A stretch of 64,000 nt of DNA from Candidatus Eremiobacteria bacterium (GTDB lineage Bacteria; Vulcanimicrobiota; Vulcanimicrobiia; Vulcanimicrobiales; Vulcanimicrobiaceae): assembly GCA_963737065.1 (NCBI GenBank), contig CAVTRC010000001.1:224001-288000 (forward strand), given 5' to 3'. Position 1 is the first letter of the stretch, and each line of letters starts with the position of its first letter. The position numbers and the translations under genes are program-made. The notes under the pieces were generated by a model. That model saw only the letters and a program-made list of their open reading frames with translations, searched no databases and had not been told where the DNA came from. Of the stretch, positions 1 to 64,000 are shown piece by piece.

Positions 1-1898
1 GCCTGCATGTTCGCGTTGTCCGTGATTTGCTGGATTTGTGCGGTGAGCGAGGAAATGCGGTCCGTGTTCGTGTTTTCGAACCCTTGCACGATCGCGACAC
101 CGCCGTCGGGCATCTCGCCCACGATGCCGTTGGTGAGAAGGGTTGGCAATCCCGTGACGTTGCCGAGGTAGCTCCCGAGGCTGCTCGTCAGGCTGCCGGA
201 ACCTTGAAAAATCTGCTGAACCTGGCTCGGATTCGCGGCGAGAGCAGCGGTCAACTTCGACACGTCGAGCGCTTGAAACGTTCCGTCCGTTCCCTGCATC
301 TGTTGCGTGGAAACGGGTTGGTTCGGGTTTGTAGAACTCGTGTTACCACTCGTCGAGGACGTCGAGAGCGTCGTGAACGAATCGGTTAGCTGCAGACCGA
401 TTGATGCTAAGGAGTTGTACGAGCCGTTCGAACTCCCGAAAAAGCCCGTTACAAGACTCGTCAGCTCGTTCTTGACGTTCTGAATGTCGCTGTTCCACAG
501 CACGCCGCCGCCGACCGACGCGGATTGCGCCGTCGTCGAAGAGCCAATTTGCGGCGTGATCACGGCGGGTGCAATCGTTGCGTTGTCGATTTCCGTGACC
601 GCCGCATTGTAGGCGGATACGAAGGTGTTCAACGCGCTCACGAGTTTCGATGAATCAGACCCGACGCTCACCGTATACGGGGTCGTGAAACCGTTGATGT
701 TGAGTTGAACGCCGGGGATCGCATTCGTTATTTGATTCGAATTGCTATAGACGGTATTGCTGACGCCCGACGGGCCTTCAACCGTCACGGAAGCCTGCGT
801 ACCGACCATCGTCGTCGCACCGCTCGTCGTCGTAAGGCCGGCCGCATTCAAGAAATTGCTCGTGTCCCCCGCCGCCCCAACCACGATGTTTTGGGGACCG
901 GTCGCGCTCGCCGTAAGCGTTATCTTGTTCGTCGTCGCATCGTAGCTCGCGATGACCCCGGCATTGCTCGAGTTGATGCGCGCGACGACCGAAGCAGTGT
1001 TGTCGCCCGACGCGGAGACGTTGATGTGCACGCCGTTGATCGTGAAATAGCCTGACGTCACCGGGGTCGTGTACCCGGCATTCGTCGAGCTGTTAAACGC
1101 GGCGCCCTGGTTGATACCGCCGATGTCCGACGTACTCGTTACACTGCCGCTCGTCGCCGTGTTGTTGATCTGCGCCGACGACAGCTTGAAAACATCGAGC
1201 AAATTGCCCGTATCGCTCGGAGCACCCAATGTGATCGGCTTATCGGTGGACGAAAAGGTGACTTTACCAGTCGACGAATCGAGGCTTGCGTGGAAGCCGG
1301 AATCGATCGGCGTCGCGCCGCCCGCGATGTCGTTATTCAACTTCGTAATGATCGAATCGACCGAATCGACGTTGACGTTGTACGTTAACGTGAAGCCTTG
1401 CACCGTAATGCTGCCGTTTCCGCTCGCGCTGTTGCCGTTTGACGGCGTTACGGCTGCATACGACTTCGCGAGGATCACCTGATCCGAGGGCGGGCTGCCG
1501 TCCACGATCGAGTGCCCGGCCGCCGGATTGTTCGTAACGGTTGTCGCGGCGGCTTGCGTTTGACCGAGAATCGTGTAGGTGCCCGCGACCGGCGTTTGAC
1601 CGGCGATCGAGCTCGCGGCGCCTTCGGCGCTATTGCTCGAAGTCGCCACTGACGAATTGAACAACAGCGGATCGGAAAGGTTGCCCAGTGCGTTTTGCAC
1701 GCAGTTGAGCATATTATTGATCTTGATCAACTCGGTGTTCGCGGCATTGAGCGTGGCGATTTGCGCGTTGAGCGAGACGTTTTGCGAAAGCGTCAGCTGC
1801 GTGAGCTTTGAAATGATCGCGTTATAGTCGATGCCCGAAGCGATGCCGGGAAACGAAACCGGGGGAACGTTAGTACCCGGAACTGAATTCGAGGACAC
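1..1898 (-). CDS. fliD: Flagellar filament cap protein FliD (3' end runs off the window)
   Basis: Manual translation from GTG at 1898 (RBS AAGGAG): MSSNSVPGTNVPPVSFPGIASGIDYNAIISKL, the typical FliD N-terminus; follows flaG; absent from the ORF track because no stop lies in the window. Confidence 0.9.
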   Translation of the reverse strand, partial: MSSNSVPGTNVPPVSFPGIASGIDYNAIISKLTQLTLSQNVSLNAQIATLNAANTELIKINNMLNCVQNALGNLSDPLLFNSSVATSSNSAEGAASSIAGQTPVAGTYTILGQTQAAATTVTNNPAAGHSIVDGSPPSDQVILAKSYAAVTPSNGNSASGNGSITVQGFTLTYNVNVDSVDSIITKLNNDIAGGATPIDSGFHASLDSSTGKVTFSSTDKPITLGAPSDTGNLLDVFKLSSAQINNTATSGSVTSTSDIGGINQGAAFNSSTNAGYTTPVTSGYFTINGVHINVSASGDNTASVVARINSSNAGVIASYDATTNKITLTASATGPQNIVVGAAGDTSNFLNAAGLTTTSGATTMVGTQASVTVEGPSGVSNTVYSNSNQITNAIPGVQLNINGFTTPYTVSVGSDSSKLVSALNTFVSAYNAAVTEIDNATIAPAVITPQIGSSTTAQSASVGGGVLWNSDIQNVKNELTSLVTGFFGSSNGSYNSLASIGLQLTDSFTTLSTSSTSGNTSSTNPNQPVSTQQMQGTDGTFQALDVSKLTAALAANPSQVQQIFQGSGSLTSSLGSYLGNVTGLPTLLTNGIVGEMPDGGVAIVQGFENTNTDRISSLTAQIQQITDNANMQ

Positions 1899-1913
1899 GG
1901 TAGCTCCTTGCTG

Positions 1914-2273
1914 CTATGCGTTCTTGTCGAACGTGACGCCGGATTGCTGGTCAAAGAATTTTGCGAGACCCAACAACAGCTCGGGCGGAAACTGCGCGAC
2001 TTCTTTTCCGGTCTTCGGGTCCGAAAATACCGTGACGACGTCGTTGCCTTCGACGCGGTACGAAACGTTCAAACGGACGGGCTGCGAGCCGCCGCCGAAC
2101 AGTTTTGCGATAGCGGGAGCGATGCCGGCGTGGGAATCATCGTTCGCCGGTGATTCCGCCTGCGCTGCGGGGAGGGCGCCCGGCACGCTTCCGGGCGTTT
2201 GTGCTGCTGCCGTCGACTGCGCGACCGCCGGTCCCGGCTGTCCGTCAACTGCTGGAGCCGCTTGAACTTCCAT
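1914..2273 (-). CDS. flaG: FlaG family flagellar protein
   Basis: C-terminal DPKTGKEVAQFPPELLL..GVTFDKNA motif; directly upstream of fliD. Confidence 0.85.
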   Translation of the reverse strand: MEVQAAPAVDGQPGPAVAQSTAAAQTPGSVPGALPAAQAESPANDDSHAGIAPAIAKLFGGGSQPVRLNVSYRVEGNDVVTVFSDPKTGKEVAQFPPELLLGLAKFFDQQSGVTFDKNA

Positions 2274-2308
2274 GTGCGCTCGTTCTCCTTAGAATCCGTC
2301 TTGTTCTA

Positions 2309-2336
2309 AAATCGGCGCCAAGCGCACTTCGGTTTA
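2309..2336 (-). promoter_or_regulatory. Sigma28 (FliA/SigD)-type promoter for flaG-fliD
   Basis: TAAA-N16-GCCGATTT on the minus strand. Confidence 0.75.
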
Positions 2337-4277
2337 GGCGACCGGAACGGCAGCGGCGTGCCCGTACGCGGTGACGGCGGCGACGAGTGCAGGCCAAGCT
2401 GACGTTGCTGCCGCCTCGCGGAAAGCGGCAACGTCGACGGTGCGTTCCCATGCCGCCCGGAATCCGGCTTCGATCGAAGATACGTCCATCGGGTCGACGG
2501 ATGTCACGAGTTCCGGCCATACGGCCGATGCGTATCCCGGCTTCGGCGCGACGGCGGCCGCGCCGTAACCCATGCCACGCGCGAGACGCGAGAGGCCGCG
2601 AGCCGCCGCACCGACATCGGCAACGACCCGCGCGCGCGCGTAGATACCTTCGATCTCCGGCGCGTGGAGGTCGCCATCGCGAACGAGGGTGACGGCCGGG
2701 CCGGCCGTTTCGGTGAGATAGCCGTAATACTCCACGTTTTGTACGGGCCCGAGAAGGACCAGCGGCAGACGCGTGCGATTGGCGGCGTGGATCGCGAAAT
2801 GCTGATTGCGCTCCGCATCGAGCGGTGCATGAATCAGGATGTACGGCTGCGTACCGACGATGGAACCAATGCGCGAGGACGGCGTAACACAATCGACCGG
2901 AACGCCGGCCGGAATGACGCTTCCGCGGTATCCGAAGCGCTCGCGCAAGAAGTCCGCCTCAGCATCGCAACTGACGAGCGCCGCGGCGGCGCGTTTCATG
3001 AGCACGCCGGAAGCCTCGTCGTAAAGCGAGCCGCTCGCAAGTCCGCCGATTCGACGGCGCGCGAAGGCCCAGTGGTACTCGTCGATCACCGGCGCATCCA
3101 CGGAGCCGCGCGCGATCGACATGCTTCCGTCGCCCGCTAAAATCGTTTCGCCGAACCGGTCGTCCGCATATGGAGTGACGACGACCGGGACGTGTGCGGA
3201 CTCTGCGTCGCGGAGTAATTCGACGAGCGTCGTCCCATGGCGTAAGCCGAACACATGAATCAGGTCGGTGCGACTGATCTCGACGTCGCGCGCGGTGCAG
3301 AGGGCGGCGTCAAAACCTTCGTTGCGTAGTTGTCCGGCGAGCGCGCGGGCCTCGTCGAGATCGGCGTCAGGAAACCGCAGCGCATCGTCACGAACGACGA
3401 GTCGTATGACACCCGAAGATCCGCCGACCGCTTTCGGCGCTTGGATCGACGACGCGACGACCGGAACGTCGTGCTCGGCAACGGCAAACGTGCCGATGAC
3501 CGGCGCATCTTCACAATCGAACGACACCGTAACGTGCATCGGAATCGGCTGCACGATCGAAATCTCGCGGTCATCGTTTCGCGGGCCGCCCTCATACGCG
3601 CTGAAGCGCGCCGCAACGGCATCTTCCCGCGGCCCGACATAACACTCGTATTCGCGCGAGCGGTTCAGCGGCGCCGTACTACGTATCGACGCAAACCACT
3701 GCGCGGAAAGCGGATCTTGTTCGATGCCGATCGATGCGGCCACGTTCGAAAGCGCGGCGGCCGTATTTCCCGCATTACGTCCCGCGACCGCGACGTCTCG
3801 CCCACGCGCGAATCGCTGCGCGTAGACGCCCGGCGCAACGCGTTGAAAAGCTTCGCGATATGGCGCTGCCCCATAAAACCCAGCCGATCGTGCCGCCTCG
3901 AAGCCCGCCCGCGCCTCGTCATGATAGAAACGAATCTGCTCGCTATTGAAGAACCGCGCCGTCGTCAAGCTGCGCAACCACGGTAAGATGCGTTCCTCCA
4001 CCTGCGAAATTTCAGCATCGTTCACAAACGAAAGCGAGCGCGGCCACGCAATCGCCGGCGCTTCGCGCGTCACGAGCATCAGTCCGTTGACGCGTACGAG
4101 CGGAACGAACAACCATTCGCCGGCGCGATGAAACACGAGATCGGCGAACGCCTCCAACCGGGCGGACAGCGTCGGCTCGATCCGCGCGACGGCAACGTAT
4201 TCCGCACGTAGAAGATCATCGGCGCGTGCCCGGTCGAGCGACGGCCAAAGCGCGGAGTGGAAATCATGCACGTTCAT
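2334..4277 (-). CDS. Glycosyltransferase (GT-B/GT4-like C-terminal domain) with a degenerate methyltransferase-like N-terminal part
   Basis: Start at ATG 4277 (ATGA overlap with the upstream stop); DLIHVFG, ERNQHFAI and VDPMDVSSI GT4-like segments; lies in the flagellin glycosylation block. Confidence 0.65.
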   Translation of the reverse strand: MNVHDFHSALWPSLDRARADDLLRAEYVAVARIEPTLSARLEAFADLVFHRAGEWLFVPLVRVNGLMLVTREAPAIAWPRSLSFVNDAEISQVEERILPWLRSLTTARFFNSEQIRFYHDEARAGFEAARSAGFYGAAPYREAFQRVAPGVYAQRFARGRDVAVAGRNAGNTAAALSNVAASIGIEQDPLSAQWFASIRSTAPLNRSREYECYVGPREDAVAARFSAYEGGPRNDDREISIVQPIPMHVTVSFDCEDAPVIGTFAVAEHDVPVVASSIQAPKAVGGSSGVIRLVVRDDALRFPDADLDEARALAGQLRNEGFDAALCTARDVEISRTDLIHVFGLRHGTTLVELLRDAESAHVPVVVTPYADDRFGETILAGDGSMSIARGSVDAPVIDEYHWAFARRRIGGLASGSLYDEASGVLMKRAAAALVSCDAEADFLRERFGYRGSVIPAGVPVDCVTPSSRIGSIVGTQPYILIHAPLDAERNQHFAIHAANRTRLPLVLLGPVQNVEYYGYLTETAGPAVTLVRDGDLHAPEIEGIYARARVVADVGAAARGLSRLARGMGYGAAAVAPKPGYASAVWPELVTSVDPMDVSSIEAGFRAAWERTVDVAAFREAAATSAWPALVAAVTAYGHAAAVPVA

Positions 4278-5490
4278 GGCACCGCGACGCTTTCGAGCAG
4301 CCGGCGCAGCGCGCTCGGACTGCGATCTTTGATCCGATCCGTATCGATCGATACGCGCGCTTCGATGCTTGCGCGCCATGCGGCAAGGTCTTCTTCATCG
4401 CTGATCGCAATATCGGGGCTGCGTTCGGCCGGGACGTTGAGCTTCTCGAGGAGACGCACCAACCGGTGCGCGATCGTTGCAGCACTCGGCTCACCGCGCG
4501 AACCGATCATCAGTGTGACCGGCGATTGTACGTCGAACGCCTGAACGTAACGCCGAACGAACTCGGCGGCCCGCGTCCAGGTTCGCTCGTCTTCTATGGC
4601 GGCGACGAAGACGCATTCGTTGTCCGGCCGAGTGATGGCCGCATCTCCGGAATCCGCCCGAGGCGCCGGGAGCGCTGCATAGTGAACGGTTCGGTCGAAG
4701 CCGCGCACGATGCTTCGCCGTGGATCGTATCCTTCGGTAGGAAGCTCCGCCGATGGATAGCCCCATTTTTCGGCAAACTTTATCCAGTTCGATCGCATGG
4801 TCGCGCCGTAGTCGACGTTGTTCGCAATGAAGGACTGGCTGCCGAAGTGATGGATGAAACTGTCATCGCAGACGTAAATGTGATAGCCCGCCGCGCGCAC
4901 GCGCATCGAAAAGTCGTCGTCCTCGAAGTTTCCGACGGCAAAGCGTTCGTCGAAGCCGCCGACCTGCTCGATGACCCGGCGGTCGATGCACAGACAAAAG
5001 CCGATTGCACGATCGGTAAGGAAACCGCGCTTTTCGAATCGCCGGCGACGCCGCGCGGCGTAGACGTGCATCTCGGCGATCGTTTCGTATTGCGCGTCGA
5101 TCACTTGTTGATCGCCGACGATCTTGTTGCTGCGAGGCGCCGTGACGCCCACGCCGGGGACTCGCGCGAACGGATCCAAGAGCGCGTCGAGCCATCCCTC
5201 GGTGACGATGACGTCATTGTTGAGGACGACGATGTACTCGCCCGACGCGGCGGCGATGCCATCGTTGTTCCCGCCGCCGAAACCGCGATTGCGATCGTTG
5301 TAAACGACGCGAACGTGCGGATCGTCGATCCCGCGCAACATTTCGAGGGTTTCCGGGTTCGAGCCGTTGTCGACGACGATCACTTCATACGGTTCGCTCG
5401 TGTATGCCGCAATCGATTCCAGCGCGGTTTTCGTGTACTGCGGCGCGTTCCAGCTCAGCGTAACGATGGAAACGAGCGCGACGCTGACGC
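4274..5490 (-). CDS. GT2 glycosyltransferase, C-terminal half of an apparently frameshifted GT2-GT2 gene
   Basis: LVSIVTLSWN, VIVVDNGS, VVLNND and GNFEDDDFS motifs; no convincing start of its own. Confidence 0.75.
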
Positions 5491-6896
5491 CGGGGCGCGG
5501 CGAGATACGGTTCCATTGCAACGGGATCGGTATCGGCCAAACTCTCGAGCGAACGTCCATGTTTCGACTCGAAAGCAAGGTCGCACGCTACGTCTCCTAC
5601 GTTTGCAATACGTTCACCCGCACCTCGGGTAGCATAGCCCATCGGCAAGAGGCGCAGCAGTAAGTCGGCGATCGAACCGTCCATCGTATCCGACGCGTTC
5701 AGTTGCATATCGGCGGGAATCACGTGGAGCGCGAGGATCGTGCAACGCCCGTCGGCGGCAAGCGTTCCGACGTTCTCGCCAAGCGGCAATTGCGGCGAGT
5801 ACGTTGCGGCCGCCGCGGTCTGGCCCGAGACGACCTGCCGATAGAGTTCCTCCAACCAATGCGGCTCGAGTTCGGTATCGCCGCGGACGAACGCCACATG
5901 ACGCACCCCGCGCACGCGCATCGCTTCGCGTGCGCGTTCGAGCGCGTCATCGTCGAACGCCCACACGATCTCACCCACCGGCATTGCGGTGTCGCGGATT
6001 CGCGATGCAAAACCGTCGCGGCCCGCATTCGGCTCGACCGTGTGCACGACGACCGTTACGGGTTGAATTTGAAGGACAAGCGGACTTTTGAGCGTTCGAA
6101 GCGTCTGGTACGGATGGCGCAGCAGGCCTCGCTCGATGAGCTTCGCGACGCCGTCATACACGAATTGTCTGCCCCAACGGCGATGCAACAACTCGGTGTT
6201 CCACGCGACCTTCCGGAAGCGTTGCAGTCCCGATTGCGACTCGAAATGATAGAGCACCGCGTCGCCGGCATAGATCACGCGCAGTCCTTTGCGGCGCACC
6301 TTCAGGCAATAGTCGACATCTTCGTAGCCGTTCCAGTACGCCTCTTCGAGACCGCCGAGCTCTTCATACAACGCGCGCGGCGTCAAGAGACACGCACCCG
6401 TCACCATGTGCAGGTCTTGCACGCGCACCGCGTCGGGATCATCGAATCGAACGAGATAGTTGTGGTGATACGGCATGCCGTCCGGCAAGCCGAACGTGTT
6501 ACCACCTACGACGACCCCGCCATGCTGAACCGTTTTGTCGGGATAGAGAAGCCGCGCGCCGACGATTCCGACGTTGTCTTCGCGCGCATGGTGCAGCATC
6601 GTCCGAAGCCACCCGTCCCAGGGCTCCGTGTCGTTGTTGAGCAGCACGAGAAACTCGCCGCGCGCAACACGTGCGGCTTGATTGTTCGCGCCCGCGAAGC
6701 CGAGATTCGTTTCGTTCCGGATCACTCGAATCGACGGGAACTCTGCGAGAACAGCCGCGGTGTGATCCGTGGAGGCATTGTCGACCACGATCACTTCGCC
6801 GATGCCGGCGCCGGCCGTCGTGCGCGGAATCGCGTCCAGGCAACGCTTCGTCAGATCGGCCTTGTTAAAGACGGGGATAATGATCGAATAATCCAT
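5385..6896 (-). CDS. GT2 glycosyltransferase, N-terminal half; frame shifts near 5480-5495
   Basis: SIIIPVFN, VIVVDNAS, LLNNDT and YEDVDYC motifs; the last ~35 aa are Arg-rich, out of frame and overlap the next GT2 domain. Confidence 0.8.
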   Translation of the reverse strand: MDYSIIIPVFNKADLTKRCLDAIPRTTAGAGIGEVIVVDNASTDHTAAVLAEFPSIRVIRNETNLGFAGANNQAARVARGEFLVLLNNDTEPWDGWLRTMLHHAREDNVGIVGARLLYPDKTVQHGGVVVGGNTFGLPDGMPYHHNYLVRFDDPDAVRVQDLHMVTGACLLTPRALYEELGGLEEAYWNGYEDVDYCLKVRRKGLRVIYAGDAVLYHFESQSGLQRFRKVAWNTELLHRRWGRQFVYDGVAKLIERGLLRHPYQTLRTLKSPLVLQIQPVTVVVHTVEPNAGRDGFASRIRDTAMPVGEIVWAFDDDALERAREAMRVRGVRHVAFVRGDTELEPHWLEELYRQVVSGQTAAAATYSPQLPLGENVGTLAADGRCTILALHVIPADMQLNASDTMDGSIADLLLRLLPMGYATRGAGERIANVGDVACDLAFESKHGRSLESLADTDPVAMEPYLAAPRRQRRARFHRYAELERAAVHENRAGIDCGIHERTV

Positions 6897-6901
6897 CGAC
6901 C

Positions 6902-8968
6902 CTAGCGCCCGATTGCGTTTTCGGCTACGCGTGCCGCTTCTTCAAACCGTCCCTGACGAAGAAAGAACGCCGCGAGTTCGACCGCGCCGCGTGCCCCATC
7001 CGTTTGGGCAATCGAGGCGAGCGCGTCTTCAGCCCGCACGAGGTCGTTGCGTGCTTCAGCAATCGAGGACTTCAAGCGCAATGCGCCGGTGTGCGCGGGC
7101 GCAACCGCAAGGATCTTCTCGACTGCGCCGAGCGCTTCGTCATCGCGATCGAGCGAATGTAAAATGGTCGCGCGCAGAAACATCCCGTCGACGTGCAACG
7201 CCGGCGTGTCCATCGTGATCGCGTCGAGGTGCTCGAACGCAGTTTGAGTGCGGTGAAGCGATGCCGCGGCCGCTGCCGCGTTGAAATGGAGATACGCGTT
7301 GCGCGGCTCGAGCGCTAAGCCCGCTTCGGCTAATCCGAGACTTGCTTCATGATCGCCTTCCCCGCTGCAGCGGTAGGAGCGGCGAACGTAATCGGCGGCG
7401 CGGCGCGGCTCAACTGCTTTCTCGCGCGCGAGCATCCGCTGCAGTGCTTCGTCGTTGCCACCCTCGCGGTACTCCGCTTCCAGCCAATTCAAAATCTCGG
7501 CGGACCCGGGCGCGCGATCCGCTGCCGCTTCTAGGTATCGCAACGCTTCCGGTTTGCCCTTGATGCTCGCGGCGAGCTGCGCGCCTGCGAGAAGCAACTG
7601 CCCAGCGACGTCGTCGCTGAGCGACGGATGACACGCGTCGATGATTGCGATCGCCGCTTCGCCGTCTTTGCGTCGCAAGAGGTAGTTCACGTAGTCGATC
7701 GTCCCGTAATCGTCGCCGAACTCTTCGTACACGTGCCGGAAAAGCGCTCCGGCTTCCGTAAACTGTCCGAGCCGTTCGAGCGCGCGCGCGAGGTTCAACA
7801 TGAGCGGCTGTACCTTCGGCGCGTTGGCGAGGCCTTTACGGAACCACTCGACCGCCGCCGCATCGTCGCCTTGAATTACATAGCTTGAACCGATCTCCGA
7901 ATGCGCCTTCCAAATGGAGACCTGATCGTCGACGACGAACTGCTGATGCACGAATGCGCCGTCAGCGATCGCCTCGAGAAACGCCTCACGTGCTTGCTCG
8001 TAGCGCTGTTGCGCGACGAGCGCTTTGCCCAGTTGAAAGTGCGCGTTCGCGTAGCGGGGAGAGAAGCGCAGCGCGCCGAACGCGATCTCTTCACCCTTCT
8101 TCGGGTCGCCCAGCTTGTCGCAGTACGTCTCCGCCAGGATCGAATATCCGTTTGCAATGAACCCACGCGTTTCATCGCCGTTGAGCGCACGCATATGCTC
8201 GAGCGCGTCACGCGCCGCTTCGAAATCCTTCATCATGAACGCGGTGGTCCCGAGATTGAACCAGACGAAGGGATCGCTCGGATCTTTTTTCGCCGCCGCT
8301 TGAACGATTTCGAAATTTCGTTTTGCCTTGTCGCGCTGCTTGACGACCTCTGTTAAGTATCCATGGTGAATGACGGCGACGGGCGCGTTTACCGCGTTCA
8401 GTCCGCTGGCGCTTTCGTCAAGCGTGACGAACTCGTGAATCAAGCCGCGAAACCGGATACGTTCGTTATTCGGAAAAATGCGCACCAGCGCGTGCGACAT
8501 CTCACCGGTACCGCGGTAGTCGTCGGAGCGGTTGTAACACCGAATCCATACCCCGGTCGTGTGCGCGGGGACGTTTTTCAACGTTTCGAGCACGGGAATC
8601 GACTCCGGCTTGAGTTCTTCGTCGGCATCGAGCATCAAGATCCAGCGACGCGATGCCATTGAGATCGCCTCGTTGCGCGCCCATGCGAAATCGCTGCGCC
8701 ATTGGCGATGCTCGACGCGCGCACCAAACCCATGTGCGATCGCGACGGTGCGATCCGAGGATCCCGTATCGACGATGCAAATCTCATCGGCGACGTTTCC
8801 GACGCTGCGCAAACATTGTTCCAGGAAACGCTCTTCGTTCTTGACGATCATGCATAACGTCAAGCCCGCCGGCTTCTGGACGAATCCCGCGGGCGGTTGC
8901 GGAAGACCGTAGGAAAGAGCTTGTTGCGGCGCGGGCGCCGCGCGCCGCGAGGTCACCCGGATAGGCAT
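6902..8968 (-). CDS. GT2 + TPR-repeat glycosyltransferase (probable flagellin glycosyltransferase)
   Basis: LCMIVKNEE, IVDTGSSD, WILMLDADE, IHE and HHGY motifs followed by TPR repeats; directly downstream of flagellin. Confidence 0.9.
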   Translation of the reverse strand: MPIRVTSRRAAPAPQQALSYGLPQPPAGFVQKPAGLTLCMIVKNEERFLEQCLRSVGNVADEICIVDTGSSDRTVAIAHGFGARVEHRQWRSDFAWARNEAISMASRRWILMLDADEELKPESIPVLETLKNVPAHTTGVWIRCYNRSDDYRGTGEMSHALVRIFPNNERIRFRGLIHEFVTLDESASGLNAVNAPVAVIHHGYLTEVVKQRDKAKRNFEIVQAAAKKDPSDPFVWFNLGTTAFMMKDFEAARDALEHMRALNGDETRGFIANGYSILAETYCDKLGDPKKGEEIAFGALRFSPRYANAHFQLGKALVAQQRYEQAREAFLEAIADGAFVHQQFVVDDQVSIWKAHSEIGSSYVIQGDDAAAVEWFRKGLANAPKVQPLMLNLARALERLGQFTEAGALFRHVYEEFGDDYGTIDYVNYLLRRKDGEAAIAIIDACHPSLSDDVAGQLLLAGAQLAASIKGKPEALRYLEAAADRAPGSAEILNWLEAEYREGGNDEALQRMLAREKAVEPRRAADYVRRSYRCSGEGDHEASLGLAEAGLALEPRNAYLHFNAAAAAASLHRTQTAFEHLDAITMDTPALHVDGMFLRATILHSLDRDDEALGAVEKILAVAPAHTGALRLKSSIAEARNDLVRAEDALASIAQTDGARGAVELAAFFLRQGRFEEAARVAENAIGR

Positions 8969-8994
8969 CGTTCCTGTTTTCGGCTCACGCTCAT

Positions 8995-9028
8995 AAAAAA
9001 GAAGAGAGCCCGCCGGAGCGGGCTCTCT
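8995..9028 (-). terminator. Intrinsic terminator after flagellin
   Basis: Perfect 11-bp stem AGAGAGCCCGC/GCGGGCTCTCT, 4-nt loop, followed by TCTTTTTT on the minus strand. Confidence 0.85.
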
Positions 9029-9057
9029 GTTTCGCGATTGCTCGCTTGCTTCCGCGT

Positions 9058-10329
9058 TTAACGGAAGAGTCCCAGAACCGTTTGCGCGTTCGAGTTCGAC
9101 TGCGCCAAGACCGACGTGCCGACTTGCACGAGGATCTGCAGCTTCGTGAACTCGGTCGTCGCTGCGCCGACGTTGAGGTCGCGGATGGACGATTCCGACG
9201 CCTGCAGGTTCACCGCTGCGACGTTGTCGTTGCTCGCATCTTCGTTGAGGCGAACGATGACCGCGCCGAGTTGCGCCTGCTGATTGAGGATCGTCTGGAG
9301 CGCGTTGTCGATCTGACCGATCGCGTCTTCCGCACCGAGCGACGGAGCGTTCGCGGCGGAGAGCGCCAGGTTGATGTTCGAGATGCGCAGCGTTTGCGTG
9401 CTCGTCGCCTGGATACCGATCTGGATGACGTCGCCTTCATCAGCCGCCGATTGGAAGCTCAGCGCCGGGTTGTTCGGGTTCGTCAGAGCAGCCACGTTCT
9501 GGCTGATCTTGATGTACGACGTCGTGCCGACATCCGCGGTCGTGAACGTACCGAGGCGAACGCTGACGTTGTCGAACGCCGCCGCAGCGCCTTTGGCACC
9601 GTAAAGGCTCGAGGACACGCAGACCTTACCGGTCGCACTGTCGACGAACGTTTCTTGCACGGCGATCGACACGCCGGTGTTGATCACCTGAAGCTCGATC
9701 GTACCGTCGGTCGTACCGGTGCCGCCGAAGCCCGCCGTACCGCCGGTGGTCGTCTGGAACTTCGCGTTCGCGGCAGAAACCGATGCCGCGAGGAAGCCGT
9801 AGTTGATGCCTTGGCTCGTCGCGATATTACCGTTCGTCGAGAGCGCCGTGTTCGCCGTGATGTGCAGGTTCGCTTGTTGACGCGCCTGGAAGCCGGCGTG
9901 GCTGCCGTCGAGGAGTGCTTGACCGTTGAAGTTCGTGTTCTGCGAAATCCGGTTGACTTCGAGCAGAAGCTGCGAAACTTCAACCTGCAGGTTCTGACGA
10001 TCGCTGTTCGAGTTGATGTCCGACGCCGCTTCGACCGCGAGATTGCGGATCCGTTGCAGAATGTCGGTCGTCGTTTGCAGCGCGCCCGACGCGACTTGCG
10101 CCGCGTTGTTGGCGTTCTGCACGTTTTGAACGGCTTGGTTGTAGCCGTCCACCTGCGTTTGCAGATTCGTCGCGATTGCGAGGCCCGACGGATCATCCGA
10201 CGCATTGTTGATGCGCAGACCCGACGAGAGCTGCGTGACGATATTCTTGAGCGCGTTTTGATTGTTGTTCAGGTTGAGCTGAACGTTGTTCGCCAACAGA
10301 TTATTGGCAATGCTGAGTCCTTGACTCAT
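9058..10329 (-). CDS. fliC: Flagellin
   Basis: LSSGLRINNASDDPSGLAI N-terminus and ASESSIRDLN..QILVQVGTSVLAQSN C-terminus. Confidence 0.97.
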   Translation of the reverse strand: MSQGLSIANNLLANNVQLNLNNNQNALKNIVTQLSSGLRINNASDDPSGLAIATNLQTQVDGYNQAVQNVQNANNAAQVASGALQTTTDILQRIRNLAVEAASDINSNSDRQNLQVEVSQLLLEVNRISQNTNFNGQALLDGSHAGFQARQQANLHITANTALSTNGNIATSQGINYGFLAASVSAANAKFQTTTGGTAGFGGTGTTDGTIELQVINTGVSIAVQETFVDSATGKVCVSSSLYGAKGAAAAFDNVSVRLGTFTTADVGTTSYIKISQNVAALTNPNNPALSFQSAADEGDVIQIGIQATSTQTLRISNINLALSAANAPSLGAEDAIGQIDNALQTILNQQAQLGAVIVRLNEDASNDNVAAVNLQASESSIRDLNVGAATTEFTKLQILVQVGTSVLAQSNSNAQTVLGLFR

Positions 10330-10331
10330 TT

Positions 10332-10397
10332 TTCCTCCATGAACGCGCGGTGCGCGTGTTGTTACAAGACTAGTCTGAAGGGGAACGTCCTGTCCCC
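10332..10397 (-). promoter_or_regulatory. Putative CsrA-binding sites in the flagellin leader
   Basis: Hairpin GGGGAC-AGGAC-GTTCCCC (10380-10397) and a second site GTTCATGGAGGAA overlapping the RBS. Confidence 0.65.
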
Positions 10398-10406
10398 TCC
10401 GTTGGA

Positions 10407-10434
10407 ATATCGGAGCCGCGATTTACCGACTTTA
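10407..10434 (-). promoter_or_regulatory. Sigma28-type promoter for flagellin
   Basis: TAAA-N16-TCCGATAT. Confidence 0.85.
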
Positions 10435-10446
10435 GCAGGCCTCGAA

Positions 10447-10728
10447 CTATTTTCGTCGCGGCTGCAGGCGCGCGCGCGAGGCCGTTCCGATCGTCGCCGG
10501 CGTCGCGGCGGGCGCGTTCGCTGCTTCGGTCGCGGGAGCGCCTGCGGCTTCGGCCGCAACGCGGTTCGAGCGCTGGATTTCTTCGTAAATTTCCGAGCGG
10601 TGAACGGGTACTTCGCGGGGCGCCTCGATGCCGAGTTTGACCTGATCGCGGTCAACGGCAACGACGACAATACGAACGTTGTCGCCGATCATGATCGACT
10701 GGTTGATCTTACGGCTCAGAACGAGCAT
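10447..10728 (-). CDS. csrA: Carbon storage regulator CsrA
   Basis: MLVLSRKINQSIMIGD..VKLGIEAPREVPVHRSEIY. Confidence 0.97.
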   Translation of the reverse strand: MLVLSRKINQSIMIGDNVRIVVVAVDRDQVKLGIEAPREVPVHRSEIYEEIQRSNRVAAEAAGAPATEAANAPAATPATIGTASRARLQPRRK

Positions 10729-10814
10729 GGGGGCCGGCCCTCCTTGGCGATTCGCTAGGCCGGGCCTTCTCGCCGGAGGGCGGACACACCCTCTTCTTCC
10801 TTAATTACGCAGGA

Positions 10815-11315
10815 TTATGCGGACTCAGCTTTGACTGAAGGCGGAATCGGTGTGCGCGGAATCGGCTGGCGCACCGAGAAGCCGGAATTCTCCAGCACGA
10901 TCTGACGGCCGGTATGCGTGCGCAGATTGACGACGATCGGCGCGAAGAGATTCATCGTCATCTCTTCGGCGTTATCCGTCACGACGACCACGCAGAGCAT
11001 CGTGAAGTCGGACGCGCCTTCGATGTCGAGAGCGGCGACGGCATAATTTGGAAGCTTCGGATCGTACTCTTCGAACACATAGTACGGATCCATCGTCGGC
11101 AGCGCCACGTTTACGTCATCGAGCGACTGCAACCACACGAACGAATTGTTTTGGTCGACGTTGAGCGCAAGCCAGCGGCGCAGGTTGGGAAACCCCGGGA
11201 TTCCCCACGGAAAACGAATGACGTCGGTTTCAGAGAACGTGCAGATCCCGAAGCGCCGAAACTCCATCGTTTGCGTGTCGGTTACGTTCATATCCGATTC
11301 CATCGAAAGACTCAT
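10815..11315 (-). CDS. fliW: Flagellar assembly factor FliW
   Basis: FPWGIPGF, WLQSLDD, TMNLFAPIVVN and GRQIVL motifs; adjacent to csrA. Confidence 0.95.
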   Translation of the reverse strand: MSLSMESDMNVTDTQTMEFRRFGICTFSETDVIRFPWGIPGFPNLRRWLALNVDQNNSFVWLQSLDDVNVALPTMDPYYVFEEYDPKLPNYAVAALDIEGASDFTMLCVVVVTDNAEEMTMNLFAPIVVNLRTHTGRQIVLENSGFSVRQPIPRTPIPPSVKAESA

Positions 11316-11330
11316 GCGTATACGACGCTC

Positions 11331-12671
11331 CTAGCCGCCGTTGAGGTAGTCGAAGAGGTCGTGTTGTTCGAGCCGCGTCGTCGTCGCATACGCGGCCTGA
11401 AGGACCGTCTGCGTCTGCGAGAATTGCGTCGTCACCTTAGGTATATCGGTATCTTCCAAGCCCGACTGCACGGCCGTATCGTTATTTACTTGTGAACCGG
11501 CCGCGCTTTCCAGCGTTTGCGAACCCTGAATGTCGGAACCGACAATCGCTCGCGCATTGAGCGTCGTGCTGAGGACTTGATCGATGTCGGCCAGTTGCGT
11601 CGAGATGTAGTTCGTGTTCGATGCTTGCGTCGACAAGCCGAACGCCGTCGTAAAATTTGACGGTGATGCAGCGCCTGCTGAGGCGACGTCCGTAATAGTA
11701 AACGGTGCGGGCGGATTCGACGTGCTCGTGAACACGAACTTTTGCGTCTGCGCGTTGAACGACGCGGTAACTCCCATATTTGCGCCGGTAAGCTGCGCGT
11801 TTATTTGCGCAACGGCGCTGGCGACCGTAACAGCCGGTCCCGGCGTAAGCGTGATATCTACGCCGCTCGTATTCACGCCGTTTGCAATATTGATTTCAAC
11901 GTTGCCGCTCGAGTCCGGTTTCAGCGGCGTCGCCATCAGTTGTCCAGCGCCGCTCGCGGTCAGCGCGGAGAGCAGCGTGTTGTTTGTGATCGCCGTTCCG
12001 GGCAGATTCAACGCCGCCTGACTTTCGTCGACGACGGAACCGCTATCAAGCGCGTCGCGCAGGTCGATCAACGCCTGGAAAACGCTCGGCGATCCATCCG
12101 GCGCATTGACGTTAAACGCCTGTTGCAATGTGACGCCCGTCCCAATGCTCGTTCCGTTCGGCGCCTTCTGCGTCTGTTGCACGACGTTGCCCTGCGTCGT
12201 CACACTCGTTATCGGGCTGCCTTGGCCCTGCACGAGTGGGACCGATGCCGGCACGTTGGTTCCCGAGAAGACGTATTTTCCGTTGTACTGCGTATTGGCA
12301 AAGCCGATCACTTCTTGAAGGATTTGATCCACTTGCGTCCCGAGATCGGCGCGCTGCGACGCGTTCATCGTATCGCTCGCGCCTTCAACGGCGAGATTTC
12401 GCGCGCTTTGCAAGGCGTTCGTCAGGTTCGAAAGCGCTCCGTCAACCGTCGTCAACTCATTGGTGAGGTCGCTGTAATTCTTTCCAAGCTGCGTCTGGAC
12501 CGCGTTATCGGCGCGCACGTTGAGGTCTTGGGCGATGACGGTAGGATCGTCGGAGGGAACATTGAGCGACTTTCCGGTCGAGAGTTCCTGCCCCTGGTTC
12601 TGGTATGTCGCGTACAGATCGTCGATTGAAGACGATTGTTCGCTGTAGAGCGACGACGTTGCAATGCGCAT
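11331..12671 (-). CDS. flgL: Hook-associated protein 3 FlgL
   Basis: LSTGKSLNVPSDDP, NTQYNGKYVFSG and C-terminal LFDYL. Confidence 0.93.
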   Translation of the reverse strand: MRIATSSLYSEQSSSIDDLYATYQNQGQELSTGKSLNVPSDDPTVIAQDLNVRADNAVQTQLGKNYSDLTNELTTVDGALSNLTNALQSARNLAVEGASDTMNASQRADLGTQVDQILQEVIGFANTQYNGKYVFSGTNVPASVPLVQGQGSPITSVTTQGNVVQQTQKAPNGTSIGTGVTLQQAFNVNAPDGSPSVFQALIDLRDALDSGSVVDESQAALNLPGTAITNNTLLSALTASGAGQLMATPLKPDSSGNVEINIANGVNTSGVDITLTPGPAVTVASAVAQINAQLTGANMGVTASFNAQTQKFVFTSTSNPPAPFTITDVASAGAASPSNFTTAFGLSTQASNTNYISTQLADIDQVLSTTLNARAIVGSDIQGSQTLESAAGSQVNNDTAVQSGLEDTDIPKVTTQFSQTQTVLQAAYATTTRLEQHDLFDYLNGG

Positions 12672-12683
12672 CGGTTAGCCTCC

Positions 12684-14888
12684 TTACTGTCCGACACCAA
12701 GTCCGTTGATGATCGTATTGAGCAGCGAGTTCAAGGTCGAAATCGTCTTCGCTGCCGCTTGATATGCGTTCTGATACTTGATCAAGTTCTGCGTTTCTTC
12801 ATCGAGGTTGATGCCGTCGATGCTCTGACGCTGCGCATCGATCGTACTGGTCAGATTCGTCTGCGTCGCCGTGCCGGTGATCGCCGTCTGCGTGTCGATC
12901 CCGACCTGCGTGATGATCGAACCGTAGAACTGCTGCAGCGTTTGCGTCTGCGCGCTTTGAATCGTATAGTTCGCCGCGTGATTTCCGGCCGGGGTAAACG
13001 TCACCGACTCAACGCCGGTCGTCGGATCGAACGCAATCGCGCTCACGGTGACCTTTTCGGTCGAATTCGGCGCGGTCGGCGGGCTGTCGATGGTCAGCAC
13101 TTGGCCGACCTGTACGTTCGTAATGCCGGCAGGCAATGCGACCGTCGTCGGCGACCCCGCTGCCGCAGGACTCGCAGACGTGAACGCAAGCGCCGGTACA
13201 CCGACGTTCGACTGGAACATGCTCGTGAGCGCGTTGGCCGCCCCGTTATCGCTTTTCGCGAAGGCGTTCGTCCCTTGCACGACCGCACCGCCCGCCGTCT
13301 GCAGATTCTGCGCGCCGAGCACGCCGAGCAGCGACGCTGCCGGTTGACCGGCCTGCCAATTGGAATCGTCGATCGCGAACGTCGGGGAGGCCGGGCTCCC
13401 GGCCAGCGCTTGCGCGCCGCGAAGCGCGAGGCTCTCGTTCTCCGGATCGCGCGCAAAGACGATTTGCTGCGAGGCGGAATCGAATGATGCGCTCACACCG
13501 AGCTGGGCGGCATTGAAGTTGCTGATGAAATCGTTGATCGAGTCGGCGTTGCCGCCGGCCGCTACATTATAGTTGAACGCCTGTGAAACGCCGTCGACCG
13601 TCACGCTCAGCGTGCCGGTCGTCAATGCGGTGACGGGCGGCGGACCGGGGGATGCAACTTGCGGCGGATTGGCGAGCGAACCGTTTCCGATTAAGGCTTG
13701 CGACGTGTCGACGGTGTTGTTTGCGGAATTCAGCGGCACGACCAACGTACCGGCGCTCGTGTTCGCGAGCGCAACGGGCAACTGATTCGGATTGGTCATT
13801 CCGCACGCGATGTTGCCGGCCGAGATCGGAAGCGACGCCACGATGGGCTGGAAGAGCGCCGTTCCGGCAACGCCATTCTGATCGTAGGCCGACTCGGTTA
13901 TCCGGTTCACTTCGTTTGCGAGCGAACTCGCGAACTGATCGAGCTGCGTGCCGTACGACGCAAGCTTGTTGTTGTAGACGTCCTGCAATGCCGCGAGCTG
14001 GCCGGAGCCAAGCGGAATGCCCGGCGCGTTCGCCGCCGCCGGCGGATTCGTATCGAAATCGAGCTTGAATGCGGGCGCACCGTTCGACGCCTGCCCTACG
14101 ACCGGCGCGGCAAGATGATACACCTTCGTATCGTTCACGAGCGCCTGACCGTTGACCGTGACGAGCGTCGAACCGTCGGTCTGAATCGACGTTTGGGTGC
14201 CGAGATATTGCGAAAGCTGATCGATAAGGTAATCGCGCTGATCCGCAAAGGTATTCGGGCTGTCGCCGACCGCGGTCGACGCGCGAATCTGTCCGTTGAG
14301 CGCAGCAATTTGGTCGAGAATGCCGTTGACCTTCGTGACGAGCGACGCGCCCTGCTGGAGCACCGACTGTTCCTGCGTCGTGATCGCGTTCGATGCACTG
14401 CCGAGCGAACTTGCAAGCGACTGCGCAGCCTGCAAGACGTTTTGCTGCGCGGCCGAGGGATTGCCGCCGCCCTGCTGCGAGACGAGCGCGGCAATTGCGG
14501 ACTGGAAGTTGGCATACTGAGTGCCGATGCCCGAATTCGGATCGCCGAGTTGCGATTGAATGCCCTGCAGCACCGTCTGCTCGGTCGTATAATAGTTCTG
14601 CGACGACGATGCCCCGCGAAACATCGCGTCGTACGCGTTGTCGTGAATGCGCTGGATCTGCGAGATCACCGCACCTTGGCCCACGGTGCCGGGCACGTGC
14701 GTCGCCATGAAAGGCGAACCAACGAGCGGCGTCGCCTCCGTAAGATCGACCTGCTGGCGCGACGCACCGGGCGTGTTTGCGTTCGAAATGTCGTCGCTCG
14801 TTACGTTCTCGGCAACCGAGAACGACTGCAACGACGCCGACATCATGTCGAGCCCGAAGAACGTACTCTGTGGAAAGTAGCTGCTCAT
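12684..14888 (-). CDS. flgK: Hook-associated protein 1 FlgK
   Basis: ISNANTPGASRQ, DQRDYLIDQLS and GINLDEETQNLIKYQNAYQAAAK. Confidence 0.95.
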   Translation of the reverse strand: MSSYFPQSTFFGLDMMSASLQSFSVAENVTSDDISNANTPGASRQQVDLTEATPLVGSPFMATHVPGTVGQGAVISQIQRIHDNAYDAMFRGASSSQNYYTTEQTVLQGIQSQLGDPNSGIGTQYANFQSAIAALVSQQGGGNPSAAQQNVLQAAQSLASSLGSASNAITTQEQSVLQQGASLVTKVNGILDQIAALNGQIRASTAVGDSPNTFADQRDYLIDQLSQYLGTQTSIQTDGSTLVTVNGQALVNDTKVYHLAAPVVGQASNGAPAFKLDFDTNPPAAANAPGIPLGSGQLAALQDVYNNKLASYGTQLDQFASSLANEVNRITESAYDQNGVAGTALFQPIVASLPISAGNIACGMTNPNQLPVALANTSAGTLVVPLNSANNTVDTSQALIGNGSLANPPQVASPGPPPVTALTTGTLSVTVDGVSQAFNYNVAAGGNADSINDFISNFNAAQLGVSASFDSASQQIVFARDPENESLALRGAQALAGSPASPTFAIDDSNWQAGQPAASLLGVLGAQNLQTAGGAVVQGTNAFAKSDNGAANALTSMFQSNVGVPALAFTSASPAAAGSPTTVALPAGITNVQVGQVLTIDSPPTAPNSTEKVTVSAIAFDPTTGVESVTFTPAGNHAANYTIQSAQTQTLQQFYGSIITQVGIDTQTAITGTATQTNLTSTIDAQRQSIDGINLDEETQNLIKYQNAYQAAAKTISTLNSLLNTIINGLGVGQ

Positions 14889-15364
14889 ACTTTACTGCTC
14901 AAGAGCACGCTGTTGGTCGGAGGCGGCACGAATCCGCGGCGCTTATACGTGCCCGGCCCGTCGTTATGCGCCTTTTGGAGCGCGGCAGTCACCTTCATCA
15001 AGCGGTCCATACCGCCGACGATCAGCGACTTATTGTTGTTCGTCGTAATTCCGAGCGCGATCGACGTCGTCGTCAATTCTTGAATGCGCTGACCGAGCAG
15101 CGGCCACATTGGGCGCGGCGCATAGCCGCACACTTGCCGCAGCGACAGCGTTCCGAACCCGCGGACTTGCATTCCGCGCCGTTTTCCCGAGCCGGCTTGA
15201 TAGGCCTGACGCGCCGAATCCAATTCGCGCTCGGCGGTCGAGATGCCGGCGAGATTGTTCGCAACGAGTGCCTGCGTGAGGCGCTGCGCCGCATCGTGCA
15301 CGCGCATCAACAAGCTCGATTCTTCGTGCAGCGCTGCTGCAAACGCGTCCCAGGAATCGGTCAC
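14885..15364 (-). CDS. flgN: Flagellar export chaperone FlgN
   Basis: Helical protein between flgJ and flgK; GTG start overlaps the flgJ stop (GTGA); NNNKSLI..TY tail. Confidence 0.7.
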   Translation of the reverse strand: MTDSWDAFAAALHEESSLLMRVHDAAQRLTQALVANNLAGISTAERELDSARQAYQAGSGKRRGMQVRGFGTLSLRQVCGYAPRPMWPLLGQRIQELTTTSIALGITTNNNKSLIVGGMDRLMKVTAALQKAHNDGPGTYKRRGFVPPPTNSVLLSSKV

Positions 15365-15714
15365 GGTTCCATCCTCCGATCGACATCCACGTGGGCTTCT
15401 TGGTGAGCATCGGATAGAACTTGACCGCGCATCTGCTCTTCGAGCACGCGTCCGATGCCGAGGCCTCCATTTTGCGCAATCGCTTGCGCGCGTTGGTCGT
15501 TGAGCATCGACTGCCACGTCGACTCCGACGCCGACTCCTTGCCGAAAATCGAATTCGTCGGCACCGTCTCTTGCATCGCGTTCATGACCATCTGCATGAA
15601 TACGCCTTCGAACTGTGTCGCGGCTTGGTGGAGCCGCTTGAGCGCCTCTTGCTGCTCCGGCGTCAATGGTTGCGCCTGCGCATTTTTGCCGACGCCGCTG
15701 ATATCGCCCGCCAT
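15361..15714 (-). CDS. flgJ: Single-domain rod-binding protein FlgJ
   Basis: LHQAATQFEGVFMQMVMNAM..GGLGIG; TAATG coupling to flgI; no muramidase domain. Confidence 0.85.
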   Translation of the reverse strand: MAGDISGVGKNAQAQPLTPEQQEALKRLHQAATQFEGVFMQMVMNAMQETVPTNSIFGKESASESTWQSMLNDQRAQAIAQNGGLGIGRVLEEQMRGQVLSDAHQEAHVDVDRRMEP

Positions 15715-16838
15715 TACAGAATCTCCACGTCGGCTTGGAGCGAGCCGGCCGAACGCAGCGCTTGCACGATGGAAATCAGATCGCGCGGCGAGACGCCCAG
15801 CGTGTTGAGCGCGCGCACGACCGATGCGAGCGTCGCAGCGCCCGCGATGAACGTCAGTTGTTTGCCGTGTTGCGTCGCGGAGACTTGCGAGTTCGCTTGA
15901 CGTGCCGTCCGGCCGTTGCTGAACGGCTGCGGTTGCACGACCTGATTGTCGGTCGTGATCGTGATCGTCAGATCGCCGTGCGCGATCGCGCACGGTGCGA
16001 GCTTGATGTCGCCGCCGAAAACGACCGTTCCGGTGCGCTCGTTCATTACGACCTTCGCCGGCTCGTCTTGCTGGAAGGTCAGATCCGAGGCGTCCGCGAG
16101 AAATTGAACGGGATTCCCCATGTAGCCCGGCGGCAGCGTGACATGTACGGTTTCGCCGTCGAGCGCTCGCGCGAAGCGGCCGCCGAACCGACCGTTGAGC
16201 AGCGATGCGAGGTTCGCCGCGGTCTTATAGTCGGGCGTCGTCAGCACGTAATTGAACCCGGTCGGATCGCTCTGCAGCGGCGTGACCATGTCGCGCGCGA
16301 TGACGGCGCCGTTCGGAATCCGTCCCGCGCCGGTGAAATTTGACGCGACGCCCGAGGCGTTCGCGCCCGCGACGAATCCGCCGACCGAGACGGGCCCTTG
16401 CGCCGTTGCGTACACGAGATTGTTTGCCGCTCGCAGCTCCGTGAGGACGAGCGTTCCGCCTTGCAGGCTTGTCGCGTCGCCCATTTCGGAAACCGTCACG
16501 TCGACGTTGTCGCCCGAGTGCGCAAACGGCGGCAGCGTTGCCGTGACGATCACGGCCGCAACGTCGCGCGTGCGCACGCCCTGTTGATTCACCGAGAGTC
16601 CGAAGCTCTGGAGAATGTTCTGGATTGTTTGGCTCGTGAAAATGACCGACGTCGAGTCGCCTGTACCTTGCAGTCCGACAACGACACCGTAGCCCACGAG
16701 TTGGTTACCCGTTACGCCTTGCACTTTCGCGATATCGCGCACGCGAACCGGACGGCTCACGCCTTGCGCGGATACGGGAACGCCCGCCGCTGATACGGCG
16801 AGCATGAAAGCAAAGAGCGCACACAGTAAGTTTCGCAT
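15714..16838 (-). CDS. flgI: Flagellar P-ring protein FlgI
   Basis: NQLVGYGVVVGLQGTGD, VAAVIVTATLPPF and NERTGTVV. Confidence 0.97.
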   Translation of the reverse strand: MRNLLCALFAFMLAVSAAGVPVSAQGVSRPVRVRDIAKVQGVTGNQLVGYGVVVGLQGTGDSTSVIFTSQTIQNILQSFGLSVNQQGVRTRDVAAVIVTATLPPFAHSGDNVDVTVSEMGDATSLQGGTLVLTELRAANNLVYATAQGPVSVGGFVAGANASGVASNFTGAGRIPNGAVIARDMVTPLQSDPTGFNYVLTTPDYKTAANLASLLNGRFGGRFARALDGETVHVTLPPGYMGNPVQFLADASDLTFQQDEPAKVVMNERTGTVVFGGDIKLAPCAIAHGDLTITITTDNQVVQPQPFSNGRTARQANSQVSATQHGKQLTFIAGAATLASVVRALNTLGVSPRDLISIVQALRSAGSLQADVEIL

Positions 16839-17428
16839 CAGAACAACCAACTCAATATCCGTGAAAGCAGCCCTTTAGCTTTGAGATCGTTGCCTTTGAA
16901 TTCAGCGTGCACGTTCGCCACGCGCGACGCGAGCACCGAATCGTCTTGCGCGAGATCTTCGGGACGGATCACACCGGTAATGTGCAGCGTCTGTTTGCGC
17001 CCGTTGATGTTGACGTCCTGATCGCCGGCAATCTCCATCGCGCCACTCGGCAGCACGTTTGTAACGGTCGTCATCATCGTCGAAATAAACGAATCCGCAC
17101 CGCTCGCGCTTTGCGCCGTGGACGTCGTGGACGCACCGCCGATATTCGACGTGTTCTTCAGCAACGCAACCATGAAGTTGCCGGTGCCGCCGCTCAGGGA
17201 CGTGTTGAACTGCTTGTCGCTCGAATAATTGTTCGTGTGTGAGTTCAAGTCGTTGAAGTCGAACTGCACGTAGACCAGGTCACCGATTTGCTGCGCGCGA
17301 TGATCGGGCCCCAAACGGAGCGGATGTCCGGGGGCCGCCGGCGCGGGCGCTGCCTGATAGAGGGTGTCCGCCGTGGCTGTGACGGGCGCCAGGACGAACA
17401 TCGCAATAATCGCAACGGCGCGTCGCAT
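16838..17428 (-). CDS. flgH: Flagellar L-ring protein FlgH
   Basis: VTNVLPSGAMEIAG, ITGVIRPEDL and VLASRVAN; between flgA and flgI. Confidence 0.9.
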   Translation of the reverse strand: MRRAVAIIAMFVLAPVTATADTLYQAAPAPAAPGHPLRLGPDHRAQQIGDLVYVQFDFNDLNSHTNNYSSDKQFNTSLSGGTGNFMVALLKNTSNIGGASTTSTAQSASGADSFISTMMTTVTNVLPSGAMEIAGDQDVNINGRKQTLHITGVIRPEDLAQDDSVLASRVANVHAEFKGNDLKAKGLLSRILSWLF

Positions 17429-17429
17429 G

Positions 17430-18170
17430 CTACAGTGCTCCTCCGGTTATGTCGAGTTCTGCGCGATCGGGACCAACGACCGTTCCCGAAAGCACCTTCT
17501 TCGTTTGCGGGTTCCACAATTGAATCTCGTCGCCGAGTCCGCCGCCCGTGCGCGCGACGACATCGGCCGCAATCGCGACGCCGCCGTCGTGTACGATCAG
17601 CATGACCGTGCTGCCGGGTTTGACGATCTCATTCGTCTGCGTGCTCTCGATCGCAATCGGCTGTCCTTCGCGCGTAGCGCTTACGACTTTGCGCCCGATC
17701 AACGCGTCGACGCCGTTGATCCGCTGACCGTGGAAGGGAACCCGCCGGACCGTTACATCATCCGCCGTGATAACGCATCCCGGCACGAGATCGTGCGCGG
17801 CAACCGCGGTGCGGACGTATTGTTGAATGCGATACCCGACGAAGACTTGACGCAGGAACTTGCCGTCGACGTCGATCGTGACCGGAACGTTGATGTACGA
17901 CGGATTGTACATCGCTGTACCTACCGCGAGCGTCACGGCTCCCGCTGGTACGATTTGATCGGGCACCGGATACGCTTGCACCAGTTCCGCGTCGCCGGTT
18001 AGCTCGACGGACCTCGTCGCAGCATTCGCGAGTTGCTCGAATCGTTTGCCGGACACACGCGTCCCGGGCTGCGCGGAGGCAATCGACGGCACGCATCCCA
18101 AGAATGCGAGCACGACGACGGAAACGGCAGCGGCCCTCGACAACGTCACGGCGGCAGTGCGCATGGTCAC
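17430..18170 (-). CDS. flgA: P-ring formation chaperone FlgA
   Basis: SAF domain (AVAAHDLVPGCVITADDV) and GGLGDEIQLWNPQTKKVLSG. Confidence 0.9.
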   Translation of the reverse strand: MTMRTAAVTLSRAAAVSVVVLAFLGCVPSIASAQPGTRVSGKRFEQLANAATRSVELTGDAELVQAYPVPDQIVPAGAVTLAVGTAMYNPSYINVPVTIDVDGKFLRQVFVGYRIQQYVRTAVAAHDLVPGCVITADDVTVRRVPFHGQRINGVDALIGRKVVSATREGQPIAIESTQTNEIVKPGSTVMLIVHDGGVAIAADVVARTGGGLGDEIQLWNPQTKKVLSGTVVGPDRAELDITGGAL

Positions 18171-18175
18171 CTAGC

Positions 18176-18970
18176 TTATTGGAACGGCGACATCTGGACG
18201 GCGGTCTGCAGCATCTGATCCGATGCGCCGATCGCTTTGGAGTTTGCTTCGTACGCACGCTGCGCCACGATCATGTTGACGATTTCGTTGACGACCTGCA
18301 CGTTCGACGATTCGAGATACCCGGTCTGCAACGCGCCCGCCCCGTTGAGTTCCGGTTGCGAGACGACGGGCGGACCACTCGCAGCGGTTTCGGTATAGTA
18401 ATTGTTGCCGGTGATCGGCGAAAGACCGGCAGGATTGACGAAACGCGCGAGTTGTAGTTGTCCGAGCGTCTGCGGCTGCGCGCTGCCCGGGACTTGCGCC
18501 GTGACCGTTCCGTCCGCACCGATCGTAATGCCGGTTGCGTTTTGCGGAATCGTGATCTGCGGCTGCACGAAGTATCCTTCGGCGGTCACAATCGAACCGT
18601 TGGCGTCTTCCTTGAACGAACCGTCACGCGTATATCCCGTTGTGCCGTCCGGTAACGTGATTTGGAAGAATCCGTCACCTTCGATCGCAACGTCGAGCGG
18701 ATTGCCCGTCTGCTGCAGCGAGCCTTGGGTGAAAATTTTCTCCGAAGAACCGACCTTCACGCCGAGACCGACCTGCTGACCGACCGGAACGATCGACGCG
18801 CCGACGGGTGTTCCCGGCGCTTGAATCTGCTGGTACACGAGGTCTTGAAAGCGCGCAAGGTTTCCCTTGAACCCGGTGGTGTTCACGTTCGCCAAGTTGT
18901 TGGAGATCGTGTCCATATTGTATTGCTGGGCGATCATTCCGCTTGCTGCGCTGTAGAGGGCTCGCATCAT
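18176..18970 (-). CDS. flgG: Distal rod protein FlgG
   Basis: ISNNLANVNTTGFK, GYTRDGSF and LESSNVQVVNEIVNMIVAQRAYEANSK. Confidence 0.97.
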   Translation of the reverse strand: MMRALYSAASGMIAQQYNMDTISNNLANVNTTGFKGNLARFQDLVYQQIQAPGTPVGASIVPVGQQVGLGVKVGSSEKIFTQGSLQQTGNPLDVAIEGDGFFQITLPDGTTGYTRDGSFKEDANGSIVTAEGYFVQPQITIPQNATGITIGADGTVTAQVPGSAQPQTLGQLQLARFVNPAGLSPITGNNYYTETAASGPPVVSQPELNGAGALQTGYLESSNVQVVNEIVNMIVAQRAYEANSKAIGASDQMLQTAVQMSPFQ

Positions 18971-18996
18971 GTCGGTATCGTGCTCCTAGTACCTGG

Positions 18997-19806
18997 TTAT
19001 TGTGCTTTGGCGACTTGAGTGATCGCCGTATTGGTGGCATCGTCTTGCGTCTTGATCGATTTTTCGTTCGCATCGAACCACCGTTCGGCGGTAATGAGAT
19101 CGACCATCGAGCGCACGACGTTGCCGTTGCTCTTCTCCAGAAAGCCTTGTTGAATGCTGTAATTTCCCGCTGGGGCCGGCTGCGCGTTTCCGCTCGGCGC
19201 GTAGGTGTTCGCGCCTTCCGGTCGCAGGTTCAAGAGGCTGTTGAACTGCGTGATCTGCAACTGGCCCGCCGCAACGTTCGCGCTGTTTACGCGCTGCGTC
19301 ACCGTGCCGTCGTTTGCGATGCCGATGTCGCCTTGACCGGCGAGTTGAATCGGCTGACCGTTGGTGCCGAGAACCGCGTCGCCGTCTTGCGTCGTCAAGA
19401 TCCCGGCGGCATTGCGCAGGAATTCGCCGTTGCGCGTGTAGCGGACGCCGTTGGCCGTCTGCACGGTAAAGAATGCGTCATCATTTCCACTGATCGCAAG
19501 ATCGAGCGGATTGCCGGTGGACTGCAAGGCGCCTTGCTGAAAATCGGATGGCGTGTCGCGTACCAGCGCGCCCGTTCCCAGCACGCCGACGTACTGCGCG
19601 ACGGAGACGCCGGGGAGCGGCGTATTCGGCGACTGGCCGGGATCGGTCTGAACGCGGAAGATGTTGAACGACGGCGCGGACTGCACTTGAAGCAGCGTCT
19701 GTTTGAAGCCGCTCGTGTTAACGTTTGCAAGATTGTTCGCGATGTTGTCGACCTGCGCTTGTGCTACAAGCGCACCGCTCGCCGAACTGTAGAGCCCACG
19801 TACCAA
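18997..19806 (-). CDS. flgF: Rod protein FlgF (FlgE/F/G family)
   Basis: IANNLANVNTSGFK, YTRNGEF and QGFLEKSN; TTG start with GGAGG RBS. Confidence 0.88.
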   Translation of the reverse strand: MVRGLYSSASGALVAQAQVDNIANNLANVNTSGFKQTLLQVQSAPSFNIFRVQTDPGQSPNTPLPGVSVAQYVGVLGTGALVRDTPSDFQQGALQSTGNPLDLAISGNDDAFFTVQTANGVRYTRNGEFLRNAAGILTTQDGDAVLGTNGQPIQLAGQGDIGIANDGTVTQRVNSANVAAGQLQITQFNSLLNLRPEGANTYAPSGNAQPAPAGNYSIQQGFLEKSNGNVVRSMVDLITAERWFDANEKSIKTQDDATNTAITQVAKAQ

Positions 19807-19813
19807 AAGAAAA

Positions 19814-19971
19814 ACCTCCGCACGAAACGGTCTGCGTCCTTACCGGACACTACGCGGAACCGTCAATCGATCCGGTTCCGCCGCGGCCCCCACCCTTCGT
19901 GCGCAGGTAGTCCAGCCGCTTGTTCTCACCGCGCTTGCGCGCGGTGCTTTTCGCACAGCATCCTGCTATGC
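19814..19971 (-). promoter_or_regulatory. Structured 5' leader of the flgF operon
   Basis: Two hairpins (19953-19971 with AGGAT loop; 19927-19946 with GCAA loop) plus a multibranch stem (19814-19908) that pairs the GGAGG RBS. Confidence 0.55.
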
Positions 19972-19982
19972 GTTCCTCTTCT

Positions 19983-20010
19983 TCTTCGGCAAGAGGCGTC
20001 GCCGAGTTTA
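19983..20010 (-). promoter_or_regulatory. Sigma28-type promoter for flgF-flgG-flgA...
   Basis: TAAA-N16-GCCGAAGA. Confidence 0.7.
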
Positions 20011-20017
20011 ACGGAGG

Positions 20018-20359
20018 TTAGAACTGCATCCGTTCGACTTCGGTGTAGGCGTCCATGATTTTGTTACGCACCGCCATCGTGAACTGCATCGCGAGCGCAG
20101 CCTCTTCAACGGCTTTCACCGTACCGACCTCATCGTTGCTCTTGCCGAGCGCGAGGTCCGTCGACTTTTGCTGTGCCGTCGTCATCTGCTCGTTGACATT
20201 GCCCAGCATTGCGCTCAGCGTATCTTTGAACGACGACGATGCGCTCCGATCGGCGTCGCCGGAGAGCAGCTCCGCTTTCGGGGCACCGGGCGCGATATCG
20301 GGGACGAAGGTTCCGGGCGTGACCGAACTGATCGCCTTGCCGTAGCTGTTGATGTCCAT
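20018..20359 (-). CDS. fliE: Hook-basal body protein FliE
   Basis: SFKDTL..AVRNKIMDAYTEVERMQF. Confidence 0.93.
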   Translation of the reverse strand: MDINSYGKAISSVTPGTFVPDIAPGAPKAELLSGDADRSASSSFKDTLSAMLGNVNEQMTTAQQKSTDLALGKSNDEVGTVKAVEEAALAMQFTMAVRNKIMDAYTEVERMQF

Positions 20360-20377
20360 CTTCCTCTATATCCGGTG

Positions 20378-20827
20378 CTAGCTCTTGAGAAGAGAAATGT
20401 TCGCGTTGCTCATCGCCTGCGTCTCTTGGATCGCGGCGACGTTGGCCTGATACGCGCGCGACGCGGCCATCAGATCGACCATCTCCTTGACGACCTGAAC
20501 ATTGGGGTAGTGCACGTAGCCGCGCGCATCGGCTTCGGGATTGCCGGGCTCGAAAACGAGGCGATCGGGGCTGTTGTCGTTCTGAATACCGAGGACTTGT
20601 ACGCCCTCGACGCTCGCGTGTTCCGGTTGTGTCGGATCGAAGGGATCCGCGTTCGAATCGTTAGCGCCGGGCTTCTGCGCAAAAACCACGAGCTGCCGTT
20701 TAAAGGCCCCGCCTTGCGGCGTACGCGTTGTGTTTGCGTTCGCGATGTTGTTCGCGATGACGTCCATCGCGAGGCGCTGCGCGGACATGCCGGACGCGCT
20801 GATGTCGACGGGGTTGTAATAGCCCAT
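20378..20827 (-). CDS. flgC: Rod protein FlgC
   Basis: SASGMSAQRLAMDVIANNIANA, PEADARGYVHYPNV and ASRAYQAN. Confidence 0.97.
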   Translation of the reverse strand: MGYYNPVDISASGMSAQRLAMDVIANNIANANTTRTPQGGAFKRQLVVFAQKPGANDSNADPFDPTQPEHASVEGVQVLGIQNDNSPDRLVFEPGNPEADARGYVHYPNVQVVKEMVDLMAASRAYQANVAAIQETQAMSNANISLLKS

Positions 20828-21264
20828 TAGCTGGTCTGCTCCGTGATCGCTTCGCGCATGAATTTGTACTGCTCTTGCAAGAGCTGCGACATCGTCTCCG
20901 AGTACGACGAATTCTCTGAGAGCCGTGCCATCTCTTGATCGACGTCGACGTTGCTGCCGTCGACCCGCATCTGGATCGTCGAGTCGACCGTCGCTTGCGG
21001 GTCGAACGGCTTTGGCGCCTGCGCGCCCTCGATCCCGAACTGGCGGTCGTCATCCGTCGCGAGCGCGAGATCGTCCGTCGAAGCCGGCATCCCGAGCGAC
21101 GCCTGGAGCGCTTCTTTGAAATTCGTCGTAGAACGGCGGTAGTTCGGCGTGTTCACGTTCGCCAGATTGTTAGAAATCTGGTCGTTTTCCAGCGTCGCGC
21201 CCTTGATCGCGTGCCCGAGCAAATCGGTCGTTTGACCAAAGGAAATAGGGTTGATGTCGCTCAT
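20827..21264 (-). CDS. flgB: Rod protein FlgB
   Basis: ISNNLANVNTPNYR and RVDGSNVDVDQEM; start placed at ATG 21264. Confidence 0.95.
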   Translation of the reverse strand: MSDINPISFGQTTDLLGHAIKGATLENDQISNNLANVNTPNYRRSTTNFKEALQASLGMPASTDDLALATDDDRQFGIEGAQAPKPFDPQATVDSTIQMRVDGSNVDVDQEMARLSENSSYSETMSQLLQEQYKFMREAITEQTS

Positions 21265-21272
21265 CCCTCTTC

Positions 21273-21300
21273 GTATCGGCTTGCTATGCGCCGGTCTTGA
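21273..21300 (-). promoter_or_regulatory. Sigma28-type promoter for flgBC-fliE
   Basis: TCAA-N16-GCCGATAC, ending 8 nt before the ATG. Confidence 0.65.
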
Positions 21301-21367
21301 GGCCGTTCGGTTTGGCGGCTGGGCTGTGTCGCGGGGCGTGTACGTCTCCCGAACAGCCAAGAAATTC

Positions 21368-23122
21368 TCAGACGGCAAACTGTGCGGCGTGAAGACGCGC
21401 ATAATGGCCGTTTTGCACCATGAGTTCTTCGTGTGTTCCGAACTCTAGAACGCGCCCGCTTTCGATGTAAAGAATTTTGTGCGCGCGGCGGATCGTCGAT
21501 AGCCGGTGCGCGATGATGAACGTCGTGCGCCCCGGCAACAACCGGTCCAAGGCCTGTTCGATCAACGCTTCCGAATGCGAATCGAGCGCGCTCGTCGCTT
21601 CGTCGAGAATCAAGATGCGCGGGTCGCGGACGATTGCGCGCGCAATCGCAATTCGTTGGCGCTGACCGCCGGAGAGACGATAACCGCGCTCGCCGACTTC
21701 CGTGGCGTAGCCGTCGGGAAGTTGCGCCACGAACTCGTCGGCGTTCGCTTCGACGGCGGCGTTGCGCACTTCGTCATCCGTAGCGTCCAGACGGCCGTAG
21801 CGAATGTTTTGGGCGATCGATGCGCGGAACAGTTGGGGGTCTTGTGGAACGATTGCGATTTGCGACCGCAGGTCGGCTAGGCGTACCGACGTAACGTCGA
21901 TGCCGTCGATGCAGACACGCCCTTCTTGCGCCACGTAGAAGCGCGGAATCATGTTGACGAACGTCGTCTTGCCGGCGCCGGACGGACCGACGAGCGCGAC
22001 GATTTCGCCCGCTTCGATCGTCGCCACGACGCGCGAGAGTGCGGGCGGTTCTTCGCGGCTATACCAGAATGTGACGTCCTCGAATGTCACGCGACCTTGC
22101 ACGGCGGGCAGCGGCCGCGGAGAGGCGCTACGTTCTTCTTCGACCGGCAGCGTCAGTATTTCGTAGGCGCGTCCCGCACCCACCATCGCTTTGCTGATGT
22201 CGCCGACGAATGCCGCCATTCGATTCATCGGATTGATAAGGTTGACGACCAAAAGCCAATAATTGAACAGCGATCCGCTCGTCAAGCGTCCGGCCAATAC
22301 TTCACGCGCGGAAAACCAGATGATCGCAACGACGGCAAGTGAGATGATCGCCGAGATCACGGCCGGCTGCATGTAGACGAACTGATTCAACTTCATAAAA
22401 GCGCCGAAGTAGTCTTCGTTGCGGTTCGCAAAGCGTTTCGATTCATACCGCTCGCGCCCGAACGCTTTGACGATGCGTTGCGCTTGCAAGATCTCGGTAA
22501 GCGCCGAATACAGATCGGCGATCCGTGCTTGCGAACGTGACATGCTGGTCGAAATCAGCTTTTGAAAGAACGACACGGCGAGCGAAATGAGCGGCGCGAG
22601 GACGATCAACACGAGCGTCAGCAGCCAGTCAAGATAGATCATCACGACGAACGATGAAATGAACGTCGCGATCGCGGTGATCAATTGCGGCAGTGAAACG
22701 CTGACCGCATCGCTCATAACCTGCAAGTCGCTCGAAAAGCGTGAGATCAATTCGCCGGGACGCCAGCGATCGAACACGTGGATCGGCGCGCGCAATAATC
22801 GCTCGTAGAGCTGCTGTCGCAGGTTCGCGAGAAAACGCTGCCCACACCACGTCGTGATGTAATTCGTTCCGTACGTCGCGAAATTGGCGGCGACGAGCGC
22901 AACGTATGTTGCGCCGAGCGCCATGTAGAGCACGCCGAGTTCCGGTTGACCGGTATGCTTGCTTGCCGGCTCGATGACCGCGCTGATGATGCGGTTGAGC
23001 GCCCAGGGTGGTACCACCATGAGCAATCCGGTGATCACGCCGAGAACGATGGCAACGAATAGGCGAGGATAGTAGGGCCGGGCTTGCGCCGCCAACCGGC
23101 GCAGCGTCTCTCCGCGGGTCAT
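21368..23122 (-). CDS. ABC exporter, fused TMD-NBD (MsbA-like)
   Basis: Six TM segments, Walker A GPSGAGKT, LSGGQRQR and ILILDEATS. Confidence 0.93.
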   Translation of the reverse strand: MTRGETLRRLAAQARPYYPRLFVAIVLGVITGLLMVVPPWALNRIISAVIEPASKHTGQPELGVLYMALGATYVALVAANFATYGTNYITTWCGQRFLANLRQQLYERLLRAPIHVFDRWRPGELISRFSSDLQVMSDAVSVSLPQLITAIATFISSFVVMIYLDWLLTLVLIVLAPLISLAVSFFQKLISTSMSRSQARIADLYSALTEILQAQRIVKAFGRERYESKRFANRNEDYFGAFMKLNQFVYMQPAVISAIISLAVVAIIWFSAREVLAGRLTSGSLFNYWLLVVNLINPMNRMAAFVGDISKAMVGAGRAYEILTLPVEEERSASPRPLPAVQGRVTFEDVTFWYSREEPPALSRVVATIEAGEIVALVGPSGAGKTTFVNMIPRFYVAQEGRVCIDGIDVTSVRLADLRSQIAIVPQDPQLFRASIAQNIRYGRLDATDDEVRNAAVEANADEFVAQLPDGYATEVGERGYRLSGGQRQRIAIARAIVRDPRILILDEATSALDSHSEALIEQALDRLLPGRTTFIIAHRLSTIRRAHKILYIESGRVLEFGTHEELMVQNGHYARLHAAQFAV

Positions 23123-23208
23123 TCGGGCGCGGACTCCTCGGCCCGGGCGAATGAAACCTCCCCGCAGGTTTCCGGTACGTGATTATGGATCACAGAGGAA
23201 AGGCTAAT

Positions 23209-23799
23209 ATGCAGGACTGCTACTTCCATTCGAACGTTCCCGCGCTTGCGCCATGTGCCGATTGCGGAAGAGCGATTTGTGCAACATGCCGGGACGAGCG
23301 CGGCAGCTGCCCGAGTTGCCGGCTCGCGCAGAAAATCGATGCGACGGTCGGAACGCGCCAGCCGTTAGGCGGTCAAGTACCGCCGCGCGCGAGTGCGCCG
23401 CCTCCACCGCCTCCACCGCCGCCGCAAACCGCGCCGCGTGCCACGGTGACCGTTTCGGAACCGCAGGATCCGATTGAATCGCGTGCGCTCGTTGCACTCG
23501 GATATCCGCTGTGGCCGCTCGCGTTGCTGGGACTCTTTGACCGCAAGCAGTCACGCTATTTGAAGAAACAAGCTCTTCAAGCACTTGGATTCAACGTCGG
23601 TTTTGCCGCGTTTTGGGGTTTGCTCGAACTCGCCGGTAACGTGCCATGGCTCGGTATATCGGCGCAAATCATCCAGCCGTTTCTGATTCCCGTCTTCCTC
23701 GTCGCGAGCGTCTTCTTCGGCATCAAAGTTTGGCACGGTGACGACGTTCACGTGCCCGTGATCAGCGACTGGATCGACGAGCGCCTTCCGGCCGCGTAG
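23209..23799 (+). CDS. Membrane protein with N-terminal Cys/His zinc finger, Pro-rich linker and DUF4870-like domain
   Basis: CxxH..CxxC..CxxC..CxxC, poly-Pro, QALQALGFN and VPVISDW. Confidence 0.7.
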   Translation: MQDCYFHSNVPALAPCADCGRAICATCRDERGSCPSCRLAQKIDATVGTRQPLGGQVPPRASAPPPPPPPPPQTAPRATVTVSEPQDPIESRALVALGYPLWPLALLGLFDRKQSRYLKKQALQALGFNVGFAAFWGLLELAGNVPWLGISAQIIQPFLIPVFLVASVFFGIKVWHGDDVHVPVISDWIDERLPAA

Positions 23800-23803
23800 G
23801 CCG

Positions 23804-25240
23804 CTAGCCGGATCGCGCTTCGACGTACGCGCGGTATCGCGAGAGAAACTCGCGGGCGGTGCGTTCGTGATCGACGACCGGGCGCGGATACGAATCGCGC
23901 GAGAAGAGCGGCAGCATAAGTTGCTCTTGCTTTAAGCCGGTTGATGCGCGCAGTGCGGGAGCCGGGACATGCGCGAGCTCTTTGATCCACGTTTTGACGT
24001 AGGCGCCGGCCGGATCGTACCGGCGCCGTTGCTTTTCCGGATTGTAGATGCGCGGGAATTGCGCCATGTCGGCGCCGACCCCGGCGATCCACTGCCAGTT
24101 TCCCGACGCGATCGCGAGATCGTCTTCGATCAGCCAGCGATCCCATTCGTCGCGCCCGATACGCCAATCGACGTTGAGGTCGAAACAGAGAAACGATGCC
24201 GCCACCGGACGCACGTGCGGATGCATCCATCCGGTTGCGCGAAGTTGGCGCATGCCGGCGTCGACGAGTGGATATCCCGTCGTGCCGGCGCGCCAGGCAT
24301 CCAGCGCGGCGTGCGAACGAGCAAAGGCGAAGCCGCTCATGCGTTCCTGCAGCGGCTTCTCGTCGACTTCGGGATGGAAGTGCCCGAGCTGCAGAAAAAA
24401 ATCGCGTAACGCGATCGAGCGCAAAAACAATCGCAGCGATGCGCGTTCTTCCGTCAAGAGGAACGGATCGTCCATCCGTGCGCGCGTTGCACGAACCACC
24501 GTGCGCGCGGAGATCGTTCCAAACGAGAAGTGCGCGGAAAGATGCGAGGTCCGGTCGTCGCTCGGAACGTTGACCGCGACGGCGTACTGCATCGCGGACT
24601 CGGCAAGAAATCGATCGAGCGTTTCGCGCGCGGAGAAATTGCCACGTTCGATCGCCGCTTCTCCCGCACCGAAGTCGCGCGGTTGCGGCAGCGATTCGCT
24701 TTGTAACTCCGTCTGCGCGAACTTCAGGAGTAGGGGCGCTTCGTACGAGGGCAGTTCGCACGTGCGCCATACGTCGAAATACGGCGCAAACGCGCGATAG
24801 CCCGCGCCGCCGCTCGCCCGCACGGCGTCAGTTTCTTCGGGTGCAACGGCAGATGCATCGTGGACGATGATCGCTCGCAGCCCCGCTTCTTCCAGTTGCG
24901 ATTGAAGCCGCTCGTTGTGGCGCGCGCTCGCGCCATCGTAGGCGGCCGACCATGCGACGGCACTTGCCCCGCACGCGCGCGCGAGGTTTTTCAACGTGCG
25001 CGACACCGAGCCGCGACGCACGAGCAGTCTTGTTCCGCGTGCGCGCAACGCTTCATCGAGCGATGCAACCGCCGCGCAGAAGAACGCCGCCCGACGGGGC
25101 GAACGGCTCAAGCGCGCTTCCATCAGCCGATCGATGACGAGCACGGGCACGATCTCACCGATCGACGCCGCTTGTGCGAGGCCGGCGTGATCTTCTACAC
25201 GCAGATCGCGCGTGAAGCGGTACACGACGCGTGCACTCAC
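23804..25240 (-). CDS. phrB: DNA photolyase / cryptochrome family protein
   Basis: RDLRVEDH, TSHLSAHFSFGTIS, GTTGYPLVDAGMRQL, GNWQW and RIYNP. Confidence 0.93.
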   Translation of the reverse strand: MSARVVYRFTRDLRVEDHAGLAQAASIGEIVPVLVIDRLMEARLSRSPRRAAFFCAAVASLDEALRARGTRLLVRRGSVSRTLKNLARACGASAVAWSAAYDGASARHNERLQSQLEEAGLRAIIVHDASAVAPEETDAVRASGGAGYRAFAPYFDVWRTCELPSYEAPLLLKFAQTELQSESLPQPRDFGAGEAAIERGNFSARETLDRFLAESAMQYAVAVNVPSDDRTSHLSAHFSFGTISARTVVRATRARMDDPFLLTEERASLRLFLRSIALRDFFLQLGHFHPEVDEKPLQERMSGFAFARSHAALDAWRAGTTGYPLVDAGMRQLRATGWMHPHVRPVAASFLCFDLNVDWRIGRDEWDRWLIEDDLAIASGNWQWIAGVGADMAQFPRIYNPEKQRRRYDPAGAYVKTWIKELAHVPAPALRASTGLKQEQLMLPLFSRDSYPRPVVDHERTAREFLSRYRAYVEARSG

Positions 25241-25584
25241 AGCGTCTCCACGTAGGCCGTTACGTCGTCGACGTCTTGTGCGGTCAGCTGCGACGGGTAA
25301 AGTTTCGGCATGGGCGGATCGGGCTCTTCGATCATCGCACGAATCTCGTGCACCGATTTACGGCGCCGTTCGTCACGCAACGACGGTCCGACCCGGCCTG
25401 CAACGCCGCGCATTCCGTGACACGACGCGCAATTCGTCGCAAAGAGCGTCGCTCCGCGCGCGGCGCTCGGCGCCGTCGGCGTCGCACGTGCGGCGCTGCG
25501 AGCGCCGTTGCGAGCGTGCGAACACGCCGTCGCAAGAACGACGATGGTCAATGCGATGGTTAGCGTTAGGCGTGACCTCGGCAT
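25237..25584 (-). CDS. Monoheme cytochrome c lipoprotein
   Basis: Lipobox-like LATAC, CASCH heme motif, GPSL and MP axial Met. Confidence 0.8.
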   Translation of the reverse strand: MPRSRLTLTIALTIVVLATACSHARNGARSAARATPTAPSAARGATLFATNCASCHGMRGVAGRVGPSLRDERRRKSVHEIRAMIEEPDPPMPKLYPSQLTAQDVDDVTAYVETL

Positions 25585-25644
25585 GCTGGAGCGGCGTTTC
25601 GGTTTAAAGGGCTCCTTCTCCCTATTTGCGGAATTGACGCCTCC

Positions 25645-26136
25645 GTGGCGCGAAAAATCTTCCTGCGCTTTGCTCAAACTGGCGATATCGAACGTCTGCA
25701 ACGTGACGGCGTTCTTACCGGCGCGCCTTCGGCCCGCGAAACGTGGAGTGAACGCATGACGCTATGCCTGGCGGAGCAGAAGGCGGGGCGTCGCGTAATT
25801 CTCGTCGCCGAAGATCGAGGCGGACTACTCGGGATGGTGCAACTCGTCTTCAAATTGCCGACCGGCTACGTTGACCCCGAAGCGGCAAACGGCATGGACG
25901 TCGCGATGATGGAAAGCTTGCGCGTGCGTCCGAGCACGCCGCCGGAAGTGGGGACGGAACTCGTCGGTGAAGTGCAGCGATTAGCGATGAAGCGCAACGT
26001 CAAAACGTTGACCTTCCTGATCTCGATGGATAATACGCGCGGGATCAATCAAGCCAAAAGCTGGGGATTCGAAGAATTTCGCATCATGCCGGAAGCCGAC
26101 AAAATGCTTGCATTCTTTCGCAAATCCGTCGATTAA
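25645..26136 (+). CDS. GNAT family acetyltransferase
   Basis: ILVAED..LGMVQL, SLRVRP and NTRGINQAKSWGFEE. Confidence 0.75.
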   Translation: MARKIFLRFAQTGDIERLQRDGVLTGAPSARETWSERMTLCLAEQKAGRRVILVAEDRGGLLGMVQLVFKLPTGYVDPEAANGMDVAMMESLRVRPSTPPEVGTELVGEVQRLAMKRNVKTLTFLISMDNTRGINQAKSWGFEEFRIMPEADKMLAFFRKSVD

Positions 26137-26603
26137 CCGCGACGCGGGCACGAGCTTCGAATCGATGCTTCGGCCGCCGGATCGGGATGGCTTCCGGCCG
26201 GATATGCATAGATCGCGGTCAGCGCGATCGTGCCCCATTGAGAACGGATTTCATCGCGTACGTCTTTTGATCCCGGCAGCGCCTCGTGCACGTAGAGCGC
26301 AGGATGTCCATCACAAACCGTTATCGGCGACATCGTCTCGAACGGTTTCGCAATCACACGCTCGTTGTCGCGCCGCGCCGACCGCATCAGGAGTATCGTA
26401 GACCGGAACGACGGTGCCACCCAGCTTCGCACAGAAGAGTGTGACAACGACGGAACCCACTGCTCGGCCCACGCCGGCGGTGGACTAAACGCAAAACCCG
26501 CCGGGATCGTAGGTTGATTCTTCCGCTGCGCTCGCGCGAGAGCAACGATGGCTATTCCGGCAGCGATCAGCACGACTACCGTGCCGAACGCTAGCAGCAA
26601 CAT
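26133..26603 (-). CDS. Hypothetical membrane-anchored protein
   Basis: N-terminal TM helix; VCDGHPA..SIRSSCP cysteine pair. Confidence 0.6.
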   Translation of the reverse strand: MLLLAFGTVVVLIAAGIAIVALARAQRKNQPTIPAGFAFSPPPAWAEQWVPSLSHSSVRSWVAPSFRSTILLMRSARRDNERVIAKPFETMSPITVCDGHPALYVHEALPGSKDVRDEIRSQWGTIALTAIYAYPAGSHPDPAAEASIRSSCPRRG

Positions 26604-26726
26604 CGTATTCCGTATCGTTCGAGGTCGGTATGTTTCAAACGCTTCGAATGCACGGACCCATCGTGCTCGTCCGGACGCTAACGCGGCCGTTGCCGCGTCA
26701 CGCGCTGCGCAAACGTTCGGGATGAT

Positions 26727-27794
26727 TTACTGCTGAAACGGTTGTTGGTCGGTGTTCGGCGGCTGGAGTGCGCGGAATGTGAACGCGTCGCGATAGAGCC
26801 CCGCCGTGGCGCGGCCGTTAACCGTGCGCGGCGAATACCGCGCCTTCATCGCGGCCTTGCACACCGCGTCATCGAGCGAAAGATACCCCGACGTCTTCGT
26901 GATGGTGCACTTGACCGGATTTCCGCGCTCGTCGATACTCACTTCGAACGCGGTCGTTCCTTCGGCGCCTTGGAGATAGGCAATTTGTGAGGGACGTGGA
27001 TTTATTGCAGTGTCGCCGCCGATCGGCGTGGCATCGCGCACCATGTAACTCGGCGCAACCGCGATCGACTCGGCGTGACCCGCGAGCACCGGCGTCGCGT
27101 CGGCATGCGATACGTTCACCGCGGAGTTGTACGCATGCGGCATCGCTTCGTTCCGGCGCCATACCGGAACGTTCGATTCCGCGTCCTTCGTCTGCGGGGC
27201 GGGCGCCACAGCCGTTGAACCTTCAGCAGCGACCGTTGTTTCAGTTGTATGAACCGGCGCTTTCGTTTCCGCACGATCCGTTTGTTTGAGCGTAATAACG
27301 TTGTGAACGACGACGATCTTTGCTTGAGGTTGCGCGGACGGCTGCACGGGTGCGGGCGCAGCCGTCGCTTTCGCAAGCGTACGCGGCAGCGGGCGATGCT
27401 CGAGCGCAACGTGGAATGCGGCTGCAGGTTGCGGCTGCACTTCTTGCACTGCGACGGTCACCGGTGCGGACGTTTTCGCCGTGAGAACCGTATGCATCCC
27501 GAGCGATGCGATGATGGCGAGGATGACCGCCGAAACGCCGACGCTCCATACGCGGCGTACGGTGCGCATCCGGCGCTCTCCCGGACGAAGCGGCACCGGT
27601 TGCCACACTTCACTTTCAGCGGCGTGCTTGACCGTAACCATCACGCGTTCGATTTCGCGTTCGCCGCCCAGCGCGCGCAAACACGCCGCGCACGCCGAGA
27701 TATGGCGCCGGTAGTCGTCGCGTTCGGTTTCGCTCGCTTCGCCGAGCGCGATTGCACCGGCGAGAACTTCAGCGCGAGCGCAGTCCTTGTTCAT
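26727..27794 (-). CDS. Zinc-finger anti-sigma factor fused to a TonB C-terminal domain
   Basis: HISACAAC (HxxxCxxC), one TM helix, Pro/Ala linker, GAEGTTAFEVSIDERG..TSGYLSLDDA..YSPRTVNG; ATGA overlap with the sigma gene. Confidence 0.8.
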   Translation of the reverse strand: MNKDCARAEVLAGAIALGEASETERDDYRRHISACAACLRALGGEREIERVMVTVKHAAESEVWQPVPLRPGERRMRTVRRVWSVGVSAVILAIIASLGMHTVLTAKTSAPVTVAVQEVQPQPAAAFHVALEHRPLPRTLAKATAAPAPVQPSAQPQAKIVVVHNVITLKQTDRAETKAPVHTTETTVAAEGSTAVAPAPQTKDAESNVPVWRRNEAMPHAYNSAVNVSHADATPVLAGHAESIAVAPSYMVRDATPIGGDTAINPRPSQIAYLQGAEGTTAFEVSIDERGNPVKCTITKTSGYLSLDDAVCKAAMKARYSPRTVNGRATAGLYRDAFTFRALQPPNTDQQPFQQ

Positions 27795-28312
27795 TCCTTC
27801 TCCGTCATAACCGCTCGAAGGGTCTTCATTGCGCGGCAGACACGTTGCCGAACCGCGTCGGACGAGGTCCCGAGCATCGCTGCCGCCTCTTGCGACGAGT
27901 ACCCGGCGTAGCTCGTCAACAATACCGCGGCCGCCTGATCGGAAGGCAATCGCGCAAGTGCGGCCTGAAGATCGACAGACGCCGCGCTCTGCTCGTCGAT
28001 ACGCCAAGAACGCACGTCGTGATCGCGATCGAGCGGCAGCATGCGGACGATCTTTTTTCTCCGCAAAAACGAAATCGCACTGTTCGTCGCGGTTTTGTAC
28101 AACCAACCGGCCGTCAGCGGGCGGTCGGGATCCGCTTGCAGCGTACGATACGCCGCGAAGAACACATCTTGCGTGAGGTCGAGCGCGACTTCGCTATCGC
28201 CGACCATGCGCCGGAGATAGCGCGCGAGCTTCGTTTGATATTCCCGAACGAGCGTCTCAACCCGCAGTTGTGCGCCCGCGACCGAGCTGGTTGCGAGGTA
28301 GACCTCATCCAT
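27791..28312 (-). CDS. ECF RNA polymerase sigma factor
   Basis: ALDLTQDVF, WLYKTATN and GYSSQEAAAMLGTSSDAVRQRVCRA. Confidence 0.92.
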   Translation of the reverse strand: MDEVYLATSSVAGAQLRVETLVREYQTKLARYLRRMVGDSEVALDLTQDVFFAAYRTLQADPDRPLTAGWLYKTATNSAISFLRRKKIVRMLPLDRDHDVRSWRIDEQSAASVDLQAALARLPSDQAAAVLLTSYAGYSSQEAAAMLGTSSDAVRQRVCRAMKTLRAVMTEKE

Positions 28313-28647
28313 TGATCTGCCCCCCCTTTCCGACCCCAACGCCGGAGCGGCGGAATTCGTGACATTAGGCAACGGCACCCGGGCTCGCTCACACAGCGAG
28401 CGCTTGAGGCGTCTAAGCGGCCAAGCGACGGCGCTCGGGGACTTGCACGAGACTACTATATCTCGCACAAGTAGCCCCGAACCGGCTCGAGGGCGCATTG
28501 GTTCGAGCGGAAGCGTACCGGCAACAATACGGCGGTGCCGTGATTGGGCAGGCGCCTCGACGCTGCAGCGCATATTGTCCATTTTCACCTATCCGAATCG
28601 CAACGAAGAAGTCAGTTGCATCCTTGCCGAAGCTCTTCGAGAACCGA

Positions 28648-29667
28648 ATGAATGTAACGGAACCCATCGTAGACACGCGCCGGCGCGGACTGCGTGATCT
28701 GCGCATCTCCGTGACGGACCGCTGCAATTTCCGCTGCGTGTACTGCATGCCGAAGGAAGTGTTCGGCCCGGACTATCAGTTCATGCCGCAGGCGGAGCTC
28801 CTAACGTTCGAAGAGATCGTTCGCCTCGCCAAGATCTTCCACGCGCATGGAGTGGAAAAGATTCGCCTTACCGGCGGTGAGCCGCTGTTGCGTAAGGGAA
28901 TCGAACGGCTCGTCGAGATGCTTGCAACGGAACTGCCCGGCGTCGTTCTGACGCTTACGACGAACGGCTCGGCACTAAAAGCGAAGGCGAAAGCGCTCAA
29001 AGCCGCTGGCTTGACGCGCATCACCGTGAGCCTCGATTCGCTCGACGATGCGACGTTCAAAGCGATGAACGACGTTAACTTCCCGGTCGCCAAAGTTCTC
29101 GAGGCAATCGATACCGCTGCGGATGCGGGGCTCGCTCCCGTGAAGATCAATATGGTCGTGAAACGCGGCGTCAACGATTCGCATATCGTCGAGATGGCAC
29201 GGTACTTCAAAGGTTCCGGAAACATCGTGCGATTCATCGAATTCATGGACGTCGGCACAACGAACGGGTGGAAAATGGATCATGTCGTTCCGAGCGCCGA
29301 GGTCGTACGGTCGATCGATCGTGTTTTTCCATGCGTTCCCGCGCATCCGAACTACGCCGGTGAGGTCGCGAAGCGGTGGCGCTACACGGATGGTTCCGGC
29401 GAGTTCGGTGTGATTTCGAGCGTCACCGAAGCATTCTGCAGTTCGTGCACGCGCGCGCGTCTTTCGAGCGACGGCATGATGTTTACATGCCTCTTCGGGA
29501 GTAAAGGGCGCGACTTCAAATCGATGCTGCGCGAGGGAAAAACCGACGACGAGATCGCGCGCGCGATTGGCGCGATTTGGCGATCTCGCGACGATCGCTA
29601 CTCAGAAATCCGCACGAATGAGACCGTGAAGGAACGGAAAGTCGAGATGAGCTTCATCGGCGGATAG
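28648..29667 (+). CDS. moaA: GTP 3',8-cyclase MoaA
   Basis: [36 protein letters not shown] and C-terminal MSFIGG. Confidence 0.97.
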
Positions 29668-29686
29668 CCGCGGGAGCGAACGCCTT

Positions 29687-30229
29687 ATGCACGTCGCAAG
29701 CTACTTGATGCATCGAGAGCATGCGCCGCCGGGCTTCTGGCCATGGCGCGATGATGTCAGGTGCATCGAAGGCGTGGAGTTCGAAAGCACGGGTCCGACG
29801 CGCTTCTTCCAGACCGTGGATACGCACCCACGCAGTTGGGGACGATTGAACTGGCGCGTTCAGCTCAATAAACTTGCAGACGATCGCGCTGCACTTCCGC
29901 TCTTTCGCACGTTTTACCCGGGCGTTGAGTGGAAGCTCGCGCCGTCAGCGGACCAGCGGTGGTTTGTGACGGCGTGGTTTCGCTGGGATCGGCCGGCGGG
30001 TGAGCACGTCGAAGGATGTGCCGGCTCGGTTGCGGCCATTGAATCCGGCGTTATCTCATTTCGGATTCCCGCGTTCGATCGCGACAGCGGTGAGACGCTG
30101 CAGCTTCGCTCGCGTGTCGACGCGCGCGACCGGCGAAGCATTGCCGATTCCGTTCAATCGGTTCGGAAAAGCGACGCGAGCACCAAGAGCACGCTCATCA
30201 ACTTGGATGACGTTCTCGACCTTCACTAG
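29687..30229 (+). CDS. Hypothetical protein
   Basis: 180-aa Trp-rich ORF directly after moaA; no family recognised. Confidence 0.5.
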   Translation: MHVASYLMHREHAPPGFWPWRDDVRCIEGVEFESTGPTRFFQTVDTHPRSWGRLNWRVQLNKLADDRAALPLFRTFYPGVEWKLAPSADQRWFVTAWFRWDRPAGEHVEGCAGSVAAIESGVISFRIPAFDRDSGETLQLRSRVDARDRRSIADSVQSVRKSDASTKSTLINLDDVLDLH

Positions 30230-30342
30230 AATGAAATAACTTTGACTTTAATTTCCTTGATTGCGTCGCGCCATACCGCGTAATTTTTTTATAATGCGGC
30301 TATAATGCGTGAGTAACCTAGGCGACAACGTGCAGATCTGGG

Positions 30343-31668
30343 GTGCAGATTGTTGTGTCACTCTTGAAAGCCGATTTTGTGGAGTTGCCGGACGAGCGCC
30401 CGCCGCAGCCGAGCGACGGAGCAATTCGCGCGTGGGCCCTCAGTGATGTGCTCGATGCCGCACTGAGCAGCACCGGCGCGGATGTCGCGGAAATATTTCT
30501 TCGCGACGGCGATTCGCACGGCGTCTCTCTTGCGGCGTTCCGCGGCCCGTTTTCCGAAGCATTTCATCAAATCACGCACTTCGAAGAGGGTCAAGGATAT
30601 CCGGGCCTGGTCGTGCTTCACGGCCGGCCGGTCGAAGCAAGCGATGCGTTCGCGGATATTCGTTTTCTTCGATCGCACGTCAAGCACGCCGGCTTCCGTC
30701 ACTTTCTCTGCGTTCCAATTCCCGGGCAAAGACGGGCGATCGGAAGTTTGGACGTCGCGTGGCGGCGCGCGGCAGGACAATCGGCTTCGCGCTGCATCCC
30801 GTTATCCCGCGAAGCGGAGCGGCTCGCATTGTTGCTCGAGCGCGACTCGAACGACGTCCCGCAAAGCGGCGCTGAACCGGGTGCGGTCGATGGGACATTG
30901 ATCTTGCACGTGCTCGGCGGATTTACCGCGCGCTTGGGTTCACTCTGCCTCGGCATGGATCAGTTTGCGCGACGCAGATCGCTGACGCTGCTGAAGATTC
31001 TCGTTGCGAATTATGGGCGCGTGCTCGGGCGAGACGAATTGGTCGATCAAATCTGGCCAACCAAGCCGCCGGAAGACGCGCCGCAGCTGCTCAAATCCGC
31101 CGCGCACTATCTGCGACGCGCGCTAGGCGAAGCGCACGATGAGAAACCGAGCGCGCGATTCATTTTGACGACGGCAAACGGGTACGCGTTCAACACCTCG
31201 TCACCGCACTGGATTGACGCCGTCGAATTCAAGCGGCTCGCCGAAGAAGGGCTACGGTTGGAACGACAAGGCCGATGGCGCGAAGCGTTAGGGTCGCTCG
31301 AGCCGGCCGCGGAACTGTATCGCGGCGCGTATCTCGATGACGAGCCGTACAGCGAATGGGCGATCGCGCAGCGGCGCCGATTCAGTGAATTACATTTCGA
31401 CGTCCTCGCGGCGTCCGCTCGGTTATTTCGCATTGCCGGCGACTTCGAAGCAGCGATTCGGTCTAATCGGCGCATGCTGCAATTCGATCCGTGTTTAGAA
31501 GACGTGCATTGCGATCTCATGGATTTGCTCTTCCGCTCCGGCAAGCGAATTCAAGCGCTACGTCAATTCGAGGCGTGTCGCAGAGCACTCAAGGAAGAGT
31601 TCGATTCCTCACCGCTTTTGGAAACGGAAACGCTTTACCGCAGCATTTTGAACGGATGCCTTCATTAG
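30343..31668 (+). CDS. GAF + winged-helix + BTAD (SARP/AfsR-like) transcriptional regulator
   Basis: GAF (GQGYPGLV, FLCVPI, IGSLDV), wHTH (RDELVDQIWP..NGYAF) and BTAD (IDAVEF, LYRGAYL, DPCLEDVH, ETETLY). Confidence 0.88.
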   Translation: MQIVVSLLKADFVELPDERPPQPSDGAIRAWALSDVLDAALSSTGADVAEIFLRDGDSHGVSLAAFRGPFSEAFHQITHFEEGQGYPGLVVLHGRPVEASDAFADIRFLRSHVKHAGFRHFLCVPIPGQRRAIGSLDVAWRRAAGQSASRCIPLSREAERLALLLERDSNDVPQSGAEPGAVDGTLILHVLGGFTARLGSLCLGMDQFARRRSLTLLKILVANYGRVLGRDELVDQIWPTKPPEDAPQLLKSAAHYLRRALGEAHDEKPSARFILTTANGYAFNTSSPHWIDAVEFKRLAEEGLRLERQGRWREALGSLEPAAELYRGAYLDDEPYSEWAIAQRRRFSELHFDVLAASARLFRIAGDFEAAIRSNRRMLQFDPCLEDVHCDLMDLLFRSGKRIQALRQFEACRRALKEEFDSSPLLETETLYRSILNGCLH

Positions 31669-31674
31669 TAGCAA

Positions 31675-31707
31675 CGGAACCGGCACGGAACCGTTCGCGT
31701 CTACTTT
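31675..31707 (+). promoter_or_regulatory. Direct repeat (11-bp period) plus -10 box upstream of the nxr/nar operon
   Basis: CGGAACCG-gca-CGGAACCG-N8-TACTTT. Confidence 0.55.
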
Positions 31708-31771
31708 TATCGGAAGTGAGCTTTTTTCGCGTTGTTCGTGCGTTCAAGCTCCTAGCGATCGGGAGGGGCAC

Positions 31772-32617
31772 ATGATTCGTGTTATCGCGGCCGCATCGTT
31801 CGCCCTAATTTTCGGATATGCAACCGCATGCGCGCTTGCGGACGAAGGCGCCACCGTCTTTGCTTCCAAGTGCGCCGCGTGTCATACGATTGGTAAAGGC
31901 AAGCTCGTCGGTCCGGATTTAAAAGGGATAACCACCACGCAAAGCCCCGAGTGGCTTGCTAAGTGGGTTTCCTCGCCGAGCGCAATGGTGCATTCCGGCG
32001 ATCCGACGGCGATGAACATCGTCAAGCAATATCCGATGCAGATGCCGGACCTTGGTCTTTCGCAAAGCGACGTCACCGCCGTGCTTGCATATATCGCGCA
32101 GCAATCAGGCGGCGGCGCGTCGTCAGCGGCCGCCGCTCCCGCGGTCAAATTTCCCGCGGGCGATGCCGAAGCCGGGCGCGAGCTCTTCGTCGGCAACAAA
32201 CGGCTTCAGAACGGCGGGCCGCCATGCATGTCGTGCCACAGTATTTCCGGCATCGGCGCGCTCGGCGGGGGAACGCTCGGACCCGACCTCACCAACGTGT
32301 TTACGACGCTTGGCGGTGAAGCGGGGACGGAGTCGTTTCTGAGCAGCGTGCCGACGCCGACGATGAGCGCCGTTTGGTCGAAGCACCCGCTGACGCCGCA
32401 AGAGATCGCGAACCTCGTGGCTTTCATTAAAGAAGGCGAAGTTGCGCAGCGCTCTCCCGGAATTTTGGCGCAGCTGATCGTGCTTGCGATCATTGCTGCA
32501 CTGATATTGGTCATCATTTTTGCAACGTATTGGCGGCGGCGGCTGCGCGGGGTTCGCATCCCGCTCGTCGCGCGCGCGAATGCGACGTTCCTCAGTAAAG
32601 AACCTCGGAGGCTGTAA
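31772..32617 (+). CDS. Membrane-anchored diheme cytochrome c (NarC-like / NXR-associated)
   Basis: Signal peptide, CAACH and CMSCH motifs, C-terminal TM helix; 3 nt before the alpha subunit. Confidence 0.9.
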   Translation: MIRVIAAASFALIFGYATACALADEGATVFASKCAACHTIGKGKLVGPDLKGITTTQSPEWLAKWVSSPSAMVHSGDPTAMNIVKQYPMQMPDLGLSQSDVTAVLAYIAQQSGGGASSAAAAPAVKFPAGDAEAGRELFVGNKRLQNGGPPCMSCHSISGIGALGGGTLGPDLTNVFTTLGGEAGTESFLSSVPTPTMSAVWSKHPLTPQEIANLVAFIKEGEVAQRSPGILAQLIVLAIIAALILVIIFATYWRRRLRGVRIPLVARANATFLSKEPRRL

Positions 32618-32620
32618 CCG

Positions 32621-35600
32621 ATGGGTTGGATTCAGGACTTAGTCGACCCGAAGTCTCGCCGCTGGGAAGAGTTTTACCGTAATCGCTGGATGCACGATCA
32701 GATCGTGCGCAGCACGCACGGCGTAAATTGTACCGGTGGATGCTCGTGGGCCGTCTACGTGAAGGACGGCATCATCACGTGGGAGATGCAGCAGACGGAT
32801 TATCCGCTGCTCGAAAAGGGGCTCCCACCGTACGAACCGCGCGGCTGCCAGCGCGGCATATCGGCTTCGTGGTACGTTTACAGCCCAATTCGCGTCAAGT
32901 ATCCGTACATTCGCGGAGCGCTGCTGGATTTTTGGCGCAAAGCGAAGACGCAATACTCGAACCCCATCGAAGCCTGGGGATCGATCGTCGAAGACGACCA
33001 AAAGCGCAAACGGTATCAACGCGCACGCGGCAAAGGCGGCTACCGGCGGACGAACTGGGACGAGGTCCTCGAGCTGATCACCGCCTCATGTCTCTACACG
33101 GCGAAGAAATGGGGGCCGGACCGCATCTTCGGGTTCGCGCCGATTCCCGCGTTTTCGTTTGCGTCGTATGCCAGCGGTGCGCGCTTCCTGCAGCTCATCG
33201 GCGGCGTCAACATGAGCTTCTACGATTGGTACGCCGATCTCCCGAACGCGTTTCCGGAAGTCTGGGGCGACCAAACGGATGTCTGTGAAAGCGCCGACTG
33301 GTACAACTCGAGTTACATCGTCTCGATCGCGGCGAATTTAAACATGACGCGTACACCCGACGTGCACTTCATTTCCGAAGCGCGCACGAACGGGAGCAAA
33401 TTTGTCGTCATCTCGCCGGATTTCAATCAGGTCGCGAAGTACGCGGACAACTGGATTCCAATCAAAGCCGGCCAAGACACGGCGTTCTGGATGGCGGTCA
33501 ATCACGTCATCTTGAAAGAGTATCACCACGATCGCACGGTGCCGTACTTCGATCGCTACGTGAGGCAATACACTGATGCACCGTTCCTCGTCGAGGTGAC
33601 GGGAGACGCGACGTCGGGATACAAGGCCGGTCAGTTGCTGCGCGCGAATCGCGTCGCCCGCTACGCCGACGTAGAGAACGGCGAGTGGAAGATGCTGATG
33701 ATGGACGGGCAAACTAATGCGCCGAAAATGCCGATGGGCACGGTTGGCTTCCGCTGGCAGAAACAAAAAGGACAGTGGAACCTCAAACTCGAGGACGGCA
33801 TGGACGGCAGTCCGATCGATCCGGTCCTGACCTTCATCGATAAAAACGACGGCGTGGTCGACGTCGACTATTATGAGTTCGCATCGAAGACGATGAGCCG
33901 CCGCGGCGTTCCGGTCCGTTACATTGAAACAGCGAAGGGCCGCGTCCCCGTTGCGACGGTATTCGATCTTTACATGGCGCAGTATGGCGTGAACCGCGGG
34001 CTTTCGGGCGAGTACGCGGCAAGCTACGACGAGGTCGGACCGTACACGCCGGCGTGGCAAGAGCAATACACCGGAATCGGTCGCGAGACCGTGATTCGCT
34101 TCGCGCGCGAGTTCGCGACGAACGCTGAGCTCACGAACGGCCGCTCGATGTGCATCACCGGCGCGAGCCTCAATCACTGGTACAACAACGGCCTTGCCTA
34201 CCGGGGGCCGATCAATGCACTGCTCTTCACCGGGTGTTGCGGCGTGAACGGTGGCGGCATGAACCACTACGTCGGCCAAGAGAAGCTTGCGCCGGCCGCC
34301 CCGTGGGCCACGATTGCGTTTGCGCTCGACTGGCAGAAGCCGCCGAGGCGCGCGCAGTCGCCCGTCTGGCATTACGTGATGAGCGATCAGTGGCACTATG
34401 AGGGCGACTTCACCGAGTATGCGGCCGTTCCACCGGACGCGAAATACGCCAAAGGCCACTGCATGGACATCGAGCGCGATGCCGTTATGCGCGGATGGAT
34501 GCCGCACTATCCGCAACTCGAAGACAATCCGCTCGACACCGTACGCGAGGCGCAGGCGGCCGGCGCAACCGACGACGCCGCAATCATTCAGAACGTCGTC
34601 GATCGATTGAAGTCGGGCAAGCTGAAGTGGGCGATCGAAGATCCGGACGCGGAGCAAAATTGGCCGCGCGTTTGGTTCATATGGCGCGGCAACGCAATCA
34701 TGGCGAGCGCCAAAGGTCATGAGTTCTTTTTGCGTCACTACCTCGGCACGCACGATAATGCGATCGCCGAAGACCGCGCAAAAGGCCACGTGAAAAAGGT
34801 GACGTTCCGCGAGCCGGCGCCGCGGGGCAAGTTCGATTTAGTCGTCGACATCAACTTCCGGATGGATACGTCGGCGTTGTACTCGGATATCGTTCTGCCG
34901 ACGGCCATGTGGTACGAGAAGAACGATCTCAATACGACGGATCTTCACTCGTTCGTCCACGTGCTCGGCGCCGCCGTGCCGCCCGTTTGGGAATCGAAGA
35001 CCGATTGGGACATCTTCAAAGCGCTTGCGCGCAAGTTTAGCGAGCTCGCACCGCTTGCGTTCCCTGAACCGGTCAAGGACGTCGTGATGCAGCCGCTCAT
35101 GCACGACACGCCGGACGAGATCACACAGGCCGAAGTGCTCGATTGGACGGCCGGCGACTGCGAGCCGATCCCGGGCAAGACGATGCCGCATATGCGCGTC
35201 GTGACCCGCGACTACAGCCAGGTCTACAACAAATATATTACGCTCGGGCCGAATGTTCCAAAAGACGGGATGTCGTTCAACGGCGTACACGTACCGGCTG
35301 AGAAGTTCTACAATCAGCTTCTTCAGAATCCGGTTAGCCTTACGCCCGATTCGCGCCATATGCGTTGCGTTCAGTGGAACGGGCAAAAATATCCGAGCCT
35401 CGAGGACGCGCTCGACGTCTGCAATACGATCCTGCATCTTGCGCCGGAAACGAACGGCGACGTCTCATACGAGACGTTCGCTCACGAGGAAGAAGAAACG
35501 GGCGTCCCGCTCAAGGATCTCGCTGAAGGAGTCCGCGGGGTGCGCATGAACTTCGGCGATATCACGAGGCAGATCAAACGCTTGCTGATCAGTCCATGTT

Positions 35601-36268
35601 GGACCGGAATGATCAATGACGGTCGAGCGTATTCCGCGTGGTGCCTAAACGTCGAACGCTTGGTGCCATGGCGGACGGTTACCGGACGTTCGCAGCTCTA
35701 CATGGATCATCCGTGGTACATCGACTTCGGCGAGCACTTCGCAACGTACAAGCCGAAGCTCGATCCGCACAAGACCGGCGATATCGTGTTGAGTCCGGTT
35801 GATGACAAGTGCCTCATCCTGAACTACATCACCCCTCACGGAAAGTGGCACATCCATTCGACGTACTATGACAACCTCCGCATGCTGACGCTTTCGCGTG
35901 GGATGGAGCCGTGCTGGATCAACGACAAAGATGCCGCACGCATAGGAATCGTCGACAATCAATGGGTCGAGGTCTATAACGACAACGGCGTCATGGTGAC
36001 GCGCGCTGCGGTCAGCGCACGCGTGCAACCGGGAACGTGCATGATCTACCACGCACCCGACCGCACGATCTCCATGCCGAAATCACAGGTTCGCGGCGGA
36101 CGGCGCGCCGGCGGACACAACAGTCTCACGCGCACGCGGATGAATCCGCTTCAAATTGCCGGCGGGTACGGCCAATTCACGTATGGTTTCAATTACTGGG
36201 GGCCGATCGGGATTATGACCCGCGACACGTACGCCGTCGTGCGTGCGCTCAGTAAATTAGAATGGTAA
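32621..36268 (+). CDS. nxrA/narG: Nitrite oxidoreductase / respiratory nitrate reductase alpha subunit (Nitrobacter-like NxrA/NarG, cytoplasm-facing)
   Basis: STHGVNCTGGC FS0 motif, SFYDWYADLP Mo-ligand Asp, HYVGQEK, TPHGKWHIHS; no Tat signal. Confidence 0.95.
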   Translation: MGWIQDLVDPKSRRWEEFYRNRWMHDQIVRSTHGVNCTGGCSWAVYVKDGIITWEMQQTDYPLLEKGLPPYEPRGCQRGISASWYVYSPIRVKYPYIRGALLDFWRKAKTQYSNPIEAWGSIVEDDQKRKRYQRARGKGGYRRTNWDEVLELITASCLYTAKKWGPDRIFGFAPIPAFSFASYASGARFLQLIGGVNMSFYDWYADLPNAFPEVWGDQTDVCESADWYNSSYIVSIAANLNMTRTPDVHFISEARTNGSKFVVISPDFNQVAKYADNWIPIKAGQDTAFWMAVNHVILKEYHHDRTVPYFDRYVRQYTDAPFLVEVTGDATSGYKAGQLLRANRVARYADVENGEWKMLMMDGQTNAPKMPMGTVGFRWQKQKGQWNLKLEDGMDGSPIDPVLTFIDKNDGVVDVDYYEFASKTMSRRGVPVRYIETAKGRVPVATVFDLYMAQYGVNRGLSGEYAASYDEVGPYTPAWQEQYTGIGRETVIRFAREFATNAELTNGRSMCITGASLNHWYNNGLAYRGPINALLFTGCCGVNGGGMNHYVGQEKLAPAAPWATIAFALDWQKPPRRAQSPVWHYVMSDQWHYEGDFTEYAAVPPDAKYAKGHCMDIERDAVMRGWMPHYPQLEDNPLDTVREAQAAGATDDAAIIQNVVDRLKSGKLKWAIEDPDAEQNWPRVWFIWRGNAIMASAKGHEFFLRHYLGTHDNAIAEDRAKGHVKKVTFREPAPRGKFDLVVDINFRMDTSALYSDIVLPTAMWYEKNDLNTTDLHSFVHVLGAAVPPVWESKTDWDIFKALARKFSELAPLAFPEPVKDVVMQPLMHDTPDEITQAEVLDWTAGDCEPIPGKTMPHMRVVTRDYSQVYNKYITLGPNVPKDGMSFNGVHVPAEKFYNQLLQNPVSLTPDSRHMRCVQWNGQKYPSLEDALDVCNTILHLAPETNGDVSYETFAHEEEETGVPLKDLAEGVRGVRMNFGDITRQIKRLLISPCWTGMINDGRAYSAWCLNVERLVPWRTVTGRSQLYMDHPWYIDFGEHFATYKPKLDPHKTGDIVLSPVDDKCLILNYITPHGKWHIHSTYYDNLRMLTLSRGMEPCWINDKDAARIGIVDNQWVEVYNDNGVMVTRAAVSARVQPGTCMIYHAPDRTISMPKSQVRGGRRAGGHNSLTRTRMNPLQIAGGYGQFTYGFNYWGPIGIMTRDTYAVVRALSKLEW

Positions 36269-36297
36269 ACGGCGCTAAATTAGAATGGTAAACGGCG
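36253..36297 (+). repeat. Tandem 22-bp duplication spanning the alpha-subunit stop codon
   Basis: TAAATTAGAATGGTAAACGGCG at 36253-36274 and 36276-36297. Confidence 0.95.
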
Positions 36298-36326
36298 ATC
36301 GCAGGATCCACGGGAGTTCGTAAATT

Positions 36327-37832
36327 ATGGACATACGCGCACAAGTATCAATGGTTTTCCACCTCGACAAGTGTATCGGTTGCCACACGTGCAGCATCGC
36401 GTGCAAGAACATATGGACCGACCGTAAAGGCACCGAGTACATGTGGTGGAACAACGTCGAAACGAAGCCCGGTACGGGCTATCCCACCACATGGGAAGAT
36501 CAAAGCAAATATCGCGGCGGCTGGGTCAAAGACGGCGACCGTCTGCGGCTCAAATTGCAAGGCCGCGCCGAAGGATTGGGAAACATCTTCTTCAATCCGA
36601 ATCTGCCGACGATCGACGACTATTACGAGCCGTGGACGTATCAATACGACGAGCTCTTCAATGCGCCCGAAGGCGACGATCAGCCGACTGCCCGTCCCAT
36701 ATCGCTGATCACCGGCAAACCGATGGATATCGAGGCGGGGCCAAACTGGGACGATGATCTCGGCGGCTCGCCCGTCTATGCCAGCAACGACGTCAATCTC
36801 GACAAGCTGAGCGACAAGGAACGCGAGCAGCTCAACGAAGTCGAACGGCTCGTTTTCTTCTACCTTCCCCGCATCTGCAATCACTGCCTGAATCCGGCGT
36901 GCGTCGGCGCATGCCCGTCGGGAGCGATCTACAAGCGCGGCGAAGACGGCATCGTCCTGATCAGTCAGGAAAAATGCCGGGCGTGGCGCATGTGCATCTC
37001 CGGCTGTCCGTATAAGAAGACCTACTACAACTGGTCGACGGGAAAGTCCGAGAAGTGCATTCTGTGCTATCCGCGTCTCGAGACGGGACAAGCACCGGCA
37101 TGCTTCCATTCATGCGTCGGGCGCATCCGGTATCTCGGCTTGCTGCTTTACGATGCGGATCGCATTACCGAGGCTGCGCTCCACGACGACGCGGATCTCG
37201 TGTACGCGCAACGCGATATCATTCAGGATCCGTTCGATCCGGTCGTGATCGCCGCGGCGAAAGCAAACGGCGTCACGGATCTTCAGCTCGCTGCCGCGCA
37301 GAACTCCCCGGTCTACAAGTTCGTGAAGCGGTGGGGCCTCGCGCTGCCGCTGCATCCCGAATTCCGCACGATGCCGATGTTGTTCTACGTACCGCCGATG
37401 CTGCCGGTCCTCGGACGAATGAACGAAAGCGGCATCTACGATAACTCAGGCATCGAAGGCCTCGGACAAATGATCAGCTCGCTCGAACAAGCGCGCGTTC
37501 CGATCAAGTACATGGCCAGCCTATTCACCGCAGGAAACACGCAGATCGTGGAAGAGGTTTACCGCAAACAAATCGCCGTCCGCTTATACAAGCGCTCGCA
37601 GCGGGTGAAAGACATCAGCGCCGCTGAAGCGCAAGAAGCGATGCGTATCGGACGAACGACGCCGGAAGAGTGCGAGGCGATCTTCAATCTCACGTCGCTT
37701 CCCACGTTTGAAGAACGGTTCGTGATTCCCGCGATGGCTCGCGAAGAAGCGGTGGAACAGTTCCTCGATCCGTACACCCACAAACCGGCGGCCGGCTTCG
37801 GCTTCCGCGAGACGCCCGCACGCAGATGGTAG
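36327..37832 (+). CDS. nxrB/narH: Beta (Fe-S) subunit NxrB/NarH
   Basis: LDKCIGCHTCSIACK, RICNHCLNPACVGACP, CRAWRMCISGCP and CILCYPR. Confidence 0.95.
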   Translation: MDIRAQVSMVFHLDKCIGCHTCSIACKNIWTDRKGTEYMWWNNVETKPGTGYPTTWEDQSKYRGGWVKDGDRLRLKLQGRAEGLGNIFFNPNLPTIDDYYEPWTYQYDELFNAPEGDDQPTARPISLITGKPMDIEAGPNWDDDLGGSPVYASNDVNLDKLSDKEREQLNEVERLVFFYLPRICNHCLNPACVGACPSGAIYKRGEDGIVLISQEKCRAWRMCISGCPYKKTYYNWSTGKSEKCILCYPRLETGQAPACFHSCVGRIRYLGLLLYDADRITEAALHDDADLVYAQRDIIQDPFDPVVIAAAKANGVTDLQLAAAQNSPVYKFVKRWGLALPLHPEFRTMPMLFYVPPMLPVLGRMNESGIYDNSGIEGLGQMISSLEQARVPIKYMASLFTAGNTQIVEEVYRKQIAVRLYKRSQRVKDISAAEAQEAMRIGRTTPEECEAIFNLTSLPTFEERFVIPAMAREEAVEQFLDPYTHKPAAGFGFRETPARRW

Positions 37833-37836
37833 GCGC

Positions 37837-38469
37837 ATGAGCATGACATCCCAAACGCGGATACTCGAGTTGTTCGCCGATCTTCTCGACTATCCGCGTC
37901 CGGATTTGGACATCCCGGCGGCAGCGCGTGAATGTCGCGCGCTCGTTGTTGAGGAAAGCCCCGACGCGGCCGCGATGTTGGACGAATTCATTGGGTTCGC
38001 AGAGCGGACGCCGCGAGACACGATTGAAGAAATCTTCTCTGCGACGTTCGACTTGAATGCATCGTGTCATCCGTACGTCGGATACCACATGTTCGGCGAA
38101 TCGTATCCACGCAGCTTGTTCATGTTGGAACTCAAGGAGCGCTTTCGGGGTCAGAATTTCGACCCCGGAATCGAACTGCCGGACCACATCGGAGTGCTGC
38201 TGCGATTCGCATCGGTATGCAACGACGATGCGTTGCGTGACGAAGTCATTCGGGACGCGGTACTTCCAACACTCGGGCCCATGACGCTTGCGCCGGAAAG
38301 CGCACCCGTACTCGACGAAGGCGAAGGTGCGGCGCCCGAAGTGTTCGACGTCGGAACCGATTACCGTCGCATCTTGCAGGCCCTGCAATTCGTATTACAA
38401 GCACGCTACGGTGCGCCGGCGAAGCTGAAGCCGGTGCCCGTTCCGGAGTCTGAGCGTCTGGTTTCCTAA
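37837..38469 (+). CDS. narJ: Molybdoenzyme maturation chaperone NarJ
   Basis: LLDYP, TFDL..PYVGYH and ELPDHIGVLLRF. Confidence 0.92.
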   Translation: MSMTSQTRILELFADLLDYPRPDLDIPAAARECRALVVEESPDAAAMLDEFIGFAERTPRDTIEEIFSATFDLNASCHPYVGYHMFGESYPRSLFMLELKERFRGQNFDPGIELPDHIGVLLRFASVCNDDALRDEVIRDAVLPTLGPMTLAPESAPVLDEGEGAAPEVFDVGTDYRRILQALQFVLQARYGAPAKLKPVPVPESERLVS

Positions 38470-38496
38470 CGTTAGCAGAACGAGCGGAGGAACTTC

Positions 38497-39234
38497 ATGT
38501 CTGACACGTTTCTCTGGGACGTATGGCCCTACGTCGCCTTCGCAATCTTTATCTTCGGCGGGCTGTACCGCTACCTGAGAGATCGCTTCTCCTTCTCCAG
38601 CCAGTCGTCGCAATTCTTGGAGAATCGTTTCCTCTTTTGGGGATCGACGATGTGGCACTACGCGATCATTCTCATCTTGATTCCGCACACGCTCGGGTTT
38701 TTGTTCCCGCAAGCATGGGCGGCGCTCATCGAGAATCAGACGCGGCTTTACATCCTCGAGATCACCGGCCTCGCACTAGCCGTCATGGCGATCATCGGCC
38801 TCTTCACGTTGATCTTCCGGCGTTTATCGAGTCCGCGCATACAATTCGTCACCACGGGAATGGACTGGGTCCTGCTCGCATCCCTCGCGCTTCAAGTCGT
38901 CATGGGATTTTGGATCGCGTTCTTCTATCGCTGGGGCTCCGAGTGGTATCTGCATACATCCGTGCCGTGGCTGCGTTCGCTTGCCGCGTTCAACCCGCAA
39001 ATTCAATACGTTACCGCTATGCCGGTGCCGGTGAAGATTCACATGTTCAACGCGTTCGTGTTGCTTGCGCTCTTCCCGTTCACTCGCCTCGCGCACGTCG
39101 TAACGGCTCCGCTGTTCTATCTGATCAGACCGTATCAAGTCGTAATCTGGTATCGCCAGCGTAACCTTCCGTATGGTGCACCCGCCGGAAGCGAGCGCGT
39201 CGGCCCCGATGTACCGTATCTGCGACACGGCTGA
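38497..39234 (+). CDS. narI: Gamma subunit, membrane cytochrome b (NarI/NxrC)
   Basis: SSQSSQFLE, four candidate heme-ligand His (WHY, IPH, KIH, LAH) and LFPFTRLAH. Confidence 0.95.
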   Translation: MSDTFLWDVWPYVAFAIFIFGGLYRYLRDRFSFSSQSSQFLENRFLFWGSTMWHYAIILILIPHTLGFLFPQAWAALIENQTRLYILEITGLALAVMAIIGLFTLIFRRLSSPRIQFVTTGMDWVLLASLALQVVMGFWIAFFYRWGSEWYLHTSVPWLRSLAAFNPQIQYVTAMPVPVKIHMFNAFVLLALFPFTRLAHVVTAPLFYLIRPYQVVIWYRQRNLPYGAPAGSERVGPDVPYLRHG

Positions 39235-39256
39235 GGTTTAACGAGTCCGCCGAAGC

Positions 39257-39814
39257 ATGGCACGTGATGGCCGCGTCATGCCTGCGGCGGACGATCGATT
39301 GGAGCGGTTGTGTCAGATAAGCTCGACCGTCGCTGTTCCCGCGTTAATGGCCCTCTTGACGGCGACGCAGCACGAATTTCTTCAGCCTGCGACTGCGTTT
39401 TTGGTGCTGCCTCCGTTCGCCGTCGTCATTTATCTGCTTTTCCGAGACCCGTACGGCAAATGGGCGAATCTCCGATCGATCGTCGTTTTGCCGTGCCTGG
39501 GCGCAGTGATCGGTCAGTTGAGCTTCCACTTCTTCGGGCTCACGCCGCTCGGGATAGCGATCGATACACTTTGCGTAGTGGGTGCTCAAACGCTTTTGCG
39601 AGGACGCATGCCGCCGGCATTAGCGCTCTCGGTTCTTGCGATGCTGCTGCGCGTTCAGTCATTCACGTACACGCTCGGCGTAGCCGAAGCGTCGGTCTCG
39701 ATCGGAATCGTGTTCTTCGTGTGGCGGCGGATCTTGGTCGCGCCGCTTCTTCACACGTCCTCATATAGGATACATCCCCCTCAACGCGACGTCTTGCCGG
39801 AGGTTCGCCAATGA
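39257..39814 (+). CDS. HPP family membrane protein (possible nitrite transporter)
   Basis: LPPFAV..LLFRDP..ANLRSIV and MPPALA (variant of the HPP motif). Confidence 0.7.
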   Translation: MARDGRVMPAADDRLERLCQISSTVAVPALMALLTATQHEFLQPATAFLVLPPFAVVIYLLFRDPYGKWANLRSIVVLPCLGAVIGQLSFHFFGLTPLGIAIDTLCVVGAQTLLRGRMPPALALSVLAMLLRVQSFTYTLGVAEASVSIGIVFFVWRRILVAPLLHTSSYRIHPPQRDVLPEVRQ

Positions 39815-40755
39815 GCTCGAGTACAGACACAAACGCGTCTCTGTTAGCGGCACCATCAATATCGGCGCTAGCGGATTCAGGAAAAGACGCAGGCACGTAT
39901 GACGGAATTGCTGCGTTAGATTTCGTTAAGCCGCCGCAGTTATTGCGAACGATCATCGAAACGGGCGCGTCGAAAGGGGATTTGCCGATCATCAAAATCC
40001 TCGTGCGCGGCATGTTCGGCGGTGCGTTTCTCGCGTACGGTACCGCGATGGCGTTTTTCGGGATTGCGCAGGGGCTGCCGCCGATTGTGGCCGACGCGCT
40101 CTTCCCGCTGGGATTCATCGTCATCAACCTCTTACAGGTCGATCTCGCGACCGGCTATTTCGCCTACGTGCCGGTCGCGTACATGAACGGACGCATTACG
40201 TTCGCAAAGATGGCGCGCGCAATCTTCTGGGTGTACGTCGCCAATCTGATCGGCAGTCTGATCGTGGTGGCCTTGCTGTGGCTCGCGCTCACGATGTCCG
40301 GACAGGCGCCCGATACAACCGGAATTTCAGCGGTTCTCGTCAAGGTGGGAACGTCAAAAACGCTGCACTACGCGCAGTTCGGCATGGCGGGCGTATTCAC
40401 GGCATTCATCAAAGGGATCTTATGCAACTGGTTCGTGACGCTCGGCGTTGTGCTTCCCTTCACGACGCGATCGGTGATCGGTAAAGCGATCGCGACGTTC
40501 GTCCCAATTTACATGTTCTTCGGCATGGGCTGGGAACACTTAGTCGTCAATATGTTCATCATTCCGTCGGCGATGGCATATGGCGCGCATATCACGCTCG
40601 CCGATTGGTGGATCGGAAATGAACTGCCGGTAACGATCGGCAACTTCGTCGGAGGCTTCCTTTTCACCGGAGCGGCGATCGGCTTCATCTACGGCGTACG
40701 TGATAAATCGGCAACGAGCAATCCGCGCGGTGTAACTCCTGCTGCCGTTCGATGA
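39811..40755 (+). CDS. Formate/nitrite transporter (FNT, NirC/FocA family)
   Basis: LFPLGF, DLATG, GILCNWFV, GWEHLVVNMF and PVTIGNFVGG. Confidence 0.93.
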   Translation: MSSSTDTNASLLAAPSISALADSGKDAGTYDGIAALDFVKPPQLLRTIIETGASKGDLPIIKILVRGMFGGAFLAYGTAMAFFGIAQGLPPIVADALFPLGFIVINLLQVDLATGYFAYVPVAYMNGRITFAKMARAIFWVYVANLIGSLIVVALLWLALTMSGQAPDTTGISAVLVKVGTSKTLHYAQFGMAGVFTAFIKGILCNWFVTLGVVLPFTTRSVIGKAIATFVPIYMFFGMGWEHLVVNMFIIPSAMAYGAHITLADWWIGNELPVTIGNFVGGFLFTGAAIGFIYGVRDKSATSNPRGVTPAAVR

Positions 40756-41315
40756 GCGAGAGCGCCGGCGAAGGCGTTCGTGATCCATCGCTCGGTGACG
40801 AAGAAGCGTATCGGCTGTGCACGGAGTTGGTTTCGCTCGGCGAATTGAGGGCTGCAGTCGACTACATGCGACGCAAGGTGAACCGCGCGCGCAAGTCGAT
40901 GCCGGCAGATTCCCGGATGCATCTCCGCCTGCTCTCACAGTACGCCGCCATATTAGAGCTCACGGAAACGTACGGTGAGGCAGAGTTTCTTCGCGCGAAG
41001 GCCGTTGAAATCGTAGAAACCGGAACGGTCTCCGCCGAAGACGCGCTTGACGCGTATCTCACGTATGGGCTTCTTCTCACGCGGAACCGCAACTACAACG
41101 CCGCGCTGGCGCCGCTGAAGGAAGCCCTACGCCGAGCCGAAACGGTCGAAGCGATTGCACCCGTCGAGCAGCAAATTGCGCTCGCAAAGGCCTGGAGAGC
41201 GTTGCAACAGGCATACGAAGGGCTCGGCGAGCTCTCGCAAGCGTCGGACGCCTTGGACGCACTCGACAACATCAAACGGCTCATCCGTTATCTAGTCTTC
41301 TCAATGTCGAGGTAA
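40752..41315 (+). CDS. TPR-like helical protein
   Basis: Helical repeats; ATGA overlap with the FNT gene. Confidence 0.65.
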   Translation: MSESAGEGVRDPSLGDEEAYRLCTELVSLGELRAAVDYMRRKVNRARKSMPADSRMHLRLLSQYAAILELTETYGEAEFLRAKAVEIVETGTVSAEDALDAYLTYGLLLTRNRNYNAALAPLKEALRRAETVEAIAPVEQQIALAKAWRALQQAYEGLGELSQASDALDALDNIKRLIRYLVFSMSR

Positions 41316-41323
41316 CACCCAGC

Positions 41324-41653
41324 ATGTATATCGTCAACGGCAAGCCGGCGTGTCTGTTGATCACCGAAAATCTCTCCCGCGCGCATGCCGACGGCGAACG
41401 GCATTTCTATCCGGCGCTCGTCAAGGCGTTCGAACCAGGATATGAAGCAACCGATTGGGACTACGGTGCCGACTATCCCGAGGCGCAGCAACGCGTGGAA
41501 GCCTTCAACGCCGAACACGGCGTGAATAAGGACGCGGCGCTACTGATCGTCACCTCGTCGATGTTTCCTTCTGCACCGATTTCCACAGCGGATATCTACC
41601 GCGCGAACCTCGAGGAGTATGCAGACGATTCGAGTCAAAAGACGCCGGGATAA
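41324..41653 (+). CDS. Hypothetical protein
   Basis: Acidic 109-aa ORF with GAGG RBS. Confidence 0.55.
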   Translation: MYIVNGKPACLLITENLSRAHADGERHFYPALVKAFEPGYEATDWDYGADYPEAQQRVEAFNAEHGVNKDAALLIVTSSMFPSAPISTADIYRANLEEYADDSSQKTPG

Positions 41654-42171
41654 TGGGAGCGCAGTGATTGCTTGAGCTGCATATCGCCAAGTCGATCGAT
41701 GGCGTCGAGAATCGTCTGCTGCGCGTGTTCCGCACCGTGTTCGGCGAGCCACTGCAACGCGCTGTTGACGCCCGAAGCAGCGGCGCGCTCTGCCGCAATG
41801 TCCTCGACGAGTTCATGCGCGCGCGTTTTGACCGCATCGGTCCAGCGTTCGACTTCCGCCTGTTCCGAAAGCGTACGTTTGATTCGCGACATCTCAGCCG
41901 CTCTCCACGGATACGGATTGCCGCACTGAAAGCAGTACGGATGGTACGGAACCCACTTCAGCATCTCCCCATCAGCGGGCAGCGGTGCGCGGCAGCCGGG
42001 ACACGCAACGATCACGTCGGCGCCGCATTTCGCGCAATGTTTCGGGACGAGCGGCGCTTCGGTGAACCACGCATAGACGTGGCCGTTCGTGCAGACGGCT
42101 GCGCACGGCCCGTGCCGTTCGGCCGCTAGCGCGGGCAGTTCGATCGGTTCAACTGGTCTATCGTTGGACAT
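41635..42171 (-). CDS. Zinc-ribbon protein (DUF2321-like)
   Basis: CTNGH, CAKCG, CPGC and PYCFQCGNPYPW. Confidence 0.75.
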   Translation of the reverse strand: MSNDRPVEPIELPALAAERHGPCAAVCTNGHVYAWFTEAPLVPKHCAKCGADVIVACPGCRAPLPADGEMLKWVPYHPYCFQCGNPYPWRAAEMSRIKRTLSEQAEVERWTDAVKTRAHELVEDIAAERAAASGVNSALQWLAEHGAEHAQQTILDAIDRLGDMQLKQSLRSHYPGVF

Positions 42172-42646
42172 GGAAACATATTCGATACACGCACGTCGTC
42201 TGCTTTCGGAACAGATGTGGCTCGCGCTCTCCACCGTCGATGACGCCGGATTACCGATGGTAAGCTATACGCCGTTCGCCGCCGTTGCGGGCGCACTCGG
42301 CATCGTCGTGAGCAGGCTCGCTGCGCATAGCGCGCCCTTGCACGCGCGGCGTCCAGCTGCCGTACTCGTCGTCGAGACGCACACGCAAGCAGGCGATGCC
42401 TATATGCGCGCTCGGTTGTCGATCGCGGTCACCGTATCGCCGCTCGCAGCCGATTCCGAGCATGCCGTCGCCATTTGGTCCGCACTGGAGCAACGCCAGG
42501 GGGAGACTGTACGCACGCTTCGCATGCTTCCCGATTTCGATGCAATTCGTTTGGAGCCGAAGGAAGGCCGCCTCGTTCTCGGTTTTGCTTCGGCCCACAA
42601 CCTCAGCGGCCCGCAGATTGCAGCGGTTTTGGAAACCGGCGTCTGA
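42170..42646 (+). CDS. Pyridoxamine 5'-phosphate oxidase-like / HugZ-family split-barrel protein
   Basis: LSTVDDAGLPMVSY, VSRLAAH, ARLSI, LPDF and GRLVLGFASA. Confidence 0.8.
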   Translation: METYSIHARRLLSEQMWLALSTVDDAGLPMVSYTPFAAVAGALGIVVSRLAAHSAPLHARRPAAVLVVETHTQAGDAYMRARLSIAVTVSPLAADSEHAVAIWSALEQRQGETVRTLRMLPDFDAIRLEPKEGRLVLGFASAHNLSGPQIAAVLETGV

Positions 42647-42674
42647 ACGCGCTTGCGGAGGTTATAATTACCCT

Positions 42675-43250
42675 ATGAGACGGCGCGTCTCCGACCGTTT
42701 GGGACCCAACGTTGCGCGACGACCGTGGACGCGTGCTGAGCGCCGCGTCGTGCTGCGCGGCTTTTGGGGCCGTCTGACGATCGCGATCGAGCCGCTCATC
42801 GTTGCAATATTCTTCGCATTGCTTCCGATCGGCATGATGCTGCGGCGACAAGAAGCCACGTTGCTGCTCGCTCCGATCTTCGGACTTGCATCGATTTCGT
42901 TCCTGATCTATGCCGTCGTGCTCATTGCGCCGTCCGCGCGCGCACTGTTCGAGACGTTCAATCCTATCTACACGGTCGACGGCTACATTCGGTATCGCTT
43001 CAAGGACGGCGAACCGATCTACTATGTGGCAGCGCTCGACGCCGAGCATCTGATCCTCGGTGAATGGCCACTCGCCCAATGGCCGCCCTCGATCAAAGAA
43101 CGAGAACTGTGGCCGGTTGTCGTGGAATTCAGTCCGTACGGCGGTATTCACAAAATCGACGGTCATCCGACGGGCGTCCTTCCAACGGAAATCGCGCCGT
43201 TCGGCATCGGCATCGCAGACGAAGACAAGCGCCGGCGCAAACTCGGCTAA
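42675..43250 (+). CDS. Hypothetical membrane protein
   Basis: Two TM helices; TATAAT ends 6 nt before the ATG. Confidence 0.65.
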   Translation: MRRRVSDRLGPNVARRPWTRAERRVVLRGFWGRLTIAIEPLIVAIFFALLPIGMMLRRQEATLLLAPIFGLASISFLIYAVVLIAPSARALFETFNPIYTVDGYIRYRFKDGEPIYYVAALDAEHLILGEWPLAQWPPSIKERELWPVVVEFSPYGGIHKIDGHPTGVLPTEIAPFGIGIADEDKRRRKLG

Positions 43251-43251
43251 A

Positions 43252-43602
43252 TTACACGAGCGCGCGCCCGCAGAGATCGCAGAACACTATGCGCGGTCTG
43301 CGCGGCGGTTCGGCAGCTGCAGGCTGCACGACGTCGAGAGCGACTCGCTGCATCTGTACCGCTTCGTTCTCCGATTCGAAGGCCGCGACAATGTTCGCGG
43401 CTTGATCGTACGCGAGCGTGCCGTCGGTGCGGCCGTACGACGCCGGATAGTACCAGCCGTCGACGAGCAGCGTTAGCCGGTCTTCGCCTCGCCGCGCAAC
43501 GTGAACCGCTAATTCGCGCGGCGTGAGCGACGCTCGGTGCGTCGGAAGCAAACCGCGTGCGTCAAGCGCGCGGAGTGCGCGCGACCATAGCGCGTCATTC
43601 AC
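43252..43602 (-). CDS. DUF4129-like protein
   Basis: SLTPRELA..YYPASYG; end of the MoxR cluster; GTGA coupling. Confidence 0.6.
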   Translation of the reverse strand: MNDALWSRALRALDARGLLPTHRASLTPRELAVHVARRGEDRLTLLVDGWYYPASYGRTDGTLAYDQAANIVAAFESENEAVQMQRVALDVVQPAAAEPPRRPRIVFCDLCGRALV

Positions 43603-43935
43603 CGTCGCCATAGCCGCGCAGCAACCAGGAACCCAACAACGGCGATCGCATCGATCGCTAGTGCCCATGGAGTGATCAGCGGCCACAACACCGACCGGCG
43701 TTGCGCTTCGGAGGTCCGCGGCGCGCCGCGCGCCGTCACGTCGGACGGTGCGATCGTCGCTTGTTGCGTCGCCCGCGCTTGCTGCAATTGTTGCTGCGCT
43801 TGCGCGATGGAATTCGGCACGTAAACCGACGCGAATGCCAGGACCAAGGAGAGGGCGACGGACGCGATCGCGATTGCGGTAAGGGCAAGCCGCAAACGCA
43901 GTTGCGAACTATACGAGCCAGCAGATGACGGCATG
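43599..43935 (-). CDS. Hypothetical membrane protein (start uncertain)
   Basis: Two hydrophobic segments flanking a Gln-rich loop. Confidence 0.45.
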
Positions 43936-44598
43936 GTCGTGAGAACGTTCGAGTAGTGGGACGATGCTTTGCGGCAAAGAGAGCACGCCCTCCGGGCGCG
44001 ACAGAAGCTGCGCGCGGTGAAGCCGTCCGGCGATCGCACACACGGCCAAGTACGCAACGGCGATCGTGATGATGCTCAGCGGCAGGTGCAACGCGATGAC
44101 CGCTTCATTGAAGGCGATCGCGAACGCACAAACGAGGAGCAGCCCTGCAAACGCGGCCCACGTTACCACTTGCGGCCGACTGCGCCACTCGCGTGCGATC
44201 ACGATCGTGGAAACCAACGAGACGCCGGCAGCCACCATACCGACGAGCGGTGCGACGGAAACGGGATGCGTGTGAAGGCCAAAGAGAATGCCTATGGCGG
44301 CGGCGGCGAGCATAGCACGCAGACGCGCGTGCAATCGAGAAAGCACGACTGCGACAAGTACGGCAACGCCTAGGATCGCAATGTCAATCGCGCTCCAGAC
44401 GAGCGGGCTCGCAATCAATCCGTACGCGGCGAAGGAAACGACCGTCGCCGCGGCACGAAGCAGCCAATCTGCACGCAATACTTCGAGGCGCACTTCGACT
44501 TGCGCATCCTCGCCGTACCGCGGAATCTGCGCCTCGCTGCGCAGCACGTGCGGCTCTTTTTGATAGAATGCCGGATCGGCCCGGCGCATCCACTGCAC
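43909..44598 (-). CDS. Hypothetical multi-pass membrane protein
   Basis: About six TM helices; coupled to the DUF58 gene. Confidence 0.6.
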   Translation of the reverse strand: MQWMRRADPAFYQKEPHVLRSEAQIPRYGEDAQVEVRLEVLRADWLLRAAATVVSFAAYGLIASPLVWSAIDIAILGVAVLVAVVLSRLHARLRAMLAAAAIGILFGLHTHPVSVAPLVGMVAAGVSLVSTIVIAREWRSRPQVVTWAAFAGLLLVCAFAIAFNEAVIALHLPLSIITIAVAYLAVCAIAGRLHRAQLLSRPEGVLSLPQSIVPLLERSHDHAVICWLV

Positions 44599-45761
44599 TA
44601 CTGCGCGACGACCTCGCGGGTAAAGATCGGCACGTGGTCCGGCGTGAGCGTCACCATCGGAAGCCGTTGCTGCTCGACCTGCTCGCGTTGCCGTAGACTA
44701 ACGAAGACGACCGCCAATCCATGCCGCGCTACCTCGTCCACGAGCAGCCGCGCAATCGTCGTGCGATCGCCGTGAAGGCCGATCGTTGAGAGTTCCATTT
44801 GCAGCCGATCGAGATCCGTATCGCGCGGGCGCAAGCGTAACGTCACGATCTCATGTGCGTTACGCTGAACGATAAACCGCACCGTAAGCTTCAGCGTAGC
44901 GAACGTCCGGCACAGTGCATACACGAAACAGATGGCTTTCTCGAGGCGGTAATGCCGAAGCTCGTCGTTGCCGTCGAGCGGCGGCGCCGTATCGAGCACG
45001 AGGCTCAGATCGTCGGCGGTCGGATCTTCGAATTCGCGCACGTAATAGCGATTGGGATCGCGCGTGCGCAGCGAGAGCACGCGATGGATCAGCTTCGGTG
45101 AATCGCCCGGGCGGTATTCTCGCACGCCGACGTACTCTTCGATCGCCGTTGGCAGCTTTTCGAATCGCCCCGACGCCGCGTGCCGTCCCGCGAGCAACGA
45201 GTCGACGAACGGTTCCAATTCATAGATCGCGGGCAACACCGTGACCGCGTGCACCGTATCGAAGACCGCGGTGACGCGTACCGCGCTCCCCGGCAATGCG
45301 ACCGCTGCGCGGAACGGTCCTACGAGCAACATTCCGCGCCGATTCGTCGTGACGTCCCATTGTGACGCACCGGCGAGACGGCTCGAAAGAATCGGAATCT
45401 CAGACCACGGACCAGCTTCCATCACCGAACCGGCAATCGAAAATCGCGCGGTCGCCTGCACGCCGATCGCCGGAAACGTTCGTCCGCCGAGTGAGAGCGT
45501 AAGACGTAATCGGAACGTCGTGAGCGCTCGCGTTCGCGCCGGCACGTCGACGCGTCGAATCCGAAGCGCGCTTGCCGCCATCAACGTAGCGATCGTCGAG
45601 AGGCCGACCCACAGCAGCGGAAAAGCGATCGCGAAGACGGTGAACTCGCGAATCGAAGGACGAAACGCGCCGGCGACTGCTGCAATCGCGATCGATGCTC
45701 CGAGCATCGCGATACCGGCCGGCGGCGCGCTTGCGAATTCGAACTGCGACGGCCGTTTCAT
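44598..45761 (-). CDS. DUF58 protein (MoxR-associated)
   Basis: EYVGVREYRPGDSPKLIH, VREFED and LVLDT; start placed at the ATGA overlap with moxR. Confidence 0.85.
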   Translation of the reverse strand: MKRPSQFEFASAPPAGIAMLGASIAIAAVAGAFRPSIREFTVFAIAFPLLWVGLSTIATLMAASALRIRRVDVPARTRALTTFRLRLTLSLGGRTFPAIGVQATARFSIAGSVMEAGPWSEIPILSSRLAGASQWDVTTNRRGMLLVGPFRAAVALPGSAVRVTAVFDTVHAVTVLPAIYELEPFVDSLLAGRHAASGRFEKLPTAIEEYVGVREYRPGDSPKLIHRVLSLRTRDPNRYYVREFEDPTADDLSLVLDTAPPLDGNDELRHYRLEKAICFVYALCRTFATLKLTVRFIVQRNAHEIVTLRLRPRDTDLDRLQMELSTIGLHGDRTTIARLLVDEVARHGLAVVFVSLRQREQVEQQRLPMVTLTPDHVPIFTREVVAQ

Positions 45762-46720
45762 ACGCCGGCGACTTGCGGAACCGGAATTCCATCCACGAGA
45801 CGCCGCACGAGCTGCGTCTTCCATTCGGTCATGCTCATCAGTGATTCCGGCATGACCTTCGGAATGAGCCGGTGTGGAAGCGCGTGAACGAACAGCGCCT
45901 TGACGTCGTCGGGAGTTACATAGACGCGTCCTTGCACGAGTGCATACGCGCGCGCCAGCTGCATCAGCTGAACGGCCGCGCGCGGGCTCGCGCCGAGCAC
46001 GAGTTCGTCGGAGACACGCGTCTGCCGTACCGCAGCAATGATGTAGCGCAGCAGACGGTCGTCGAGCACGACGTTCGTGACCAAAGCCATCAGTTCGCGC
46101 ACGCGTTCGATCGTCAGCACCGCCGGAATACCCGCAAGCGGATCGTCTACCATCCGCTCGCGCAGGATCTCGATCTCTTCGTCTTCGCTCGGATACCCGG
46201 GCGAGAGCAACAATTGGAAACGATCGAGCTGCGCCTCGGGCAAATCGTTGACGCCTGAGTGCTCGATCGGATTCTGCGTCGCGATGACGATAAAGGGATT
46301 GGGAAGCGAATGCGTCGTGCCATCGACGGTCACTTGTCCCTCGCCCATCGCTTCCAACAGCGCACTCTGCGTGCGCGGCATCGCTCGGTTGAGTTCGTCC
46401 GCAAGCACGATGTTCGCGAACACGGGCCCCGGAACGAACACGTCGTTGCGCGGATCCACGTACCCGGTGATATCAACCGGCAACAGGTCCGGCGTGCATT
46501 GAATGCGTTTGAATTCGCACGAGATCGAGCGCGCGAGCGTTCGCGCCAGCATCGTTTTTCCGACGCCCGGCCGGTCTTCGAGCAGCACGTGCCCGTGCGA
46601 GAGAAGTGCCGCAACGACGAGGTCGACGACTTCACGTTTGCCGATGATGACGCGCTCGATGTTTTCGATCAGGCGCTCCACGTCCGCGCGTGCGGCGTTC
46701 AATGGAGTGCTGCTGTTCAC
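45758..46720 (-). CDS. moxR: MoxR family AAA+ ATPase
   Basis: GHVLLEDRPGVGKT, RIQCTPDLLP, LADELNRA and ATQNP..LPEAQLDRF. Confidence 0.95.
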   Translation of the reverse strand: MNSSTPLNAARADVERLIENIERVIIGKREVVDLVVAALLSHGHVLLEDRPGVGKTMLARTLARSISCEFKRIQCTPDLLPVDITGYVDPRNDVFVPGPVFANIVLADELNRAMPRTQSALLEAMGEGQVTVDGTTHSLPNPFIVIATQNPIEHSGVNDLPEAQLDRFQLLLSPGYPSEDEEIEILRERMVDDPLAGIPAVLTIERVRELMALVTNVVLDDRLLRYIIAAVRQTRVSDELVLGASPRAAVQLMQLARAYALVQGRVYVTPDDVKALFVHALPHRLIPKVMPESLMSMTEWKTQLVRRLVDGIPVPQVAGV

Positions 46721-47391
46721 AGCGCCCGCTTATGCGGCACATGCGGCGCCGCAAACGCCGTCGGCGAGCTATTGAGCGCGAACGGAACCAGCCACCGTGC
46801 CGCAAGCGCGCCGATCGCTGCGACCAAGAGTATCGCCGCAGCAACATAAATGGCCGCGATCGACGGAAGGTCAGATGCAAGCGCAGCTCCGACGCCGCCG
46901 AACAATCCGGCGATTCCGTGGCCGGGAAGATCGGGGTGCTGAAACAGATATGCGGCGAGCACGACACCGAACCAGCGCGCCCCGCCGCCGATGACCCGTG
47001 CGATGTCGGCATCCCACGTAAACTGTCGCAAAATGTGCCCCGCGATCAGGCGCGCGAAAAAGTCCGTTTCGGCCGCGACCGCCAGAACGGCAACGACCGC
47101 TGAAACCGTCAAGAGTACGCCGCCCAGCGTAAAGCCGCTCTCATACGATGCCGCAACGAACGGCAATGCGACGAGAAACGCGAGCGCGCCCACGGCAAGC
47201 GCATCTGCAACGCGCGCTACACGCTCACCTCGCGCGTGCAGTTGCGTACAATGCGTGCAAAGCAATAAGTCGCCGGTACGATTCCGTCGTTGGCGCACGA
47301 AGAACGTGACCCACACGACGAGGGCCACTGCCTCGAATGCAACGAGAAGGGCGAACGGTACGTAACCGGGTACGACCGGCGCCATCGTCAC
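46717..47391 (-). CDS. Hypothetical membrane protein
   Basis: Multiple TM helices and a CTHC motif; overlaps the moxR start. Confidence 0.55.
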   Translation of the reverse strand: MTMAPVVPGYVPFALLVAFEAVALVVWVTFFVRQRRNRTGDLLLCTHCTQLHARGERVARVADALAVGALAFLVALPFVAASYESGFTLGGVLLTVSAVVAVLAVAAETDFFARLIAGHILRQFTWDADIARVIGGGARWFGVVLAAYLFQHPDLPGHGIAGLFGGVGAALASDLPSIAAIYVAAAILLVAAIGALAARWLVPFALNSSPTAFAAPHVPHKRAL

Positions 47392-47406
47392 ACCGCCGGT
47401 ATGCTG

Positions 47407-47631
47407 CTACGGCGTCAGATGGGACGGCGGCAGCGTCAGGGTTGTGGAACCGATGGCCGGCCAGATGTGACCCCACGGTGCGGCGGCGACGACGAACGCG
47501 CCTTGCATGATCGCAAGGATGATCGAGAAGAGAACGAACAGCAACGCGCCGTTTGGTATTGCGAAGCCGAGCTTATCGAGCATATGCGGCGGAATTCCGC
47601 CGCTCGATGCCGAGTGCACGTCATGGCTCAT
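47407..47631 (-). CDS. Small membrane protein, possible oxidase accessory subunit
   Basis: 74 aa, one TM helix, AGGAG RBS, in the cox operon. Confidence 0.6.
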   Translation of the reverse strand: MSHDVHSASSGGIPPHMLDKLGFAIPNGALLFVLFSIILAIMQGAFVVAAAPWGHIWPAIGSTTLTLPPSHLTP

Positions 47632-47828
47632 GCGTGTTCTCCTAAGATATGAAGCGCTGCCAACAGCGCGAAAATACAGCCGAGCGCCATCAGGCCGAGT
47701 AAGACTTTCGTTACGACGGCGTCGAGCCCGCGCGCGTCCCAATCATTACGGAGTTGCACGAAGGCCGTTACGCCTACGATAATCGCTCCGACGAGCGCGA
47801 TCCATTTTTCAACTGCTGCTGCGTCCAT
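47628..47828 (-). CDS. Small membrane protein, possible oxidase subunit IV
   Basis: 66 aa, two TM helices, directly after coxC. Confidence 0.6.
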   Translation of the reverse strand: MDAAAVEKWIALVGAIIVGVTAFVQLRNDWDARGLDAVVTKVLLGLMALGCIFALLAALHILGEHA

Positions 47829-47832
47829 CAAT

Positions 47833-48477
47833 TCACCATAAGTAGAACAGGAAGAACAGTGCAACCCAAACGACGTCGACGAAGTGCCAGTACAGCGTCC
47901 CGCACGTGAGGCCGAGATATTTCGACCCGGTGTATGTCCCGCGGTTTGCTTGCATACCGAGAACCGCGAGGAAGATGACGCCGACGAATACATGGAATCC
48001 GTGCATGCCCGTCAACGTGAAGAACGACGCACCCATCGTGCTGCCCGGCCACGTTACGCCATCGTGTAAAACGCCCGTCCATTCATGCGCCTGACCGAGA
48101 AGAAACAAGATGCCGAGGATGATCGTCGCGATCAGCCAGAGGTTGAATTTGGCTTTGTGTAAGTACTTCCAGTTCTCCAGCGCGAAGTGCATCGTCACGC
48201 CTGATCCAAACAGAATCACCGAGTTGACCGCGGCAAAGCTCGTGTCGAACCACGGCAGCTGGTGGCCTCCGACGAACGGAGGCCATGTCGGCGCCGACGT
48301 ACGGAGGTAGACGTACGCGAAGATGAACGACGAGAACAGGATGCAGTCGCTCAGCAGAACGAGCACAAACCCGAGAAGCCGGATGTCGCGAGTTTCCCAA
48401 TAAATGGGATCGACGTCATTGTACCGGGCCGCGACGGCTGCGTGTCTGCCGAGATGCGGTGCAGTGATAGCTGCCAA
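47833..48477 (-). CDS. coxC: Cytochrome c oxidase subunit III
   Basis: FFTLTGMHGFHV and LYWHFVDVVW. Confidence 0.95.
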   Translation of the reverse strand: MAAITAPHLGRHAAVAARYNDVDPIYWETRDIRLLGFVLVLLSDCILFSSFIFAYVYLRTSAPTWPPFVGGHQLPWFDTSFAAVNSVILFGSGVTMHFALENWKYLHKAKFNLWLIATIILGILFLLGQAHEWTGVLHDGVTWPGSTMGASFFTLTGMHGFHVFVGVIFLAVLGMQANRGTYTGSKYLGLTCGTLYWHFVDVVWVALFFLFYLW

Positions 48478-48480
48478 CGT

Positions 48481-50223
48481 CTATCCTCCCACGAGAGCCG
48501 GCTGCGGCATGACGAGCTTGCCGTACTCGGGATACGGCTCGATCGCGTTGTCGGTGTCTTTATACGGCAATGGCTTTTCGAAGTCGTACGGTCCGGCCGT
48601 GACCTCGGGCAGAGATTTGAAGTTGTAGTATGGCGGCGGAGAGCTGGTCGTCCACTCCAACGTGCGGGCGCCCCACGGATTGATGCCTGCGAGCCGTCCA
48701 TGCTTAAGGCTCCAAAGCGCGTTGAAGAGCAACAAGCCGACCGATGCGACCATCAAGAACGAGAACGCGGTCTCGAATTGGTTCCAGAACTGCGCATCCG
48801 GATTTCCGGCTGCGAAGGCGGCGTAGGAAGCATAGCGCCGCGGCATACCTTCAATGCCCAGCCAGTGCATCGGCAAAAACGTTCCGTTGAGTCCGATAAA
48901 GAACAGCCAAAATCCCAGTTGTCCCAAACGTTCGTTCATGAGTCTGCCGGTCGCTTTCGGATACCAATACGGAACGGCCGCGAGGAAGCCCATGACCGCG
49001 CCGCCCGCAACGACGTAGTGGAAATGCCCTACGACGAAGTAGCTGCCGTGCAAATGGAGATCGACCGGCACCGAGGCTAAGAAGATGCCGGTGATACCAC
49101 CGAACGTAAACGTGAGGAGAAATCCGACCGCGTATAGCATTGACGCCGTGAACCGGATCGAACCGCCCCATAGCGTCGCAACCCAGGAGAACATCTTGAT
49201 TCCGGTCGGGATCCCGATCGCGTACGTAAGGATCATGAACGGAATCTGCAACCATGGAGCCAGACCGCTGGGGAACATGTGATGCGCCCACACCGTGAAC
49301 GCAAGCAACGCGATCGCCATCGACGAGAACGCGATCATCTTGTATCCGAAGATTGGTTTGCGCGAGAACGTCGGCAGCACTTCGGAAACCACACCGAACG
49401 CCGGAATGATGAAGATGTAGACGGCGGGATGCGAGTAGAACCAGAACATGTGCTCGAAAAGCACCGGACTGCCGCCGCGAGCCGGATCGTACCACGGAAT
49501 GTTCCAGACGTGCTCGAGGAAGAGCGCGCCCGTTGCGACCGACAGCGCGACGGTCGCAAACATGTTCATCAATGCCGTTGCGAACGTTGCCCATACGAAG
49601 AGCGGCATACGCGTCCACGTCATACCGGGTGCGCGCATCTTTATGATCGTTACCATGAAGTTCATTCCGGTAAGCGTCGAACTTATGCCGACGACGAAGA
49701 TCGCGGCGCACCACAATGCGCCTGCCGTTCCGTCCGCGAGCGAGATCGGCGGATACTCGGTCCATCCGGCGTGCGGGCCGCCGAAGAGCATCGAACTGAA
49801 CAAGATGACGGCCGCAATAGGTAAGATCCAGAAGCTGATCATGTTCAGCCACGGAAACGCGACGTCGCGTGCGCCGATTTGAAGCGGCATCACGAAGTTC
49901 CCAATCGCTCCGGTGACGAGCGGAATCAAGACGATCCACACCATCGCCGTACCGTGCATGGTGAACATCTCGTTGTAGGTATTGTGATCCATGATCGCGC
50001 CGTTCGGATCGGTCAACTGCAAGCGCATGAGTTCGGCGAACGAACCGGCGATCAACATGATCAGCATGCCGGTGATGAAGTACTGGATCCCGATCACCTT
50101 ATGATCCAGCGAAAAGACGTACTTTCGGACGAAGCCTTGCGGTGCCGGGTGAATGTGCCCGATCGCGACGTGTTCTTCGTGTCCGGTATCGTGAGCGGTT
50201 AAGTGCTTTCCAGTGGTGTCCAT
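48481..50223 (-). CDS. coxA: Cytochrome c oxidase subunit I (type A2)
   Basis: DHKVIG, TMHG, WFYSHPAVY (YS motif of A2 oxidases), VWAHHMF and HFHYV. Confidence 0.97.
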   Translation of the reverse strand: MDTTGKHLTAHDTGHEEHVAIGHIHPAPQGFVRKYVFSLDHKVIGIQYFITGMLIMLIAGSFAELMRLQLTDPNGAIMDHNTYNEMFTMHGTAMVWIVLIPLVTGAIGNFVMPLQIGARDVAFPWLNMISFWILPIAAVILFSSMLFGGPHAGWTEYPPISLADGTAGALWCAAIFVVGISSTLTGMNFMVTIIKMRAPGMTWTRMPLFVWATFATALMNMFATVALSVATGALFLEHVWNIPWYDPARGGSPVLFEHMFWFYSHPAVYIFIIPAFGVVSEVLPTFSRKPIFGYKMIAFSSMAIALLAFTVWAHHMFPSGLAPWLQIPFMILTYAIGIPTGIKMFSWVATLWGGSIRFTASMLYAVGFLLTFTFGGITGIFLASVPVDLHLHGSYFVVGHFHYVVAGGAVMGFLAAVPYWYPKATGRLMNERLGQLGFWLFFIGLNGTFLPMHWLGIEGMPRRYASYAAFAAGNPDAQFWNQFETAFSFLMVASVGLLLFNALWSLKHGRLAGINPWGARTLEWTTSSPPPYYNFKSLPEVTAGPYDFEKPLPYKDTDNAIEPYPEYGKLVMPQPALVGG

Positions 50224-50230
50224 ATCGCCT

Positions 50231-51346
50231 CTACTTTAGGCTTTGAAGGTAAGCAACGAGATTTGCGATGTCTTTGTCGGACAGGCCGTTGGCTTGCCGG
50301 TTCGGCATCGACCCCATCGAACCGGTAAAGCCGTTAACCAAAATCCACGCAATGTTCTGCGCCGACGGCGCTTTCCCGGTAACGAGCGTGGGATGCTGCG
50401 GATCGTCGGTAATGTGCAGCAGCCCCGGGCCGACGAGTTTCTGATCGAAGGGCGTCGGCGGATCATGGTGACACGCCGAGCACGTCTGATGGAACTTCGC
50501 CAGACCCGCTTCCACATTGCCGCCCGAGAGGTTGATCGGAGCGCCTGCCGCAGCGGCCGCCTTCTTCTGTCCTTCGAGCCACGCGTTGAATTGCGGAACG
50601 GTCTCAACGACGAGTTTCCCCTGCATTTTGCTATGATCGACGCCGCAAAATTCGGAACACGTGATCGTAAACGATCCGGTTCGATCGGGAGTGAAATTGA
50701 GGTTCTGGACTAATCCCGGAACCGCGGCCATCTTCAGTCTGAACTCCGGAACCCACCATTGGTGAATTACGTCGGCGGACGTGATCAGGAGCCGCACCGG
50801 AACACCGACCGGAAGATGCATGCCTTCCGTAGTGGCGGTAACGGGCGTTTTCAGGCCCGGATAGCGCGTGTCGAAATAGAATTGGTGGGCGACGACTTCC
50901 GTCGTGAGCCCCGGTTCCGAGACGCCGAATTGAATCTTGTGCCAGACGTTGATACTCAACGCGGTCAGAATCACAAGCAGCAAGGTCGGCAGTAGGGTCC
51001 ACCAAAATTCGAGCTTCGGCCGGTCGTGGACGGGAACGCCGATTGCATCGGGCGGATCCCCCGCACGGGCGCGAAACGCGATCGAGAAGTAAATGACGTA
51101 ACCGGCGACGATGAACATGATATCGCCGCCGAATACCGCCATAAATTTGAAGAGCCCGTCGACATCCGACGCGCGATCACTCACCGGGTGCATCGCACTC
51201 GGCAATAGCCAGTCAAGATTTCCGAAAAGCCAGTACGCCGTATTTGCGATGCAAATAAGCAGCAGTAGCGTGGTTACTTGCCAAAACCCGGGGCCGAGGC
51301 CATTAACCCGTACGATGTTGGGCCCCGGTACGATCCGCTGAGCCAA
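50231..51346 (-). CDS. coxB: Cytochrome c oxidase subunit II with fused cytochrome c (caa3 type)
   Basis: DVIH, CuA motif CSEFCGVDHSKM and C-terminal CSACH. Confidence 0.95.
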   Translation of the reverse strand: MAQRIVPGPNIVRVNGLGPGFWQVTTLLLLICIANTAYWLFGNLDWLLPSAMHPVSDRASDVDGLFKFMAVFGGDIMFIVAGYVIYFSIAFRARAGDPPDAIGVPVHDRPKLEFWWTLLPTLLLVILTALSINVWHKIQFGVSEPGLTTEVVAHQFYFDTRYPGLKTPVTATTEGMHLPVGVPVRLLITSADVIHQWWVPEFRLKMAAVPGLVQNLNFTPDRTGSFTITCSEFCGVDHSKMQGKLVVETVPQFNAWLEGQKKAAAAAGAPINLSGGNVEAGLAKFHQTCSACHHDPPTPFDQKLVGPGLLHITDDPQHPTLVTGKAPSAQNIAWILVNGFTGSMGSMPNRQANGLSDKDIANLVAYLQSLK

Positions 51347-51420
51347 AACTATTCACCCCTCTGCGGAAGCTAATTTACCCTGTCGCTGCGCGTCCCTTCG
51401 CGATCTTTCAGCGGAAACTA

Positions 51421-51463
51421 AGAATATTCGAGTGGGAACCGCTGCGGAACCGCTGCGTAACTA
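51421..51463 (-). promoter_or_regulatory. Direct repeats (11-bp period) plus -10 box upstream of coxB
   Basis: Minus strand: TAGTTACG-cag-CGGTTCCG-cag-CGGTTCCC-N7-TATTCT. Confidence 0.55.
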
Positions 51464-51479
51464 GCATGTAATCGGTCCG

Positions 51480-51647
51480 TTAACCCGAGTAGGGTTTCGT
51501 CGGATATCGGCGATCAAGAATCAGTCCGATTCCGGTGCCGATGAGTACGCCGTAGATGGCGCCGACCACAACGCTTCCCGTCGGATACCCGACCGCAGCC
51601 CCGATCGCGAGGCAAATTATTACAGCCGCCCAAACTTTTCGTTGCAT
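51480..51647 (-). CDS. Small glycine-zipper membrane protein (55 aa)
   Basis: Manual translation MQRKVWAAVIICLAIGAAVGYPTGSVVVGAIYGVLIGTGIGLILDRRYPTKPYSG; GGAGG RBS. Confidence 0.7.
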   Translation of the reverse strand: MQRKVWAAVIICLAIGAAVGYPTGSVVVGAIYGVLIGTGIGLILDRRYPTKPYSG

Positions 51648-51679
51648 AGATCAGCCTCCGTATATAGCATAATGGTACC

Positions 51680-51925
51680 ATGCCGACAAACAATACTCGC
51701 GATGCCGCCGCCGGAATTGCCCAGCGGATAAAAACGGGCCGAACCGATCCTTCGCAAATCGACGAGGCGGGCCGCGCGCCCAACGACCGTCCGCCGGGAT
51801 ATGCCGAAGTGCTGATGTCCGAAACGCCGACGTCCGTCGAGCAGAATGCTCAGTTGTCGAAAGCCGATTGGGATGTGATCGAGCTCGCACTTACGCATTA
51901 CGCTACGTGCGAAGGTAAAACGTAA
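51680..51925 (+). CDS. Hypothetical protein
   Basis: CATAAT ends 6 nt before the ATG; plausible composition. Confidence 0.5.
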   Translation: MPTNNTRDAAAGIAQRIKTGRTDPSQIDEAGRAPNDRPPGYAEVLMSETPTSVEQNAQLSKADWDVIELALTHYATCEGKT

Positions 51926-51935
51926 ACCGGTCGCA

Positions 51936-52145
51936 ATGCCGGATACGCGTTTAGGAGAGATCGCGCGGAAGCTTCTGCCGCTCCTTGCAGAATTCAAAAC
52001 CGAAGCAGGGCGCGTGCTGGACGAGAACGGCAAGCGCGACGCGGTGATACTCCAGGATTACATGATGCGCAAGTACCCGCGCATCGTGACCTTTGTTGCA
52101 TGTATCGATACGCTTGCGGAGTTCGCCGAACATGCGCCGGATTAG
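51936..52145 (+). CDS. Hypothetical protein
   Basis: 69-aa helical ORF following the previous one. Confidence 0.5.
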   Translation: MPDTRLGEIARKLLPLLAEFKTEAGRVLDENGKRDAVILQDYMMRKYPRIVTFVACIDTLAEFAEHAPD

Positions 52146-52159
52146 GGTGTAGAAGCCCT

Positions 52160-52429
52160 TCAGTGAACTTCCGGATCACCGTTCGTGCGCACTTCGCTCA
52201 TGGGATCCGGCGGTCGCGGAACTTCTTGCTCGCGGCGTTCGAAGCGTTCGATCAGAATGCGTTTGCGTTCCTCTTCGATCGCTCCACCGCTTAACACGCG
52301 CGTCGCTGCGCTGGGGTGCACGGCTGCGATATGATCGCACACCTCGCATTGCACCGCCGGTTCCGTGCGAGATTGAAGTATCGCGAAGCACTCGCATGGC
52401 CCGAGGACGTCATCGTTGTCGTCGTTCAC
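52160..52429 (-). CDS. Small Cys/His-containing hypothetical protein
   Basis: CECF..CEVCDH..H; GTGA overlap with the bcp stop. Confidence 0.55.
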   Translation of the reverse strand: MNDDNDDVLGPCECFAILQSRTEPAVQCEVCDHIAAVHPSAATRVLSGGAIEEERKRILIERFERREQEVPRPPDPMSEVRTNGDPEVH

Positions 52430-52875
52430 GTCAGCGCCTTCAACACTTCGATCTGATGATCGAGCACGGACACTTTCGGCCACACGTAGACGAGCTTACC
52501 GCTACGGTCGAAGAGAAACGTCGAACGTTGGATCGCATTCTTGCCATAGACATTTTCATCGACGATGACGCCGAAGGCGTTGCATAGCTGCGAATCCACG
52601 TCGGCCAAGAGCCGGAACGGCAGCATGTACTTCTCTTTGAAGCGGCGGTGAGACTCGACGGAATCGCGGCTCACGCCTATCAGTTCGGTGTCTTTGCTTT
52701 GCAACGCCTCGTACACGTCGCGGAATTGCGTGGCTTGCTTCGTGCAGCCCCACGTGTCGTCTTTTGGATAAAAATACAAGACGAGCTGCTTGCCGACGAG
52801 ATCGCTCGTCGAGATTTCGGTTCCGCTGTCGTCGCGAACCGTCAACGAAGGCATCATCGTTCCGGGTTCAAGCAT
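52426..52875 (-). CDS. bcp: Peroxiredoxin Bcp
   Basis: LYFYPKDDTWGCTKQA and RSTFLFD. Confidence 0.92.
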   Translation of the reverse strand: MLEPGTMMPSLTVRDDSGTEISTSDLVGKQLVLYFYPKDDTWGCTKQATQFRDVYEALQSKDTELIGVSRDSVESHRRFKEKYMLPFRLLADVDSQLCNAFGVIVDENVYGKNAIQRSTFLFDRSGKLVYVWPKVSVLDHQIEVLKALT

Positions 52876-52892
52876 GGCGTGATATTCGCGCC

Positions 52893-53924
52893 CTACACCA
52901 CGCTCCCCTCAACGACGTTTGCAATCGCGAGCGCCGTCGTGGGGGCAAGCAAGATTCCGTGACGGTAGTGTCCGGAAGCAACGAAGTAACCGTCGAGTGC
53001 GGTTTTTCCGATGAACGGGCGGAGATTCGGCGAACGCGGACGCGACGCGGTCCACGTGTCGTTGACCGTAAGCTCGCTCAGCATCGGCATCGCACGCGCA
53101 ACGCGCTCGCGTAACGATTCTGATCCGTGCTCCGCGTCGGTCTCGCCGATCAACACGCTACCGTCGGTTCGTGGGATAACATAGATGCCTTCGAGGCGAA
53201 CCGGCCGTTTGAGGAGTCGCTGCGGCATTGCGAGCGCGAGCAGCGACGCTTCTGCCGGAACAACGGGAACGCGCGCGTATTCCGGCACCCCGTGAAACGC
53301 GCCTGCGAAGGCGCCTGCTGCGTTGACGACCGTCTCCGCGGGCAACAACTTCTCGCCCGTACGGACGCCGGCGGCGCGCTGCGCGTCGGCTTCCAGTGCA
53401 ACGAAGCCCGTTTGCTCTTCGAGCACGACGCCGACATCAACGCACGCTGCGCGTAATGCGCGGCCCAGATACCGGCAGTCGATCTGACCCTCTTCTTCGA
53501 TGAGCGACGCACCATGCAGCATCTCGGGTCCGAGCGCCGGTTCGATGCCGCGCGCTTCGTCGCGTTCGAACCAATGTGCGTGAATTCCGCGGTCGGCGAG
53601 GACCGCCGCGCGATTGCGCAAACAGTCCGCTTCGCTCTCGTCGTATGCGGCTTCGATGATTCCGTCGAATCGAAGACACGGGTCGATACCGGTGCGCTTG
53701 TGAAGTTCTTTGACGAAGACCTGATACAAGCCGAGCGCCCTCGCCAAGAACTCCTCTTCTTCTTCACTTTCGGAATCGCTGAACGGCGCAAGCAGTCCGG
53801 CGCCTCGCCACGACGACGCAGCCGGTGAATCACCGGCCTCGACCACATGCACTTGCGCACCGCGCTTTGCCAGCTCGTACGCGATGCAAAGTCCGACGAT
53901 GCCGGCTCCGACGACGACGATCAT
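52893..53924 (-). CDS. thiO: FAD-dependent oxidoreductase, glycine oxidase ThiO-like
   Basis: VVGAGIVG, ASSWRGAGLL and GHYRHGILLAP. Confidence 0.8.
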   Translation of the reverse strand: MIVVVGAGIVGLCIAYELAKRGAQVHVVEAGDSPAASSWRGAGLLAPFSDSESEEEEEFLARALGLYQVFVKELHKRTGIDPCLRFDGIIEAAYDESEADCLRNRAAVLADRGIHAHWFERDEARGIEPALGPEMLHGASLIEEEGQIDCRYLGRALRAACVDVGVVLEEQTGFVALEADAQRAAGVRTGEKLLPAETVVNAAGAFAGAFHGVPEYARVPVVPAEASLLALAMPQRLLKRPVRLEGIYVIPRTDGSVLIGETDAEHGSESLRERVARAMPMLSELTVNDTWTASRPRSPNLRPFIGKTALDGYFVASGHYRHGILLAPTTALAIANVVEGSVV

Positions 53925-54082
53925 GAGCCTAGAGGCCGGCAGTCGCAGCACTCTGCGCAGAGCGTGCAGCCCAGGTGCAGCGGCACGTCTTCTTTGCCGC
54001 ATCGTTCGCAGACGATCGTGTTCGGTCCGGCGAACGCGGATGCGTTTTCTTCGAGTGCATCGCGAGCTTCTTCAGGATTCAT
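53921..54082 (-). CDS. Cys-rich microprotein (53 aa)
   Basis: Manual translation MNPEEARDALEENASAFAGPNTIVCERCGKEDVPLHLGCTLCAECCDCRPLGS; ATGA overlap with thiO. Confidence 0.65.
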   Translation of the reverse strand: MNPEEARDALEENASAFAGPNTIVCERCGKEDVPLHLGCTLCAECCDCRPLGS

Positions 54083-54087
54083 ACGCT

Positions 54088-54258
54088 ATGATATTCTCGG
54101 TGCTGAGTACCGTTCTCGTCGTAATATTCGCATTCGCATGCGTCGGCACGTTCGCCTTAGGAATACGAAAGGAGTGGAAGAGCTTACGCATTCTCTCGAC
54201 CGTCATTGCGATCGTGTCGTTCGCACTCGCGTTGGCGGTTTCTGCAATGCAGCGGTGA
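54088..54258 (+). CDS. Small two-TM membrane protein (start 54088 or GTG 54100)
   Basis: Two hydrophobic helices around RKEWKSLR. Confidence 0.55.
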   Translation: MIFSVLSTVLVVIFAFACVGTFALGIRKEWKSLRILSTVIAIVSFALALAVSAMQR

Positions 54259-54271
54259 AGCGAGGTCCGCG

Positions 54272-54505
54272 TCACGGGGGAAGCACGACGGAATGTGGCG
54301 GAATCCGCCGCCGGACGATGTCGATGGCCCGCTCGCGGTCTTCCATCTGCTCTTTCAGTTCGATGAGCGCGGCTTCGACGAGGGCCGCCGTCTTCACGCG
54401 GAAGCCGATCTCCTTCAGTATTACGACGATCGAATCGAGCGCTTGCACCGAACCTGCGGTGAGTGCCACGTTCGTCGGTGCGCCGCCTTTTGCCGGCTCG
54501 TTCAT
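54272..54505 (-). CDS. Hypothetical protein
   Basis: TNVALTAGSVQALD..KTAALVEAALIEL, possibly ribbon-helix-helix-like. Confidence 0.5.
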   Translation of the reverse strand: MNEPAKGGAPTNVALTAGSVQALDSIVVILKEIGFRVKTAALVEAALIELKEQMEDRERAIDIVRRRIPPHSVVLPP

Positions 54506-54546
54506 GCCTCGCGGATTCTCGCGATGACGCGCTGAAGTCCTGTGGC

Positions 54547-54960
54547 ATGGTGCACGTTCAGATGGCATTCGCTTGCGAAGACGTTACAAGCGAGTCAGGC
54601 GGACCGGTAACGTTCAAAAATGTCATGGACGGCATCGTCGCCTCGGATTTCCCCGCGCCGACCGGCCGCTGGTTCGCTATTTTTTGCTTTTTCAGCGTCG
54701 AAGCGCAGCACTTCGCGAATTGCCGCGTCGTCGTCGAACACGAAAACGGCGAGTCGGTCGCGGAGAAGACGCTGCGAGACCTGGACTTCACGCCGCACAA
54801 TCCGATATCGCGCAACGTCGTGAGCTTCCAGGGTCTGCAGTGGCCGTATCCCGGCGGATACGTCGTCAAATGCATGGCAGACGGCGACAACATCCTCGCA
54901 TACTTTCCGATCTGGGTGCAGCACGCGCCCGCGCCGGATGCAAACGACGAGGGTGCGTAA
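54547..54960 (+). CDS. DUF6941-like beta-sandwich protein
   Basis: AFACEDV..GPVTFKNVMDGI..FPA..PGGYVV. Confidence 0.65.
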   Translation: MVHVQMAFACEDVTSESGGPVTFKNVMDGIVASDFPAPTGRWFAIFCFFSVEAQHFANCRVVVEHENGESVAEKTLRDLDFTPHNPISRNVVSFQGLQWPYPGGYVVKCMADGDNILAYFPIWVQHAPAPDANDEGA

Positions 54961-54987
54961 CCGCCGTGGAACCGCTCCGCGTATCGT
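54957..54987 (+). promoter_or_regulatory. Direct repeat (11-bp period) plus -10 box upstream of the ctaA operon
   Basis: GTAACCG-ccgt-GGAACCG-N7-TATCGT. Confidence 0.45.
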
Positions 54988-54996
54988 TAAACGGGC

Positions 54997-55263
54997 ATGG
55001 CGCTCTCACACGAAACGGCACTGTCGGACGTGCGCGCCCTCGTGCAGCACGCGGAAACGCTTCGAGAGAACGAAGTGCGGCGGCTGTTCGCGCGTTGCCC
55101 AGACCTCTCGGAGCGCGAGCGTTCGCTGATCGCCGCGATGTCGACGGCGCTCATCGGGCGGCTCGTGTACAGCGCAATTTCTAAGATTCACGACAAAGAC
55201 GCAGTCGACCGCGAACAAGCCGTACGCGACGCGCGTGCGCTGAGCGAGCTCTTCGGCGTATGA
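54997..55263 (+). CDS. Stand-alone glutamyl-tRNA reductase dimerisation-domain-like protein
   Basis: AETLRENEVRRLF..LSERERSLIAAMSTALIGRLVY..ALSELFGV resembles the HemA C-terminus. Confidence 0.65.
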   Translation: MALSHETALSDVRALVQHAETLRENEVRRLFARCPDLSERERSLIAAMSTALIGRLVYSAISKIHDKDAVDREQAVRDARALSELFGV

Positions 55264-56195
55264 AGTTTTTTCGAATCTCGGCTACTGCTGCGGCATCGCT
55301 TGCGTTCGTGCAAGTCATATTGGGAAGCTGGGTACGGATCAACGGCGCGGGCATGACATGCCCGGACTGGCCGCTGTGCCGCGGCGCACTCGTGCCGCAA
55401 CTGATCGGCGGAGTCGTACTCGAGTGGACGCATCGCGCGACCGCGCTCTGCGTCGGCTTCGTCATCGTCGCGGCATTCGTAGCGGGATGGCGCATGCGGC
55501 ATCAAATTTCCGGAGTCACGCCGACGCTCTTTGCGCTCGTTGCAGCTTTCGCGCTGCAGGTCGTGGTGGGCGGCATCACGATTCACGAATCGAACAATCC
55601 GCCCTCGGTCGTGCTTCACTGGGCGTGCGCAATGGTGCTCCTCGTCTCGCTGACGTTCTTAGCGGTGCTTGCGCATCTCGCGCCGCGTCCCGGCAGCAGG
55701 CTTCCCGCGATACGCGGCGGCGCGTGCGTTCTAGGAATCGGGCTTGTCGCGCTGCTGGCATACATTACGATGTGCATCGGATCGTACGTCAGTTCTAGCG
55801 GCGCCGGCCTAGCATGCGCGACGTTTCCGGATTGCGACGGCACGCTGACGGGCACGACGCCCGCGCAATGGGCACAAATGTTGCACCGCGCGGCGGCCGG
55901 CGTATTTGTTCTTTCCGCGCTCGTTGTTTTGATATACGTCGTGCAGAGCGGGTTGCCGCGCGTACGCGCGTGGTTCTTCGCCGGCACTGCGCTCGCGCTC
56001 GTGCAGGGAACGTTGGGGACGCTCAATGTGATCTTACGCATGCCGTCGTTCTTGCGCGAGGCGCACGCGGCGAACGCAGCGCTGACGTTCATCGTCTTCG
56101 TGATCGCGACATCGCTCGCCATGCTCGAGCCGCTTCCGGTTCGCTCGGAAGTGAGTAGACCGTGCAGAACTCACGCCAATCCTACGTCAATTTAG
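55260..56195 (+). CDS. ctaA: Heme A synthase CtaA/Cox15
   Basis: GAGMTCPDWPLC, EWTHR, GLACATFPDC, QMLHR and REAH. Confidence 0.93.
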   Translation: MKFFRISATAAASLAFVQVILGSWVRINGAGMTCPDWPLCRGALVPQLIGGVVLEWTHRATALCVGFVIVAAFVAGWRMRHQISGVTPTLFALVAAFALQVVVGGITIHESNNPPSVVLHWACAMVLLVSLTFLAVLAHLAPRPGSRLPAIRGGACVLGIGLVALLAYITMCIGSYVSSSGAGLACATFPDCDGTLTGTTPAQWAQMLHRAAAGVFVLSALVVLIYVVQSGLPRVRAWFFAGTALALVQGTLGTLNVILRMPSFLREAHAANAALTFIVFVIATSLAMLEPLPVRSEVSRPCRTHANPTSI

Positions 56196-56409
56196 CGCTT
56201 GCGACCGCAGCACTTCCTGTAGCGTTTGCCGCATGGCGCCCGATCGCGGCGCTCTCGCGTGAGATTCGAAGCAACATCATTGCCTTTGTACACGACAGCA
56301 CGGGACGTTATGCGCTGCTCCTCGTTGGGCCGCATAAACCTCCGGCGCCCGTTGAGGCGCATCAGACCGATGGATTAGCGGAATTGAACCCGCTGGGGAG
56401 TGGGCGCTA

Positions 56410-57045
56410 ATGGAGACGAACTTACTTCAGCAGACGTCATTGCACGGTATTTCGATGTGGTCGTGGTGGCAGCCGGATCGCTCGATCTTCTTCAACTCAT
56501 TTTTCGTGCGCGGCGATGAGAACATCATCGTCGATCCGCTTGCACTCGGGGAAGATGACGTCAGGACCATACGCGAGCAAGGATCTGCTCAATGGATCGT
56601 CGTCACGACGCGCGATCACGAACGCGAAGCAGCTATCCTCGCTGAGGAGCTCGACGCGAAGGTCGCCGCTCCGCAGCTGGACGTCGACGAAATGGCGGTC
56701 GGTGTCCATCGCAGGTTACGCGACGGGGACACGATTGGACGGGTTCGGGTCGTGCAACTCGACGGGATGAAGTCGCCCGGCGAGTTCGGCCTCTACATCG
56801 CGGACTGCTCGACCGTTATCGTAGGCGACGCGCTGTGGGGCGATCCACCTGGGACGCTTCGCATGGTGCCCGATGGAAAGCTGGGCGATCCCCAGCGCGC
56901 GGCGTCGAGTTTGCGGCGCCTCTGGGAACTGGAACCGCAAAATATCCTCGTCGGAGACGGTCACTGCATCTACGGCAATGCGACCGAAAAAATCGCAGCA
57001 TATCTCGAATCACGCGGCGTGCCGCTGGAAAGGACCATACAATAA
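56410..57045 (+). CDS. Metallo-beta-lactamase-fold protein
   Basis: IIVDP, TTRDHER, IVGDAL and ILVGDG. Confidence 0.8.
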   Translation: METNLLQQTSLHGISMWSWWQPDRSIFFNSFFVRGDENIIVDPLALGEDDVRTIREQGSAQWIVVTTRDHEREAAILAEELDAKVAAPQLDVDEMAVGVHRRLRDGDTIGRVRVVQLDGMKSPGEFGLYIADCSTVIVGDALWGDPPGTLRMVPDGKLGDPQRAASSLRRLWELEPQNILVGDGHCIYGNATEKIAAYLESRGVPLERTIQ

Positions 57046-57046
57046 C

Positions 57047-57313
57047 ATGAACGATGGAAAGAAGCTCTCTCGCTCGGAGATGATCGAAAAGCTGATCGTC
57101 GCACCAATCGCAATCGGCGCCTTTGCCGCGCTTTGCGCGGAGGCCGATGCCGCTGCGACGATCGATCAGAAAACGGCCGCGTACGTGCCGCATCCGGTGG
57201 GCGGCAAGCAATGCGATAAGTGTATCCAGTTTCAGCCGCCGTCAGCTTGCAAGCTTGTGAAAGGCAAGATTTCCCCGAAGGGCTATTGCAAGTTTTATAC
57301 GGCGAAGAAGTGA
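57047..57313 (+). CDS. High-potential iron-sulfur protein (HiPIP)
   Basis: Signal peptide; Y..CDKCIQF..ACKLVKGKISPKGYCKFY four-Cys pattern. Confidence 0.88.
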   Translation: MNDGKKLSRSEMIEKLIVAPIAIGAFAALCAEADAAATIDQKTAAYVPHPVGGKQCDKCIQFQPPSACKLVKGKISPKGYCKFYTAKK

Positions 57314-57610
57314 GCCGTTAGGTGCGGTTGCCGCCCGGCGCCACCGACGCGGGGCGGCTACCGATGAATGCCGGATCGTTGCGCAACGGATATGCGAGCG
57401 GATACGTTCCCCATCCGCCGCGGTTCCAGCGGCCGTCGGGAGTATAACTCCCGGCAGTTTGTCCGTTCGCGGGGAGGGTGAACACGTCGCCACGTGAAGT
57501 CCGTGTGTCAGAGGCCACAATCGGTTCTCCTAATCGCTTCGGTTTGCGCGTTGCGTGCAAACCCATATGATGTTCAAGTATAGCAGCATCGACACGGAGG
57601 TTCACCCGCC

Positions 57611-57925
57611 ATGCCAAAGCCTGATGATATTCGCGAAGCCCTTAGTTCCGTTCAAGACCCCGAACTGATGATCGGCGCCGTCGATCTCGGATTGATTTAT
57701 GGGATCGAGTGCGCCGGCGACACCGGCGAACACGTTTCCGTGACAATGACATTTACCTCGCCGATGTGCCCGGTCGGCCCGGAATTCAAGCAAGCCGTCG
57801 AAGCAAAGGCGAAATCCGTCCAGGGCGTTGAGTCCGTCAAGGTTGACGTGACGTTCACTCCGCCGTGGGATCCCCGTACGATGGCGAGCGAAGATGCAAA
57901 ATTCGACCTCGGGATATGGTTCTAG
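57611..57925 (+). CDS. sufT: DUF59/SufT Fe-S cluster maturation protein
   Basis: VQDPEL..VDLGLIY, MTFTSPMCP and FTPPWDP. Confidence 0.9.
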   Translation: MPKPDDIREALSSVQDPELMIGAVDLGLIYGIECAGDTGEHVSVTMTFTSPMCPVGPEFKQAVEAKAKSVQGVESVKVDVTFTPPWDPRTMASEDAKFDLGIWF

Positions 57926-57939
57926 GAGCAAGACGAATC

Positions 57940-58110
57940 GTGCTGGGCTATTGTGTGATCTGTCAAACCAAGTGCGAGCTGCGCGACCTCAAGCAAATTC
58001 AACGCAGTGGCTTACCGGCCGTTGAGGGCACCTGTACGGCCTGCGGCACGAAAACATTCCTTCTCGGCGCCGAAGTACCGACGCCGGAGGATGCGCCTAG
58101 CCCAGAATGA
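57940..58110 (+). CDS. DUF5679-like zinc-ribbon small protein
   Basis: YCVICQTK..GTCTACGTKTF; AGGAG RBS. Confidence 0.7.
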   Translation: MLGYCVICQTKCELRDLKQIQRSGLPAVEGTCTACGTKTFLLGAEVPTPEDAPSPE

Positions 58111-59128
58111 TCCAGCGGCGCGTGATCCACACCAGCAGGGGGATCGTAATCGCCGAAATGCCGCCGATCATCGCGACAAGGAGCAATGTCGAGGCGACCG
58201 ACGCGTTCCCGCCGCAGAACGCGACGAGATTCGCAACCGTCGCAAACCAGAAACGGCGGAGCGGATTGGACGATAAGCCCGCGATGTTGTTCGCCATCGC
58301 AACGACATCGTCCGGATTCCAATCCGCAGTCTGCACCACGTCGTGAATCACGCCGTGACGATCCAGCAACGCCAAGCGGACGTCGTGTATATAGCTTGCC
58401 GAGCCGCTCGCGATCGATGAAACGCCGAACGCGTCTATAACGTCCTTTACTTGAGCCGGCTCTCCGGTGACGATCGACCAAATGCGCGGATCGGCGCCGA
58501 ATGTTTTTCCGTAATCCGACAGAACGGCCGGTGAGTCGTACACCGGATCGAGCGTCACTTCGACGAGACGGAAAAAGCGTGGATCGAGATGACTCTGCAG
58601 ATACGCAAACTTTCCGCTGATCGCGGGGCAGACCGTTTTATCGGGACAACGGCTAAAGACAAAGCTCAAGATGGTAATCTTGCCGTCGACCCGGTCCAGC
58701 CGGAACGGTGCCCCGGTCTGATCGACGAGCGTGTACGCCGGTGCCCGATCGCCCGTGGTCAGAATGTGCTTCACGGTGGGGTTCTGCGTGCCGGCGATGA
58801 ATCGCGGCGCTGCGACCGGCGCTTGATAGAACTCAAGACCGGTGCCGTGACGCACGATCAGCGCGTCGACTTCCGTCCCGGGAGCCGGAACGCGCGATTT
58901 GCGCGGCATGCGCACCGCGTACACGCCTCCCGGAAGCATTCTCGGCACGCCGAAAACGCGCATGATGATGCGTCCGCTTGCGAGGGGTGAAAGCACGTAC
59001 CCGTGCACCGGAATCAGTTCAGCCGCCGAGCTGATTTGCGTCGAAGCGAACAAGACACCAAGCGTGAGTGCGGTTTGAAGGATCGCACTTCGCACGAGGC
59101 TCGACAAGCGTTTGTTGGGTGAAACCAT
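58097..59128 (-). CDS. SCO family copper chaperone
   Basis: FVFSRCPDKTVCP, VTLDPVYD and a conserved His. Confidence 0.88.
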   Translation of the reverse strand: MVSPNKRLSSLVRSAILQTALTLGVLFASTQISSAAELIPVHGYVLSPLASGRIIMRVFGVPRMLPGGVYAVRMPRKSRVPAPGTEVDALIVRHGTGLEFYQAPVAAPRFIAGTQNPTVKHILTTGDRAPAYTLVDQTGAPFRLDRVDGKITILSFVFSRCPDKTVCPAISGKFAYLQSHLDPRFFRLVEVTLDPVYDSPAVLSDYGKTFGADPRIWSIVTGEPAQVKDVIDAFGVSSIASGSASYIHDVRLALLDRHGVIHDVVQTADWNPDDVVAMANNIAGLSSNPLRRFWFATVANLVAFCGGNASVASTLLLVAMIGGISAITIPLLVWITRRWIILG

Positions 59129-59205
59129 GGCGAAGATACGAATTTATAGGCGAAAGCAGTGATTCCCTCGAATGCGCGCGTAACGCGAATTACGGGGTAA
59201 CGACG

Positions 59206-59499
59206 ATGATTACCGCACCGACGAAGCAAGACCCGAATCTCGCCTATGCACGCCGCGTGTTCGAAGCATTGGGCAACGGCAACGCGGCACGGCTCGATAA
59301 CGCACTCGCCCGGAACTCGATGAACGATCAGTTGATCGAGTACTTTCGCATGCTGCGCGAGCAGACGGGACGCGCGTACCAACTGGTGCCCGGTGCGTTC
59401 GCGGCATCCGGCGACAAAGTGCTTCGCCTCACGATCGCCGGCGGGAAAACCGTTGAAGTCTCAAATCACGTGGAGGTCTGCCGGCGCCGCGGTTCGTAG
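59206..59499 (+). CDS. Hypothetical protein (SnoaL/NTF2-like)
   Basis: NLAYARRVFEALGNGN..AASGDKV. Confidence 0.5.
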   Translation: MITAPTKQDPNLAYARRVFEALGNGNAARLDNALARNSMNDQLIEYFRMLREQTGRAYQLVPGAFAASGDKVLRLTIAGGKTVEVSNHVEVCRRRGS

Positions 59500-59504
59500 C
59501 TCCG

Positions 59505-60698
59505 GTGCGACAAACCGGTCCGCGTGCTCGGTCGACGGCGCTGCTGCTTTCGACGCTCGCTTTTGCGGTCTGCTTTTACGGATGGACGCTTTACGGTCCG
59601 CTCGCACCCGCGTTACAAACGACGCTGCGCCTTAATGACGTTCAGGTAGGGTGGCTCGTCGCGATCCCCGTTGTGCTCGGATCGCTGATGCGTATACCGC
59701 TGGGTTTTCTCAGCCAGCGATTCGGCGGCCGCATCGTATTCGTTGCGCTGATGGCGTTTGCACTCGTGCCGCTTCTGGCGATCATCGCATGGCACGAGTC
59801 GTATACCGCGTTGCTCGCGTTCGGCTTATTGCTCGGCTTCGCCGGTGCTTCGTTCGCGGTCGGCGTTCCATTCGTCAATGATTGGTATCCGCCGCAGCAG
59901 CGCGGATTCGCGCTCGGGATCTATGGCGCCGGGACCGGCGGAACCGTCATCGCGGGTTTGACCGCTCCACGGCTAGCCGCGGCGTACGGCATATCGGCTC
60001 CCTTCGTGCTCGCCGCGGTGCTCGTCGGGGCGATGCTCGTCATCTTCACGCTCTTTGCGCGCAATGCACCAAACGTCGAGCCGTCAACGGGCAGCTTCGC
60101 CTCGACTTTCGACGTCTTTCGCAAGAGTTTTCGCGCGTGGACGCTCGCCCTCGTCTACTTCGTGACCTTCGGCGGCTTTGTTGCGATGTTTCTTTACCTT
60201 CCGCAGATTCTCGTCGGCGTCTACGCGTTGTCGAAAACGGACGCGGGAGCGCGTGCTGCGGGGTTTGCACTCGTCTCGGTGCTCGCGCGTCCCATCGGCG
60301 GCGCGCTCGCGGACCGATTCGGCGCGGAACGTGTTCTCGTCTACGCGCTGGCATGGGCGGTTGCGGTGGCGGCTCTGCTCGGTGCAACGTACACGTGGAT
60401 GGCCTTCTTCACCGCATGTTGCTTGACGCTCGCAGCAGCGTTCGGCGCAGGCAGCGGCGCGGTGTTCAAGATCGTCGGCAGCGAATTTCCGAAGAGCGTG
60501 GGAGCCGTCACCGGAGTCGTCGGCGCGACGGGCGGCCTCGGCGGTTTCTTTCCGCCGATCGTCATGGGAATCGTCAAGGCCTACACCGGTTCGTATGCTT
60601 TGGGTTTCGCGCTGATGGGCGTGATGTGCGCCGTATGTCTCGCGCTGCTGCTCCCGAGACGCGAGCACGACATCAGCACCGGAAAACCGACGCTATGA
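59505..60698 (+). CDS. narK: NarK/NasA-family nitrate/nitrite MFS transporter
   Basis: GSLMRIPLG, GFAGASF, YFVTFGGFVA, ARPIGGALADRFG and GGLGGFFPP. Confidence 0.93.
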   Translation: MRQTGPRARSTALLLSTLAFAVCFYGWTLYGPLAPALQTTLRLNDVQVGWLVAIPVVLGSLMRIPLGFLSQRFGGRIVFVALMAFALVPLLAIIAWHESYTALLAFGLLLGFAGASFAVGVPFVNDWYPPQQRGFALGIYGAGTGGTVIAGLTAPRLAAAYGISAPFVLAAVLVGAMLVIFTLFARNAPNVEPSTGSFASTFDVFRKSFRAWTLALVYFVTFGGFVAMFLYLPQILVGVYALSKTDAGARAAGFALVSVLARPIGGALADRFGAERVLVYALAWAVAVAALLGATYTWMAFFTACCLTLAAAFGAGSGAVFKIVGSEFPKSVGAVTGVVGATGGLGGFFPPIVMGIVKAYTGSYALGFALMGVMCAVCLALLLPRREHDISTGKPTL

Positions 60699-60709
60699 TT
60701 GGTGACTAT

Positions 60710-61327
60710 TTACTGCGCGAAGACGGCGTCCGGAATATCGGGATTGATTTTGTAGTCCGAAAGGCTTGACGTAATCGTCCCCTTATACTGCGGTTCGTCG
60801 ACGACGCCGTTCTGCGAGGTGACGAGGATATACCCTTTGACGTTGCCGTACGCGTTGGTCATCTGCGCGGTGCCCCCGTTGGCGTACGTCCACTTCATCG
60901 ACGTCACGACCGCGCGCTTGTCATCGGCAACCGCATCGATTTCTTGAACGTTGCCCTGCTCTTTCGGAACGAGCTTGAAGTGCGCGGCCGTGCCGTCGTC
61001 GGAGATTTTCGTGATGGTGAACACGGCGTTCCATTGAGAAGGCGGAACGATGCGGGGGTAGAGCTGACTGAATTGCTGCGCGATTCCCGGCAACCCGCTC
61101 GTGATCGAAAGCTTGTCGCGGTCCGGATCCTTATGATAGTACGTCGCCATTAGGTCGGTGGAGAGATACGGGAACGTCGTCATCGCGACGTGCGCCTTCA
61201 TCGTCGCCGTATACGAATGGAGGTTGGCGTTCACCGCGCTCATCCGCGCGAGCAGATCGTCTTGCGCACGCGTCGCAGCGGGGATTGACGCGGCCAGGAT
61301 CGCGAGCACGCACAGTACCGGCTTCAT
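60710..61327 (-). CDS. Exported LolA-like/periplasmic protein
   Basis: Signal peptide and C-terminal DYKINPDIPDAVF. Confidence 0.65.
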   Translation of the reverse strand: MKPVLCVLAILAASIPAATRAQDDLLARMSAVNANLHSYTATMKAHVAMTTFPYLSTDLMATYYHKDPDRDKLSITSGLPGIAQQFSQLYPRIVPPSQWNAVFTITKISDDGTAAHFKLVPKEQGNVQEIDAVADDKRAVVTSMKWTYANGGTAQMTNAYGNVKGYILVTSQNGVVDEPQYKGTITSSLSDYKINPDIPDAVFAQ

Positions 61328-62514
61328 GTAGTGCGTAACGTTGCGTCGTCGACGAAGGGTTCCAGCGCGCCGAAGACTTCCGAGCGTACGCCCGGGTCTT
61401 CTTCGACCGCGTAGTGCGCGCGCAAGTGCGCGATCGCGGGCGGCGAACCGATGCGGCCGAGCGCCCACGCCGCCGCGCTTCTTACCATCGCATGCGGATC
61501 GTCCGCTAACGCTTGCGCGAGCGCAGCGACCGCACTGCGATCGAGCGAATTTCCAAGCGCAAGCGCTGCATTGCGCCGCAAAACGGCTGCCCCGCGCCAT
61601 CCCATTGCGGTCCGCGCATAGCGGCGTTTGAATTCGCCGCTGCGCAATCGTAAGAGCCGGTCAAGCTGCGGCGCACCCGTCGCGGCATCGTACGGTTCGA
61701 AACGCTCGTCGCCGCGGTGGCGCGCCCGCATCGTGGGAGGACAGACGTCCTGGCATATATCGCAGCCCCATATCCAGTCGCCGAGCAGCGGTCGCATCTC
61801 ACGCGGAATCATGTCGGTGCGTTGCGTTAAATCGGCAATGCAGCGATTGGCGTCGATCGTATAGTCGCCGCGCAATGCACCGGTCGGACATGCGTCGACG
61901 CATCGCGTGCATGTACCGCAGCTCTTACGCAGCGGTGGATCGAGCGGCAAGTCCAGCGTGGTAATCAACTCGCCGAGGAACACGAACGAGCCGGCACGCG
62001 GCGAAATAAGGTTCGTGTGCTTTCCGATCCATCCGAGTCCGGCTCGCGCCGCAAATGCTCGCTCGGCGATCGGTTTCGTGTCGCACGCGATTGCCGTCAC
62101 GGCCGCGCCGGCGAATCGGTCGACGATCGCGGAGAGCTCGCGAAGCAGCGACCGCATCCGATGGTGATAATCCTCGGACCACGCGTAGTTCGATACGCGC
62201 CCATGGAGCCGGGTACGCGGCGCGGGCGGCGTCGCATACGGCACTGCGACACAAATGATGCTTCGCGCGCCCGCGAGCACCGTATCGGGATCGCTTGCGG
62301 CACGTGCATAGCGTTCGTCGTACGGCCACGTGGCGAGATCGCGACGCGCGAACGATGCGCGCAAGCGCGCGCGCAGTTCGTGATCGATCGACGCCTGCGT
62401 TACGCGAACGTCGACGGCTCCGCGAGCGCGTGCTTCGGCGACGATTCGCTCCTTGAGCGCTTCGCCGTCAGAGCGTTGCGATTGGGCGCTTGCGTCCGAG
62501 AGGGAACGCTGCAT
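61324..62514 (-). CDS. queG: Epoxyqueuosine reductase QueG (start uncertain)
   Basis: YAWSEDYH, AGLGWIGKH, CGTCTRCVDACPT, IWGCDICQDVCP and HEAT repeats. Confidence 0.93.
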   Translation of the reverse strand: MQRSLSDASAQSQRSDGEALKERIVAEARARGAVDVRVTQASIDHELRARLRASFARRDLATWPYDERYARAASDPDTVLAGARSIICVAVPYATPPAPRTRLHGRVSNYAWSEDYHHRMRSLLRELSAIVDRFAGAAVTAIACDTKPIAERAFAARAGLGWIGKHTNLISPRAGSFVFLGELITTLDLPLDPPLRKSCGTCTRCVDACPTGALRGDYTIDANRCIADLTQRTDMIPREMRPLLGDWIWGCDICQDVCPPTMRARHRGDERFEPYDAATGAPQLDRLLRLRSGEFKRRYARTAMGWRGAAVLRRNAALALGNSLDRSAVAALAQALADDPHAMVRSAAAWALGRIGSPPAIAHLRAHYAVEEDPGVRSEVFGALEPFVDDATLRTT

Positions 62515-63319
62515 CGATCTCCTCGATGTCGTGCGCATCGAGCTTGAGGGCGCCCGCGCGCGCGTTGTCCTCAACGTGCGCGACGGTCGACGCCTTCGGA
62601 ATCGTGAACACGTTGGGATGACGCGTGAGAAACGCGAGAACGACCTGACGCGGCGTCGCGCCGTGCTTTGCGGCGATACGCCCCAGAACGCCCTCCGGCG
62701 CCGTCGCTTCGCGCGGAAATCGCCCGCGACCGAACGGTGTGTACGCGACGATCGCGACATCGTGCTGTGCCGCCGTTTCAATCAACTCGTGCTCGGGGCC
62801 GCGCTCCTTTAGATGATACAGCACTTGGTTGCACGCGAGCGGAACGTTGTCGAGGTGGCGTTCGGCTTCGAGCATGTCGTCGACGTCGAAGTTGCTGATG
62901 CCGGCGAAGCGAATCTTTCCTTCACGTACGAGTTCCGCAAGTGCGCGCATCGTCTCTTCCAACGGCACGTCGCTCGGCCAATGCAACAGGTAGAGATCCA
63001 AGTACTCCAGCCGCAATCGCCGAAGACTGCGCTCGCATGCAGCAATGGTCTTACTGTACGTCGCGTTTGCGGGCAAGACTTTACTCGTAACAAAGATCGT
63101 TTCGCGCGGTATGTCGCGTATTGCGTCGCCGAGAATGCGTTCGACCGCACCGCCGCCGTACATTTCCGCGGTATCGAGGTGCGTCATGCCGAGTTCGATT
63201 CCGCGCCTGATCGCCCGCTTTGCCTCGTCAACGGCAGCACCGCTTTCCGGAATGTCCCACGTGCCTTGGCCGATGACGGGCAGGTCGATGCCGGTCGCTC
63301 CGAAAGGTTTCTTGCGCAT
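62468..63319 (-). CDS. Aldo/keto reductase
   Basis: IGQGTW, LDTAEMYG, DLYLLHWP and IPKAST. Confidence 0.93.
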   Translation of the reverse strand: MRKKPFGATGIDLPVIGQGTWDIPESGAAVDEAKRAIRRGIELGMTHLDTAEMYGGGAVERILGDAIRDIPRETIFVTSKVLPANATYSKTIAACERSLRRLRLEYLDLYLLHWPSDVPLEETMRALAELVREGKIRFAGISNFDVDDMLEAERHLDNVPLACNQVLYHLKERGPEHELIETAAQHDVAIVAYTPFGRGRFPREATAPEGVLGRIAAKHGATPRQVVLAFLTRHPNVFTIPKASTVAHVEDNARAGALKLDAHDIEEIDAAFPLGRKRPIATL

Positions 63320-63330
63320 CGGTTGCCTGT

Positions 63331-64000
63331 CTAATACAGCGTGAAATCGTCGTGGGCTGCGGCATATGCGAGCAAGCCGCCGCGCAAGTGTCGTACCCGC
63401 GTGAAGCCGGCATCACGCAAGCGACGTGCCGCCCACAGCGATTTTGCGCCGACGCGACACGCGACGACATACCGTCGCGCGCTATCGAGTTCGTGAAGCC
63501 GTGCCTCCAATTCCGACGCTGGAACGTGCAGGGCGCCCTCAACGCGCGCAACGATGACTTCATGCGGTTCGCGCACATCGAGGAGCAGCGCATCCGTCAG
63601 CGCATCGTCGAGTGCGGAAGGCTCCACTTCATCGTCGTCTCGCTCTTCTTCGTCTTCGTGGAGGACGGCGTCGCGGATGACCGGCGTATCGCCGCACACC
63701 GCACACTGCGTATCGCGCTCAAACCGAACCTCGCGCGTGCGCGCGCCGAGGCTCTCCACGAGCAACAGACGGCCGACGAGCGGTTCTCCGATGCCTACGA
63801 TCGTCTTGATCGCTTCGTTGGCTTGCCATGCACCGACGAGCCCCGCAAGGACCCCGAGAACGCCGCCCTCCGCGCACGTCGGCACCGTTCCGGCGGGCGG
63901 CGCGTCGGGATACAAGCACCGATAACACGGACCGCCGGACGAACCGAACACGCTCACCTGTCCGTCGAAACGGAAAATTGACGCATATACGTCGGGCTTG
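63331..64000 (-). CDS. moeB: Molybdopterin-synthase adenylyltransferase MoeB/MoeZ with rhodanese domain (5' end off the window)
   Basis: GPCYRCLYP, CAEGGVLG, CAVCG, LLDVREPHE and HLRGGL. Confidence 0.92.
   Translation of the reverse strand, partial: KPDVYASIFRFDGQVSVFGSSGGPCYRCLYPDAPPAGTVPTCAEGGVLGVLAGLVGAWQANEAIKTIVGIGEPLVGRLLLVESLGARTREVRFERDTQCAVCGDTPVIRDAVLHEDEEERDDDEVEPSALDDALTDALLLDVREPHEVIVARVEGALHVPASELEARLHELDSARRYVVACRVGAKSLWAARRLRDAGFTRVRHLRGGLLAYAAAHDDFTLY

Follow-up and report, generated by a model that had tools for sequence, protein, structure and literature searches.

Examination of a 64,000-nucleotide stretch of contig CAVTRC010000001.1 (here called the window) revealed five co-oriented genes on the plus strand at positions 31772 to 39234. 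In the open reading frame listing they follow the order cytochrome c, alpha, beta, chaperone and gamma, as the first-pass annotation had reported. Four more genes come after this core, with gaps of at most 22 nt or 4-nt overlaps, and the operon probably extends to 41653 (Table 1). The reading frames of all nine genes are open, and 58 nt, with no intervening gene, separate alpha from beta. All four Nar families were matched (4/4), three of them above the NCBI equivalog cut-offs. The genome carries one copy of the operon, at a chromosomal site that shows no trace of a mobile element. The operon is real and intact, and its product is a membrane-bound molybdenum enzyme for nitrate/nitrite that faces inward and has a cytochrome c as an additional subunit.

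Table 1. The operon and associated genes, with positions in the window
Feature	Position	Strand	Basis
MoaA (GTP 3',8-cyclase, molybdenum cofactor synthesis)	28498..29667	+	TIGR02666, 370 bits (cut-off 284)
Conserved protein, 180 aa, upstream of regulator	29687..30229	+	Homologue in 10/15 Eremiobacterota-type loci
GAF + winged-helix + BTAD transcription regulator, DnrS-like	30343..31668	+	Pfam GAF, Trans_reg_C, BTAD
NarC-like dihaem cytochrome c	31772..32617	+	281 aa; Pfam Cytochrom_C, two stretches
Catalytic alpha, NarG/NxrA type, Mo-bisPGD, FS0 cluster	32621..36268	+	1215 aa; TIGR01580
Iron-sulfur beta, NarH/NxrB type	36327..37832	+	501 aa; TIGR01660
NarJ-type assembly chaperone (delta)	37837..38469	+	210 aa; Pfam Nitrate_red_del
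NarI-type dihaem b membrane anchor (gamma)	38497..39234	+	245 aa; Pfam Nitrate_red_gam, 225 bits
HPP-family membrane protein	39257..39814	+	Pfam TM_HPP, 31.9 bits (cut-off 27.2)
FNT (formate/nitrite-transporter) family anion channel	39811..40755	+	Pfam Form_Nir_trans, 192 bits
Two small genes, 187 aa (TPR-like) and 109 aa	40752..41653	+	4-nt overlap, 8-nt gap
NarK-family MFS transporter	59505..60698	+	20 kb downstream; TIGR00886, 222 bits (below cut-off 312)

The alpha subunit scored 1442 bits against the narG model (cut-off, 1084) and 574 against DMSO_red_II, below its cut-off of 985. The segments quoted in the first-pass annotation were found as written: the N-terminus, GGMNHYVGQEKLAP, PDSRHMRCVQW and the C-terminal KLEW in alpha, and a beta N-terminus that begins MDIRAQVSMVFHLDKCIGCHTCSIACKNIWTDRKGTEY. 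No export signal or hydrophobic stretch was found in alpha, in agreement with the claim that it lacks a Tat signal. Alignment with the E. coli NarG structures ran the full length (1206-1208 bits), and the FS0 His/Cys ligands, the Mo-ligand Asp and the adjoining pocket residues are identical. Alpha is 46-47% identical to NarG of E. coli, Ralstonia and Bacillus, compared with 59-60% for Thermus and 71-86% for its own clade, which upholds the earlier view of a cytoplasm-facing, noncanonical enzyme. Beta (643 bits against the narH model; cut-off, 524) shares 51% identity with E. coli NarH and 61% with Thermus NarH. The chaperone passed the Pfam cut-off (28.2 against 22.2 bits) and fell under that of NCBIfam narJ (44.6 against 59.35), and gamma passed NCBIfam narI (138 against 106). 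Gamma is 38% identical to Thermus NarI, keeps the four haem-ligand His residues in alignment with E. coli NarI and, like the Thermus protein, has an Arg opposite E. coli NarI Lys86. CxxCH motifs lie at residues 34 and 152 of the cytochrome, which also has two hydrophobic stretches, one N-terminal and signal-like and one forming a C-terminal membrane anchor; it is 31% identical to Thermus NarC across both haem domains (E 6e-23).

The MoaA gene adjoins the operon, and a MoaA homologue was present in the fetched flanks of 6 of the 15 Eremiobacterota-type loci. The 180-aa protein gave no Pfam or NCBIfam match. The regulator, with a homologue at 13/15 of these loci, has the same GAF...BTAD architecture as the protein encoded upstream of Thermus narC; both parts align, at 30-31% identity over two segments (E 2e-17). 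The Thermus protein matched in this way occupies the DnrS position. Among the 10 Eremiobacterota-type loci reaching far enough downstream, the HPP gene was found at 6 and the FNT gene at 9. The HPP protein has five hydrophobic stretches and, by analogy with a family that we take to have a role in nitrite transport, is read as a putative nitrite channel. The FNT protein scored below the cut-off of every NCBIfam FocA and NirC model. The 187-aa and 109-aa products, with homologues at 8/15 and 5/15 loci, gave only weak, under-cut-off TPR matches in Pfam. Family scans (Pfam and NCBIfam) found no NarK within the operon, which has the two putative nitrite channels instead; the distant NarK-family protein was the best of 10 matches genome-wide and the sole candidate nitrate/nitrite porter found.

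The first-pass annotation had taken the features of alpha and beta as the signature of a nitrite oxidiser. However, the N-terminal motif, cytochrome c gene, missing Tat signal and beta N-terminus are common to the whole NarC-type clade, to which the proven nitrate reductase of Thermus and a locus from Methanoperedens belong. Besides Methanoperedens, the clade includes Thermodesulfobacteriota, Hippea, Omnitrophota and Anaerolineae, all of which, to our knowledge, have lifestyles that bar aerobic nitrite oxidation. An upstream cytochrome c gene, likewise put forward as a sign of nitrite oxidoreductase (NXR), is found ahead of alpha at 50 of 66 related loci, which span many phyla and include anaerobes. 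Anaerolineae narGHI from anammox reactors were interpreted as nitrate reductases in an excerpt of one report (PMC9942424). The host had been guessed correctly as Eremiobacterota, but it is not an unexpected one: homologues of 81% identity in Eremiobacterota MAGs are named "nitrate reductase subunit alpha" by NCBI, and part of a MAG survey records narG/nxrA in an Eremiobacterota bin (PMC9455692). The operon is patchily distributed (10/201 sampled genomes in the phylum, 5/113 in the family and 1/2 in the genus), which is consistent with an accessory respiratory module.

The host genome comprises 3.08 Mb in 2 contigs and is 95% complete. It encodes the large and small subunits of RuBisCO, CbbX, CbbR, FBP aldolase, FBPase and PRK. 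Compared with the sister gene, which is intact, the PRK gene has two insertions of one base each that spread it over three reading frames; these breaks are possibly an assembly error, because 14 of the 169 genes compared are split and the assembly is rich in indels. Of the genes that the first-pass annotation had proposed looking for, RuBisCO and PRK are present, whereas no nirK or photosynthetic reaction centre was found in the genome. NiFe hydrogenase and CO dehydrogenase were also not found there, and a hydrogenase block of about 24 kb in the sister genome has no counterpart, though the flanks match. There are genes for two cytochrome c oxidases, one of which carries a fused cytochrome c domain and lies 9 kb from the operon, and for a cytochrome bd oxidase, which is typical of low-oxygen life. 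Genome searches for nirK, nirS and NrfA returned no true match, and no assimilatory nitrite reductase was found (the sole NIR_SIR protein is CysI).

Since the features that resemble those of nitrite oxidisers all occur in the proven Thermus nitrate reductase, the locus most probably serves as an ordinary module of nitrate respiration, converting nitrate to nitrite. We put at roughly 0.6 the probability that it encodes a respiratory nitrate reductase of the Thermus type that has four subunits, NarCGHI, and a cytoplasm-facing active site, plus the chaperone NarJ. According to sections of a review (PMC7694296), Thermus narCGHJI enables cells to grow anaerobically on nitrate, maturation requires NarC, a membrane-bound dihaem c, and DnrS, a GAF-domain protein encoded just upstream, is an oxygen-sensitive activator of nitrate respiration. 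By this model, the adjacent GAF-BTAD regulator would activate the operon when oxygen is scarce. NarI, the dihaem b anchor, would oxidise quinol, and the four iron-sulfur clusters of NarH would carry the electrons on to the NarG molybdenum centre, where nitrate would be reduced to nitrite. The periplasmic, membrane-anchored dihaem NarC would bind NarI and be needed for assembly, as in Thermus. Nitrate would probably enter via the NarK-like MFS protein, and nitrite may leave via the cotranscribed FNT and HPP channels. No nitrite, NO or N2O reductase was found in the genome, and the organism's nitrate respiration would therefore end at nitrite. Several points count against this explanation. Sequence alone cannot reveal the direction of catalysis, the operon has two putative nitrite channels but no NarK, and no enzyme that would consume the nitrite made (nirK, nirS, NrfA) was found. 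Moreover, NarC has no obvious downstream acceptor except the cytochrome c oxidases, and the regulator shares no more than about 30% identity with its Thermus counterpart, which leaves oxygen control putative.

An unlikely but still credible alternative is a reversible enzyme, reducing nitrate at low oxygen and oxidising nitrite under oxic conditions, with electrons passing from NarI via NarC to caa3/aa3 oxidases, for detoxification or as a mixotroph's supplementary energy. NarC would offer a periplasmic route to the two encoded oxidases, the putative nitrite channels are cotranscribed, and no other nitrite-consuming enzyme was found in the genome. The same electron path is described for the Nitrobacter homologue in the review sections cited (PMC7694296), and such enzymes have been termed "Nar/Nxr", their catalytic direction being putative (PMC6094997). 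However, sequence does not reveal the redox tuning of haems and clusters, and the regulator is similar to one that activates anaerobic respiration. Less probable again is the proposal of the first-pass annotation, a dedicated Nitrobacter/Nitrolancea-type NXR driving chemolithoautotrophic growth; if true, this Eremiobacterota lineage would be a new nitrite oxidiser. It is a minority reading, kept alive by the two cytochrome c oxidases and by RuBisCO in a genome without hydrogenase, photosystem or CO dehydrogenase. RuBisCO was found in 5/6 operon-bearing family genomes against a base rate of 32/151 (30/149 without the unpublished genomes G204 and G223), an association that is weak because these related genomes represent just 4 genera; hydrogenase, present in all four of the other RuBisCO-bearing relatives with the operon (4/4), explains their RuBisCO. 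The single nxr/nar copy, the split PRK gene, the DnrS-like regulator, the features shared with Thermus Nar and the failure to find nirK or assimilatory nitrite reductase also argue against it, and other electron donors are possible (three PQQ-dehydrogenase-like loci and a molybdopterin open reading frame with an in-frame TGA). Finally, it is very improbable that the locus encodes a reductase for another oxyanion (chlorate, perchlorate or selenate), although type II DMSO reductase relatives such as the perchlorate reductase PcrA match part of alpha (429-434 bits), or a module no longer functional, despite the many frame breaks elsewhere in the assembly, given the narG and DMSO_red_II scores, the nine open genes with intact ligands and the retention of the operon in 15 related loci.

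Among known systems, the periplasmic NXR of Nitrospira/Kuenenia (7B04) shares only the type II DMSO reductase superfamily with the Eremiobacterota enzyme, which lacks a Tat signal and has a NarI-type anchor; with a local match to Kuenenia NxrA of just 93 bits, this type was rejected. E. coli NarGHJI (1Q16, 1R27) has the same subunit set except NarC, with every compared ligand (alpha FS0, Mo-ligand Asp, gamma haem His) conserved, but identity is 46% in alpha and 51% in beta, and E. coli NarG has about 17 extra N-terminal residues. Unlike the Eremiobacterota operon, that of E. coli lacks a gene for a cytochrome c subunit and has NarK and NarXL as neighbours. In Nitrobacter, nxrX presumably lies between the alpha and beta genes, whereas no gene occupies this position here. 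The single copy and the lack of a detectable nirK in the genome are further differences from the NXR (NxrABC) of Nitrobacter, Nitrococcus and Nitrolancea. These enzymes are alike, as the review sections describe them (PMC7694296), in their NarC and NarI homologues and inward-facing alpha, and Calvin-cycle genes and aa3-type oxidases occur in both Nitrobacter (PMC11327836 and general knowledge) and the present host. The review calls the Nitrobacter cluster "very similar" to that of Thermus, and portions of the literature place the Nitrobacter/Nitrococcus NXR and the putative Nar/Nxr of Methylomirabilis in or near the Thermus type (PMC7694296; PMC6094997). The reference for that type is the narCGHJIK/T operon with dnrST on the nitrate respiration conjugative element of Thermus thermophilus. 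There the regulator gene is divergent rather than co-oriented; DnrT (CRP-type), NarK/NarT and DrpAB are missing from the Eremiobacterota locus, which has HPP, FNT and the two small genes instead and is chromosomal in a mesophilic, soil-type host. Nevertheless, the two share the gene order, an anchored dihaem NarC, an alpha subunit with no export signal and a GAF...BTAD regulator directly upstream at about 30% identity, and by these sequence comparisons Thermus NarCGHI appears to be the closest among enzymes of this architecture that have been studied by experiment.

The operon built around the NarG/NxrA-type alpha subunit most likely serves nitrate respiration, a reading to which we give a probability of about 0.6. 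A Thermus-type NarCGHI enzyme, switched on at low oxygen, would reduce nitrate to nitrite, and the nitrite would leave the cell through FNT and HPP channels. The first-pass annotation had instead proposed a Nitrobacter/Nitrolancea-type nitrite oxidoreductase (NXR) and, with it, a candidate new nitrite oxidizer. Its description of the operon was accurate: five same-strand ORFs lie at positions 31772 to 39234, with the quoted termini and internal motifs exactly present. The alpha, beta, and gamma products scored above the cutoffs of the NCBIfam models for narG (1442 bits; cutoff, 1084), narH (643 bits; cutoff, 524), and narI (138 bits; cutoff, 106). The chaperone scored above the cutoff of Pfam Nitrate_red_del (28.2; cutoff, 22.2) but below that of NCBIfam narJ (44.6; cutoff, 59.35), and its gene sits between the beta and gamma genes, like its E. 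coli and Thermus counterparts. Pfam and NCBIfam analysis of the first gene, which ends 3 nt before alpha, revealed a c-type cytochrome with two heme domains; the protein has two CxxCH motifs, a signal-like N terminus, and a hydrophobic C-terminal anchor.

The operon is probably larger than first reported. Four more genes follow gamma and reach position 41653, with gaps of no more than 22 nt or 4-nt overlaps; they encode a membrane protein of the HPP family, an anion channel of the FNT family, and two small proteins without a family match. With HPP and FNT genes after gamma, the operon contains no NarK/NarT or NarO MFS transporter gene, and the sole NarK-like MFS gene lies 20 kb away and scores below its cutoff. 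On the 5' side are moaA, a conserved gene without a family match, and a gene for a GAF/winged-helix/BTAD regulator. A scan for promoters and terminators returned sites no more numerous than in shuffled sequence.

Features of the operon and its surroundings (positions in the window)
Feature	Position	Strand	Remark
MoaA-side gene without family match	29687-30229	+	Accompanies operon in 10/15 Eremiobacterota-type loci
Cytochrome c (NarC-like)	31772-32617	+	
Alpha	32621-36268	+	
Beta	36327-37832	+	
Chaperone	37837-38469	+	
Gamma	38497-39234	+	
Gene without family match	40752-41315	+	Accompanies operon in 8/15 Eremiobacterota-type loci
Gene without family match	41324-41653	+	Accompanies operon in 5/15 Eremiobacterota-type loci
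caa3-type oxidase cluster (subunit II-cytochrome c fusion, subunits I and III) with CtaA and SCO1 assembly genes	47833-51346 (-), 55260-56195, 58097-59128	- (first interval)	9-20 kb downstream of operon

Alpha residues H33, C37, C41, and C76 (the FS0 His/Cys3 set) and D206 (molybdenum) align with the E. coli ligands, and four gamma histidines align with the heme-ligand residues H56, H66, H187, and H205 of E. coli; which residues count as ligands follows the E. coli structures. The FS0 and molybdenum ligands and the pocket residues checked are identical from E. coli through the window, and the gamma position aligned to E. coli Lys86 is Arg, as it is in Thermus. No feature of the sequence tells reductase from oxidase. 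The direction of these enzymes cannot be read from sequence, and use in both directions is a possibility that we consider unlikely.

The assertion that the alpha subunit is unlike enteric and Bacillus NarG was borne out. Identity was 46 to 47% to the E. coli, Ralstonia, and Bacillus proteins and 60% to Thermus NarG; within its own clade, the nearest Eremiobacterota sequence reached 86%, and those from Chloroflexota, Burkholderiales, and Methanoperedens ranged from 71 to 74%. Two Eremiobacterota homologs, each 81% identical, are named "nitrate reductase subunit alpha" at NCBI. A tree of 53 full-length alphas, restricted to loci whose alpha is complete and free of Ns, was built by a short IQ-TREE search (LG+G4, with SH-aLRT support only) and rooted on the three canonical NarG sequences (E. 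coli, Ralstonia, and Bacillus); it contains no named nitrite-oxidizer NxrA. The branch uniting Thermus and the window's clade against the canonical sequences had an SH-aLRT value of 100, with a warning from the program that long branches meet there. Thermus branches first, followed by a Neobacillus MAG, Hippea with two Heimdall-type archaeal groups, Methanoperedens, and last a 36-row crown that spans many phyla. All 12 Eremiobacterota-type rows group in a single clade (support, 100; stem, 0.22). Inside it falls L012, a locus on a contig labeled Candidatus Limnocylindria (Chloroflexota) that carries the full Eremiobacterota-type arrangement (regulator, gene without a family match, HPP, and FNT) and was probably mis-binned or recently transferred. 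Named nitrite oxidizers were absent from the 120 best matches of the window alpha and of the Methanoperedens alpha, as well as from the 66 related genome loci and the plasmids searched.

Three features had been taken as an NXR signature, namely, an N-terminal alpha motif, an upstream cytochrome c gene, and a missing Tat signal; all proved common to the whole clade. The 20-residue alpha N terminus is nearly unchanged in Chloroflexota, Methanoperedens, and Heimdall-type archaea and slightly altered in Thermus, and the beta N terminus resembles even that of E. coli NarH. The cytochrome c gene upstream of alpha is indeed present, but it is not specific to NXR: a NarC homolog was detected in 50 of the 66 loci, and the gene is found in Thermus and in a Methanoperedens locus (L019). 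The remaining 16 comprise 9 archaeal loci, 5 in which the upstream sequence is absent or too short or alpha is partial, and 2 with upstream sequence and no match. The nine archaeal loci (L028, L029, L035, L037, and L040 to L044, from Heimdall-type and other archaeal MAGs) carry an alpha of the window's type at 60 to 63% identity. In related loci with a gap between alpha and beta, where an nxrX-like gene was sought, no convincing PPIase-like ORF was seen, and the inserts vary by locus. The cytoplasmic alpha copy of Methanoperedens is 71% identical to that of the window; it was dropped as a functional anchor because the nitrate reductase of strain BLZ1 is placed in the periplasmic clade in a passage of PMC10732223.

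Within the phylum, the operon is distributed patchily, as an accessory module with extra genes particular to the lineage. A narG match was found in 10 of 201 genomes in an even sample of the phylum (9 of the 171 of high quality), in 5 of 113 genomes of the family, and in 1 of 2 of the genus; two of the 10 phylum matches score like other Nar types. The regulator is present in 13 of 15 Eremiobacterota-type loci, and 8 of 51 other loci have a GAF-BTAD relative close to the operon. Where the sequence extends far enough downstream (10 Eremiobacterota-type loci), the FNT gene is present in 9 and the HPP gene in 6. The gamma subunits of Eremiobacterota loci have a conserved C-terminal tail (the last ~25 residues, ending ..GPDVPYLR.G) that is missing from the aligned Thermus, E. 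coli, and crown-group NarI sequences. One Vulcanimicrobiaceae MAG has a complete locus (L009) and, on another contig, a second, 80% identical alpha copy (L008), within 6 kb of which, on either side, no cytochrome c, beta, chaperone, or gamma gene was detected. In a further Eremiobacterota MAG, the beta gene is split over several frames (L013:9600-11200). An excerpt of a MAG survey lists an Eremiobacterota bin with narG/nxrA, narH/nxrB, and narI (PMC9455692), and a passage of PMC11437008 credits Ji et al. 2021 (ISME J) with a description of nitrogen-reduction capacity in the phylum. The titles and abstract openings of the five papers found to name both the phylum and nitrite oxidoreductase do not propose nitrite oxidation by Eremiobacterota.

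The host had been guessed to be a diderm Terrabacterium, possibly of the Eremiobacterota/WPS-2, and this was correct. The closest alpha homologs (80 to 87%) and the loci with the same flanks bear names such as Eremiobacteraeota, WPS-2, Vulcanimicrobiaceae, and Ca. Zemynaea. For flgI, a window gene unrelated to the operon, the best organism-named match (95%) is from Ca. Eremiobacteraeota, and five of nine such matches belong to Eremiobacterota lineages, the others being labeled Dormibacteraeota, Alphaproteobacteria, Acidoferrales, and "bacterium." Genes for flagellar L and P rings and TonB are consistent with a diderm. A chimeric contig is unlikely, since the 3.08-Mb, two-contig assembly is 95.3% complete with 0.13% contamination.

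The genome offers part of the setting of a dedicated lithotrophic nitrite oxidizer, a way of life that we regard as improbable here. One region encodes the large and small subunits of RuBisCO, CbbX, a LysR regulator, FBP aldolase, FBPase, and phosphoribulokinase (PRK). There are two cytochrome c oxidases, and one of them, whose subunit II carries a fused cytochrome c domain, lies 9 kb from the operon. A genome search found no photosynthetic reaction center, NiFe hydrogenase, or CO dehydrogenase. The sister genome of the same genus (G158) has a ~24-kb block that includes a 598-amino-acid NiFe hydrogenase large subunit (G158:C1, ~629000-653000); the block has no counterpart in the window's genome (G000:C1, ~503000-530000), although the genes on both sides of it do. 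RuBisCO occurs in five of six family genomes with the operon, against a base rate of 32 of 151 (30 of 149 without two unpublished genomes); we give this little weight because the genomes are related and come from four genera only.

Against these points, a hydrogenase is present in each of the four other relatives that have both RuBisCO and the operon. Several nxr copies, NirK, and a complete CO2 fixation pathway make up the genomic setting of known nitrite oxidizers; the operon is single copy in this genome. No true nirK was found in the genome, where the sole sulfite/nitrite-reductase-family protein is CysI, adjoining CysH. Since searches for nirS and NrfA were also negative, the operon enzyme would have nitrite as its end product or else as its sole substrate. 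The PRK gene (G000:C1:751976-752844; L089:1131-1999) is spread over three frames by two +1 insertions not present in the intact G158 gene, neither of them in a long homopolymer. We did not call it a pseudogene because, among 169 orthologous ORFs of at least 200 amino acids compared with G158:C1:300001-700000, 14 look broken into two or three frames in the same assembly, a few of them being paralog artifacts; either the assembly is indel rich or the genome is pseudogene rich, it seems. Other electron donors are possible, given three PQQ-dehydrogenase-like loci and a molybdopterin-oxidoreductase-like frame of 877 codons with one in-frame TGA (G000:C1:1329962-1331413), which could encode a selenoprotein, for instance formate dehydrogenase, or reflect another frame error. 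SoxB is absent from the genome. A cytochrome bd oxidase is encoded and points to low-oxygen life. A more specific scheme, in which the species lost the hydrogenase island, kept RuBisCO, and runs the NarCGHI-type enzyme backwards (nitrite entering via HPP/FNT and electrons flowing from NarI to NarC and on to the caa3 oxidase), is likewise a long shot. A periplasmic NXR of the Nitrospira, Nitrospina, or anammox type was ruled out, because alpha matches E. coli NarG structures over its full length (1206 to 1208 bits) and Kuenenia NxrA (7B04 chain B) only locally (93 bits) and because no hydrophobic or Tat-like leader was seen in it.

If nitrate respiration is correct, the operon itself adds little: about 5% of sampled Eremiobacterota would carry a Thermus-type nitrate reductase with lineage-specific neighbors (a DnrS-like regulator, HPP and FNT channels, and three genes without a family match), which is relevant to the turnover of nitrate to nitrite in the soil and peat habitats of these bacteria. 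Were nitrite oxidation true, it would add a nitrite-oxidizer phylum relevant to nitrification in acidic soils; the backward-running enzyme would make this the first nitrite oxidizer in the phylum and would mean that a NarC-type enzyme can change its direction of catalysis inside one lineage. For gene-centric surveys, the upstream cytochrome c, absent Tat signal, and N-terminal motif often read as "Nitrobacter-type nxr" mark a very large clade whose direction may be mixed.

The preferred reading, nitrate respiration, draws on three Thermus-type features of the operon: a NarC homolog as first gene, an alpha subunit that groups with Thermus, and an adjacent DnrS-type GAF regulator. According to passages of PMC7694296, the product of Thermus narCGHJIKT is a genuine respiratory nitrate reductase; the diheme cytochrome NarC, membrane bound and on the periplasmic side, is required for maturation and attachment of NarG; the operon is activated by the oxygen-sensitive DnrS, which has an N-terminal GAF domain and is encoded just upstream; and in Nitrobacter hamburgensis a "very similar" cluster functions as a nitrite oxidoreductase. 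The megaplasmid locus of Thermus JL-18 runs cytochrome c, narG, narH, chaperone, narI, and MFS, the same order as in the window through narI. The gene order that had been read as a Nitrobacter-like sign of nitrite oxidation therefore belongs just as much to a proven nitrate reductase. The window cytochrome is 31% identical to that of JL-18 (E = 6e-23), with both heme domains aligned, and identity is 61% for beta against NarH and 38% for gamma against NarI. In JL-18, a GAF protein and a Crp-family protein are encoded divergently upstream; the GAF protein and the window regulator each combine GAF and BTAD domains in Pfam, and both parts align (30 to 31% identity; E = 2e-17).
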